A DNA stretch of 64,000 bases from Malacoraja senta (lineage: Eukaryota): assembly GCA_038087875.1 (NCBI GenBank), contig CM075990.1, positions 6,450,001 through 6,514,000 of the forward strand, written 5' to 3'. Positions 1-64,000 of the stretch are shown one piece after another; the first letter of the stretch is position 1, and each line of letters starts with the position of its first letter. The translations under genes and the position numbers were made by a program. The notes under the pieces are model-generated. The model was not told the origin of the DNA. It saw only the letters and a list, made by a program, of their open reading frames with translations, and made no database searches.

Positions 1-401
1 TATCCCAAAGGTCTCCGCGAATAGTTTTATGTTTCAGAACTTAATCCCCCAGTCAGGTTTTCTGCCCCGTCTCAGCCTCCAGCTCCTTCATCTGGCGCCT
101 ATCTCGCATCTCCTAGCTCAATCGCTTGTTTGCCTTGGCTGTATCGACGCTTCCCTGGCTAATTGCTGTTTTAATTCAAGCCCTTGAAGATTCGCTTCCC
201 CGGAGGGTTGAAGACCCGAAGCCAAAGCTTTTATGACGCGTGGACAGAATTGGCAACAATTTAAGAATTCGCTTACCGTTGCCCAATGCTCCCTGATATG
301 TGGATTTGTGTCTGTTACTCAAGATTATTGCCCTGTCGTCTAAATTGGAGAATATCTGTTAGAATTAAATTTCCAATAAAACTTTAACACTTTTTCCCCC
401 A

Positions 402-770
402 AGTCATGGAGTAATAGGAGTAATACAGTAAGGAAACAGGCCCTTCAGCCCAACTTGCCCACACTGCCCAACATGCCCCATCTACACTAGTCCCACCTGC
501 CCATATCCATCCAAACATGTCCTATCCATGTCCCTGGCTAATTGTTTCTTAAGCGTTGCAATGGTCCCTACCTCAAATACCTCTTCTGACAGCACCTTCC
601 ACACATCCACCACCCTTTGTGTGTAACAGTCACCCCCAGATTCATATTAAATCTTTCCCCCTTCACCTTCACCTATGTCCTCTGGTTCTTGAATCCCCTA
701 CTCTGGGCAAGAGACTCTGTGTGTCTACCTGAACTATTCCTCTCATGATTTTATACACCTCCACAAGATC
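402..770 (-). mobile_element. CR1/HER1-type LINE 3' fragment
   Basis: The reverse complement gives the CR1 ORF2 C-terminus/3'UTR (RTRGH...FTQRVV..WK.L) and the tail gggctgaagggcctgtttcc shared with the SINEs. Near-identical to 21878-22350. Confidence 0.85.
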
Positions 771-1104
771 AAATGTATGAAGAAAAAATGTTTCCCTCCA
801 AGCAGCTATTTGAGCCTTTAATTGGACAGTTCATGCGAATGACAAAACAGTATATTTTGTAGTGATAGTTTGTTGGGTGATTTACCAGAGATGTTTGATC
901 TTTGACTGGAGGGTTAACTGCATGAGAGTTGTCTTGGAGAATCCATCTCATGTATCAGGCCAGAGCCTCAGAACACAAAATACATCCCATTGCGCACTGG
1001 ATTGAGAAATGCAGTTAAAACATTGGAGTATTCATTATTATTATGCTTGGCTGCTGCACACTGGGGAGGTAAACGCATTGGTGTTTTTGCTAATGGAGTC
1101 ACCA

Positions 1105-1320
1105 GGAACTGCAGATGCTGGAATCTAGAGCCAAAAAAATACAAAGTGATGGAGGGACTCAGAGGGTCCAGCGACATCGGTGGAGGGAATGGACAGACGA
1201 TATTTCCATCTGAGACACGAATTGCGATCAGTCTGATGAAACAACCCGAAATGTCGTCTGTGCATTTCCTCCACAGATGCTGCCTGACCTATTGAGTTCC
1301 TCCAGCACTTTGTGTTTTGC
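1105..1320. mobile_element. Diverged fold-back PLE terminal repeat (inverted pair) with a degenerate hammerhead motif
   Basis: An arm aggaactgcagatgctgg... is followed by gtctgatgaaacaacccgaaatgtc...agatgctgcctgacc...ccagcactttgtg in the opposite orientation. Confidence 0.75.
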
Positions 1321-2084
1321 TTAGTGTATTTCTTAAGAACACTTTCACAAATAATTCTGTGAATTGTTTTATTAGTTCCCTTCCCAACAACAATTGAACA
1401 CTCTGAACTCCAACTAAATTCTGAACTGCAAACTGTCTGCGTTGCACTAGGGACTTTGGCCTTTGTTTTGTTTTGCACTATATTGGGTTTTTAAATGTCT
1501 TGAACTTAGCTTTTTTCATTTGTTTATTATATTATCTATTGAGTACGGTGTTTACAAACCTGTTATGCTGCTGGAAGTAAGATTTACATTTTTCCATTTC
1601 ATGACATATGACATATAACATAAGGCTGTTGATGGTCGATGTTGTCTTGAAAGGACATGAAATGTAAACTTTTCTTCTTCCTGCACAGTTGCTGCCTGAC
1701 CTGTTGGGCATTTCCAGCATATATTCTTTCACTTTGGACTTCAGGAAATATTTGTCTGGATTAGGATTCTTTCACCTTTTTTATGACTTCCTCGAGCGTA
1801 TCACAACCCACAGCCTCTCAGTCTGTAATGACTGCGGCCAATTTCTGAATCCAAAACCACATAAAGGTAAGCACTTTACCAGTAGAGATGGAACCAGGGC
1901 GTCACAAATAACATACACCAATGACTGACCTGACTTTCAAGTTTCTGTTCAAGACCATAACTCTCTAGATTACCATTAGATATCTTTTGGGTATTGGATT
2001 GCTGACTTTCTTATAGAGATTGAATCCAGTGCTAAATATTCACCATCAGACATCAACCCCTTACTCGGAAATGTCCTGGATAAG

Positions 2085-2585
2085 CTTCAATTTACCCATC
2101 GCCACAACAGGTCAACAACAGATGCTATCGCTCTGTGCTTGACAAATATAGTGAAATATAATACATACATCAAGATGCTGTTCATCGACTATAGATCAAC
2201 GTTCAACATAATCATTCTCTTCGATCTCATCACCAAGCTTCAAGACCTGAGCCTCTGTACCTCCCTTTGCTATTGATTCCTTGACAACCTGAATGGCAGA
2301 CCTCAATCAGTGCTGATTGGTAACACTTCCTCCTCATAGACATCAGTCTGAGAAGGGTCTCGACCTGAAACGTCCTGCTGAGTTACTCCAGCATTTTGTG
2401 TCTATCCTCCTCACTGACCTTTAACGCGGGTACACCTCAAGCCAGCTTAGTCCCCTGCTCTAATCTCTATACACCCACGACTGTGTGGTCAAGTACAACT
2501 TCAATGCCACGTTTATATTCACTGCTAACTCTTCTGTTGTTGCCCGAATCAGTGGTGGGGATGAGTCAGTGTAATGGAGAGAAAT
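2085..2585 (+). mobile_element. Rex1/Babar LINE reverse-transcriptase relic, interrupted by a PLE terminal repeat at 2337-2404
   Basis: Translates to QFTHRHNRSTTDAIAL...TYIKMLFIDYRSTFNII...GTPQ, typical Rex1 RT motifs, with frameshifts. The insert is flanked by a tcctcctca duplication (2328-2336 / 2405-2413). Confidence 0.8.
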
Positions 2586-3684
2586 AGAACACCTATACAT
2601 AGGAAGGAACTGCAGATGTTGCTTTATACAGAAGATAAACTCCAAATGCTGGAGTAATTTAGGGGTCAGGCAGCATCTCTGGTGAAAATGGAATAGGTTT
2701 CCTGTTGTGAGTGGTGCCGCAACACCAAAATCATTCAGGATTTAAGACATTAGTTTAGTTTAGTTTTGTTTAGAGATACATTATAGAATGCAAATGAGAA
2801 TATTTTCACTCATGTGTCCACACTAGCCTGTAAATAAATATCTAGCCTAATCCCACTTCCTAACTCCAGATTTAAGTGCTCACCCAAATTCCTTTGAGTT
2901 TTGTGTAATGTAGATGAATAGGCCACGAATGAAGTTTAATTCTCGAGCTTGAGGAAAGTATCAGAAAACTACATTCATTACTCCTGGCACTGTTGCCAGG
3001 ATTCATGCCCACCCTTCAGCAACCTCTAGTGATTTGGGATGAATACAAAGAATGACTTGCTTCTGTGGTATAGGTGCCGGAACATACAGACATATAAAAA
3101 CTACAGACATGAAGAGATCTATTTGTCCTTATAACAGCTTGTGCTATTGGCCTGGTGGACAGAATACTGTGAGTAGCCATTTTCCATTTGAGCTTGAACA
3201 AATGGAAAAGCAAAGACCAGGCAAATATGCAGTACCATTAAAGAGGGGAAATACACCAGAAAATTCCTTTCCGATCACTCATGCGATCAAAACTACCTTT
3301 TGGTAAATTCACAGATATTCTCTTAGTGATGTAATCTCCTTGCCAGTAAAAAATTCTTCCAGGTCCCTCTTGAAGTTCAAGAGTCAAGACCTTGCAAATT
3401 GCTGTTGGACATTGAAGAGGCTTACAACTGTTTGGAAGATGAAGGGTATCTAAAACCCACTATCCTGTGGCTGCCCAGGATAAAGCTGTAATCCACATTC
3501 ACTTAATTTGCATTCACTTCATTGTAAAATTCACACCATTACAAAGTGATTCCCTTAATTATTCTAATTACAATTATCATTACATTAATATCACCTGTGT
3601 CTACCTTTGCCTCAACACATCTCATCTTGTTTTGGACCATCAGCCATTCTTCATTGCATCTGGACTTAGACCCAACACAGACCT

Positions 3685-4022
3685 GGATAGACACAACATG
3701 CTGGAATAACTCAGCGGTGCAGGCAGCATCTATGGAGAAAAATAATAGGTGACATTTTGGGTTGGAACTGGAGGTGAGAACAGGGCAGAACAAATCAGGG
3801 CCAGTAACAGATGACCTCAGGAATGATGGCCCATAATGTCCCATAATGGCCCATTGTTGGCTGGGGAAGGGATGTTGGCTGACAAGAGGGATACAAGGAT
3901 GGCAACAGTGGAATGTGGGCGGGGGAAGGAAGGGGGAGGAGAGGGGAGGGGAGGGGAGGGGAGGGGAGGGGAATGCAGGAGTTGCTTGAAATCAATGTTC
4001 ATACATTTGGGTTGTAAACTGC
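3685..4022 (-). mobile_element. Penelope-like element 3' end (GIY-YIG C-terminus, pyrimidine-rich UTR, terminal repeat)
   Basis: The minus strand reads SLQPKCMNIDFK (compare GSLHPSGMNIDFS in the 19226-19687 copy), then a (CCCCT)n UTR and the PLE terminal repeat. Confidence 0.8.
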
Positions 4023-4024
4023 TT

Positions 4025-4380
4025 CCTGTCCTTTACAATCCTCTGCAATCTGTCCTCCTTATCCAGTCCCATGCAACCACTACCTCCATGCGTGTTAACC
4101 TACACTCGCTCCTGGTTAAGCAACATGACCATTTGAATATTTTCATCCTTGTTCTCAAGTCTCAGAAGACTTTGGGTTTCTGTTATCTGTAATCTCTTCT
4201 TGCAAGATATCTGGGACCCCTTCCTAACTTTGGCCATTCCATCACTGGAGCCTTCAGCTGCTAAAGCCCTAAACTCTTCTACCTGTTCACCTCTCTTTCT
4301 TCCTGTGTGAAACTCCTTAAAATCTAGGTTACTGGTTGAGTTCTTGGTCATCAGCTTGGTGTTAAACTCTGTGTAAGGTC
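4025..4380 (+). mobile_element. L2-type LINE 3' relic
   Basis: Degenerate NLHSLLVKQHDHLNIFILVLKS resembles the L2 ORF2 C-terminal LHWLPV..RI.FKIL.LVFK motif. Confidence 0.55.
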
Positions 4381-4417
4381 AGAACTGTCTTATTTGTTTA
4401 AAGATTAAAGAATATTT

Positions 4418-4723
4418 GGGCAGCCACAGTGGCGCAGTGGTAGAGTTACTGCCTTACAGCGCTTGCAGTGCCGGAGACCTGGGTTCGATCCCAACTACGG
4501 GTGCTGTCCTTGCGGGGTTTGCACAACCCCCCCCCCCCCCCCCCCCGTGACCTGCGTGGGTTTTCTCCGAGATCTTCGGTTTCCTCCCACACTCTAAAGA
4601 CACACAGGTTTGTAGGTAAATTGGCTTGTTGTATGTTTAAATTGTTCCTCGTGTGTGTAGGGTAGTGTTAATGTGTGGTCTGTTTCTGCGCTGTATCTCT
4701 AAACTAAATTGAACTAAACTAAA
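4418..4723 (+). mobile_element. HE1-type tRNA-derived V-SINE
   Basis: A box tggcgcagtgg, B box gggttcgatcc, V-domain ...gtgggttttctccg...tttcctcccacact, CR1-like tail ending in (ctaaa)n. Confidence 0.9.
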
Positions 4724-5224
4724 ATCGAAGTTGCTGTTGGCACATATCTTAACACTGTTGTCCTTCTGGAAAATAAAAATAAACACAGAGAATTAAATGA
4801 ATACATTTGCTTTTACTCACCCATTTTTTTGTAGTTGTTTTAGCTTTATGCAATGTGTGTTTGAGTGTTTGCTCACTAACATGGAGTAATGGTGGCCGTG
4901 TGGGGAGGGCAGAATTAGTTATTAACCCTGGCACCATAAGGATGCTGAGCCCAGATTAGGCTGAGTTGTGCTGTTGGGGCAATATAACAGTACACTTACT
5001 CTTCAGACTCTTTATGCACTCTCCCATCTGTCATTCGGAGTGCTTTATGCTTACACTGTATACCTCAGTTGAAAGAAAAAAATCCATCCTTGATGTGGAT
5101 AAGAAATGGAAAAAAAGCACATTTGCTTGGGAGTGAATTGCTCATCATTGTAAGACAAATTAATCAGTTAAGAACATATAGAAAGTAAAAAATGCCATCC
5201 AAAATGTTTCACATGGAAGTTTAG

Positions 5225-5430
5225 AAACAAGAAACTGCAGATGCTAGTTTACAAAAGAAGACACAAAGTGCTGGAGTTGCTCTTCATCTCCAGCAACATC
5301 TCTGGAGAACATGGATAGATGACGTTTTGGGTCGGGACACTGTTTGAAGAGTCCCGATTCGAAACGTCACCTATCCATATTCTCCAGAGATGCTGCCTGA
5401 CCCGCTGGGTTACTCCAGCATTTTGAGTCT
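5225..5430. mobile_element. Fold-back PLE terminal repeat (inverted pair)
   Basis: Two oppositely oriented arms of the PLE terminal repeat, with gaaacgtc retained at about 5361. Confidence 0.8.
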
Positions 5431-5517
5431 TCACACGGCAGTCTCCTTGCCTTCTTCATTCTAGACTACAAGAGTAACAGATGCAGTTGGTGAAATATCT
5501 GTTATCAAAGGTAATAG

Positions 5518-5850
5518 ACGTGTGAAAACGCACACCTCCAGATTCAGGGATAATTTCTGTTATCGGGCAACTGAACCATCTGACCAACAGCTAGAGAGCA
5601 GTCCTGATCTACTATTTACCTCTTTGGAGACCCTTGGACTATCTTTGATTGGACTTTCCTGGCTTTATCTTATCTTCTATGATTATCTTCTATCTTACTA
5701 TGATATCTTCACGTTATCATGTGCATTGTGTGCACTGTGGATGGCTCGATTGTAATCATGTATTGTCTTTCCATTGACTAGTTAGCACACAACAAAAGCT
5801 TTTCACTGTACCTCAGTACACGGGACAATAAACTAAAGTCAAACTCAAAC
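5518..5850 (+). mobile_element. Rex1/Babar-type LINE 3' end
   Basis: Reads KTHTSRFRDNF, then the tail aaaagcttttcactgtacctc.gtacac..gacaataaactaaa. The same family occurs reversed at 42070-42305, 44720-45130, 51370-51550 and 60735-60860. Confidence 0.7.
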
Positions 5851-6420
5851 TTATGTCACCTTCATGTGTAAAGGATTGTAGAGATTTACCGGAAATCGGA
5901 GCCTTGAATTTAAATCTTTAATTTGATTTGTCATTCAGGTAACTGGGTTGTTGTGCCATACACTGTCCAATCTTATTTATGGAGAAGCATTTTGTTATTG
6001 ACCTAAGTCTATTACATACATTTAATGTATCTTTACCCATGAAGATAGTATAATGATGTTATATTGTTATGGCCAAGTTACTTTGGGACTATTTTATTTA
6101 CAAGACTTACATTTGAGAGACATGCTCCTCTTCTGCATGTCTTATATTGATAGACCAACAGGGGGAGGTCTTTGAGTTTAGTATTCAGATGTCTTGAGCA
6201 AGAATTTGGTTTTGATCTATAATGTGGAGTAACCTTATTGATTTTATTCAGATATAAATTGGGTTCTTTAGTCATCTAATGATTTTGTGATTGGGGGCTT
6301 GTGGAATAGATATATGATTTCCTCTTGATTACTTAACCCCAATTCAGTCAGTAGCGTTCTGTCATCATGGGTCCACATGATGACAGAAACATTACCATCA
6401 AGCCTATGTTGACTCGCCCG

Positions 6421-6540
6421 TAAGGGAGTGGTGCATTGTCAGAGGTAGAGTGTTGCAGATGGAACATTGAAGCAAAACCCCTTATGGTCTCACAGTTAGA
6501 TGCAAAACAGCCCACGGATTTGGTATGAAGAAGTGCAGTC
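6421..6540 (+). mobile_element. Deu-domain SINE relic (SacSINE1/AmnSINE-like)
   Basis: agggagtggtgcattgtcagaggt...cagatggaacattgaagc...gaagaagtgcag resembles the DeuSINE central domain as recalled. Not aligned to a consensus. Confidence 0.55.
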
Positions 6541-6561
6541 AAGACTTAATCATTCCACCAA

Positions 6562-6769
6562 AGGACACAACATGCCGGAGTAACTCAGTAGGTCCGGCAT
6601 CATCTCCGGAGAACATGGATAAGTGACGTTTCAGGTTGAGACCCTTCTTCAGACCCATTCTCGATCCAAAACATTACCTTTCCAGAGATGCTGCCGGACC
6701 TGCTGAGATCCTCCAGCACTTTGTGTCTTTTTGTGTAATGACCAGCAACTGCAGTTCCTTGTTTCTACC
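6562..6769. mobile_element. Fold-back PLE terminal-repeat insertion with 15 bp TSD
   Basis: taatcattccaccaa at 6547-6561 and 6770-6784 flanks two inverted arms. Hammerhead motif on the minus strand at about 6625-6652. Confidence 0.9.
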
Positions 6770-7513
6770 TAATCATTCCACCAACTGCAATAACTCAAGT
6801 CACACTATCATTTTCATTGAAATTTAGTTTGTTGGCCCATGCTGTGTACTTCATTACTCTGGGAAGTCCTGAGGTCATGACAGTGGCTAAATTAATCAGG
6901 TTTTTTTGATGACATAATCCCCAAGAAGATGATAAGGAACCGAAAGGGAAGTGTGCACTGTCCTGCTGAGACAGATCGCGAGGGGTCCCAAGATTATTGC
7001 AGCTTTTGCATTCGAACCTGTAGATCAACATTAGCTGAAAAATCTCACGGATGTTATAACAAAGAAGTTTGGATGATCTGATCAATATTTTGCTAAACAA
7101 TCAAAATAAAATAAATGCACTGCAGTATGAGTTTAGCATGAGGATGTCCTACACATGTAAATACTATACAGCAAGCTTAATTGATAATCTTCATGAGCAA
7201 CAAGATTATTTCTTATCTATCCTTACCACCAAGGAGGCCATTCAGCCCACTGATTCAGTGCTGGGTTTCAAAGCATTTGCACTTATTTCCCAGTAACATT
7301 CTCTCTCTTTTGCCCATCAATTTACTTGCACTAGGGGCAATTTACAGTAGGCCCATCACACAGTATGTCTTTGCGATGTGGCAGGAAATCAGAGCTCCTG
7401 AGGGAAACCCACGCGGTCACCGGGAGAACGTGCAAACTCCACACAGAATGCTCCCAAGATCAGGATTGCATCTAGGACACTCAAACAGCGAGGTGGCATC
7501 ACTACCAGCATTA

Positions 7514-7646
7514 GTGTGTAGGAATGAACCGCAGATGCTGGTTTAAACCTAAGATAGACACAAAATGCTGGAGTAGCTCAGCGGGACAGGAAGCATCTCT
7601 GGAGAGAAGGAATGGGTGACGTTTCGGGTCGAGACCCTTCTTCAGT
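7514..7646 (-). mobile_element. Solo PLE terminal repeat with intact minimal hammerhead motif
   Basis: gacgtttcgggtcgagacccttcttcag at 7618-7645. Flanks taccagcatta / taccaacatta form an imperfect TSD. Confidence 0.85.
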
Positions 7647-7789
7647 ACCAACATTAAGACAGATGTAGGACATCCTTCTGCATCAATGAGTCTTTGGATA
7701 CAAATCTTCACAAACCTATTACCACAAAAAAATTAAATCCTGAGTCACATGAAGTATTGGGATAAATGAGCAAAATGCCTGCCTGAGGC

Positions 7790-8025
7790 ATAGAATTTTA
7801 GTGTGAGAGGTGAGGTCGAGATTCTGAAATGAGCTGCAAGAATAGGTGGTACAGGCAGATACAATGATAACATTTCCAAGGGATTTGGACAGGCATTTGG
7901 ATGAGAATGTCATATAAGGAAATGAGTCTAATGCAGGCAATTGGGATGAGTGTAGATACACATGGGGGTGCATGTCGCTGAGGTGGGCTGAGAGGGTCTG
8001 TTGCTGTGCGGTACGATTCTATGCT
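7790..8025 (+). mobile_element. Old CR1 LINE 3' relic
   Basis: gagctgcaagaataggtggtacaggcagatacaat...ttggacaggc...gggctgagagggtctgttgctgtg matches the CR1 tails elsewhere in the window. Confidence 0.7.
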
Positions 8026-9889
8026 TTGGAGAAAATTCTGGTGGGAATTCTAGATTTTAGTGAGTAAGATGCTACAGACAAGAGTACAGAGATGGAGGAC
8101 AGTGTAGAGGTAGGAATGGTTCAGGGGTGCAGGAGATAGGCAGGTTGAGGCAATGGAGGGATGTGAGAACAAGGATAAGACTTGCGTATCAACGGGCTAC
8201 TGGAATGGTGAATGTAGAAAACATTAGTTTAATTGAGGGGCCAAACAAAAGTTGTCATCATGCAAGCTTGAATCTAGGTTCAGACATTTCCCAGATGAAA
8301 TTTTAAATCTACAAATTGCTGGGTTTAGAGATGATTTTTATTTCCTCAACTGTAAACCTCAGATTATTATTTTACATTAAAGAAACTCTTGCTCTGCTGC
8401 GTTTTGTAGTGGAATACAATATGTTTCCAAGCGTAAATGTTGCTGAAAGTTTCATACAAAAAAGTATTGTAAACTTCCAGTATGCACAATATGCTTGTGC
8501 ATATGTCGCTTCATAAACTTTATCCTTCAGCATAATGACTGGTGGGAGTTACAATTAGATAAGTGTCATAATTGCATGCGGTTTATGAAGTATTTTGGCA
8601 ATGACAAGGTAAAATAGCGTTTTGTGGCTATTTAAGAATATTGCTGTACTAACTGATGTATCCCAGATGGATGGCAAATTGTGCCAGTTTTATGTAGTAC
8701 CATAGTACAATTGTGGTTTAGCTTACTATAGAGGATTAGCTAAGTCATTAGCAGCACCAGCAGCGGTTGTAAATACGTCAATTAACACAAGTGGACTAAG
8801 CTCAATATTAATAAATGCAACACTTTTTTTAAAATCATTCGAGTTCTCCCTGAGTTTACAACAGAAAGAAACCCGAAGGGTCGATCCCAGTATCTGTCAC
8901 TGCAGCCTCTAGTTTCAATGGAAAAAAAGTGCTTCTTAATTAAAGTTTTGGTAAACTTCTCTTTGGGAATTATCCAGGGCGCCTTTTGTTTGATGCTTTG
9001 ATTTTATTCACAGCTTTATATACATGACCTCCAGGAGAGCAGTATGTTGACCTTGCCTATTTTTGTTTTCTTGTCTGCAGTACTTTTACACAATGCTGCT
9101 CCTGTGATAAGAAGGCAGCAGACAGCAGGGGATTGCTACAAGCTGGGATACTTAGGTCACCATCCATTTGCTGCTTTCTCCCCTACAATTCAGTTGAAAT
9201 CTCCATTCACATAATGTACTTGTCTGAGCCTCAAACCAGTGCAGTAAACCCCTGGCCCTTGATACTTTGACATTGTTACTGGCGAATCGAGGAATAAATC
9301 AAGGATAGCTAATATTTCTTGCTCTATTTTATTGCTGAGCTGCGGGAAAGCAAAGTCATTAAGCTGTATTGCTTTGATTCCTTTATGCTACCGAGATGAT
9401 GAAATAATAAGCGGGTAGAGAAGGAATTCAAATTAGCTCTGAGTCACATAATTCCTCCATTCTGTATATGGTTAATCAACAGCATTTCTTCCGTAGCTTA
9501 AATAGAGAGCTATGCAATTACTGTTCAAGCAGAATATCATTGGTATTCGGAATACATTTGGTTGCTTGTGGAGGCTTCAGTGTTCGACTTAAGCTCCTCC
9601 TTTCAATCTCGGTGGAGTTCCGTGCTGCGAGTTTTATAACCCAAGAGCTTGCGTTAATTGGGAAAATATATTTTATTTCCCCCAGTAAGAGAATTTTAAA
9701 GTTGCAGCCCTCGTTTAGGTGTTTCTGTACTGTAGGAGGAATGAAGGCAACAGAGCTATAAAATTATATATAATGGAAGGCCATTCAGCCCACGGTACCC
9801 ATGGCAGTTCCTTGGAGAAGCTGTGAAATGAGTTCCTATTCCTTCATGGAGCTTCTTCTATTTGCTTTGCATTTTTCACATGCATATCC

Positions 9890-10035
9890 AGGGATACACT
9901 TGCATTTATGCAGCATCTTTTACGATCTGAAATCAAATGGGTTTACAGCCCCCATAGTGCCTTTGAAACGTAACTCCGCTAGTAATGTACGACATGTAGC
10001 AGGGAATTTGAACACAGCGAGATCCCACAAACATA
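9890..10035 (-). mobile_element. Deu-domain SINE 3' relic
   Basis: The reverse complement tgtttgtgggatctcgctgtgttcaaatt...acattactag...ttcaaagg...ggctgtaaa resembles the DeuSINE 3' part. Confidence 0.5.
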
Positions 10036-10301
10036 AAGAACAGGTGGAGCTCTAGCTGTCTACAAAAAGGAAACAGCACTTGCCTGCCATTCCTCTATCC
10101 ATTAGATCTACAAATACCTGTTAGATTTTCATGGGACAACTTCCTACATGAAACAGGTTCTATCAAAATGGGCAAAGGTTGTGCAGACAATGGGAGTGTG
10201 TGGTGGGAACTGTGGTCATCAAGTTATGAAGCCACACACCATGGAAACAGGCTCTTCAACCCACTGAGCCTACGCTATCAAGCACCCTTTTTTAACTCTA
10301 A

Positions 10302-11568
10302 AGGGGCTGTCCCACTGCGGTGACCTAATTAGCCAGTTTAGAAGAGTTTAGGAGAGTTTGAAAAAATGTGTTATTGAAGACCTCCTTTGACTATGTTGAA
10401 GACTAGCTTCGACTCGCTTCGGGAAAATTGGACACCGAATAGTGGAGAGTGAAGATGACCTCCTTCGATCTCCTTCGACCTCCCTTCGACTATGTTGAAG
10501 ACCAGGGGCTGAAATCCCGGGGGGGGGGGGAGAGGGGACACGTCCCCCCTCTGTTTTGAGAGGTGGGGGACATCCCCCCCAAGTTTTTGTAATCCGGATT
10601 TTAAAACCGGGTGAAATCTCCGCTATCCGTGAGACAGTGGGTGTGGGACTGATGATCGAGGGCGCCGATTGGATGAGAGAGACATCGGTCAGCAGGCAAT
10701 GGGGGCGGGACATGATGATTCAGCGCGATCATTGGAGGAGAGAGGAGTAAGGGGGGAGGGGGGTGGGATTGAGGATAGAGCGCGGTGATTGGGGGAGGGA
10801 GACGTGGCACAGACCTGCGCCTCATCCGCAGCCAGGATTGATCCCGGCTGGGTCTCCGGCGCTGTCCCGAGTGCATCTCCCCCGCCCGGGGGTGGCCAGA
10901 GACGTCGGGAGTCCAACGGGAGCTGTACCTCCAGGCCCACAGCCAGCGCAGAGAAGCAGCGCAAAACCCAGCTCACTCTGCCTGTCCCGCCAGGTGAACC
11001 TACAGCCCTTCCTGGACTTGCGGGAAATATGGCCAGCGTGGAGAAGCAGCGCTGGTGTCCCATCAGTCCAGGCAGGGCTGTAGGTTAACCCGGCGAGACA
11101 TGCAAAGTTGTGCTGCATTTAGTGCTGGATTGAGCCTCTGAAGCCTCGTGAGTGTGTGCATGCGCGTGCGGCCGCCAAGAAATTGTGTCCCCCCCGTCCC
11201 CCGGTCCCCTCCATATTTTGATAGCGATTTCCGTGCCTGTTGAAGACTATCTATGACTACCTTTGACTACCCTCGATTACCTACAAATAACATGCCGACC
11301 TACTACGACCTACTTTGACTAAACCAACAGGTTAAAAAAAGTATCGTTTTTTTCCATGGCGATCTTTTTTTTACTCGCGGGCATTTTTCAACATGTTGAA
11401 AAATACGCCGCGACCTAGCTGAGGCCTCGATTATGCGGGAACTACTCTCGGGCATGAAGGAGAGTTATAAAGAACTCCTAGGACCTCGTGTCAACCATGC
11501 TGCGAGTATGAGTCGAGGGCAAACTCTTCTGAACTTGCGGATTAGGTCGCCGCAGTGGGACAGCCCCT
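10302..11568. mobile_element. PIF/Harbinger-type non-autonomous DNA transposon (MITE)
   Basis: TIRs of about 48 bp (aggggctgtcccactgcggYgacctaat...agaagagttt). TAA TSD at 10299-10301 and 11569-11571. No ORF. Confidence 0.85.
10503..11239. mobile_element. hAT-type non-autonomous element nested in the Harbinger MITE
   Basis: Perfect 8 bp TSD ttgaagac (10495-10502 / 11240-11247), imperfect TIRs CAGG....GAAATC, subterminal GGGGAC repeats at both ends, GC/CpG-rich interior. Confidence 0.85.
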
Positions 11569-11778
11569 TAACTCCTTTCCTCATGTAAGATGGCGTAGCG
11601 GTAGAGCTATTACCTTACAGCGCCAGAGACCCGGGCTCGATCCTAGAGGACAGTTGCAGTTAGATGCCACCTCATTTTATTACTAAATTCATTTCCATGT
11701 CATCATCTCAAATTCCTCATAAAGGTCAACACTTGTAACACCACCTGTTCAATAAAGAGAAGAGAAGTTCTCTTCACC

Positions 11779-12137
11779 GGCACAGTGGTGCAGCAGTGGA
11801 GTTACTGCCGTGCAGTGCCAGAGACCTGGGCTCGATCCTGACATGGATGTTGTCCTCGAGATTGCAGGAAGACTGACCCAATTCTGCTCCTATCACTTAT
11901 GAGAATCCATATGAGTTTGCATGTACCCCCTGTGACCTCTAGATGCCCCGGTTTCCCCCTACACCCCCAAGACATGTGGGTTTGTAGGTTATTTCCCTCT
12001 GTAAATTGCCTCTAGTGTTCAGGGAGTGGATGCAAAAATGTGATAACATAGAACTAGTATGAATGGGTGATCGATGGTTGGCGTGGACTTGGTGGGCTGA
12101 AGGACCTGTTTCTATTTTATTTCTAAACTAAACTAAA
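11779..12137 (+). mobile_element. HE1-type V-SINE
   Basis: tRNA-like head, V-domain, CR1-like tail with (ctaaa)n. Confidence 0.85.
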
Positions 12138-12143
12138 TTGCTG

Positions 12144-12270
12144 TCTGAGGAATGGTCTCAGTCCAAAATGTCACCTATTCCTTTTCTCCAGAGATGTTGC
12201 CTAACCTCTGAGTTACTCCAGCGTTTTGTGTCTATCTTCAGTGTAAACCAGCATGTGCAGTTCCTTCCTA
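12144..12270 (+). mobile_element. Solo PLE terminal repeat
   Basis: Degenerate hammerhead motif and tail, flanked by an aactaaattgctg duplication. Confidence 0.8.
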
Positions 12271-13771
12271 AACTAAATTGCTGCTCTTTGAAATTTAAGG
12301 TTCACCTTGATCACTCCTGTGAGGTTATTGAACTTCTGTGGCCTTGGCCTCAAGGGCTAATGTCTTCCATTGCCTTCTGAACTTTGTTGGGAGTGCTGCC
12401 TGACCCTTATGGATATTTGGTGTTGCTTAACTCCCACCTCCTCCTCCAGTGCAGTGTGAAGTCATTGGAATGCATTCATTCCCATTCGTGCCATTTTCAC
12501 TGTGCTGTAACTCATCTTCACTTGTACAATATTCCCCAGGGTCTACCACTGGCCCAGTGGAAGTTTAAGAGAGAGACCCAAGGAATTGCAGACGCTAGAA
12601 TCTTGAGCTGGAGTAACTCAGCGGGTCAGACAGCATCTGCGGAAGACCTGGGTAGGTGACGTTTTGGGTCTGGACCTTTCTTCGACTAGCTTTATCTGAT
12701 GAAACTGGGGGCCGGGTGGGATGCATCCAGTCAGTGAGTGTGCGGAGGGTTGTATGGGTTTGCCAGTGACCAGCCAGCATCGTGGCGCCGTGCTCCACGC
12801 ATGCCTCTCACCAGGTGCAGGGTAATTGTCCTTTGTGGTCCCTGAGCCTATTTTGGTGGGATTATCCAAATTAGCACCCAATTAGTTCCGGGTTTATGTC
12901 AGGCAGCATTTCTTCACACAAAGAGCAAAGGAAATCTGGAATGTCCACCCTCCAGAAAACTGTTGAGCTCGGGTACAATTGAAAATATCAAAGCTGAGGT
13001 TTAAAGGTTGTGATTAATTGGGGGTATTAAGGGATTTGGAAGAAAAGTGGCTAAATTGATTCAGTACAGATAGTATAGTGGTCTCCTTATGTTCCTTATG
13101 TAAACAGATGCAAGCATTTCCTGGCGGACTCATTCTTGCCTGAAATTGCCAATATCAACCCATTGCATTCTGCAGAGGCCCACTAACCATATAACCAACA
13201 AATACCCTTTGCAATGATGTACATGGTTTCTTCTCCAAGCAGAGATACCTTGGGAAGGTACTCTGCTTTGATATTTCAGCAAATTCTGCTTTATAATTAA
13301 AAAAGATTTAAGTACTAACACATAGCCTGCAGCGAGCCATTATGAAAGCAATTAAACATTCTGAATGACTGAGTTTAAACCTTAAAATTGCTAAATTTAC
13401 CAATTTAAAAAGTATTGCATTTAAAGCATTCTGGCACTTGTTATGTGTGTTAGTTTCAACTTTGGTTTAAATTTATTATCAGTACACAATGCCATCATTA
13501 CAGCTAATCTAAAAAATGCTACCATTTTTAATAAGCCTGTCACTAACCCCACAAACATAGGAAATAATTTTGACTGTGCCACAATGTAAAACAATTGCCA
13601 ATGTTTGATGTTTCTCCCAGTCTTCATCCTTAATTTACCTAGGATAAAACTCCGCAACCCTCAAGTAGATTAGATTGCTTTATACTTTGCCAAGATTTGG
13701 TTTCAAAAGACATACAGTGGAGGTTCCTTAAACCAAGCCTACCAGCTATAACAAAACACAGTGTGTTTTAA

Positions 13772-14082
13772 TTTAGTTTAGTTTTCGAGATACAGCTCGG
13801 ATACTGGCCCTTCGGCCCAACGGGTCTGCACCGACCAGCGATCCCCGTGCATTAACACTATCCTGCACACACTAAGGACAATTTACATTTATACCAAGCA
13901 AATTAACCTACAAACCTGTATGTCTTTGGAGTGTGGGAGGAAACCGAGGATTGTAGAGAAAACCCACGCAGGTCACGGGGAGAACGTACAAACTCCACAG
14001 AGACAGCACCTAGAGTTAGGATCGAACCCAGGTCTCTGGTGCTGTGAGGCAGCAACTCTACCACTGTGCCACCGTACCGCCC
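13772..14082 (-). mobile_element. HE1-type V-SINE
   Basis: Full-length reverse copy: (tttag)n tail, V-domain, B box, A box. Confidence 0.9.
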
Positions 14083-14365
14083 TGGAGGAACATGGAGGAA
14101 CTCAGCGGGTCAGGTAACATCTGAGGAGAGAACGGACAGACTATGTTTCAGGTTGTATCCCTCCTTCAAACTGAAGCAATCCCGACAAAGATTACAATCT
14201 TGGACAACAGGGTATCGTGTATATTTCCATCAGGGCAGAAAATGGTCTGTATCCACTGTTCTCCCTGATGATCATAGTGAATATCAGGCCTCATCACAAG
14301 CATTGGAAAGTGAATGATATCACAGAGGGAATTGTTTCAATTACTGCTGCTTAAATCTTGTCCAA

Positions 14366-14690
14366 GGGCAGCACGGTTGTGCAGTGGTAGAGTTGCTGCC
14401 TTAGAGCGCGTGCAGCAATGCAGACCCGGCTTCAATCCCGACTACGGGTGCTGTCTGTACGGAGTTTGTACGTTCTCCCCGTGACCTCGTGTGTTTTCTC
14501 CGACATCTTCGGTTTCCTCCCACACTCCAAAGACGCACAGGTTTGTCGGTAAATTGGCTTGGTAAATGTAAAAATTGTCCCTAGTGTGTGTAAGATAGTG
14601 TTCATATGCGGGGAGTCGTTGGTCGGCACGGACTCGGTGGGCCGAAGGGCCTGTTTCCACGCTGTATCTCTCAACTAAACAAAACTAAAC
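14366..14690 (+). mobile_element. HE1-type V-SINE
   Basis: Full-length copy, head-to-head with the copy at 13772-14082. Confidence 0.9.
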
Positions 14691-15376
14691 TCCATGAAGT
14701 AAATAATGAGTCAATGGTCTATAGTGTTGGAGGGTTAATGGATAAGAGGAATTTTGAATTTAGTTCCTCGAAATTGAATTGCTGATATTGAAGATTTGGA
14801 TTGTAATTTTGGCACGTTATTGGTTCTTTTGGCACAAGCTCAACGTGGAGTCAAGTTTTTACAATCCGCAATGTGCTTTACTCATTCAGGGTGGCAAACA
14901 CAGTGCACGTCATAACTTATGACTTAACAGTAGTTTAGAAAAATAGTCAAAAATGCCTACTTTCAAAATAGAGGAATAAGTGGTCGCTCGAGTAAAATAA
15001 ATATTAGTCTAGCTCATTCTTGGAACCGGATGAAGGATTTTCAACTTGCTGATGAATTTTGGCAGACTGGACCTTTCCAGTTTGCAATTAAGATCCATTG
15101 ACATTTAAATATTCTAAGTTTGCAACCAGTTAAAATAATCCCTGAAATTGTCAGTTGAACATGTGCATGCAGTCTCCACTATTGTTCCTTGGAGGAAATT
15201 GCCACTGAAATGCCCGGTTGGCGTTGGATGGAAGATCTAACCTGCAAACGAGAAGACAGCACAGCTCCCTGTAGGCTCCCTGTGCGGCACTCCATGTTTG
15301 CAGGTTCACTGGTTTCCAGATTTTCCATGTTAGCTAGTTCAGGGTTAAGACTTTACTCCTGTCCTTGTTCTTTTTG

Positions 15377-15765
15377 AAGATAGACACAAAATGCTGGAGT
15401 AACTCAGGCAGCATCTCCGGAGAGAAGGAATGTGTGATGTTTTGAGTCGAAACCCTTCTTCAGGGAGGTGTAAGGACATAAGGAGCATAACATGCAACGC
15501 CTGTCCCTATACCTCCTCCCTCGACTCCATCCAATCCTTCCCTGGCCTACAATGGTCTCTCCAAGGCACCACCTTGCCTGAGGTCACGTGGCTGCCTCTG
15601 ACTGGTCCAAGTCTTTTCTCGCTTCCAGCTCTTCATTCTCCCACTCCCTCCCTCCACCCCCCCCCCCACGCCACCTACTTTCAGTCTGATGACAGCTCCC
15701 GACCCGAAATGTCACCCGTCCTTTTTCTCCAGAGATGCTGCCTGACCCGGTGAGTTACTCCAACA
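15377..15765 (+). mobile_element. Internally deleted Neptune-type PLE with inverted 5' repeat
   Basis: Inverted arm at 15377-15462, then RSITCNACPYTSSLDSIQ (Cys linker preceding GIY-YIG), a pyrimidine-rich UTR and ctgatgacagctcccgacccgaaatgtc. Confidence 0.8.
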
Positions 15766-15778
15766 CTGTCTATGAATA

Positions 15779-16068
15779 GGGTGGCACAGTGGTGGAGTTG
15801 CTGCCTTGCAGCGCCTGAGACCTGAGTTCGATCCTGACTACGGGTCCTGTCCGTACGGAGTTTATATGTTCTCCCCGTGACCACATGGGTTTTCTCCGGG
15901 TGCTCCGGTTTCCTCCCACATTCCAAAGACGTACAGGTTTGTAAGTTAATTGCCTATGGTAAAAATGTTCCTTGTGTGTGTAGGATAGGTCCAGTATCTG
16001 GGTTGATCGCTGGTCGGTGCAGACTGGGCTGAACGGCCTGTTTCTGCACTGTATCTCTAAAGTCTAAA
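15779..16068 (+). mobile_element. HE1-type V-SINE
   Basis: A/B boxes, V-domain, tail. Confidence 0.9.
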
Positions 16069-16744
16069 GAATGCACCTCTGTTCAGGATGCCACCTGAAC
16101 CTGTGCTATTTTTATGATTCTACAATCATTTTAAAATCTTTTGATGAGTCATCAATAATCGGTGGAATATTCACACGTGAGAATAATAATTTCGCACAGA
16201 ATCAGTAACTTATTAAAATGTTGTTTACCTAGTGCACAAATTGGTAATCTAACATTTTCCTTAAACTATGACTTCCTGTTGGGGGAACAAAGTCAATGTT
16301 CCAAGCATCCCGTACTTCAAATGCTAGAGGAAATGTACTTTCCAAGGGACTGATCATTTCTTCCAGGTAATGAATGATTAATTGGACATCAGGGTAGGTT
16401 TCCTGGTCCCAGGATTGAAGCAATGGAGCCAGCGCACTGCGAGGTTGCTTTTGCCAAAAATATAAGGCCCGCATAGAACAAACCTTCCAGTTATATAATG
16501 TAACATAAATCTCCTGGACTGAGCCTGCTGATCGATCTTCATTGTAAGCGGGAAAGGAGGGAGCATGCAATGTTCCGTTCCAGCTGCTGCTGCTCTCTAA
16601 TGAGGCCATCATTAATTCGTTTGGCAACGGAAGCATCCCTGACAGCAAATTTCATTGTCGAGGTCTGATGTTGTTGCTCTACCAGGAGCTAGAATAGACT
16701 TGATGGGTCAAATGGCCCACTTCTTTCAGAGAGTGGTGGAACTG

Positions 16745-17043
16745 TGGCACAGCGGTCGAGTTGCTGTTTCACAGGGCCGGAGACCCAGGCTCGACCCTGA
16801 CTACGGGTGCTGGCAATGCGGCGTTTGGACGTTCTCCATGTGACCGCGTGGGTTTTCTCCGTGTGCTCCAGCTTCCCCCCACTTTTCAAAGACGTGCAGG
16901 TTCATAGTTTAATTGGCTTCTGTCAATTCCCTCTGGTGTGTAGGTTGAGAAAGTGGAATAAAATGGAACTAGTGTTTGGTGATTGATGGTCAGCGTGGAC
17001 CTGGTGGGCTAACGGGCCTGTTTCACGCTGTATCTCTAAATTA
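16745..17043 (+). mobile_element. HE1-type V-SINE
   Basis: A/B boxes, V-domain, tail. Confidence 0.85.
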
Positions 17044-17089
17044 AATATCTGGAATACTCTATCTGGCCTGAACATCTTAAAGTATTAAA

Positions 17090-17184
17090 GATAAACACAA
17101 AATGCAGGAGTACCTCAGCGGGACAGGCAGCATCTCCGGACAGAAGGAAATGTGACGTTTCAGGTCAAGACCCTTCTTCAGACT
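17090..17184 (-). mobile_element. Solo PLE terminal repeat with hammerhead motif
   Basis: gacgtttcaggtcaagacccttcttcagact. Confidence 0.8.
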
Positions 17185-17339
17185 CGCGTTCTAAAAGTAC
17201 CAATTACTTGACTATGTAATATCTCTGGTTTGTAGATTTTATCTCCTCACAAATGAAAAGACGCGATTGACTGTTGGAGTCAAATGTTTCAGTTGTCAGG
17301 TCAAATGCAATTGGGGGGTCTTCTTCGTTTTGGGTCTTC

Positions 17340-17450
17340 TTCGTTTTGTATTGTATGGCTGCAGAAACGACATTTCGTTTGGACCTCAAGGGGTCCAAAT
17401 GACAAATTTGTCCAAAAGACAAATAAATTGAATTGAATTGAATTGAATTC
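17340..17450 (+). mobile_element. LINE-like 3' tail with hairpin and (TTGAA)n terminal repeat
   Basis: Stem-loop tttggacctcaaggggtccaaa followed by aataaa and (ttgaa)n. Family not assigned. Confidence 0.5.
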
Positions 17451-18012
17451 ATGATCCTACTTCACCTCAGTGGAACACCGGTGCCTAGAATTGAGATTCA
17501 GCAATTGTACAGAACATACACATCTTCTTCAGGCTGAGCTGTATGGCTGGCACATCCCTTCTGAGGAGTGGCACCCAGCACCAACCAATACAATGGAAAT
17601 ATAAACACTCACATTGATATAGCCCCTTGCACACCCTGCCTGGACATCCCAGTTGTTTTGCGGTCAGTTTAATGTCACGTGAAACAGTGACAATAAGCTG
17701 AAGGCTCAGCGACCAGTGAAAGAACACGGAGGATCAGGAAGCCAACAAACAGAGGAACACTGATGTCCCGGAGACTTAAAGAAGGGTCTTAACCCAAAAC
17801 ATCACCAATTCCTTCTCTTCAGAGATGCTGCCTGAGTTACTCCAGCATTTCGTTTCTGTCTCAGAGACTTTTCTTTTTGGAGGAACTTCCTAGGATAGAG
17901 AGGAATGGGTATATGGATGGAAGCTGTAACAAGTGCTAGTGCACCAGGTAATAATGCAGGCTTGGAAACACAGCCTGTCGGAGAGGTCATTAAAACAGGT
18001 GAAGGAATTGAG

Positions 18013-18220
18013 TACAAAGTGCTGGAGTAACCCAATGCATCTCTGGAGGATGTGTATAGGTAACATTTCATGTAGGGCCATCTTCAGACTTCGCCACCCT
18101 GAAGAAAGGTCCCGACAGAAACGTTGCCTATCCATGTACTCAAGAAGTGCTGCCTGACCCGCTTAGCCACTCCAGCACTTTGTGTCTGTTTATAATAACC
18201 TGCATCAACAGTTTTTTGTG
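18013..18220. mobile_element. Fold-back PLE terminal repeat (inverted pair)
   Basis: Two arms with ctgaagaaaggtcccgacagaaacgttg at about 18099. Confidence 0.8.
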
Positions 18221-18429
18221 TCGGAAGGAATTGGATATTATTCGATCAAAATACATTGCAAATGTTGCTGAACTATTAGCCTGAATCTGAGCAGTTTGTT
18301 AAGATATTCATTGAAAGGTGCATTTAATACATTAACCTGCAGTTAGTTCTTAAAAACGACAAAGTACATGATGAAAATTGCTGGACATTTAATGAAATAA
18401 TTTTCTGTTTTTGTACAAACTTCTAAAAT

Positions 18430-18800
18430 TTGGAACAAGCTGCCAGAGGAGGTAGTTGAGGCAGGTACTCTAACAGCATTTACGAAACCATTTGATATTT
18501 AAATGCAGAGGAAGGGTTTAGAGCGATATGGGCCAAATGCGGGCAAATGGAATGAGTTTAGATAGAAACAGCGAACATTGGTGCAGGAGAAGGCCAGTCG
18601 GTCCTTCGAGCCATGCAATATGATCATGGCTGATCATCCATGAAAATCAGTACCCTGTTCCTGCTTTCTCTCCAGATCCCTTGATTCCATTAACCCTAAG
18701 AGCTATATCTAACTCTTTGATTTGGTAGTTTAGATGGGGCATCTTGGTCGGCAGGATTATTAGGCCGAAGGGCCTGCTTCTGTACCGTATGACTTTATCA
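18430..18800. mobile_element. CR1 3' fragment (+) with a second CR1 3' fragment (-) nested at about 18560-18720
   Basis: tggaacaagctgccagaggaggtagttgaggcagg..., with ttagat repeated on both sides of the inner reverse fragment. Confidence 0.75.
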
Positions 18801-19225
18801 TTATATTTCCCCTTTAATCATCGGATTTGATGGTGACAATTGCACATTTGCTTTGACTGATGACTGATCCCTCACGTACTTTCCCCCCTCTCTGCTGCCC
18901 ATTAATGAGGGAGGCCCTGCCCTGCATCATTAGCAAGAGGCCCGGAATTCCCTTTTGTTGTTGTTTTACCATCAGTTGCAAACAAACCACAGTTGCCGAG
19001 ATAATTAGACCTGAGCCTGTTTGCCTCCCACCTATTGTCAACAGCAGCAGGTTCATGGACATGAATATAAAGGAATAAATTCTAAACATCCCCACATTAA
19101 TCCCCCTGAATAAATTGCTAGATGCAAGTACATAAATTGTGGTGATCTCATTACACCTTCTTAAAAAGATGTATGCATCTGCTCATTAGATTAATGGTTG
19201 CTTGTCTAATTTCACATGAAGTGCC

Positions 19226-19687
19226 TAGGCTTGGTGATCACTTCGCCGAACACCTCAGCTCGTTTCGCAATAACCAACCTGATCTCCCGGTGGCTCAGCA
19301 CTTCAACACCCCCTCCCATTCCGAATCTGACCTTTCTGTCCTGGGCCTCCTCCATGGCCAGAGTGAGGATCACTGTAAATTGGAGGAGCAGCACCTGATA
19401 TTTCGCTTGGGCAGTTTGCACCCCAGCGGTATGAACATTGACTTCTCTAATTTCAGGCAGTCCTTACTTTCTCCTCCCATTCTCAGCTCTCCCTCAGCCC
19501 TCTGGCTCCACCTCTTCTTTTCTTCTTCCTCCCCCCTCCCCCCTCCACTCTCACATCAGTCTGAAGAAGGGTTTTGACCCAAAACGTTGGCTACTTCCTT
19601 CGCTCCATAGATGCTGCCTCACCCGCTGAGTTTCTCCAGCATTTTTGTCTACCTTCGATTTTCCAGCATCTGTAGTTCCTTCTTAAA
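19226..19687 (+). mobile_element. Penelope-like element 3' end: GIY-YIG endonuclease C-terminus, UTR, hammerhead motif and tail
   Basis: RLGDHFAEHLSSFRNNQPDLPVAQHFNTPSHSESDLSVLGLLHGQSEDHCKLEEQHLIFRLGSLHPSGMNIDFS, then ctgaagaagggttttgacccaaaacgtt at 19561. Confidence 0.92.
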
Positions 19688-19704
19688 GATTCTTGATTAG
19701 AATG

Positions 19705-19910
19705 TGTGTCAGGGGTAAAGGGGAGAAGGCAGGAGAATGGGGTTAGGAGGGAGAGATAGATCAGCCATGATGGAATGGTGGAGTAGATGTGATGGGGCGA
19801 ATGGCCTAATTCTGCTCCCATCACTTATGATATGACCTTATGACCTATGGTCGGTGTGGGAAGTGGGGGCAAAGGACCTATTTCCATGCTGTATGACTCT
19901 AAGACTCCAT
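19705..19910 (+). mobile_element. CR1 3' tail fragments
   Basis: gtcaggggt...gggagaaggcaggagaatgggg...gatcagccatga...ggcgaatggcctaattctgctcc. Confidence 0.75.
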
Positions 19911-20789
19911 AACACCATGGTAGTGTAAAGCTGATGTTTATTTTACTAATAGCCCAGCAATATCAGCTCAAACCCCAGCTGCGAATTTAAATTCATATTC
20001 AAAACTTATCCAGGTTTGAAAACAACTTGTGGTTTTGGAAATCTTAAAAATAACTCCTGCAACTGAATTCTAAATAATTTGAAAGTGTGATTGTCACAAA
20101 CATATTGCAGTAATACATCTTTCTTGTGTTTATTGGTAGCAGAATTACACTCACAGAATAAAGAATATGAATACTTCACAGCTGAAAAAAACATGCCTTA
20201 TCTGTGAGAGTTCTAATTTAATAACAAGTTTGCATTTTTATTCAGTTAAGACATTTGTCAAAGCAAAAGGGGACTGAGCTATCGGAGAATTTAAAAGGCT
20301 GACTGCAACTTGTTTTTGAACAATAAACAATAATGTTCTGGTAAACACCCGTTTAATGTTGATACTCATTTGACAGATATTAAATCAGATACATGAGAAA
20401 AGGGTTGAATTGAATTTAATTTACAGTGAGTATTTGCTGCACAAGGAATTTACATTCATTTACATGTGGAAGGAAGCTGAGTGTTTCACAAAATCAAGAA
20501 AGGATTATTCAGAAAAATACTGTGTTGCCTTTGCAATGGAGTGGACAGCACAGTCATCTTGAAGGTCGCAGGTTATGGGTTTATCCACCCCCTTAAGCAC
20601 AAAAACATAAGCTAATACTTTTGTTTAGGTTTGGGGGTACAGTGAAAAGCTTTGTTTTTGCATCCAGATCAGGTAATACTGCACATTAATACAATCACGG
20701 TAAACTCCAGTACAATAGGGAGAGAAAAGGGGAAGATACAGAGTGTAGAATACAGTTGTAGCGCATCAGTTCCATAGACAAGAAGATAC

Positions 20790-20941
20790 TGTAGACACAA
20801 AAATCTGGAGTCACTCAGCAGGACAGAGACCCGAAATGTCACCCCTCCCTTCCCTTCAACGATGCTGCCTGTCTCGCTGAGTGACTCCAGTTTTTTGTGT
20901 CTTTCCTCGGTTTAAACCAGCATCTGCAGTTCCGTCCTGCA
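20790..20941. mobile_element. Fold-back PLE terminal repeat inserted in a Rex1-type tail
   Basis: Inverted arms. The flanks cagttccatagacaagaag / cagttccacagaaaaaag resemble a TSD. Confidence 0.8.
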
Positions 20942-21877
20942 CAGTTCCACAGAAAAAAGTCCAGTGTCCTCAATGGGGTAGAGGTGAACCGGACAGTATT
21001 CTAGCCTAGGATAGCCCAGCAAGCTGCTTGGGGAATTGGGTGGTACAGTTAGCGCTGTTGCCTCACTGCCTCAGGGATTCAAGAATATTCCCAGCAATAC
21101 AATCCATTGACAACAAAAGCTATCTCACGACTGGAGGGCTGCAGCTCCAGACTCTGCACTATTTGCTATTACTAGCCTTCTTTGGTATGGCTGTGCAATG
21201 GTTAGTGTGCTGCTGGCATGGAGCTTTATGGACCTTTGTTCAATCCTGACCTCTGAGTGGGAGTCTTCCCATTCTCCCTGTGACTGTGTGGTTTTTCTCA
21301 GCATGCTCATGTTTGCTCCCACATCCCAAAAACACACGGATGGATGAGTCAGCACTTAAACAACCTTTTTAATGTGAGTTCATGGCAAATGGCTCAAGAA
21401 GGAGCTGATGGCCAAATGAGGGAGAGAATGTAGGACTGCAGGCAAACAAGGAGCGTTGGAATTGAACTGATGGAAATGCTATGGATGGAGCCAGCACAGA
21501 CCTGATGGGCCAATTGGCCTCCTCTTCTGTGGGAATAAGTAAGACCGCTGCCATTGCTGTTGGTATGTGAGCAAACCAGACAGACTCTTCCTGAATAGCC
21601 ATTGTCGTTAACATGAAAGGGAACGGGGAAATGACTCCCGACAATATTCATTCCCCAATCAATCTCACAAAGGCTGGTTAGCTGAGAATTATTCCATTGC
21701 TGCCTGTTACAGTGTGGAGGGACAACCTGGCTGCTGTGCTTGCTATCCTATTCTGCTTTAGTTCCACCACCCAATTGTCAAGGCTAGAGTTATGTCCACA
21801 TGATCACCTCCCAATAATAAACCATTCTCTCTAATGCACATCTCTCACTTTTTCCTCAAATGTCTTGGCCTAAACAT

Positions 21878-22350
21878 CATAGAGTCATGGAGTCACAGTG
21901 TGATACAGTGTGGAAACAGGCCCTTCGGCCCAACTTGCCCCACCGGCCAACATGTCCCAGCTACATTAGTCCCACCTACCCGTGTTTGGTCCATCTCCCT
22001 GTAAACCTGTCCTATCCATGTACCTGTTTAACTGTTTCTTAAATGTTAAATGAGTCCTTGCCTCAATTACCTCCTCTGGCAGCTTGTTCCATACACCCGC
22101 CACCCTTTGTGTGAAAAGGTTACCCTTCAGACTCCTATTAAATCTTTTCCCCTTCACCTTAAACCTATGTCCTCGGGTCCTCGATTCACCTACTCTGGGG
22201 CAAGAGACTCTGTGCATCTACCTGATCTATTCAACTCATGATTTTATACGCCTCAATAAATCATCCCTGCACTCCAAGGACTAGAGTCCCAGCCTACTCA
22301 ACTTCTCCTTATAGCTCAGACCCTCTAGCTCTGGCAACATCCTTATAAAT
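21878..22350 (-). mobile_element. CR1/HER1 LINE 3' fragment
   Basis: ORF 21966-22217 (VGESRTRGHRFKVKGKRFNRSLKGNLFTQRVAGVWNKLPEEV) is the CR1 ORF2 C-terminus. Confidence 0.9.
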
Positions 22351-23390
22351 GCTGGAGTAACTCAGTGGGTCAGGCACTGGAGGGTATGGATAGGTGACAT
22401 TTCAGCTTGGGATCCTTCTTCAGACTGAAAATTCCGGGATCTGTAGTTCAACCTGTCTCCATTATATCTATGACCTCCAATTTTTCAAATCTCTTCAGAA
22501 ATGAAAAGATGCTGTCTACATCCACCCTGCTTAATGCTTCATAATTTAAAAAGCTATTGAATAATCTGTGTCTTCCCTTCCCTACAGCAAAGAGCCCACC
22601 CTGTTCAGTTTACGGGAATGCAGAAGGCAGGGGCAATCCCAAACTTGAGACTAATTACCAGGAGTTCAACAGGTTTATGTCAAAGCAAGCCATTAACTCA
22701 AGTAGTCCACAATTTATTGCTTGTTTTAAACATTTAATTTATTATTTCAACAATATGTAATCTGATATGATTAGTTGCAAAGCCTTTATGTAATTACCGA
22801 GCTGGGACAGTGTTGGAGGTCTCTGCTATATCAAGGATGCAGAGTGGACAGTTTTATATTTCATTGGGACAAGGCTTTTGAATGCCGCACAACTATTTAA
22901 TTAATTCCACCGGGAATTTTAATGTAAATTGTCAATTGAAACATCAGTTGAGCTTCCCCATTGAAGCCCTGCAGGATATTTTGTGCATGTTCGTTCATTT
23001 TATAATCTGAAGTTAATTTGCTAATCATTTGCAGCATAGTGTGCACCTTTTCTGTATTTATGTACCCAGGGATGGAATGCTTTGGTCAAGTATATCATCT
23101 GCAGATATTTACTCACTGAGACAGATGGTTGGTCTTAGGAACATGAATTGGTTGGTATATTTTGTTTGGAAGTGATATCGAAGATGCAACTCAGATAGTC
23201 CACCATTTGATTGTTCAGAAATGTGGATGGTTTGGAATCTGACTCAATGGTTGATGTTTCCCACATGCGCTCTAAGTTCATCAGGATTCCATTTGCTGTG
23301 ATCATTTTAAATTCCCCTCGCTCCCTTTAAACCCACCTGACTAATGGAAGAATTTATTGTAACATCTAAAAAAATTTTTTTAAAGGCTGT

Positions 23391-23607
23391 ATTCCAAATG
23401 TCCCTACACTGGCATCATCCCCTAACTCTTGCTCCACCAAATTGACGACTGCATCGGGGCTGCCTCCTGCACCCATGCAGAACTCATTGATATCATCAAC
23501 TTTACCATTAACTACAACCTGTCCTCAAATTCACATGGACTGACCGCTGAGTTACTCCAGCACTTTGTGTCTTTTTTTTAAACCAGCATTTGCAGTTCCT
23601 CGTGTCC
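23391..23607 (+). mobile_element. PLE reverse-transcriptase relic joined directly to the terminal repeat
   Basis: ...IDDCIGAASCTHAELIDIINFT...KFTWT (PLE RT catalytic IDD region), followed at 23541 by gaccgctgagttactccagc...tail. Confidence 0.75.
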
Positions 23608-23699
23608 CCATTATATTTTGTTATTTTTCCTAATAACATGCCATAATAGCAGAATCGCCTTTTTGTGAATCTTGCAGGAAGTCATCCTTTACATCTCAG

Positions 23700-24330
23700 G
23701 GTCAGATAGAATATTCCTTTATATTCTTTTCTGCCATAATAGGACATTTCAAATCTTTCCATACTACATTCCATTTATCGTCTTTATCCTCTCAATGTAA
23801 TCGCTATCTGCATCCATTTCCAGATATTTTATATCAGTTACTTCCCTACTCTTTCTGTCATTAGTACATTTAACCACCATGCCTTGGGTTCCTTCATCCA
23901 ATTCACTTTGGTCAATTGTGAAATGGAGACTCTAGTGTTGATCCTTCTGACCTGACTACCAAAAAATACCCACTAATGCAAGCAATCCTCTAATCTCACC
24001 AAAACATTACCTCCTGTACCACAAGGTATGTTTTCTGCAATATCCTTTGACATGACACCTTATGAAATACTCTTGGAAATCTTAATACATCCACAATTCC
24101 CCCCTTAACCAGTGTGCCTTAGTTCTTCAATGAACTCCAATAAAATAGTCAAACATGATTTCCCTTTCGCAAAATTGTGTTGACTTTGGCTGCTTACTTG
24201 AATGTTTCTAAGTGCCTTGCTATAAGATCTTTAATATTAACTTCTAACTTTGGCAATGATAGATGATAAACTGCAGTTTCCTGCTTTCTGTCTCCAACCC
24301 TATTTGAATAAAGGATACATTCACTGGGAT
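23700..24330 (-). mobile_element. Highly decayed CR1 RT relic
   Basis: Motifs such as tagtcaaacatgatttccctttc and ttatgaaatactcttggaaatct resemble the reverse-complemented CR1 RT region. Confidence 0.5.
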
Positions 24331-24596
24331 GACTCAGACATAAGAATCAACTGGTGGGTATGCGGAGTTAGCTGACCGAGAAGGGAGAAGTAACTTGAGG
24401 GTCAAGGGTGTATAATTGTCATACGCATTGACAACAGGACAATGAAATTCCTATTTGGCCGTAAACTCAATACATAGATAAATATAATAATCTAAAATTC
24501 AATAGATTAATAACGGCCAAAAAAACCCAAAGTCAGTCATGCAATGAAAACACAGTCCATAGTTGCTGAGATGAGTGTTGTGTAATCAGGGTGCAT

Positions 24597-24887
24597 GTGG
24601 CACAGCGGTAGAGTTGCTGCTTTCCAGCGCCCGGGTTCGATCCTGACTACCGATGCTGTTTGTAAGGAGTTTGTACGTTCTCCCCGTGAACTGCGTGGGT
24701 ATTCTACGGGTGCTCTGGTTTCCTCCCACACTCCATAGACATACTGGTTTGTAGGTTATTTGGCTTCGGTAAATTGTCCCTATTGTGTGTGTAGGATAGT
24801 GTTAGTGCGCGAGGGTCGCTGGTCGTCACGGATTCGGTGGGCCGAAGGGCCTGTTTCTGTGTTTTTGCTCGAAACTAAACTAAACTA
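24597..24887 (+). mobile_element. HE1-type V-SINE
   Basis: A/B boxes, V-domain, tail. Confidence 0.9.
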
Positions 24888-25494
24888 ATGTTCAAGTGCC
24901 TGATGGCCGCTGGGAAGAAAATACTGTTGAAACTGTCATGGATTCACAGGTAGAAATAATCTGTAGGTTAGACAGCATGTGTGAAGAGAGAGAGTTAATA
25001 TTTCAGGTCAAGGCCCATTCATCAGATCTGCCTTGTTGAGTATTATAAGAATTCTATCCCTTTATTTCGAGTTTACAGCAGCTTCGAAGTATTTTTGCTT
25101 TTCAAAGAAGAAAGTAAAATTCATTGGCAAAAAAATATATGATGGCGTTAGGTAAAAGTTTCAAGTCTCTATTCTTTCTGATCTGGATGCTTGGCGGATT
25201 GAGGAAGGTGGAGTTTGTTCCAAAAGTGGTGTCGCATTTCAAGTTGGATAGGGTCACAATATGTGAAAATAACAACATATGTCATTTGATTTCTTGTTTA
25301 AAAGTGGATGAGGGCTGTTGTAACCACTGACTTTAACTTTCTGCAGATGTGTACAATCTACAGAGGGTGCGTGCAGTCCATTATACAGTTCTTCCCAGCT
25401 GATAATTGTCCCGGAAGAAAGAGATGAATAAACTATTCAATGCAATGCAATGGGATCAAGATTGGCAACTGGATCTGGGGCCACGTATTTCTAA

Positions 25495-25709
25495 AGGGCC
25501 TGTCCCACTTTCACGACCTAATTCACGACATCTGCCGAGTTTGCCCTTGACTCGTACTCGCAGCATGGTCGTAGCAGGTCGTAGCAGGTCGTGATGCTAG
25601 TCGTAGGTACTCGTGGCATCAAGTAGGTCGGGGCGTTTTTCTAGCCTGATGAAAAATGTCCACGAGTAGAAAAGTCCGTGAATTAGGTCGTGAAAGTGGG
25701 ACAGGCCCT
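25495..25709. mobile_element. PIF/Harbinger-type MITE (215 bp)
   Basis: Perfect 33 bp TIR agggcctgtcccactttcacgacctaattcacg. TAA TSD at 25492-25494 and 25710-25712. Confidence 0.9.
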
Positions 25710-26069
25710 TAAATGCAATTGCCATTTTGCTCCTGTTGGTCCACTTTCAATAACTACCTTTTAAAAAGGCTTTTTAAGCAACTATTTTCTCCAACATGTT
25801 GCATTGCCATCAGATTTCCTTCCTTGGTATTTATTTGCAATGAAGCATTTGTCTGGATGTCTTGCCCAAAGTCTGAGATGGAGCCATTGAAAGGAGATGT
25901 GATGTAGGACCTTAAGATCTTGAAAGGCATGAAGAATTGGTTGAATGTGAATAAGATTTGTGCGGGATCTTCGCCTAGAAAAGTACTCAATGTCTTCAAT
26001 GAAATGTCAGAAAATTATAGTTTCTTTAAATAATGTCTTTGAAGTTGGAATCCGTATTATAACAGCAGA

Positions 26070-26330
26070 TTGCACCATGGAAAACATCTTACCCAGATGC
26101 ATCACCGCTTGGTATGGTTAATGGTCTACACAAAACTAAAAAAATCTGCAGCAAGTTGTGGATGCAGCCCAGTCCATCACCTACACCAGCCTCCCCCCAC
26201 CCCCATCATCTCCATCTACACTTCATATTGCCTCGGGAAAGCAGCCAATGTAATCATGGAATGCTCACACCTCGGTCATTCTCATTTCTCCCCTCTCCCA
26301 TCAGGCAGAAGATTCAAACGCTTGAAAGCA
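26070..26330 (+). mobile_element. Rex1/Babar LINE ORF C-terminal relic
   Basis: ISIYTSYCLGKAANVIMECSHLGHSHFSPLPSGRRFKRLK is the Rex1 C-terminal HP.H.LF..LPSGRR motif. Confidence 0.8.
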
Positions 26331-26999
26331 CTTAGTTTAATTTAGTTTATGGTCACATGTACTGAGGTATAGTGTAAAGCTTTTTGTCTACTAACCAGTC
26401 AATAGAAAGACTATGCATGTTTAATATCAAACCATCCACAGTGTATATCCATATGATAAAGGAAATTAGGTTTAGTACTGTCAGATTCAAGGAAAGCTTC
26501 TGCCCTGCCCTCGCGCACTAACACTATCCTACACACGCAATAGGGACAATTTACCGAAGCCAAATAACCTACAAACCTTCTGCCCTGCTGTCTTGAATGG
26601 ACCCTCATATGCTAAGAAAATCTTTCTAATCTTCCAAGCCAGCTTGGCCTCTGCAGTTTAAAAACATATATTTGCCCTTTCTCTCTAGCTGTATCACTAT
26701 ATTGTATATCATGTGTATTTTACCATTTGCACTATCCCTTGTACTCGTGTATGGGTTGGTTACACTCCAGTATGGTATGATATGACAGGAGAGCATGCAA
26801 CACAAAGCTTTTCACTGTATCTGGGTGCACATGACAATAATAAACCAATTGCAAATACCAAAAGAAGGCACAAGTATGGTCCATGAAGTTCTTAATGGAA
26901 AGCCACAGGATGTGGAATAACTCATGTTTTAATATTAAATTAACACTGCACTACTTTCAAGAGAATGGGCTTAGAGAGGATCAGCAAGAAGGAATATGA

Positions 27000-27181
27000 A
27001 GATAGACACAAAAAGCTGGTGTAACTCAGCGGGTCAGATGGTGAGAGTCAGTCTGAAGAAGGGTCTCGACCCGAAACGTCATCTATTCCTTTTCTCCAGA
27101 GATGCTGTCTGACTCACTGAGTTACTCCAACTTTTTGTGTCTATCTTCCATTTAACCCAGCATCTGCAGTTCCTTTCTACA
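27000..27181 (+). mobile_element. PLE terminal repeat with short inverted 5' arm, intact hammerhead motif and 15 bp TSD
   Basis: caagaaggaatatga (26985-26999) / caagacggaatatga (27182-27196). Confidence 0.9.
27053..27080 (+). ncRNA. Minimal type I hammerhead ribozyme motif (PLE-associated), representative copy
   Basis: CUGAAGA + A + stem II GGGU-CUCG-ACCC + GAAA + CG + UC. Palindromic ACGU replaces stem III. Activity not shown. Confidence 0.75.
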
Positions 27182-27974
27182 CAAGACGGAATATGATTCT
27201 GTTTTAGCTCTCTGCTGCCCTGAATCCAGTGCTTTCTTTATCTAGCATTTCTAAGATGGTGCATTGGTTCATACTGTTCTTTGGATGCTCTCGTTATGAG
27301 CCTATTAAATGGCAACTACTTGCAAATTGGTAGGCAGTCGGCTGGGATAATAAAGATTCCTTTACTCTTTTATTACTTAGTTTGTGGTTGCTGCTTGTAA
27401 TCGAAGCTGGTCTATTCAACAGTTTCCTCTCCGAGCAGGCTTCAAGGCTACAGTGTAATTGAGGGTTTGAACTCTAATGTAATTGAAAGGAAAAAAAAGT
27501 AAAAAAGTGGGATTCAATGTGACCTGATCATGGCGATTGCTTTGGAGAACTGAATGCAAAAATAATTGGTGGTCCATCTAACAAGAAGCTTTTCACTGTA
27601 CCTCGGTACATGTGACAATAAACTAAACTGAACTGAACCGAACTGACCTAGGCATGGAAGGAGATTGCAGTTCCTTCCATTCTCCTTACTAATCTCGATG
27701 GAATCAATTGAAAGACAAGGGGGAAAAGATTTCCAGCCAAGCTGTTTAGTGGCGAAACCAAAAAAATGCGTTGTTCTTGGCATCTGTCTCCTTAGTCTGG
27801 TTTCCTGTGCAGAATCTCAATCTATAATGTTATTACAACAAACTGGTGACAAATTAAAGGATCTTTGACATCTTGGTTGGGCCAGTGCGAAGAAGTTATA
27901 TTATTTGTTGTTATTTTACAGCAAGGGCCATTTGGCACAACCAGTCCAAGCTGGCTTGCTTACAAGTAGAATGA

Positions 27975-28200
27975 AAATAGACACAGAATGCTGGAGTAAC
28001 TCAGCAGGTTAGGCAGCACCTCTGGAGAAAGAGAATATGTGACGTTTCGGATCAGAGCCTTTCCTCAGTCTGAAAAAGCGTTCCAGCCCAAAACGTCACC
28101 TAATATTTTTCTCCACGGATGTGGCCTGACCTGCTGAGTTACTCCAGTATTTTGTATCTATCTTCAGTATAAACCAGCATCTGCAGTTCCTTCCTACACA
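27975..28200. mobile_element. Fold-back PLE terminal repeat (inverted pair)
   Basis: Two arms. The left arm lacks the terminal ~35 nt tail present in the right arm. Confidence 0.85.
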
Positions 28201-28673
28201 TTTTGCAAATAGAGTGTATTGACTTGCTGACACTATGAGTGGGAAGAGAGACTTGAATTATTTGGGTTGCTGTATATATTTTAATGAGTAACGTTTTTTT
28301 TAAACTAAAAAAGGCCCAACAGCCCCATTCCTCCACTAATTTCTCGGTAACATTCTCTCCCACTTGCTTATTAACTGGCCCCTGATTATCACTGGCACAA
28401 GGGCTAATTTACAGAAGTCAATTAATCTCGCAACATATGGTCAGGGCATGGGAGGAAACGTTTGTAGCGGTGAGAAGGAGTATGTGTAAATTCCTCACAG
28501 TCAGCACTGGGTCAGGATAGAAACCGGACTGCTGGAACTACAAGGCAGCAAGATCTTATTAACTTATGAAGAAAGAAATTGGAACAAAACACAACTGTAA
28601 ATTCTTAAGAAATAAGGAGCAACATAACTATTGACATAACACAATGGCTCCATGATAGGGTTAGGTTTAAGGA

Positions 28674-28862
28674 TTATACCATTAGAAATGACTTTTCTAC
28701 TTCCCCACTGATTCCAACTTTCCTTCTATCCTTTGTCTCACCAGGAGCAATCAGATTGCCATCCAGGGAGAAACAGGGATCTGATTCCTCCTGGTGAGAC
28801 AAAGGATAGAAGGAAAGTTGGAATCAACGGGGAAGAAGAAGGAGTCATTTCTAATGGTATAA
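28674..28862. repeat. Long inverted repeat / hairpin (arms about 83 bp, loop about 22 nt)
   Basis: 28674-28756 pairs with 28779-28862, including a 39 bp perfect run tgattccaactttccttctatcctttgtctcaccaggag. Confidence 0.9.
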
Positions 28863-29065
28863 CCCTCCTAACAAAACACTTAGAATGTGACAAAAAGTGC
28901 TGGCGTAACTCAGCGGGTGAGGCCGCATCCCTGGAGAACATGGATAGGCGACGTTATGGGTGGTACCCTTCTGCAATCTGGTCTTTTACAGTAAACGAGC
29001 ATCTACATTTCCTTGTTTCTATCCTTGGAACGTGGCCTTGTAATAACCAACACCTTGATACATAA

Positions 29066-29585
29066 AGGCCCTGTCCCACTTAAGCCCCTGTCCCACCTAG
29101 GCAATTTTTTCGGCGACCACAGGCGACTAGGCTGTCGCCACATGGTTCTGCTTGTCGCTGGTAGTCATTGGTTGTCGTAGTTGTGGTCGTAGGTGGACGT
29201 CCTAATGGGTCGCCGGTTGCCGGGAGCTTGACGTCGACTAGGTGGTAGGTTGTCGTAGCTTGTCGTAGACACTGTTGTAGGGGGGGAGATTTGTCGGCAA
29301 CCGGCTACGACTGTGACAGTCGACAAAAAAATTGCCTAAGTGGGACAGGCCCTATTGGCGGTTTATTTCGGCGACTGCCGGTGACTGTCACAGTCGTAGC
29401 ATGTGGTTAAAAAAGTGGCGACTGGACCCCCCTCCACTACGACAATGTCTACGACAAGCTACGACAACCTACCACCTAGTGGATGTCAAGCTACGGCAAG
29501 CTACGACCACACCTATGACAACATACGGCCCCACAGGCGACAATCTACGCCAAACAGTGTCAACCTACGTCCACCCATGACAAGC
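29066..29585. mobile_element. Two nested Harbinger-type MITE copies in opposite orientation (inner copy 29083-29353)
   Basis: The outer TIR aggccctgtcccactta is interrupted by an inner element with TIRs ag..cctgtcccac.taggcaatttttt. 29357-29585 is largely the reverse complement of the inner body. Confidence 0.75.
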
Positions 29586-29671
29586 TCACTCTCCCTCACT
29601 GGTTTCCCATTACCTGACAACTCAGATCAAAATATTCATTCTTGTTTCAAATCCATTCCTGGTCGTTCCCT

Positions 29672-29820
29672 TAGATAGACACAAAAAGCTGGAGTAACTC
29701 AGCGGGACATGCATCATCTCCAGAAAGAAAGAATGGGTGACGTTTCGGATACTCGAGTTACTCCAGCTTTTTGCGTCTATCTTTGGTTTAAACCAGCATC
29801 TGCAGTTCCTTCCTACACAT
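29672..29820. mobile_element. Fold-back PLE terminal-repeat insertion with 13 bp TSD
   Basis: ctggtcgttccct at 29659-29671 and 29821-29833. Confidence 0.9.
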
Positions 29821-30582
29821 CTGGTCGTTCCCTGACCAGACTCATTGAAGCCTACTGTGCTGAGAGAAGGCCATTCAGTCCATTGTCTCCTTGCCAACTA
29901 AATGAAAATTTTACCACCCATGAGGCATCCCTGGAACCAAGGCGATGTCCTTGATATTAAATATCGCTCGTGATATGATTCATGAGTATCATGCTGGATG
30001 CCCATGTTAGTTACCGATCGCAAAGTGCAAATCTTGAACGAAACTGAATGCTTAAATGCAATTGCCGTCTGAGGAATCTACTTGAACAATTGTGTCGGGG
30101 ATCCTGGAAGACTTCTGCATTAGAACATCTCTTCTGCATCCTCGATTGCTCCTGTAGGAACTCTGCCTCAATTACTTGGCACTGTCAAGTGATCATGTAT
30201 GAGCTGGTGGAATGTTACACTCCACGGAGAAGTGTTACTGAGCTAATTGGAGCCCTGCTTGTCATGTCTTTTGCTTTATGAAATGTGAAATTCAACTGAA
30301 CATTGCCAATAATATTGCTGAACAAGAGAATTATATTACGATGCAATATATCTATGGGTATCAATTTTTTTAATACGATTATTTTAGTGCAGTGTGATTG
30401 TTGAGGATTAAGCTATGCTCTTCTTTTATGCTTGGAGAGGGTTATTTGGATGTCGTTTCAATTGCTCAGCATACTATTTTTTAATAATATTTGAATAATA
30501 AATAAATTGATAATATTTTGAAGGTGAAATTGAATGAACCTTCTAATGATGCACATTATATTAGTGTTGGTTAAATCATGTG

Positions 30583-30908
30583 TTTAGTTTTAGTTTAGTT
30601 CAGTATAGAGATGCAGCGCGGAAACAGGCCCTTCGACCCACTGAGTCCGCACTGCCCAGCGATCCCCGCACATTAATACTACCCTACACTAGGGCCAATT
30701 TTTTCATTTATACCAAGCCAATTAACCTACAAACCTGTATGTCTTTGGAATGTGGGAGGAAACCAAAGTTCTTGGAGAAAACGTATGCAGGTCACGGGGA
30801 GAACGTTCAAACTCCGTACAGACAAGCACCCGTAGCCAGGATCGAACCCGAGTCTCTGGCGCTGTTAGAGCTGTAAGGTAGTAACTCTACAGCTGCACCG
30901 CCATGCCT
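30583..30908 (-). mobile_element. HE1-type V-SINE
   Basis: Full reverse copy. Confidence 0.9.
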
Positions 30909-31184
30909 CCCACCGTGTGGATTATCTACCTGGATTATCCTAGCAAGGATTATATTGATGAGGAATACATTGAGGAGGATTACACTGATAAGAATCAGAA
31001 TTGGTATCAAGTTGGGAGCCAGAGATTAAATCTAATGAAATCCTGCATTCAGAGAGGTTTACAAAAGTAAGAAAACTGACAACAAAATATGAGATCGACC
31101 ATCAGGCTTGTCTTTTATAAGGCCATAGCCTAAATGGTTCCTACCTACCAATCACCTCCTATGAAGGGAAAAGAAACCAATTTG

Positions 31185-31422
31185 CTAAAGAAAGAACTGC
31201 AGATGCTGGAAAAATCGAAGGTAGACAAAAGTGCTGGAGAAACTCAGGCAGCATCTATGGAGAGAAGGAATAGGCGACTTTTCGGGACTGAAGTCCGAAG
31301 AAGGGTGTCGACCCGAAACATCGCCAATTCCTTCTTTCCATAGATGCTGCCTCACCTGCTGAGTTTCTCCAGCATTTTGTATCTACCTTCGATTTTACCA
31401 GCATCTGCAGGGTTTTTTTAAA
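31185..31422. mobile_element. Fold-back PLE terminal repeat (second subfamily, matching the 19226-19687 tail)
   Basis: Arms aagaactgcagatgctggaaaaatcgaaggtagac... / ...ctaccttcgattttaccagcatctgcag, with ccgaagaagggtgtcgacccgaaacatc. Confidence 0.85.
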
Positions 31423-32139
31423 CATTCCTTCAGCAAGCCCTGCTCACTCATGTGAGATAAGTATGGTTCTGGGCCTTCTTGTCTCCATTACAGTTAGATT
31501 TGGAGGATCTTAAAGATGACTTGCTGCCTTCAACATTGACACTAACAACACATAGCTTGGCTCTTCCAACACCACTCTAATATCTTCCTGCAGTTAGCCA
31601 GCGAATCTGATGTACAATTTGGACTAGATGCGTGTATCCCACTAAAAAATTGGGGTAACCAAAGTTGCCATCTTTGCCTCTCCTCACAAACTCTGTACCT
31701 TGGAGCTGATATGTCTTGTTACATGCAGACTATTGGCCCAGATAGAACCAGACTGTTCACAAAATTTGTGTTGCATTTAAGCTTGGGTTTCAGATCATCG
31801 CTACCATAAAGACAGTTCTTCAGCTTCCTGATTAATAACATCTGTCTTCCCCACCTCAGCTCATCTGCCAGCTTTGAGGGCTCTCTGCCGTCCTTGGAAG
31901 TCTAGTTCACCATCTGGTATGGACCATAACAATATTTATCTGACAAGTCTGTCTTGCCTCTCGGAGAAACGTCAAGCATATGAAACATAAGTGGCCAATT
32001 TTTGAAATATTCAGCATATGATGTGCGTACCTCCATTGGATCCATGTTCACTCTGGGACCTGCGTAGAAGTCTTCTTATGACTACTGTTTGCAGGGTTAA
32101 ACCTTGGGCACCAGAGATGCCTGTCCTGTAGGCATCAAT

Positions 32140-32637
32140 TTGTAGGAAGGAACTGCAGATGCTGGTTTATACCGAAGTGCTGGAGTAACTCAACAGGTCA
32201 CACAGCACCTCTGGAGAAAAGGAATGGTGATGTTTGGGTTTGAAGAAGGTTCCGCTCCGAAATGGCACCTATTCCTTTTAGTTTAGTTTAGTTTAGAAGT
32301 ACAGCGCGGAAACAGGCCCGTCGCCCCACCGAGCCAGCATCTAACACTATTCCACACACACTAGGGACAATTCACACGTACACCAAGCCAATTAACCTAC
32401 ATACCTGCACGTCTTTGGAGTGTGAGAGGAAGCTGAAGATCTCGGAGAAAAACCCACGCAGGTCACGGGGAGAATGAACAAACTCCGTTCAGACCAGCAC
32501 CCGTAGTCGGGATCGAATCTGGGTCTCCGGCGCTGCAAGCGCTGTAAGGAAGCAACTGTACCGCTGCGCCACTGTGACCACCCTCCAGAGATGCTGCCTG
32601 ACCCGTGGCGTAACTCCAGCACTCTGGGTCTGTCTGA
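32140..32637. mobile_element. Fold-back PLE repeat (10 bp TSD aggcatcaat) split by a V-SINE
   Basis: TSD at 32130-32139 / 32638-32647. The right arm resumes at 32583 after the SINE. Confidence 0.85.
32278..32582 (-). mobile_element. HE1-type V-SINE nested in a PLE repeat
   Basis: Full reverse copy. Confidence 0.9.
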
Positions 32638-33794
32638 AGGCATCAATGTCCATTGACTAGAAGGATCTTTTTTTTTTTTGGCTTGAAATAATATTTTGCA
32701 AATGTTGGTCTGGGTCTGAGGACCAGAGTGTGGAAAGATTGCAATTCCAGGCCAGTTATGCCTAAATGATTGACAATGAGACTGGCTGTTGAGTCAGCCC
32801 TGCAGTGCTTCCTGGCTAATGATGCGCGAGCAAAGCTTTGCAGTCAGCTCTGTTCAATCACCAAAATAACTCACAGCCTCACTGCACATCCGCGCAGAGG
32901 GAAAGCAAGTATATTGATGTGCCTTGGGCACCAGCAATAAATAAAATGTGCAATCAACAAATAGGTTGAATGAATAATCCAACACGTTTGGGCAACGTGA
33001 CAGGTGGTTGTCAACAAGAACTAAACAGATGCAGGAATAAAATTGTGCAAGTGCTACTGCATAATGGAGTATTACCCATTGGAAAATGAGTTGAGCCACA
33101 TCACTGAATTTTTTATTGTATAAATATAGTTTCATTTTTTAACTGACTGAAACAGTAAAGTAGTCAAACTAATTTCCTGCCTGTCATCGTCGTGAAGGTT
33201 CGGCTCATCTGGGAGTCTAACTGAGGCTGCAGCGTGTGATGGGTAACGCAGCCCGCAAAAACAGAGGCTGCCTACGAGCCAGGCTCCTCCATCCCGTCAG
33301 CCGATGAGGAACTTTGCTCTGTGGTATTGGTTGGAGAAACTCCAGGGAATTCAGGGCAAGGTTGCCGAGGGATCCCATGGTCATTGAAGAACATAGAACT
33401 TAGAAATGTACTGCCGAAGGACCTGTGTCCACACTGTATCACTCTATGACCCGAGGTAGTTGAAACAAATACATGGCCCTTCGGCCCACAATGTCTGAGC
33501 CGAACATGATGCCAAGACCATCACTTATCTACCTGCACTTAATCCACTGGGAAGTGGGGAATCTTCCAGCTCAATTAGTGGGAGTTTACTCGGATCTACT
33601 GGACACTGAGAGGTGGAGTCGATAGGGAGGTACGAGTGTGGCCGGGTCAATGCGGAGTATCTGTCCATGAACAGGGGAAGTGGAAGACCTTGCTCTGAAC
33701 TTACTGAGCCTTTTGAAACCATGGACAATCCAATCTTCAACCTCGTCTGCCTTTCTGCCCAATCCTGTTGCATGTTGCAGTGATAAATCTTGTG

Positions 33795-34015
33795 GTGGGC
33801 ATATGGAACGAACTGCCAGAGGAAGTAGTTGAGGCAGATACTATAGCAACATTTAAAAGACATTTGGACAGATACATGGATAGGAAAGGTTTAGAGAGAT
33901 ATTTGCCAAACGAAGACTGGAGGGACTAGCATAGATGGGGCATTTTTGTTGGCATTGCCAAGTTAGACTGAAGGACTGTTTCCATGCTGTATGCCTCTTT
34001 GATCCATGACTCTAT
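33795..34015 (+). mobile_element. CR1 3' fragment
   Basis: tggaacgaactgccagaggaagtagttgaggcag...gaaggactgtttccatgctgtatg. Confidence 0.8.
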
Positions 34016-35294
34016 GAGGAGACTGTGGCCAAATTTATTTGCAAGCCTGATTAAAAACCTAGAATTCTTTCACATGTTGCAAAACTTCTTTTTTTCTACT
34101 GAATAACTTTCATTTGAATAAGATCAGGAACTTTACATTTCTCATCCAGGTTTTCTGTAAATTTGATATGTTTCACGTTATAGAAACATAGAAACATAGA
34201 AAATATGTTATCTGCTCAAAAACCTGAATTGCTTTCTCATTGAACAAATATAAATGACCCAGAACTGTGGAATAGTTGAGGCTTCTTCCGATATCACTTA
34301 CTAGGGCCTGGACCTCTATTGTGGAGTTTGATCCTTAAAATAAAGTTCTTGTCACTTCTCATCCACATTGATGGACTCTACTCCATGAGGTCCCTCAGAG
34401 CTGCTGCCCAAATGCATACTGTCCTGTCCCTGTGCCCACATTAATTTTATCATCTGAGTTCCTGATCCCTTCTGAAGCCTCTTTGGTCCACCATCAATCT
34501 CCCCAAGCATCACCCCCCCCCCTTCACTATTTAGCAGTAACACTTGAGCTTCTCGCATTCAATATGATCATTGCAATCTTCGCCCACAATCTTCTTCCAT
34601 GATCTTCTCTGAAACCTCTGATTTCCATCCTGCAAGACATCTCACTGCCCTTTGATCCACACCCCATTGACGATCATTCCCACTCCCAACCCTCCCATTC
34701 TCCCCAACACATCTCCCCCCAGCACTCTTCCAATGACTTGCACTCTCTTCAGTGGGCAGGGGTTCTGGAGAAAATAAGCATGTGGACAATTCTGCGTCAA
34801 AGCCCTTTCCCACCATAAATGAAGCTCTGAGGTTCATGCACAACCGGGTAATGGGACTCAAACCTAAATGGAGGAGTTCCCCATGTGGCACTGACAAACT
34901 ATACAAAAGTTCCTAGCTCCACTGGAAGAACACAGGAACACAATGTTGGATGTCTGGCCACTGGCCACATGGGCTGGGCGGGTGCTATCATTAACATGCA
35001 ATGAATAGAGCAAGGAGAAGCCAGCAACGTTAAACTCGGCCAACAATATCCTTTTTAGGCTGTTGGTCTAACGATCGTAATTTTCCCTCATTCTCCAGTG
35101 CTGGCTTGATCACTTTCTGGGCAAGGTCCAGGGAAAAAACCTAGCCTCCAGAGTGCCTCTGAACCAGGAGAAGTTATATGTTATGATTTTCCTGCATGGT
35201 GGGCTTGTCTCGGAGTTTGAGGTACATGGGGGTCCATGTGAACAAGCTAAATAGAACACTCTTTAGCACGCAAAACAAAGTCTTTCACTATATC

Positions 35295-35530
35295 ATAGAA
35301 ACATAGAAAATAGGTGCAGGAGTAGGCCATTCGGCCCTTCGAGCCACCACCGCCATTTTCAATATGATCATGGCTGATCATCCACAATCAGTACCCTGTT
35401 CCTGCTTTCTCCCCATATCCCTTGGTTCCATTAGCCCCATGAGCTATATCTAACTTTCTCTTGAATATATCCAGTGAATTGTCCTCCACTTCCTTCTGCG
35501 ACAGAGAATGCCACGGATTCATAACTCTCC
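35295..35530 (-). mobile_element. CR1 3' fragment
   Basis: ORF WHSLSQKEVEDNSLDIFKRKLDIAHGANGTKGYGEKAGTGY. Confidence 0.85.
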
Positions 35531-35932
35531 AGGTGAATCTCGGTACACACAACAATAATAAATCAGTACCAATAATTAGATTCAAATTGGCGGCAATAGG
35601 AGGCAAAGGGTGGTGGTGGATGGATGTTTTTTTTCTGATTGGAAGTCTATGACATCAAACATATATGATATCAAACGTATATAAAATTTACAGAAAATCA
35701 GGATGTAAAAATATAAAGTTCCTGGTCTCATTCACATGAAGGGGTACAGAGAAGATTTACGAGGATGTTGCCAGGACGCGAGGGTGTGAGCTATAATGTG
35801 AATTGTGATGTACCAGGGATTGGTTCAGGGACCGTTATCGTTTGTGATATAAGTTAGCGACTGATGTGAATGTCGGAAGTGTGATCAGTAAGTTTGTGCA
35901 TGACATGAAAATTGGTGGCATTGCAAGGTATG

Positions 35933-36088
35933 GACACAAAAAGCTGGAGTAACTCAGCGGGACAGGCAGCGTCTCTGGAGAGAAGTAATGGGTGACGTTT
36001 CGGGTCGAGGCCCTTCGTGCTGAGTTACTCCAGCTTTTTGTGTCTGTCTTCGGTTTGAACCAGCATCTGCAGTTCCTTCCTACACATG
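35933..36088. mobile_element. Fold-back PLE repeat inserted in a CR1 RT relic (about 35740-36190)
   Basis: Flanks ttgcaaggtatg / ttgcaaggaatg. The host reads KFVHDMKIGG (FADD motif relic). Confidence 0.85.
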
Positions 36089-36199
36089 TTGCAAGGAATG
36101 TTGTTCAAGGTTACTGTCGGATATAGATCAAATAAGTGAGATACCTTTCAATCCTATTGCGATATGATGCATTACCGAAGTTAAATAAAACGTGGATCA

Positions 36200-37255
36200 T
36201 AGAACAGTATAATACAGGAACAGGTTCTTTGGCTCACAAATTTTGTGCCGAATATGATGAAAAATCAAACTAATCCCTTTTGATTGCATGTGATCCATAT
36301 CCCTTAATTCCCTTCATATCCATGTACCCATCAAAAAGCCTCTTATATGCGATAGTTGTGTCTTTCCATCATCCACCCTGGCATCTACCATTCACCATGT
36401 AAAAAACTTGCCCTTTACATTTAAACTTTAAACTTTCTCTCTCTAACCTTCAAGCCATTTGACACTTCCACCCTGGGAGGAAGGTTCTGACTCTCCACCA
36501 CATCAATGCCTCTCATAATTTTATAAACTTCTATCAGGTCTCCTTTTAGCCTCCCAACACTCCAGAGAAAACGAATCTATCCAAACACTACTTATAAGGA
36601 ATATCCTTTCATTCAGGAAGCATCCTAGTAAAATGCAGACACAAGGAACTGCAGAGTAAAGAAGGATCCAACTCCAAATGTTGCCTATCCATGTTCTCCA
36701 GAGATGTTGCCTGAACTGCTGAGTTATTCCAGCAATATGTTTCTTTTTAAGCATTCTAGTGAATCGCTTTTCCATCCTCTCCAAAGCCTCAATATCCTTC
36801 CTGTAATAAGGTAACCAGAACTGCACAGAATCCTCCAAATGCAACCCAAGCAAAGTGTTATAAAGCTGCAATTTGACTTCCTGACTCTTGCACTCAATGT
36901 TCCAACTAGTGAAGGTAAGAAAGAACACCACATGCTTTCTTTGTCACTCTGACTACCTGTGTTGCTACTTACAGTGAGCTGTGGACCTGGACCCCAAGAC
37001 CACTCTGTGCATCAATGCTGTTAAGGAAACTACCGTAAACTGTGTCGTTTCTCCATACATTTAACCTCCCCAAGTGCAACACCTCACTCTTGCCCAGATT
37101 ATACTCCATCTGCCATTTCTCAGCCTATACCTGTAATTATACATTGTGATAGCTCAGGGTCTGCAACCCCACCAATTTTTATGTCATCTGCAAACTTACT
37201 AACCAATCTATCTACATTTTTATCCAAGTGATTTATATATCTCTCAAATAAGAGA
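36200..37255 (-). mobile_element. CR1 LINE ORF2 RT/C-terminal relic
   Basis: YINHLDKNVDRLVSKFADDIKIGGV and VKLQLYNTLLGLHLEDSVQFWLPYYRKDIEALERMEKRFTRML. A small PLE insert lies at about 36637-36740. Confidence 0.85.
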
Positions 37256-37644
37256 GGTTGCGACATTAATCTCCATGAAACATCCCTAGGCACGGTTTGT
37301 GTGGAATTTACACATTTTCCCTGTGACCGTACGGGTTTCCTTTGAGTGATCTGGTTTACTCTCACATCCTAAATATATGTGGGTCTGTAGGTTAATTATG
37401 TTGCCTCTAGTGTGGAGTGAGTGGATGCAAATGTGGGATAACTAGTGGTTGGCATAGACCCTGTGGGACCTCCTCGAATGAAATTCCTCATATGTTGCAA
37501 AACATACTTGGCTAATAAAGTATTATTGTGTTGTATTGTATATTTTCCATGCTGTATACTTAAATGAATCAATTCATATGGCCACTCCACTACCTCCTTT
37601 TTACTTGCTCTTGGGCCTGAGAAACAACGTCCTTAAGAACTCAT

Positions 37645-37950
37645 TTAAGAATAAGGAGTAAGCCATTTAGAACTGAGACGAGGAAACACTTTTTCTCCCA
37701 GAGAGTGGTGAGTCTGTGGAATTCTCTGCCTCAGAGGGCGGTGGAGGCAGGTTCTCTGGATGCTTTCAAAAGAGAGCTAGATAGGGCTCTTAAAAATAGC
37801 GGAGTCAGGGGATAAGGGGAGAAGGCAGGAACGGGGTACTGATTGGGGATGATCAGCCATGATCACATTGAATGGCGGTGCTGGCTTGAAAGGCCGAATG
37901 GCCTACTCCTGCACCTATTGTCTATTGTCTATTGTCTATTGTCTATTGTC
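37645..37950 (+). mobile_element. Young CR1/HER1 3' fragment with (GTCTATT)n tail
   Basis: Clean CR1 C-terminus, 3' UTR stem and tandem tail. Confidence 0.9.
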
Positions 37951-38029
37951 TTACCTGCACACAAACTGCTCTGACTCCTACTCCCTGGTACGAATATGGC
38001 TAGGACATGTACAATAAATGGAAGGTTTC

Positions 38030-38421
38030 TGAGGAATGGTGATTAATGGAGAGACCTAGGGGTCCAAGTTCATTGTTCCCTGAAAGTGACAACACAGTTA
38101 GATAGGGTGATGACCATTTGGCATGCAGGCCTTCATAGGTCAAGGGCATAGGTTATAAGGGTTGGGATGCTAAGTTGTTTCTTTACAAAATACTGGTGAG
38201 ACCACGCTTGGAGTACCATATACAGTCCTGGTGGCTGCACTGTGAATGTGATTGCACTGGAGAGAGTGCAGAGGAGATTCACCAGGATGTTGTCTGAAAT
38301 GGAGGACATCCATAATGGAGATGGATTGGATAGGCTATGCTTATTTTCCCAGGAGCAAAGAAGGACGAGGGGTGTCCTAACAGAGGTATGTAAAATCACA
38401 AGCGATCCAGATAGGGTAGAC
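38030..38421 (+). mobile_element. CR1 ORF2 relic
   Basis: VIALERVQRRFTRMLSEMEDIHNGDGLDRLCLFSQEQRRTRGVLTEVCKI. Confidence 0.85.
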
Positions 38422-38424
38422 AAT

Positions 38425-38731
38425 GGGGTGGCAGCGGTGGAGTTGCTGTCTTACAGCACCTGAGACCCAGGTTCGATCCTGACTACGGGTGCTATCGGTG
38501 CAGAGTATGTACGATCTCCCCATGACCTCCGTGGATTTTCACCGGGCGCTCCGGTTTCCTCCCGCACTCCAAAGACGTACAGCTTTGTAGGTTAATTTGG
38601 CTGCAGTAAAATAATAAATCGTCCCTAGTGTGTAGGATAGTGCTAGTGTACGGGGATCGCAGATCGGCACGACTTGGTGGGCCGAACGGCATGTTTCCGC
38701 ACTGTATCTCCAAACTAAACTAAGAACTAAA
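38425..38731 (+). mobile_element. HE1-type V-SINE
   Basis: A/B boxes, V-domain, tail. Confidence 0.9.
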
Positions 38732-38884
38732 CATAGAGTTGCATCAACAAAGCATAGATGGAGCTGGCTTAATAGAATGGGTGTAGATGGGCAATAGAAT
38801 GGGTGTAGATGGGCAAAAAAAGGTTGGCATGAATGTGGTGGGCCGAGTGGCAGTTTTCTGTGCTGTACAACTCAAGAACTAAAG

Positions 38885-39446
38885 GTACACAAAAATGCTG
38901 GAGAAACTCAGCGGGTGCAGCATCATCTATGGAGTGAAGGAAATAGGCAACGGGAGAAGAAAGGATAAAGGCGGAGGAGGAGCCCGAGGGCTGAGGGATG
39001 GGAGGAGACAGCCCGAGGGCTGAGGAAGGGGAGGAGCCAGCATGGGCTAACAAAATAGGGAGAATTCAACTCTTCAACTCCCCCTCCCATTCCGTATCCG
39101 ACCTCACTGTCCCCAGGATGCAGGCTCCCCAAGCGGAATATGAGGTGCTGTTCCTCCAATTTCCGGTGTTGCCCGCTCTGGCCATGGAGGAGACCCAGGA
39201 CAGAGAGGTCGGATACGGAATGGGAGGGGGAGTTGAAGTGCTGAGCCACCGGGAGGTCAGGTTGGTTATTGCGGACCGAGCGGAGGTGTTTGGCGAAACG
39301 ATCGCCAAGCTTGGTCTCACTGATGTAGATCAGCTGACATCTAGAGCAACGGATGCAATAGATGAGGTTGGAGGAGATGCAGGTGAACCTCTGTCGCACC
39401 TGGAACGACTGCTTGGGTCCTTGAATGGAGTCGAGGGGGGAGTGAT
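38885..39446 (-). mobile_element. Neptune-type Penelope element 3' part encoding the GIY-YIG endonuclease domain
   Basis: LDSIQGPKQSFQVRQRFTCISSNLIYCIRCSRCQLIYISETKLGDRFAKHLRSVRNNQPDLPVAQHFNSPSHS...LEEQHLIFRLGSLHP. Confidence 0.92.
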
Positions 39447-40404
39447 CTAGAGCTAATCCTTGAACAGAAATGAAAACTAGACACAGTGATCTCCCAATGC
39501 ACGAGTCCGATCCTTCAGATTAATTCCTGTTTATTTTTTCATCCAGAATGATGAGTAGTTCCACCTCCTAACCACTCAGATCTCTCTGCAAAACCGTGCA
39601 TCCGAAGAGAATGTGTATAAAAAAAAAGATCATGAAGCTCCAGAATTTTAACTTTGTTATTCCCGGAAATCTCGACTGAACTATAACCCCTCAGGACAGT
39701 TTGCGGAGTCTTGTTTCTGAAAGAAAGACCACAGGACTGGCCCAACCACTTTGAAGCATAAACACAATGTTAATGGAGGAAATGCTGCAACCACTTTGGA
39801 CTCAGGATGATGCCACAAACAGCAACATGAGAATACTCTTCTCCTGACCACAAATGTCATTTGCTTATTGCATAACAAAATAAAATGCTGAGAAATTAAT
39901 GCAACATATCTGAGGCAGACAACACCCCGAGCCAAGCATATCATTTACCCTGGCTTAAGAAATTATGGCGTAATCTTCCTGTTTAAGTAAGAATAGCCTA
40001 TATTTTTTGTGGCGTTACTTTAGAAAGCATTAACAGAATCACTTTCTGAAACAAGGCATTCTGATTCATTCTCGACCACCTACAGAAATTTTTTCAAACC
40101 GATTATATTCTCATGATAAGGAGAATTTTTTCATTCCCTCAAGACACAGAAGAAGGCCATTTGGTCCTTCAGGCCTCAGGAGCCTTTGTAACAGCCCCAT
40201 TCCTTGACTTATCTCCCTGCAATCTATTCTCTCTCACTCACTCCTTAACTCCTATCAGTCTATCCTACCAGTGTTGGACAATGGAATGACAGTAGCCCAC
40301 CAGAGTTATTGTCAGATAGATAGGAACTTACTGCTTGTAGGGAAATATTATCATCAAAGAGGTTGTCCTGGAGTAAAACACTGCCACAGGAGCACCGTCT
40401 GAAG

Positions 40405-40495
40405 TCTGAAGTCTGAAGAAGGATCTCAACCTGAAACGTCACCCATTCCTTCTCTCCAGAGATGCTGCCTGTCCCGCTGAGTTACTCCAACATCT
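40405..40495 (+). mobile_element. Solo PLE terminal repeat
   Basis: ctgaagaaggatctcaacctgaaacgtcacccattcc (motif at 40413-40440). Confidence 0.8.
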
Positions 40496-40611
40496 CTAGT
40501 TCTTTCCTACACCATTCTACTAATGGTGGTGCTGATCCTGGATGGACCAGGGTTTTCACATCCTAGGTCAGGGACTCCAAAACCTTGACACACCCATCCT
40601 CCCTATCCATG

Positions 40612-41270
40612 TAAGTTCATAAGTTCTAGGAGCAGAATTAGGCCATTCTGCCCATCGTCAACTCTGCCATCCAATCATGGATTTTCTATTTTTCCCTCTC
40701 AACCCCGTTCTCCTGCCCACCCTATAACCCCTGACAACCTCACGAATCAAGAATGTGAATCTCCATCTCAAAAATATCCATAGACTTGGCCTCCACATTC
40801 GTCAGGGGCAATGAATCATCATCCTCTGACCAAAGAAATTCCTCCTCATCTCCTTTCTAAAGGTACATCCTTTTATTCTGAGATCATAGGGTCATAAGTG
40901 ATAGGAATAGAATTTGGCCATTCGGCCCATCATGTCTACTCTGCCATTGCTGATCTATCTCTCCCTCCTAACCCCATTTTCCTGCCTTCTCCCCATAACC
41001 ACTGACAACTATACTAATCAACAATCTATCTGTCTCTGCCTTAAATAGCCAGAGGCTTGGCCACTGGTCATAAGGTCATGTTCAAAAGGAATAGTAGCAG
41101 AATTAGGTTATTCGGCCCATCAAGTCTACTCCGCCATTCAATCATGGCTGATCTATCTCTCCCTCCCAACCCCATTCTTCTGCCTTCTCCCCATAACCTC
41201 TGACACCTGCACTAATCCTAGACTCTGCCACCAGTGGAAACATCTTCTCCACATTCACTCTATCCAGGCC
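40612..41270 (-). mobile_element. Cluster of three nested or tandem CR1 3' fragments
   Basis: Repeated gaattaggccattcggcccatc...cctgccttctccccataacc at about 40635, 40910 and 41100. Confidence 0.8.
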
Positions 41271-42606
41271 AGGGAAGTGGAAAGTGGGGCTGTGTGTGTG
41301 TGTCGGCTGTTGATGTTTGAGCATCAGTCTGGGGAAAGAGCAGCCAGCTCCGGCCCCTCTATAGACTGCGGCAGCCTGCATTCAAACCCATCCGCTCAGC
41401 ATTACTTGTTGGTCTGTCTGTGGGTGAGCTTCCCTGCTGATAGGAAAATGCTGAATCCTGCCCTCCCAAAGGAAGACAGTCTCTGCAAATAAAATACATT
41501 GCAGACATAACATGAGCTGGAGCTGATTTCTTCAGCTTCTTTGTCAATGCAAAGGAAGAGTAGACCAACATTGATGTCTGATTTTTAAGCTGTAAATTCT
41601 TCTGAGGATACGTAAGCAATAAAATTACTCTCAGTGGTCCTTTTAAATTCCCTATGTCTATTGCACCCCTCTGTTACAAAGAGAAGATATATATATATTT
41701 ATACATTATTCAGTACATTTATTCTTCCCAGGATTTAACCACTATAGAAATGTTTGTTTTATTCAAAGCTTACTATAAAATTACAAACAATCAAAATGAA
41801 TCAAAAAGGGATTTACAATGAAGATATAGAAACTGAAAGGTTATACGAGTTGTGTCTGCATTCTCAAGAGCAATGAGTTTATAAAGCTCTGTATAGTTAA
41901 TGGGGAGATTGAAAAGCTAGACAGGGAGTAGGTGTTTGCATGCCGGAGAAGTCAGATTTTGAGGCCATAACTAAATGATAGTCTCAGGTCAATAGGTGAC
42001 CCAAAACATCGCTTATCCATGTTCTCCAGAGATGCTGCCTAACCTGCTGAGTTACTCACTTTACACTTTACAGTTTAGTTTATTGTCACGTGTACCGAGG
42101 TGCAGTGAAAAGCTTTTGTTGCATGCTATCCAGCAGAAAGACAATACATGATTACAATCCAGCCATTTACACTGTATAGCTACATGATAAGGGAAGAACG
42201 TTTAGTGCAAGGTAAAGCCAGCAAAGTCCGAGCAAGGAAGATCTTTAGTCCGAGGGGCACCAAAGAAGGAGATTGTAGTTCGGCACTGCTCTCTGGTTGT
42301 GGCAGAATATCATTTCCTCCAGCACTTTGTGTTATTTTGTGTACAAACTGGCACCTGCAGTTCCTTGTTTCGTCACCTGGAGAGTGGTTGGAGTGAGTCT
42401 TGATGGTGATCTGGTGAGTGGGTGCTTCCATTCAGGAGAAACCTAATGAGCATTTGATGGCGAAAGGCGTAGGTGGACTTGTTGATGGAATATGAAGGGG
42501 GCAGGTTTCAGTAGTGTGGAAATAACACTATACAGAAGCTGGGCTTTGTCTGCACTATGCTGTACTTTACATGAGGTGCTGGCCATGAAACTGTCATTCA
42601 AGGAGT

Positions 42607-42862
42607 GTTGGAAGGAACTGCAGATGCTGGTTTACACCAAAGATAGACAGAAAATGCTGGAGTAACTCAGGTGGTCAGGCAGCATCTCTGGAAAAAAGGA
42701 ATAGATAATGTTTCGGGTCGAGACCCTTCTTCAGACTGAGAGTCAAGGAAGAGGGAAACTGGAGATGCGAAGAGGTACAAAGAACGAATGAATGGAAGGT
42801 ATGAAAAAGACAAATCCAAGCCAGCAACGATGCTCAAGGAAAGGTGGAACCCACAATGTAGT
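42607..42862 (-). mobile_element. PLE 3' UTR plus terminal repeat with 11 bp TSD
   Basis: attcaaggagt at 42596-42606 and 42863-42873. Hammerhead motif at 42707-42734. Confidence 0.9.
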
Positions 42863-42897
42863 ATTCAAGGAGTCATTGCTTTCCCATTGCTTAAGTG

Positions 42898-43346
42898 GGG
42901 CTCAGCTGGACCGGGCGCTGTTCCACGAGGCCGAGCACATGGACCGCATGCGGCCTACAGCAGCGGAGGACACCACGGCTACGCTTGGCCAGGCCGACCC
43001 TGCAGGACAACAGACATTCATGGTCAGATCAAGATCCCTGCACTTACAACAACTGGGACTTGAAAAAGGTGTCAAACAGGCGCCTCTGTATACTGTCTCA
43101 GTGTATTACTACTGTACACATGTACTGTATCTGAGATGCTTATCTAATAGGTATCTCTGGTATTTAATTTAATTCACATGTTTAATCAATAATGTTTCAT
43201 TATTAATGTTTAATGTTTTATGTGTCATTCCTAACTGTCACTGTATGTCATGTTGTCACTTGCGGGCGGAGCACCAAGGCAAATTCCTTGTATGTGAATA
43301 CTTGGCCAATAAACTTATTCTTATTCATTCATTCATTCATTCATTC
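42898..43346 (+). mobile_element. Unassigned non-LTR retroelement fragment ending in (ATTC)n
   Basis: 6 bp TSD taagtg (42892-42897 / 43347-43352), CpG-rich 5' part, aataaa plus (attc)n tail. The same tail is reversed at 62005-62118. Confidence 0.7.
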
Positions 43347-43633
43347 TAAGTGCATATGTATAGTATTATTTGTACTGTACTGTATACAAAAATGATCACT
43401 GCACCTCGGTACATGTGCCATATAAAGTATCATACAATACCATTCCCTACTGGACAGCCAGACGCAGTTATGTTGGCCGCTGTATAGCTGTCAGCTTCTG
43501 CACACTCCCAGTGCTGGTGCTGTCGTCCCAGAGATCTTTCCTACTACGGCACAAAGCATTCTTCCCAAATGCTGAAACATTTGACTGTGGTCTGCTTCAT
43601 GTATCAGTCAGCCATCACCCATGGCCACAAGTC

Positions 43634-43940
43634 AGCACGGTGGTGCAGCGGTAGAGTTGCTGCCTTACAGCGCTTGCAAGGCAAGACTCGGGTTCGATCC
43701 AGACTACGGGTGCTGTCTATACGGAGTTTGTCCGTTCTCCATGGGTTTTCTCCGAGATCTTCGGTTTCCTCCCACACTCCAAAGATGTACAGATTTGTAG
43801 GTTAATTGGCTTGGCATAAATGTAATTTGTCCCTTGTGTGTGTAGGATAGTGTTAATGTGTGGGGATCGCTGGTCTGTGCGTTCTCGGTGGGCCAAAGGG
43901 CCTGTTTCCGTGCTGTATCTCTAAACTAAACTGAACTAAA
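43634..43940 (+). mobile_element. HE1-type V-SINE
   Basis: A/B boxes, V-domain, tail. Confidence 0.9.
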
Positions 43941-44719
43941 ATGGTACAGGACTCCTGGGCAGTTCCTCACAGTCCAGGAACCTTTATAACATCCACTGCT
44001 GATGTGGATGAGACAAACCAACTTGACTGGTCAAGGCAACATCTGTGGGGGAGAAACAATTAAATGTTAATTCTGTTTCTTTTTCTACACATGCTGTTTG
44101 ACCTGCTGAGTTTTCCCAACATTTCCTGCTTTTATAAATTAAAATCAAAATTAGTGAAATCCAAAGTAATTTTTTTGTCATTTTATTTCAGATTTCCAGC
44201 ACATGCAGTTATTCTTGGATTTTTTATTAAATTTTGTTCAAACCTTCTTCTTCTGGAAGAATCCCCCTTCCCCACCCCTGCCCCCACCCCTACCCCCAAT
44301 CCCCATCCCCATTATCTTATCCTTCCTTGTCTATTCCATCTGTCCAGTTATAATTTAAAAAAAAATCCTCAATCATTTACAGTCGATCAATGGAATTCAC
44401 ATTAAGTAAACCTTTATGTAGGTCCAGTCCTTTTCTGGTTTGTTCTGTTCACCAGGAAAATAGATGGCAGACTCAAGCATTTGGGGCAGTTTAATAGCAC
44501 GGCTAAAGCCGCTACCTCACAGCACCAGAGCCTTAGGTTCAATCTTGACCTCAGGTGTTGTCTGTGAGGAGTTTTCATGATCCTCTGGGTGATTGGTTTT
44601 CCTCCAACCTCCCAAAGAAGGGTTGGAAGCCCCTGCAAATTGTCCCCATTAGGTGACCCGAAACATCGCTTATCCATAGAGCGGTAGAATCTGGAGGGAA
44701 ATGAGTTCAGTGTGAGTTG

Positions 44720-45130
44720 TGTTTAGTTTATTGTCATGTGAACTGAGGTACAGTGAAAAGCTTTTGTTGCATGCCAACCAGTCAGCGGAAGGACAACACA
44801 TGATTACAATGGAGCTATCCATACTGGACAGATATATAATAAAGGGAATAACATGAACAATGTTTAGTGCAAGGTACAGCCCAGTAAAGTTCAATCAAAA
44901 ATAGTCCGAGGGTTTCCAATGATGGTAGCTTAGGACTGCTCTCTATTTGTTGGTAGGATGGTTCAGTTACCTGATAACAGCTGGGAAGAAACTGTCTCTG
45001 AATCTGCAGGTGTGCGTTTTCACACTTCTATTCCTTTTGCCTAATAGGAGAAGGGAGAAGTTGTAGTGGCCGGGGTGCGACTCGTCCTTGATTATGCTGC
45101 TGGCCTTGCCGAGGTAGCATGAGGTGCTGA
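44720..45130 (-). mobile_element. Rex1/Babar LINE 3' end
   Basis: The reverse strand reads LGKASSIIKDESHPGHYNFSLLLLGKRNRSVKTHTCRFRDSFFPAVIR, followed by the tail. Confidence 0.85.
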
Positions 45131-45335
45131 CGAGAATGTAGGGGCATTTTTTAAAAATGGGATTAATGTAGGGTTGGTGTAAATTGGTGGTTGATGGTCA
45201 GAATGGGCTTGACGGGCTGAAGGGCCTGTTTGTGTGCCTATACTTTTTTGACTCATTACCAACTCTCACCCCAAGGTAAATGAATGGGAAAGCCATTCTC
45301 ATAAGCTTCAGCACATCCCCTGTGGAAGAAAGTTA

Positions 45336-45654
45336 AGGCCTTGTCCCACTTTCCTGAGTTACTCACGAATTCTCCCGCGTTTTCCCCTTGATTCAAACTC
45401 GGAGAATGTCCGTAGCGAGTCCGTAGGAGGCCGTAGGAGTCCGTAGATATTTCGTAGCGGCTCGTTATGCCAGCCGTAGGTACTTGGGGTATCAGGTAGG
45501 TCGGGACATTTTTTCAGCATGTTGAGAAATGTCCACGAGTAAAAATAATAGCCCCAAGTACCTACGGCTGTCTATTACCGTAATTCTCCAAGTTTGAATT
45601 AAGGGGAAAACCCGGGAGCATTCGTGAGTAATTCGGGAACGTGGGACAGGGGCT
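45336..45654. mobile_element. PIF/Harbinger-type MITE (319 bp)
   Basis: Imperfect TIRs of about 70 bp starting ag.cc.tgtcccac. TTA TSD at 45333-45335 / 45655-45657. Internal CCGTAG repeats. Confidence 0.88.
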
Positions 45655-47599
45655 TTACTGCTTCAGAAATCAATCTAAGCTTTAACACATCCCCTGTGTG
45701 AGAAGGTTGGTGAGCCAGAAATTAATGTTAGTATTAAAATATTTTCCATGTAGTACCAAAGGAATACTTTTACAGTTTATATGTACATGCAATGTCCTTT
45801 ATGCAACAAATGCAATTATGTCATTACTTTTGTTTTGAAAAATGCAGCAATCAAAACAACTTAATTAAATTCAGCAACCAAAGAGTATTGTTCTAACATT
45901 TCATAACCCTCTGAAGTTAGTGAAATGTCCGCCACCCCCCGACATGCCACACACCACACACAGACACATGAAAATCTATCTTGATCCCAATCACTTTGCA
46001 GGCTTTACGTTCCACTGTATCGAACAATTTGCCAAAACACATATTGACAATAGTACTGATGTAATATTCCTGTGTCTGACGGTAAATGAAATGTTTGAGA
46101 ATGCTTGTATAGGGTTTCCATGAACTCTTTGGGACTGTGACCAGTTTGGCACCCGGAGGAAGGCAGCTTTTGATCTTTGGTTATCTGTCAGTCATAATTA
46201 GCTTCCCACTAGCTGCGTGTCTCTGTACTGCTGGCAATTTGAATGATCACTCTCAGTATGGGACTGCCTTTTGTGGTTATATCACTGGATAATGTACCAT
46301 GTCTCAGCGAAGAGCCTTATAACTCTTTCGTCTTCGCATATTTATTGCTAAGAACCGCTGATCATTCTTGTTTTTATGGGCTGCCCTGTTCCCTGCTAAC
46401 TTTCCTTTTCATTGTGACCAGACGAAATGCAAAATGTTTATACACTGAAGCTTTTAAATACGTTAGAACATGAAAAGTCAGGAGTGATGAGCCTTGTTGG
46501 TTACAGATTTGAAATTCTCAGGGAATCCTTGAGGGGAAATGGGTGAACAGTGTTTAATTTGATTGCGTATCAGTTTGCTGAATTGTGTAAAACCCAACGG
46601 CTTTTACGATCAATGGATAGTTACTGAGAGATGGGGCTCCTAGTTGTGTTTCCTCAGTGTTTACCTGGTTTCTGGATGAAAGAATCAGAGTGCATAATGT
46701 TCTTAATCAGGCCCTTGCCTGAAACCAGAAAATGAAGCATACTTGCGAGCTCTTTGAGGAAGTTGAAAAGAACTGAACTACGTTGCATATTGTCATGTCT
46801 CTTGATTGATGATGATGAAAGCTAGCCCGAACGGAGGGAGTCTATCTGATTGACTTGTTGTAACTGACTTCTTGCACCTAAGATGCATTTTACTCGATAG
46901 GTCAGGCTACTCATTTGACCCTTGAACCTCCCTTGCAGTCCGCGTCCTCCATTTCTTAAACCACGAGAAAAAAGGAGTCCCCCTTCCTAAGAAAACGCTC
47001 TTTGTGAATGAAAAGGCTGCAGAAATAGGGCGTTGTCAGATCCTCAGAACTTCCCTGAAAAAAGGCCTGACTCCTCCTTCAGGGCAATGCTGTCATGTGC
47101 TGTGTATCATTGTAAGGAGGTGACTTTGAAATGCAAGAGCAAAAGGCCAGAGGTCTTCATCGTAAAGCCCCCGAGCCTGGCTTCAGGCTAAGAGTGCAAC
47201 AGTGGTCCATCAATTACCACGGGAGTGGTGTTAAAAAGCAGTGGCACTCACACTTGGCTCCCACAGCACTGAATCTCAGCTTCTGTGAAGTTAACTGGTA
47301 CTGCAAACCTTTGAAAAAAATAAAATAACCCGAATGAACCTTACAGAACTTTCCACCCGGAGTTGTTTGGGGCAACAACTTCAGCGACAAGACGAGAATT
47401 CCACTCTGTTTTCCATTTCCAATCACTGTTGTTAAATACATCCATGGCCGCCTAAATCAGACACTACAGCTTGTTAACTGTGCATCTCTCTGAGCTGCAA
47501 AGTCCCATTGCTTCTAGTTATTACGTTCAAAACAATCATTGGAAGAACCAGTATGATTCGGCATTTTGGCCTCAATCTTCAGTTGTGTGCTTGCATATA

Positions 47600-47990
47600 A
47601 TATGATGTAATGTGTATGTGTGTTGTGTGTTGTATAGTGTATATGTTGTGTGTGTTGTGTGTTGTATAGTGTATATGTTGTGTGTGTGTGTGTGTTGTGT
47701 GTTGTATAGTGTATATGTTGTGTGTGTTATGTGTTGTATAGTGTATATGTTGTGTGTGTGTGTGTTGTATGTTATAAGGTGTGTATAGTGTGTGTGTGTG
47801 TGTGTATAGTGTGTGTGTTGTTGTAAGTTGTGTAGTGTGTATGGTGTGTGTCTGTGTGTGGGATATGTGTGATGTGTGTCGTGCGTGTGTTATGTAGTGT
47901 ATATAGTGTGTGTGTGTGTTGTATGTTATGTAGTATATGTAGTGCATGTGTGTGTTGTATGTTAAGTAGTGTAGAGCGTGTGTGTGGACA
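47600..47990. repeat. TG/TA-rich low-complexity minisatellite
   Basis: Repeated tgtgttgtatagtgtatatgttgtgtg units mixed with (TG)n. Confidence 0.9.
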
Positions 47991-49411
47991 CTTGTGGCAC
48001 AAGACATGATGCCAATTATTTCAGAGAAGCTGCCAATGAGGAGACAAATCACACTAGTTAATGCACCATGTTACTGTATGCGTGCATTGCCAAACTGACA
48101 CATAGTTACCTGCAAGCAATCCTCAGGGGATCATGTTTAGCAGCAGGTTAGGTGGCTCACCTATGGTATTTAGAAGATAGTTCTTTACAGAGTAAGTCTC
48201 TGATTTCATCGCAGGGAATCTACAGGAGACTGGTATGACAGAAAGAACCACAAGTATTTGCACTTTGTCTAGGACTCAACTACGAGATTGGTGATGTTTT
48301 TGACACACAGAAGAAAAGGACAATAAAGTGAGGGGTACACCAGAGATGCTTCCTGAATGAGGGTGGAGGACAAGAGGTAAAGAGCCTTCGGCAAGACCCC
48401 GGCATATCAGGGGGTTTAGCGATGCATCCTTCTATGTGGACCTTGGTGAGAAGTAATGACTCCAATTCGTTTTGCATGGTCTCCCTTATAATGCATTTAG
48501 GATCGGCCAGAAAGGCTTATTTCTTTCTAAGTACAGAATCATATGATCTTGGATGTGACAGTCATCTACAGGAATTTGGTCAACCATTCAGGAGAATCCG
48601 AGAATAATTAGTCTGAGAATAACTACTAACTAGTCATAGAATCTGTTTGGTGCTTACTCAAGGTATCACTCAAATGCAACAATCCCAACCACTGCTGCAG
48701 AGCAGGACAGAGGTGCTCTGGTGTCCCGATGGTGATCAACTTTAGTAAGCCAGAGGAAGGCATATTTCCCAGCTTACATTTCCCAGTGGTTCAATGGTTC
48801 CTTATCATCACATGCACCAAGGTACAGTGACATTTTTTTTTTTGCATTCAAATCAGTAAGGTTATTGCCATATATAAGTACAATCCCTGATTAAGTACAG
48901 AATGGATTAAGTGTAGAATGGATTAAGTACAAAACAGTCCACTGAGTCCATATGCAGGAGTTGTCAGATTTTGGCGCAAATATCAAAGTCCAAGCTGCAG
49001 CTGACCCTAATGGCCCATTGCAGCCATCACCTCCGTCCGTATTGTCCCGCAAACTGGTGTCCCTCTCCTCGCCCGGCCACCTTCTGCCTTTGTGCCCAGG
49101 GGGAGCTTCCTATGGCGAGCTTAAGGCTGCGGAAGGTAAGACCCCTGGTTCTTCTTTACTAACAAGAACAAATAGGGACCTGGCGGGGGAGGGGAGGGGG
49201 TGGGGGGGGGGGGGCTGAGAACAAAGACCAACATGATACTAATACTTACTTTTGTAACTTTGTTTGCGCCAGAAATGTGGCAACTTTTTGAATACTTTTT
49301 CTACCTCATGAAAAACCAAAGAATCTCACTGAACCTAGGTACATGTGTCAATAATCAATCATTGAATCATTGCGTGCTCATTTACCCCTGGACTGCGCTG
49401 CCACAGTCGAT

Positions 49412-49542
49412 GTGGGGAAAACCCACACAGGTCACGGGGAGAACGTACAAACTCCGTACAGACAGCACCTACAATATAGTCGGGATTGAACCCGGATCCC
49501 TGGAGCTGCAAGGCAGCAACTCCACCGCTGCGCCACCGTGCC
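49412..49542 (-). mobile_element. V-SINE 5' half
   Basis: Reverse head and V-domain. Confidence 0.8.
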
Positions 49543-49606
49543 ACTCTGTGAGGCGTGGCTGTTGACAGCAACATCCCAGAGTGAACAGTTGCTGCACTGG
49601 GCTAAA

Positions 49607-49895
49607 AGAAGCAAAATAGTGGCGGAACTCAGCGGGCTAGGCAGCATCTGTGGAGAGAGTTAGACAATCGATGTTTTGGGTCAGGACCCTTCTTCAGGCT
49701 GGTGGGGTAGAGGGGAGAAAGCTCCTAAAGAGGAGTGAGGGGAGGGAGTGTGGCAAGAAATGGCAACTGATAGGGTCTGAAGAAGGGTCTCGACCCGAAA
49801 CATCGCCTATCCAGTCTGGAGAAGTGTCCCAACCCAAACTGTAACCTATCTACATTCTCCAGAGATGCTGCCTGAACCGCTGAGCTACTCCAGCA
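49607..49895. mobile_element. Fold-back PLE repeat with near-intact hammerhead motif
   Basis: gggt-ctgaagaagggtctcgacccgaaacatc at 49773-49804. Confidence 0.8.
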
Positions 49896-50365
49896 ATAAT
49901 TCCCAGGGCCCGACCATTCAATGTGACTTCCCAAAATACGCTTCGCAATTATCTGCATTGAACTCCATTCTTCAGCCCACTTGCCCAGCTGATCCAGAGC
50001 CTGCAGTAATTTTGGTGATGCAAAGGCTGTCCTTCGCCATGCGTTAGGTCCTTGATGTTGGTGCAATGTTGAATACAAGTTTTGGGGCTGAACTCCTTAC
50101 ATTCATCCCCATAACTGTGTCCTCCCCATGATTTTCCCTCTTAGTTCAGAGGGCATTCGGTGCTCTGGGGGCATCTTTTCTCTTCTTCCTTCTGAGGCTT
50201 CCTGTGCTATGTTGGAAAATGGTGGAGTCAACTCTCTATCACCTAACAAGCGAACTCACCTCTGCAATGATTTCACCACTGACTGTGAGCACATTGCTCA
50301 CCCACTCTCCAGTGGGAACAGCAGCTCATATTTTGCTTGGGCAGCATACAGCCCAGTGGTATCAA

Positions 50366-50678
50366 TATTGGTTTCTCTCACTTCAAGTAGCCCTAGCATT
50401 CCCTCTCTCTATATCCCTCCCCCACTCAAGCCACATTAGCTTCTCGTTTTCACCCAACAAACAGCGAACAATGGCCAGTTTCCTTTATCATCGTTACATT
50501 TTTGCATATCTTTCATTCATTGTTCTTCATGTTTCTCTACATCATCGTCTGTATCTCTCGTTTCTCTTTACCCTGACTAGTCTGAAGAAGGGTCTCGACC
50601 CAAAACATCACCCATTCCTTCTCTTTAGAGATGCTGCCTGTCCTGCTGGGTTACTCCAGCTTTTTGAATCTATCTTCT
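50366..50678 (+). mobile_element. PLE 3' end (ORF end, UTR, hammerhead motif, repeat)
   Basis: IGFSHFK*, then a UTR homologous to 42740-42860 reversed, then ctgaagaagggtctcgacccaaaacatc at 50582. Confidence 0.85.
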
Positions 50679-50789
50679 GTTAATGGGCGCAGGCTGGTTT
50701 GAAACAGTGGATGAGATGAACCTGTGCCAGTTAATACCCCAGTACAGTGAACACTAAGGTCATGGGCATCACCTTCTGGGTCAACCAGC

Positions 50790-51140
50790 TGTGGCAATGT
50801 AATGGTTAAGTTACTGGGCTACAAACTAACGGCTTGGAACCTTAACCCAGTTAAAGGAGTTATAATCCCTTTCCAGAAACAGGGGAATTTAAATTCATAT
50901 AATTAAATAAATCTGTATTTCTTCCAAATATAAGATAACCATGAAACCGCTAGTTTGTTGTGAAGTTCCATCTGGTTCTCGAATATCAAGAGAGGAAAAA
51001 CAACTGTCACCCCTTCCTAATCTGACCCTTATGTCACTCCAGTGCCACTGAGGTGGTCAACTGTTGACTGGCCCTTCAGTTCAGAGCCATTTTCGGATGT
51101 GCGAAGAGTGCTGGCATTGCCAGCGAAGCCCACATCCAGC
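50790..51140 (+). mobile_element. Old tRNA-derived SINE relic of a second family
   Basis: Degenerate tRNA-like head, gaatttaaattcat core (also at about 19985), tail gctggcattgccagcgaagcccacatcc. Confidence 0.5.
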
Positions 51141-51704
51141 AAGCCATGTGCAAGAGAAACAAACTTCCCCATTGTTCGACGGGGCTATTTCAGAAAGCCA
51201 GCTCTTTGACTGAGATTTTTGTCACTTGCCTCAAAGGCTCATGTGGTTTTTGGTCAACTTTTCTTCATGTGGTTTGCATCTTGGCAACTTTGGCCTTATT
51301 GATGGAGCTGTATAAATACAACTTGCTGTTGTTTTTTATCCAGCAAACAAGTCAAGTTGTCATATGTTCAGTTTAGTTAGTTCAGTTTAGTTTATTGTCA
51401 CATGTACCGAGGAGCAGTGAAAGGCTTTTAAGGCGTGCTAGTCAGTCAGCGGAAAGACAATACATGATTACAACCGAGCCACTTACAATGTACAGATACG
51501 TGATAAGGGAATAACATTTAATGCAAGGTAGTCCGAGGGTCACCAATGAGGCACCAATATGCATCAGAAAGGCGAGGTGCAGGTACAATGAAAATCTTGC
51601 TTGCAGCAGCATCACAGACATATAGACTAAAGCAAACACACAAAATAAATTATTCATAATTTTACATTGTAGACTTTCAGGATAAAGTCTGCATAAAGCC
51701 TAGG

Positions 51705-51985
51705 AGTGGCATGGTGGCGCAGCGGTAGAGTTGCTGCCTTACGGTGCTGGAGATCCGAGTTTGATCCTGACTACGGGTGCTGTCTGTACGGAGTTTCCCT
51801 GTGACCTGCGTGAGTTTTCTCCGAGATCTTCGGTTTCCTCCCACACTCCAAAGACGTACAGGTTTGCAGGTAAATTGACTTGGCATAAATGTAAAAATTG
51901 TCCCTGGTGTGTGTAGGGATCGCTGGTGGGCGCAGACCCGGTGGGCCGAAGGTCCTGTTTCCGCGCTGTATCCTTAAAACTAAAA
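51705..51985 (+). mobile_element. HE1-type V-SINE
   Basis: A/B boxes, V-domain, tail. Confidence 0.9.
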
Positions 51986-52702
51986 CGACATTAGTTTATA
52001 AGACAGTGAAAAGATAAACCCTGATAAAAACAAGCCATCCGTGCAAAACACAATTAGAAAATAAGTCCAAGAGGTGGCTGTAGTGTCACGTTGCTGAAGT
52101 AGGATGAAGGTTTTGTAGGTCGATTCAAGAATTTGATGGTTGTAGGAAAGTAGCTGCCCCTGAACCTGGTGGTTTGGGACTTCAGGCTTCAGATAAGGTT
52201 GGAGGGAAGACAGCCGGACATGATATAATCAGAAATGGTCTGAGAGATAATGGCCTGGTGCTCATCCGTGGGGTCATGGTCCAGGGGTGAGTAGGAGGAG
52301 ACGCCTGGCCTCAGCCCGGTAGAGATGTCTGCCAGATTACCACAGCGTTATCCCATTCTACCATCATGGGAACAATACAGTTATGGAACCAATGGAGACT
52401 TCTTGTGTTTGGCAACCTGGTTGTTGTAGTGAATCAGTGGTCTCCATTGTGTGAATGTGTTCCTAATGCCCCAGTTTATTTAGTTATGGACAATGCCACC
52501 TGTTCCTTCAAATACATTCAGCGCAGCGGGGCAGTTAGTGGAGCTGCTGCCTCATTGCACCAGAGAGCTGGTTCAATCCTGACCTGTCTGTGTGGAGTTT
52601 GCACGTTCTTCCCTGTGTCTCCGTGGGTTTCCTCCGAGTGTTTCCTCCCACGTAAAAAAGTTGTGCAGTCTGGTAGGAATTGGTTGCTGTAGAGTGCCCA
52701 TA

Positions 52703-52828
52703 GTGTGTAGGAAGGAACTGCAGATGCTGCCGAAGATCGACACAAAAAGCTGGAGTAACTCAGCAGGACAGACAGCATCTCTGGAGAGAAGGAATGGGTG
52801 ACATTTCGGGTCGAGACCCCTCTTCTGA
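52703..52828 (-). mobile_element. Solo PLE terminal repeat inside an old V-SINE (about 52518-52985)
   Basis: gtaggaaggaactgcagatgctg...gggtgacatttcgggtcgagaccc. Confidence 0.8.
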
Positions 52829-54651
52829 CCTTAGTATGTAGGTGAGTGCTAGAATCCGGAGTTAGTTGAGAATTTAGGGTGATTCAATAAAATAGGAGAA
52901 ATGAAGTATTAATATAGGCAGGTGGTTGGTGTGAACTCAATGAGCTGAAGGGCCTATTCCCATGCTGTATAAATCCATGACTCTTAGACAGTACGATTAG
53001 TCATTACTGTCAAACTTGATTATATCAACTCTACAGAACCTCTGATCCTCCTCCTTTCTTTTCTAATGGAAGAACGTTCGGCACATTCACCCCAGCTCAC
53101 TGCAGAAAGAATATTGCTGCCATGGCCATTTACCAAGGCATATTTCGAGCAATTTGCTCCGCTGATGTAGTTCAAAAACACAACATTCTGAAGTCAATCT
53201 TAAATCACAGCAGGTTTAGGAAAAGCTGTATATGACTGAGGGGCACATTCCAGATGGACAAACTAAATCCAGCAAAGATTTCATACAATGGGAGGGGAAA
53301 AAAACACAGCACAAAAGGCACATTATTAAATAGCTGCAATCTTTTCTTCCCCCAGCAACGTATGTGAGTGAGTCAAATACTTATTAGCTGAGTGGAACAA
53401 TGATCGGTGCCTGTGTTGTTGTTAATGAGAGTAACACCCTTGGCTTCTGGCTAAATCCCTCGCTTGCTGTAAAAAAGCTACCTCTGATTAAAAGGTAATT
53501 TCTTCCCCCCCCCCCCCCCCCCCCCGCCCCCCATCCTCGCAATGCTCATTTCTAGTCTCCAGCAGTTAGTGGCCACCTGCTCCCTTTATGCTGCCTCCAT
53601 TCTTTGGCTGCTTTCTTGAAGAGATCTCACAAAGTCCGCCTTTAGGTTGTATCAGACCACACAGTCACTCCTTGCTTCAGGGTATCCCATTACCATGAAA
53701 CACTTCTGCATTGCAATAGTGAGAACCTTACCTACACAACCCTTATTAACCTCAACGCCTGACAACTAGGACTTTGTTTTGCTCAGGTGTTCTTCACACA
53801 ACTTTGCAAAAACCCCTTCAATGTTTTTGAACCAAATTAACAGAATGAACCAGATTGATGCAAAGACTGTGAATGGTCTGAATTACCCAGCATGTCACCC
53901 CTTTTTGTATTTATCTGCAGCATGAAAGTAGATTATAGTTTTATGATTTTGATTCTTAAGAGTTATGAATCGTGTTGTGTGATGCCTTTAGTTTGGTTAG
54001 TTTAGTTCAGTTTATTAGAGTTAGATAGAGCTCTTAAAAATAGCGGAGTCAGGGGATATGGGGAGAAGGCAGGAACGGGGTACTGATTGTGTATGATCAG
54101 CCATGATCACATTGAATGGCTCGAAGGGCCGAATGGCCTACTCCTGCACCTGTTGTCTACTGTCTATTATTATTGTCACATGTACTGAGAAACTGTGAAA
54201 GGCTTTTTTGTTGTGTGCTATCCAATCAGCTAAAAGACGATACAGGATTACAATCAAGCTGTCCACAGTGTACAGATACAGGATAAAGGGATGTAACATA
54301 AGTGCAAGTATAATATTAGTGCAAGTATAATGTTAGTGCACTGGAAATTCCATTCAGATGATTCATTTGTTTCTTTGCTTAAAGATCGATGCCTCAGTTA
54401 AACTGTGGCGATGAGAGTTAGGTACAGATCTGATGCTGACTATGTAAAAACTCGCAAACACTTGCTAAGAGAAGATTTCAACAGGTTTTGTGAGAAACAA
54501 CTGTGTATCTCATGGAAATATGAACACGAACCGCTGGAAACACTCAGCAGGTCAGGCAGCATCCGTGGAGAGAGAAACGAGAGTTGCTCTATCAGGCTTG
54601 TCACATTTCAACTGACTTAGTCCCTTAATAACATCGGAGGAGATGAGATAA

Positions 54652-54943
54652 TTTAGTTTTAGAGATACAGCACGGAAACAGGCCCTTCGGCCCACCGAGT
54701 CCACACCGACCAGCGATCCCCACACATTAACACTACCCTACACAAACTAGGGACAATGTTACATTTCTACCAAACCAATTAACCCACAAACCTGGACGTT
54801 TTTAGAGTGTGGGAGGAAACCGAAGATCTTGGCGAAAACCCTCACAGGTCACAGGGAGAACGTACAAACTTCGTACAGACAAGCAAGTTCGAACCCGGGT
54901 CTCTGGTGCTGTAAGGCAGTAGCTCTACTGCTACGCCACCATG
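54652..54943 (-). mobile_element. HE1-type V-SINE
   Basis: Full reverse copy. Confidence 0.9.
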
Positions 54944-55802
54944 TCGATAGGGAGTGTGGTCAAGGAGGGATTTGAAAAGAAGGTTCAGAATTTTAAGACA
55001 GAATTGCTTAACCGAGAGCCAATGCAGTTAAGAGGTCACAGAGCAGATAGGTAAACTGGATGATGCAATGTCAGAAAATATGATTCAGGACTCATTACAC
55101 AGGCTGCTACATAGCCCAGCAAATGTTCCCAAATATAACAGCACTGTCCTTAACTTCTGCTGGTAGCTTCAATCCTTATATCAATCCAACTGTGTAAATA
55201 AATGAACATGATATGTAATATCGTGTGAGGTGTGCATGTGCTCAATTGTTATCAATCTACCATGCGTTCAATTATGGAATGAAGCAAAGAACAAAATATC
55301 TGAAAAGCATTTTCTTTCTCTGTGCAGCTTTACGAAGGTTTCTATTGCGAAAGCACATGTGAAAGTAGAAATATATTCAATATCCTTGTCTTGAATAATT
55401 TAGTGTCCATCCAAAATTTACTCTGATTTTATCAATAATTTGAACTGTTTCTTGTGGCATTAAACTATTTTGGGATATAGTGCATGGGTTACTTGAGACA
55501 TCGTGAATATAGCAAAGGGTTGGGGAAGTGCAGGACTTTGTATCAATGTTATTATTTGGAGTTTTAGAATCCCTTCAACCCTCACCTAATCTACCACTCA
55601 CTTACCCACACCAGGAGATAATTAATTTACAATGCAAAATTAATTCACCAATCTTTGGGATGTGGGAGAGGGTGGAGCATGTAGAGAAAACTCATGGCAT
55701 TGTAGGGAGAACATAATAGCTCCACACAACATTCTACTGTATACTTTTTAAAATATTATTCTAGTAGGCTTATTGTAACAGTTTATGTTTTTATGTTTAG
55801 AA

Positions 55803-56195
55803 ATATAGAAACATAGAAATTAGGTGCAGGAGTAGGCCATTCGGCCCTTCAAGCCTGCACCGCCATTCAATATGATCATGGCTGATCATCCAACTCAGTA
55901 TCCCGTACCTGCCTTCTCTCCATACCCTCTGATCCCTTTAGCCACAAGGGCCACATCTAACTCCCTCTTAAATATAGCCAATGAACTGGCCTCAACTAGC
56001 CTCTGTGGCAGAGAGTTCCAGAGATTCACCACTCTCTGTGTGAAAAAAGTTCTTCTCATCTCGGTTTTAAAGGATTTCCCCCTTATCCTTAAGCTGTGAC
56101 CCCTTGTCCTGGACTTCCCCAACATCGGGAGCAATCTTCCTGCATCTAGCCTGTCCAACCCCTTAAGAATTTTGTACGTTTCTATAAGATCCCCT
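55803..56195 (-). mobile_element. Young CR1/HER1 3' fragment
   Basis: ORF LDRLDAGRLLPMLGKSRTRGHSLRIRGKSFKTEMRRTFFTQRVVNLWNSLPQ...GYGEKAGTGY. Confidence 0.92.
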
Positions 56196-57585
56196 TATAG
56201 AATATAACAGCAGATTCAGATACGGTAAGTAAATGCAAATCTGAGGGTGATGTATGCAGAAATGGTGGTGTGTTACGATTGCTATCTGTGTGGAGTTTGC
56301 ACATTCTCTCTGTGACCGCGTGGGTTTCCTCTGGGTACTTCAGTTTCCTCTAACATCGAAAAGACATGCCGGTTTGTAGGTTAATTGGTCTCTGTAAATT
56401 GCCCCTAGTGTGTAAGGAGTGGATGAGAAAGTGTGAGAACTAGTGTGAATGTGTGATGGATGATCGGCTTGGACTCGGTGGGCTGAAGGAGCTGTTTCCG
56501 TGCTGGAATGTTCACAGTTCATTTAAACATCCTTCTCACTGAATCTGATGAACATTGCTTTTTATTCGATTGCTTTTTATCCGATTTTTTCCTTGGCTTT
56601 TTCAGGACACCCTTAAAGACAATTCCAGAAGAAACTGGCAGCTCGATCGGGCTGGAAATGATATTAAGCAGGCTTTCACAGCCCAGCAGAAGCAAATTAA
56701 GCAAAACAAAAGTTAGAAAGAAAACAAATGTGACTGACCATAGCCAGACATCCTGTGAGGAAGTGAAAGAAAAGTTTGTTGAAGTCAAATGAGTTCTGAA
56801 TCATTAAAGATTCAGTGCCTAGTACTGTAGTAGAGCTAACATACTTAAAGCTTGATCAAACTGCTGTTGGCGACAAAACATGGTGGTGATGATGTGAATC
56901 TACAGGCAAGCCAGCAGCTGCAAATACAAGTTCCAAAACTGAAGGAACTGAATTCAATATATCTGCTCATCCCTGGAAGAATACCAAGAAAATATGGCCA
57001 AGAATTTTTGACCAAGAATGTCTGAAGAAGGCGCCGACCCGATTTGTCGCTTATCCATTTCTTCCACGGATGCTTCCTGACCTGGTGAGTTGCTGGTGTT
57101 TCTCTGTCGACCAAGAACTTATATGGATTTCATTATTCCCTAAGGTCATCTGTGAAATAATGGAAGAAAATCCCCCAAAACGCTCAGCGTCTGTGGAGGG
57201 AGAAACAGAGGTAACATTTTAGGTTCATGACTTTTCATCAGTCCCTTCATAGTGTCGGAGGAATTAGAGATGCGGGGAGAGGTGAGGTCAAGGAGGAATT
57301 TGAAAAGAAGGAGAATAATTTTCAAATTAAGGCATTGGTTAAAAAAAAGCCAATGTCAGTGAGAGCAGGGTTTATGGAGAAGGTAGCAGAATTTGGCATA
57401 TCATAGATACATAGATACATAGAAAATAGGTGCAGGAGTAGGCCATTCGGCCCTTCGAGCCTGCACCGCCATTCAATATGATCATGGCTGATCATCCAAC
57501 TCAGTATCCCATTGACTACAGAATGATAAAGCCAAATGCAGGGGTTTGGAGTTTTCAAGGCTGGTGGTAAAAGATGTAGAGGTTT

Positions 57586-57897
57586 GGTCACGGTGGCTCA
57601 GCGGTAGACTTGCTGCCTTACAGCGAATGCAGCGCCGGAGTCCCGGGTTCGATCCCGACTACGGGTGCTGTCTGTACGGAGTTTGTACGTTCTCCCTGTG
57701 ACCTGCGTGGGTTTTCTCCGAGAGCTTCAGTTTCCTCCCACACTTACAGGTTTGTAGGTTAATTGGCTTTGTAAATGTAAAAATTGTCCCTAGTGGGTGT
57801 AGGATAGTGTTAATGTGCGGGGATCGCTGGTCGGCGCGGACCCGGTGGGCCGAAGGGCCTGTTTCCACGCTGTATCTCTAAAACTAAAACTAAAACT
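57586..57897 (+). mobile_element. HE1-type V-SINE
   Basis: A/B boxes, V-domain, tail. Confidence 0.92.
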
Positions 57898-58663
57898 GAG
57901 GCTTCAGCTGCAGATATTTGAAAACTTCCATTAACTACTTACAATACTTAGAAAGAAGGGCTATTTGACTCAAAGTCAAGATCAAGATGAATCAGGAGTG
58001 GAAAGTTTCAATTTAGGTATAAAACCTCTGTAATTGTCCTCTGTAAATTGCCCCTAGTGTGCAGGGAATGGATACCAGAGTGGGATAGCAGAGAACTAGT
58101 GTAAAGAGGTGATCGGTGGCCGGCGTGGACTTGGTGGGCCGAATGGCTTGTTCCCATGCTGCATCTCTGAACTAAACCCAGAAGTAGTTTTCTACGTTTG
58201 GCATTGTTTTTGTCAGTGACACTGGCTCCTGGCACATTATAATGGAAAAGCAACTGTTTTACCATCCAGATTCCCAACCATATTATTAAATCTAAGCCAA
58301 ACCAGAGTACTGAATCCATTTCAAGTACCAATTATTCCTTAATGCGCAACATGTCAACCACAACAGCATGTGGAACAAATAGTCAACATGTTGTGTTATA
58401 TTGTAATTGAAAATAATTTCTTGTGTTGTAACGCATATGTAGCACTTCGAGACTCCACTGGGATGTTTTCTGAAACTCTTGGCTTCCTGATATTTATCCT
58501 CATTATGATCCAGTTTTCCTGATGGTCTGTTTGTCATCAATGAGGACAAACAAAACATCACCGATACAGGAGCCGGGCTCTGGGTTCATTAATCACTTTG
58601 GTAAAGAGAGGGGTGAGGATAATAAAATTCAATGGCCTGCAACATTACATAGGAAGTAAATAA

Positions 58664-58976
58664 TTTAGTTTAGTTTAGACATACAGCGCAGAGGCAGGCC
58701 CTTCGGCCCATCGAGTCCGCACCGACGAGCGATCCCCGCACATTAACATTACCCGATACCCACTAGGGCCAATTTTTTTTAAACATTTACACCAAGCTGA
58801 TTAACCTGCAAACCTGTACATCATTGGAGTGTGGGAGGAAACTGAAGATCTCGGAGAAAACCCACGCTGTCACGGGGAGAACGTACAAACTCCGTACAGA
58901 CAGCACCATAGTCAGGATCGAACCCGGGTCTCTGGCGCTGTGAGGCAGCAACTCTACCGCTGCGCCACTGCGCGCC
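58664..58976 (-). mobile_element. HE1-type V-SINE
   Basis: Full reverse copy. Confidence 0.9.
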
Positions 58977-59579
58977 CTATAATGAGGGCAAGGCCGATTG
59001 TAGCCTGGATAATCCCTCGGGTGGCCAAGGATGAGCTTGAATTAAAGCTAGCCGGCCCTGCTAAAGTGAGCAAGGGCTGGAAGAGCAGCTGATGGCAGGT
59101 ACTCTGATGTGGCATCTGCTCTGGGAACATCTGAAGGTAGTGGCACGACGTGTAAGAGGGTGGCTCCAAGGTGCATTAATGCTGTGCTTGAGATTTGCTG
59201 GATAACGTGAGGATGTGGACAGATATCCCACGTAGGTGAAAGATACAGTAAGAATCAGGCCCTTCGGTCCATCAAGTCCATGCTGTGTCGATACCCTGTT
59301 CACACTTGTTCCTGTGTTATCCCATTTTCATGTCCACTACCTACATGCTTGGGGCAAGTTACAGTGCCCAATTAAGCTAAAAATATGTTCCATGACTTTA
59401 CAGGAATGTGTCTTTAGTTGGCATGTTACAACTAGTTCGGCTCAGACACCACACCTCTGTCACTCACCTACCATCAACCCGCTATCAGGCTAGGCATAAC
59501 TATGATTCTACAATTCACCCTCCTTTACACTGTTTCCTTTCTCTTTATGTTATACTACCTGTTATACTCATGTACAGTA

Positions 59580-59741
59580 TGTGTCGGAAGGAACTGCAGA
59601 TGCTGATTTACACAAAATGCTGGAGTGACTCAGTGGGTCAGGCAGCATCTCTGTAGAAAAGGAATAGGTGATGTTTTAGGTCGAGACCTTTATGAGATAC
59701 TCATGTATTTTAGGTCGAGACCTTTATGAGATACTCATGTA
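59580..59741 (-). mobile_element. PLE terminal repeat with a 34 bp tandem duplication at its junction
   Basis: ttttaggtcgagacctttatgagatactcatgta occurs twice (59674-59707, 59708-59741). atactcatgta also precedes the insert. Confidence 0.8.
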
Positions 59742-60482
59742 TGGTTTAATGCACTCATGTATGGTATGATTTGCCTGGATATCACTGGAATCCATGAGTG
59801 GGTTAAATGAGTCAATATCACAGTCTGTTCCATTTGAATATCCTTAGCATTGTGTTGCTCATCACACTAAGTCACCATGCTGGACGGGCTATCTTGTTTA
59901 CGTGATAACATACATCTTATTCTCAACTCCGTCACAGGAAGACATTGTCAGGTGAACAGAGGAGGCATTGTGCTCAAAGCCTCCTTGTGAAAGACTGCAA
60001 CATCTCCGTTGACCCGTGGCAATTCCCAGCACACTGTTGCTCTCAACTTGGAGAAGGAACTTTCAGGACTTTCAGGATTTCCTAGAATCCAAGAGCCAGG
60101 AGCAAAAGGAGATGTAAGTAGCAGTAGGAACGTCCCAGCCCCCAGGCTGACCCTTCAAACCACTGCCCACCTGTGGACAATTCTGTGGATCGCACAGCAG
60201 TAACATCTGTCACCTTAAAACCCGGAGTGGAATCAAACCGAGAGAGAGTCCAAGATGAAGCATCTTAAAGACTGAGTGTTTAGTTTAGATTAGACATGTA
60301 GAAGATAAGGACAATAAAGAGAGGGTATACCATAGATGTGGGTAGAGGACAAGAGGTAAAGAGCCTTCAGCAAGACCATAGCATGTCAGGGGGTTTCGGG
60401 ATGCATCCTTCTACGTGGACTAATGACTACAATTCCTTTAGCAGCGTCTCATTTACAATGTGTTTAGGATTTACCACAAAGG

Positions 60483-60697
60483 TTTATTTATTTATTTATT
60501 TATTTATTTATTCCGAACAAGTAAAGACATTAAAGACATTAATATTAACAAAATCGAAATTATCCAACAATTGGACATTACAATCAATATTTACAAAGCA
60601 ATGAGAAGAACAAAATCAAAGTTCCAATGTCCAACTCTGTGTCTGTACAAGCTCGAAAAGGAGTGAGAAGAAGAATAACTTATTAAATCTCACCACT
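60483..60697 (-). mobile_element. LINE 3' end (L2/Crack-like) with (TAAA)n tail
   Basis: (ttta)n tail, AT-rich UTR, ataagttattcttcttctcactcc motif. Absent from the paralogous segment at 48310-48535. Confidence 0.55.
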
Positions 60698-62360
60698 TAA
60701 GGAATCAACCTAAAAAGGTTGATTCCTTTCTCAGTTCAGTTCAGTTTAGTTTATTGTCACGTGTACCGAGGTGCAGTGAAAATCTTTTGTCACGTGCTAA
60801 CCAGCCAGCAGAAAGACAACGCATGATTGTAACCGAGCCGTTCACAGTGCACAGATGTGGCATGAAGTATGAGTTTTGACACTGTTGGCCACAACTGCTG
60901 TTAGCCATGAGTTAGCTGTGTTCAGTAAGGTTGTTTTGTTGGTAGTGCCACTTTCATTGGTCACCTCCGTAACACCAAAGCCTCAGGCTTGCCAATGGCC
61001 TGACCATTGCATTATAATGTAAGTGGTTTGATGGGAGTCAGGGCAAAGTAAGGTTATTAGACTTGGCAATACCCCTTTCTCCTTTGCCTTTGGGTATTGT
61101 CGTGTGTAATGCCGATGTGCAATACAGACGACGGTGGAGGGGCAGTGGCTGTAACTGAGGGCCAGGGTACTTTAGATCCCCTCCAACAATCTGGAAACCT
61201 TTCAGCCTGCGGTTATTTTTAGGTATGTTTTACTTTGCTGTAAATGACAGGAAAAGCAGAGGCTCGGAGGGCAGATATTGTTTATGTGTGCCTTTAAAAA
61301 TAAATACAAGCCTCCTGCGATCTTATAAGCTGGGAAAGAAACAGTTGTAAAGTCAACTCGCAGCACACTTCAAATTGTTTAGAGCATCTCGGCAACGGCA
61401 TAGTATAGCGGGAGCCACGGGTCCAGGCTGCTAGTCTGCATCCTGTTCCAATCTTAATGAGAGGCCTGGGTTGGTACAGGGGCCAGGCAGCCAGCCGCAG
61501 TGACAGATAGACCTTGAAATGATCAAAATAAAGAGCCAAGAAGTGTTTACAAATGGTGCCAATTCTAGGGCTGCGAACAACAGGGCCTCTTGCTGAGTGT
61601 AACGGTGCTGGCAGGTTCACTGCTGTGACATGACCTGTGTAGCGTCGCTATTGTCACTGCTCCTGGCAGCCATACGCTTCCAATGTTGATCGCACATCAT
61701 GACTGTGGAACTTTGGCACAACCTGCCACCCTTGCCAAGTTGGATAGCCCGGTTGCATGTGCAGGTGGAACATCAGGACTCTGCCCTCTGCCCTGTTGCA
61801 CCGAGGCTTTTAACAACCTTCCCAAATCTTTGGAATGAACTTCTCACCTTCCGGAGGATGAGGCACAACTTTGTTCAGTGTTCACCAACTTCAGCCAACG
61901 CCAATGGGTCCCTTGGCGACAGGTGCTGGGTCCCAATAGCAATGTGGGAGCAGGAAGGTTACATGCAACTCACAGTAGATTAAATAGGTTCTGTATATTA
62001 GAGCATTAGTTTATTGGCCAAGTATTCACATACAAGGAATTCGCCTTGGTGCTCCGCCCGCAAGTGACAACATGACATAGAGTGACAGTTAGGAATGACA
62101 CATAAAACATTAAACATGAGATCCCAACTACACCCAAAGCATGGAAGTTGTAGCGTAATGAGATTATTATTGATCATTGCAATGACCATCATGGACATGA
62201 TGGGCTGAAGGGCCTGTTTCTCCATGACTACATGATTCTATTTTCCAGCATATTTCAATATTGTCCTACAATATCGAGGCTCCTGAGAAATTCCTTGTCC
62301 TCGGAATTACTTCCCACTTATATTTATGGTCTGACTTGTTTCACTCCTGCCTACCTGAAG

Positions 62361-62600
62361 GTTTAGTTTAGTTTAGTTAAGTTTGGAGACACAGCGCGGA
62401 AACAGGTCCTTCGGCCAACTGAGTCTGTGCCAACCAGCGATCCCTGCACACTAACACTATCCTACACACTAGGAACAATTTGCAATCTTTACCAAAGTCA
62501 ATTAATCTGCAAACCTGTCTGTCTTTGGAGTGTGGGAGGAAACTGGAGCACCCGGAGAAAACCCACACGGTCACGGGCAGAACTTACAAACTCCGTACAC
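62361..62600 (-). mobile_element. 5'-truncated V-SINE
   Basis: Tail and V-domain on the reverse strand. Confidence 0.85.
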
Positions 62601-62664
62601 TGCTGACCACAATGCCATCTCATATCTTCTGCCTCTGGAACCTCACCTCTTTGGTCATCTGTGA

Positions 62665-63095
62665 GCCAAGCATGAGTGGGTTAGCATACGGTGAACTGGA
62701 GTTTAGAAGGTTGAGGGGGAACCTCATTGAAACTTACAGAATAATGAAAAGCATAGATAGAGTGGATGTGGAAAAGATGTTTCCACTGGTGGGAGAGTCC
62801 AGGACCAGAGGTCATAGCCTCAGAATTAAGGGGTGCTCTTTTAGAAAGGAGGTGAGGAGGAACTTCTTTAGTCAGAGGGTAGTTAATCTGTGGAACTCAT
62901 TGCCACAGTGGGCTGTGGAGGCCAAATCAGTGGATATTTTTAAGGCAGAGATAGACAAATTCTTGATTAGAACGGGTGTCAAGGGATATGGGGAGAAGGC
63001 AGGGAAATGGGATTAGGAGGCAGAGATCAGCCAAGATTGAATGGCGGAGTAGACTTCATAGGCCTAAATCTACCCCTTTAACGTGAACTTATGAA
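62665..63095 (+). mobile_element. CR1/HER1 3' fragment
   Basis: LEFRRLRGNLIETYRIMKSIDRVDVEKMFPLVGESRTRGHSLRIKG...FFSQRVVNLWNSLPQ...GYGEKAGKWD. Confidence 0.92.
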
Positions 63096-63559
63096 CCCAG
63101 GGCTCGATATTCATTAAGGGGGAGTATAACTGGGAGCGAGACCCTGGAGGAAGCAAGGGATGAAGCTGCATGATAGTTGTAGGAACCTCTCCTAGTCTCA
63201 GGTCCTGTTCAGTGTCCAGCTGTGTTGTTGTTCTTCTTACCTTTGAATCAAAATTAAAATTTAAATCCAGCTCCTGAGACAGTGGGTGACGCAGTGGTGC
63301 TCCAGCTCCAGTGACTCAGGTTCAATCCTGACCTCTGCTGCTGCTTAGGTGGAGTTGGCACGGTTGCCCTGTGACTGTGTGGACTTCCCTGGGATGCTCC
63401 ATCTTCCTCCCACATCCCAGCACCATGCTGGTTGGCTGAGTGATCACCAGAAATTAACTCGATGGTAAGTGAGTGGCCGGTGAACCAGGATGAAGGCCTT
63501 GGCGTGTAAGAAAGGATAGGTTTACTGGGATTAAAAAGTGGTGCAAGGGGAAAGGGGAA

Positions 63560-64000
63560 TGTCTGAAGAAGTTTGGGTCTCTGCCCCAAACGTCACCCAT
63601 TCCTTCTCTCCAGAGATTCTGCCTGTCCCGCTGAGCATTCAGCCTTGAGAATGGATGTAAACTCCTGAGAGATTTAGTTACTTTCTTGTGAGAGATTCCA
63701 GCACATTGTGGAGGCAATCCTGAACTATCTCAGAGATTCTATTTCAGTTGAGATGATCAACCCAAGTTTCTTTATGATCTGAAAAAGACACAAAGTGCTG
63801 GAGCAACTCAGCGGTCAGGCAGCCCCTCTGGAGAACATGGAAAAGTGATGTTTCGGGTCAGGACCCTTCTTCGGACTGATTGTGGGGTGAGTGGGGAGAA
63901 AGTGGGGAGAGAGGTGGAGCAGGGCAACGCCTGGCAGGAGATCGCTGCATGTGAGGAGGGGAGTTTTGACAGGCAGATGGTTGGACAAAGGACAGAGATG
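63560..64000. mobile_element. Two PLE terminal repeats: (+) at 63560-63640 and (-) at 63775 to window end, with UTR
   Basis: gtctgaagaagtttgggtctctgccccaaacgtcacc; gtttcgggtcaggacccttcttcggactga followed by a purine-rich (reverse UTR) tract. Confidence 0.8.

What the first reader, a model, noticed from the sequence alone, without database searches (positions are those of the whole stretch)
27053..27080. Window saturated with minimal hammerhead-ribozyme motifs carried by Penelope-like elements
Seen: the motif CTGAAGA-A-GGGTCTCGACCC-GAAACGTC is perfect at 27053-27080 (+) and 7618-7645 (-). It is near-perfect at 49777, 42707(-), 50582, 40413, 17155(-), 6625(-), 19561, 18099 and 15686, and the host repeat occurs more than 30 times in 64 kb. 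At 19226-19687 it lies directly downstream of a GIY-YIG endonuclease ORF. Variation tends to hit the stem II loop (CTCG, GTCG, CCTG, CTTA) while GGGT/ACCC is kept. Established: PLE terminal repeats encode minimal type I hammerheads (CUGANGA...GAAA...UH) whose stem III is reduced to a palindrome (here ACGU) and which can cleave as dimers. An extra A between A9 and stem II is a tolerated variant. Inference: if this region is transcribed, the RNA carries many latent self-cleavage modules on both strands that could pair in cis. Caveat: stem I is only 2-4 bp in most copies.
Basis: partly seen in the sequence, partly recalled or inferred. Interest (0 to 1): 0.75.

Follow-up and report, generated by a model that had tools for sequence, protein, structure and literature searches.

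The report
Decayed Penelope ends carrying minimal hammerheads
These are dozens of short, mostly decayed end-pieces of a Penelope-type jumping gene in what is likely a skate; they carry an already published kind of tiny, predicted self-cutting RNA motif that is complete in only four copies here, so they are likely ordinary transposon debris rather than a working set of RNA cutters.

Summary
The motif is real: 16 matches against 0 in shuffles, inside a 90-135 nt repeat with 58 segments (46 insertions, 8.7% of the window). The repeat follows remnants of a Penelope-like element (PLE) ORF whose closest named relatives are skate and ray proteins. It fits the published minimal hammerhead (min-HHR) of metazoan PLE pseudo-LTRs.

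The idea of many latent self-cleaving modules is not supported. Only 4 of 33 motif-spanning copies are complete. Damage is CpG decay: lethal G12>A (16 of 46) is not rarer than tolerated C11.1>U (11 of 46). Rare mutations hit core and flank equally (3.8% vs 3.5%), and covariation does not exceed shuffles. Stem I is 0-2 bp in three of the four complete copies. Transcription was not shown.

The copies have PLE insertion anatomy: target duplications, an optional 3' tail, and 11 head-to-head pairs. 31 of 58 segments begin within -4..+1 of the ribozyme core, so they likely copy uncleaved RNA. This scan found the same pairing several times on other shark- and skate-like DNA. Verdict: a new member of a known kind, low interest.

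The parts
27053..27080 (+). Complete min-HHR motif (core, bulged A, 4-bp stem II, ACGU palindrome, GUC); stem I 2 bp
26996..27187 (.). One insertion: inverted partial arm (repeat positions 57-98, minus strand), short spacer, stub from -5 through the 3' tail; 15-bp target duplication at 26985-26999 / 27182-27196
7618..7645 (-). Complete motif in a stub (7512-7647) with tail; stem I 0 bp because the copy starts at about C3; probable ~11-bp target duplication
6625..6652 (-). Complete motif (G-U at 10.1-11.1), one arm of head-to-head pair 6531-6765 with an 18-bp target duplication; stem I 6 bp with itself, 8 bp with the copy at 7645
17154..17181 (-). Complete motif (G-U at 10.1-11.1), stem I 2 bp; an orthologous contig of another organism (run X8) reaches into it
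19227..19691 (+). 5'-truncated PLE end: C-terminal half of the endonuclease (19227-19457), ~100-nt pyrimidine-rich UTR, motif at 19561 with G12>A, tail
38862..39441 (-). PLE endonuclease remnant with the CC..H..H residues and degenerate GIY/YIG, internal inversion, UTR, and repeat lacking the hammerhead
50292..50705 (+). Last ~30 codons of the PLE ORF, ~190-nt UTR, motif at 50582 with G12>A
23405..23603 (+). PLE reverse-transcriptase fragment (with a stop) joined to repeat positions 56-125
12144..12267 (+). Stand-alone stub starting at -1 of the core, flanked by a perfect 16-bp target duplication; G12>A
1096..63879 (.). Whole family: 58 segments, 46 insertions, 5574 nt, 11 head-to-head pairs; mean divergence from the window's consensus 16% (47 segments)

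Best explanation
The motif is the minimal hammerhead sequence of the terminal repeat of a Penelope-like retrotransposon, and the copies in this window are likely neutral, decaying by-products of its reverse transcription. In active source elements the motif likely cleaved at GUC only slowly, as a dimer and with help from the element's own protein (inferred from published relatives). The element's protein likely started reverse transcription at two internal sites about 90 and 135 nt past the motif, and most cDNAs ended just 5' of the core, giving 90-135 nt stubs and head-to-head pairs copied from uncleaved RNA (inferred from copy ends). After insertion, CpG deamination destroyed G12 or the palindrome in most copies (shown).
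For: Shown: the motif matches the published min-HHR consensus. It lies 100-190 nt behind PLE ORF ends at 19457 and 50387. The endonuclease remnant matches skate/ray proteins at 72-87% identity that carry RT, a CX4CxxC linker and a weak Pfam GIY-YIG hit. 3' ends fall at positions 74-100 (22 of 58) and >115 (28 of 58; the model over-extends some; a separate tail score finds the tail in 22 of 58). The tail sits on exactly one arm in 9 of 11 head-to-head pairs (p~0.03), as described for PLEs. Target duplications score in 13 of 46 insertions (about 10 convincing) vs 12 of 400 random. Neutral decay: G12>A 16 vs C11.1>U 11 of 46 (p=0.44); rare-allele mismatches 13/340 in the core vs 73/2108 downstream (p=0.75); covariation 0.181 vs 0.205 shuffled. 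Only 1 of 58 segments starts at the predicted cut. The majority letters in four public runs give the intact motif (loose ends), as expected if source elements kept it. Published: PLE min-HHRs cleave weakly and only as dimers; an anole PLE starts RT at two internal sites, uses unprocessed RNA and its HHR needs the protein.
Against: Raw identity of the non-CpG core (255/270, 94%) exceeds the downstream flank (897/1014, 88%, p=0.003; 812/891, p=0.10 without subfamily columns), A13-A15.1 are kept in 133/137, and 14 of 33 cores are intact vs a crude expectation of 7.5-10.7. I attribute this to selection on source elements, copy-age spread and alignment ascertainment, but a few selected copies are not excluded. 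No full-length element is in the window, so ORF start, promoter and RT phylogeny were not seen. No cleavage or RT experiment exists for this family.
Confidence: 0.88

Rival explanations
1. The dispersed copies form a working set of latent ribozymes: host transcripts crossing the region are cleaved when two copies dimerise in cis.
For: High density (0.72 insertions/kb); three complete copies on the minus strand (6652, 7645, 17181); raw core identity above the flank; decayed palindromes ACAU and AUGU could still pair with each other (from sequence).
Against: 4 of 33 complete; lethal mutations not depleted; no covariation; stem I 0-2 bp in three of four; dimer folds at -2 to -20 kcal/mol vs -24 to -32 for competing folds, and inverted arms bury the motif in long hairpins. 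Published min-HHR activity is low even in designed dimers.
Confidence: 0.05
2. The stubs are a separate non-autonomous short element (SINE- or retrozyme-like) amplified from its own master copies by PLE proteins, not truncated products of full-length transcripts.
For: Stubs outnumber ORF-linked ends about 10 to 1 in the window (46 insertions, 4 ORF remnants), have sharp 5' ends and their own target duplications; animal retrozymes are reported as PLE derivatives (abstract and part 1).
Against: No tandem arrays apart from one partial repeat at 49777/49816; copies are not cut-site-to-cut-site units; stubs share subfamily letters with ORF-linked ends (19561 with 31295; 50582 with seven stubs).
Confidence: 0.2
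3. The motif is kept in source elements for a reason other than cleavage, such as an internal promoter or a protein-binding site, and only resembles a hammerhead.
For: The family's own stem I is 2 bp and stem II is disfavoured in the consensus fold (P=0.12); copies come from uncleaved RNA; the TCAGT just upstream is initiator-like, as reported for other PLEs; HHR mutants do not impair insertion in vitro.
Against: All 11 core positions, the bulged base, G10.1-C11.1 and the palindrome agree with a motif that recurs with covarying stems across metazoan PLEs, and C3/G8 mutants abolish and rescue cleavage in the anole element.
Confidence: 0.1

Closest known systems
Minimal hammerheads (min-HHR) of metazoan PLE pseudo-LTRs (Cervera and De la Pena 2014, PMC4209133; main text parts 1-2 of 4 and supplement file 2 parts 1-2 of 3 read; supplement file 1 not available)
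   Same: CUGANGA-H, G10.1-C11.1, GAAA-C-G-U-H with no helix III, pyrimidine-rich 5' flank, location behind the ORF, mostly solo copies, close pairs on opposite strands, thousands of copies (about 4,000 in coelacanth, 9,000 in Xenopus).
   Different: No cartilaginous fish appears in the alignment or table that I read. Helices I (2 bp) and II (4 bp) are at the short end of the published range (Culex and D. virilis also have 2 bp). Local density, 0.7 per kb, is far higher.
Poseidon element of Anolis carolinensis, PAc (Frangieh et al. 2024, PMC11167929; parts 1-2 of 4 read)
   Same: Hammerhead in the pLTR, two 3' end classes defining an optional tail, copies made from uncleaved RNA.
   Different: Different clade (the relatives here have the CX2-5CxxC linker absent from Poseidon); PAc was tested in vitro, this family has not been; the ORF start here is unknown.
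EN+ PLEs of the Neptune/Nematis type (Craig et al. 2021, PMC8557442; Arkhipova et al. 2013, PMC3846280; passages read)
   Same: C-terminal GIY-YIG endonuclease with CCHH, 5' truncation, head-to-head inverted pLTRs, tail on one end, target duplications.
   Different: Only fragments here; clade rests on the linker in close relatives, not on an RT tree.
Non-LTR retrozymes of animals (bioRxiv 10.64898/2026.07.22.740005; abstract, part 1 of 5 and passages read)
   Same: Type I hammerhead, PLE-related, reported in one chondrichthyan genome.
   Different: Retrozymes are tandem arrays with a hammerhead in each unit; these copies are dispersed solo stubs and inverted pairs.

Membership tests
PLE min-HHR | Core CUGANGA...GAAA...UH with closing G10.1-C11.1 and a bulged base after A9 | tested here: met
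   Family majority sequence and 4 complete copies against the published consensus; 14 of 33 copies keep the core
PLE min-HHR | No helix III; palindromic 15.1-16.1 stretch | tested here: met
   ACGU in the majority sequence; CG kept in 17 of 47 segments
PLE min-HHR | Helix I closing the junction | tested here: inconclusive
   2 bp in the family, 0/2/2/6 bp in the complete copies; published range starts at 2 bp
PLE min-HHR | Compensatory changes in stems | tested here: not met
   Within this window's 33 copies covariation is not above shuffles (435 of 500 reach it); expected for neutral copies of one family; not tested across families
PLE min-HHR | Located in the terminal repeat behind a PLE ORF | tested here: met
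   19561 and 50582 lie 101 and 192 nt behind ORF ends
PLE min-HHR | Self-cleavage as a dimer or with protein help | not testable with these tools
   Needs a cleavage assay; folding predicts the active form is disfavoured
EN+ Penelope-like element | C-terminal GIY-YIG endonuclease with CCHH | tested here: met
   39091-39441(-) aligns at 57-75% to skate/ray proteins that hit Pfam GIY-YIG below the curated cut-off (E 5e-4 to 1e-3); the window's piece alone has no Pfam hit
EN+ Penelope-like element | RT in the same ORF | tested here: inconclusive
   Only a 38-codon broken RT piece at 23405-23518 joined to the repeat; RT and EN are contiguous in relatives P0006, P0007, P0010
EN+ Penelope-like element | Optional 3' tail, head-to-head inverted copies, target duplications | tested here: met
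Neptune clade | CX2-5CxxC linker before the endonuclease | tested here: inconclusive
   Present in the closest relatives (P0001, P0006, P0007) but cut off in the window; shared with Nematis; no RT tree built
Non-LTR retrozyme | Tandem units each with a complete hammerhead | tested here: not met
   Dispersed stubs; only one partial tandem at 49777/49816

The most novel reading that the evidence does not exclude
The stubs are a DNA record of the PLE cycle: the transcript starts at the initiator-like TCAGT right at the hammerhead, the protein primes at two internal sites of that leader, and a head-to-head pair is one event in which both cut DNA strands are primed, one at each site, and the two cDNAs join at their 5' ends. 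That would explain why solo min-HHRs flood genomes uncleaved and why the tail sits on one arm only. Support: 31 of 58 segments begin at -4..+1, tail on one arm in 9 of 11 pairs, 5 of 11 pairs inside one target duplication. Earlier notes of this scan proposed the leader-copy part; a splice acceptor at the same place or foldback priming remain alternatives.
Probability: 0.4. Interest if true: 0.4.

Novelty: new member of a known kind. Interest (0 to 1): 0.15.

Why it matters
It extends a published pairing (PLE terminal repeat plus minimal hammerhead) to a very abundant skate family, about 9% of this window. It is useful for repeat annotation and as a caution: motif hits here are mostly fossils. 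The copy ends could help map where PLE transcripts start and how inverted insertions form, which is still open.

Tried and rejected
Rfam scan of the whole window: no hammerhead family among 11 weak matches at E<=5; the models have a helix III, so this says little. Host gene: Pfam on 10 ORFs gave only two sub-threshold hits, an Atlas look-up of the 140-aa ORF at 16232-16651 gave nothing, a homologue search of a candidate exon at 56601-56789 gave nothing, and 52 mechanically predicted exons were not convincing; no host gene was identified, and most candidates were not searched. Expression: no RNA holder listed for 10001-20000; two runs guessed to be RNA covered only repeat bins of 17000-19720, which is no evidence either way. 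One of two read-laying runs returned nothing, so 27053 and 7645 were not examined in public runs. Metagenome scan for the downstream part of the repeat: 0 matches. No whole genome was held, so no genome-wide counts; summed contig depth over the motif is some 10^5 times unique depth in run X6, which the tool says is no copy number. A type-III-like hammerhead from copies 7645 and 6652 (stem I 8 bp, stem III 4 bp, ~950-nt loop) has predicted pairing probability 0.007: set aside. A spliced form lengthening stem I, as in D. virilis: no shared upstream exon among the copies and no such joint among the 15 of 1754 shown: unsupported. Lunse et al. (dimer cleavage) was not held; cited only through a review.

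Full report
Observation. The 28-nt motif is perfect at 27053-27080(+) and 7618-7645(-), with 16 matches at up to 3 mismatches and none in 100 shuffles. A descriptor that does not use the family sequence finds 6 loci, 4 with the ACGU palindrome, against 0.17 and 0.035 per shuffle. A profile built from window copies finds 58 segments, 29 on each strand, merging into 46 insertions and 5574 nt. Mean divergence from the window's majority sequence is 16% over 47 segments.

Origin. Four PLE ORF remnants lie in the window: 19227-19457(+), 39091-39441(-), 50292-50387(+) and an RT piece at 23405-23518(+). Each is followed by part of the repeat, and at 19561 and 50582 the motif comes 101 and 192 nt after the ORF end. 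The longest remnant matches 15 of 62 candidate proteins; the best three are named from skates (72-87% identity), the next from rays and a shark. These relatives carry RT, a CX4CxxC linker and a sub-threshold Pfam GIY-YIG hit, which points to the Neptune (or Nematis) type. The piece at 19227 lacks the GIY and YIG motifs themselves.

Match to the known motif. Cervera and De la Pena (PMC4209133; main text parts 1-2 of 4, supplement file 2 parts 1-2 of 3) define a minimal hammerhead in PLE pseudo-LTRs with a bulged base after A9, G10.1-C11.1 and a palindromic 15.2-16.2 pair. They report thousands of mostly solo copies per genome, close pairs on opposite strands, no monomer cleavage and weak dimer cleavage. 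The family here fits that consensus, with helices I (2 bp) and II (4 bp) at the short end. I found no shark, skate or ray entry in the searchable supplement (file 1 could not be searched). Four searches combining hammerhead or Penelope with shark, skate or Chondrichthyes terms listed no paper on this family; a 2026 preprint reports tandem retrozymes in one chondrichthyan. Subscription papers and Repbase are not covered.

Are the copies functional? Of 33 segments spanning the motif, 14 keep the core (one of them is truncated at H17 in my count's favour neither way), 6 keep core and stem II, and 4 also keep the palindrome: 6652, 7645, 17181 (minus) and 27053 (plus). The three CpGs of the motif are the hot spots: CG survives in 18 of 40 (loop), 17 of 46 (C11.1-G12) and 17 of 47 (15.2-16.2). 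At C11.1-G12 the two outcomes differ in cost, since G12>A removes a catalytic base (established knowledge) and C11.1>U leaves a G-U pair. The lethal change is not rarer (16 vs 11, p=0.44). Rare-allele mismatches are 13/340 in the core and 73/2108 downstream (p=0.75). Covariation is below the shuffled mean. Against this reading, raw non-CpG core identity is higher than downstream (94% vs 88%, p=0.003; 91%, p=0.10 without subfamily columns), and intact cores exceed a crude expectation (14 vs 7.5-10.7). At least three subfamilies differ downstream but share the core, and four public runs give the intact motif as majority letters. I infer selection on source elements, not on copies. Folding puts the dimeric hammerhead 10-30 kcal/mol above competing folds, and inverted arms pull 27053 and 6652 into long hairpins. 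No host gene or transcript was found, but the tests were weak.

How the copies arose. 3' ends fall in two classes, near position 90 and near 133; the extra tail scores in 22 of 58 segments at a threshold that I chose. This matches the PLE tail (passages), which in the anole element marks two internal RT start sites. Eleven insertions are head-to-head pairs; nine have the tail on exactly one arm, one on both, one on neither (p~0.03). Five pairs lie within one target duplication, as does the 27053 insertion with 15 bp (it is one of the five). Duplications score in 13 of 46 insertions, about 10 convincing, vs 3% of random pairs. 31 of 58 segments start at -4..+1 relative to C3 and one starts at the predicted cut. 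The model reaches only 8 nt upstream, so about six copies with a longer UTR are counted in that peak; upstream flanks otherwise share no homology except inverted arms. In public runs the motif bin is 12-48 times deeper than the UTR bin just upstream, and joints cluster at that boundary, though UTR divergence could add to this. So most copies were made from RNA that still held the whole core, as in the anole system, where unprocessed RNA is the main substrate and the hammerhead cuts only with the protein. Contigs of another organism reach into the copies at 17181 and 18099, so these insertions likely predate that split.

Mechanism and verdict. Shown: motif, PLE linkage, copy anatomy, CpG decay without selection. 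Inferred: slow, dimer- or protein-assisted cleavage in source elements; internal priming at two sites; termination at the RNA's 5' end near the initiator-like TCAGT, which is also acceptor-like; priming of both target strands for inverted pairs. I had reached the leader-copy idea from the copy ends before reading earlier notes; these notes describe the same pairing and similar ideas in other shark- and skate-like genomes and are not independent evidence. This is a new member of a known kind and mostly fossil; interest 0.15.

Noticed in passing
window 6625-6660 and 7610-7645 (minus strand): The 8 nt upstream of the complete copy at 6652 are the exact complement of the 8 nt after the cut site of the complete copy at 7645, 993 nt away on the same strand. 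Together they could form a type-III-like hammerhead; predicted probability 0.007.
   Followed up: partly
window 2599-2698 (minus): One copy begins at repeat position 29-30, the predicted 3' product of cleavage (1 of 58; may be chance).
   Followed up: partly
window 40393-40412: The first seven bases of the stub are repeated in tandem before the motif, suggesting template jumps at the RNA's 5' end.
   Followed up: no
window 32237-32638: One arm of an inverted pair is split by a ~300-bp repeat (32276-32631), so that repeat inserted later.
   Followed up: no
window 4418-4723, 14365-14691, 24593-24888, 54646-54957 and others: A second family of ~300 bp with up to ~19 overlapping self-matches; looks like a SINE (label recalled, not tested).
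   Followed up: no
window 10300-11570: GC- and CpG-rich stretch with an inverted repeat at 10957-11127 and short internal repeats; looks like nested mobile elements rather than a promoter island.
   Followed up: no
window 28670-28866, 29208-29508, 48309-48526, 60300-60493: Long single-copy hairpins (self-matching inverted segments) outside or beside the family.
   Followed up: no
repeat positions 33-52, e.g. window 27085-27104: A pyrimidine tract, CAG and ATG follow the motif in most copies: a possible splice acceptor or ORF start; the ATG frame closes after 17 codons in the majority sequence (read by eye).
   Followed up: no
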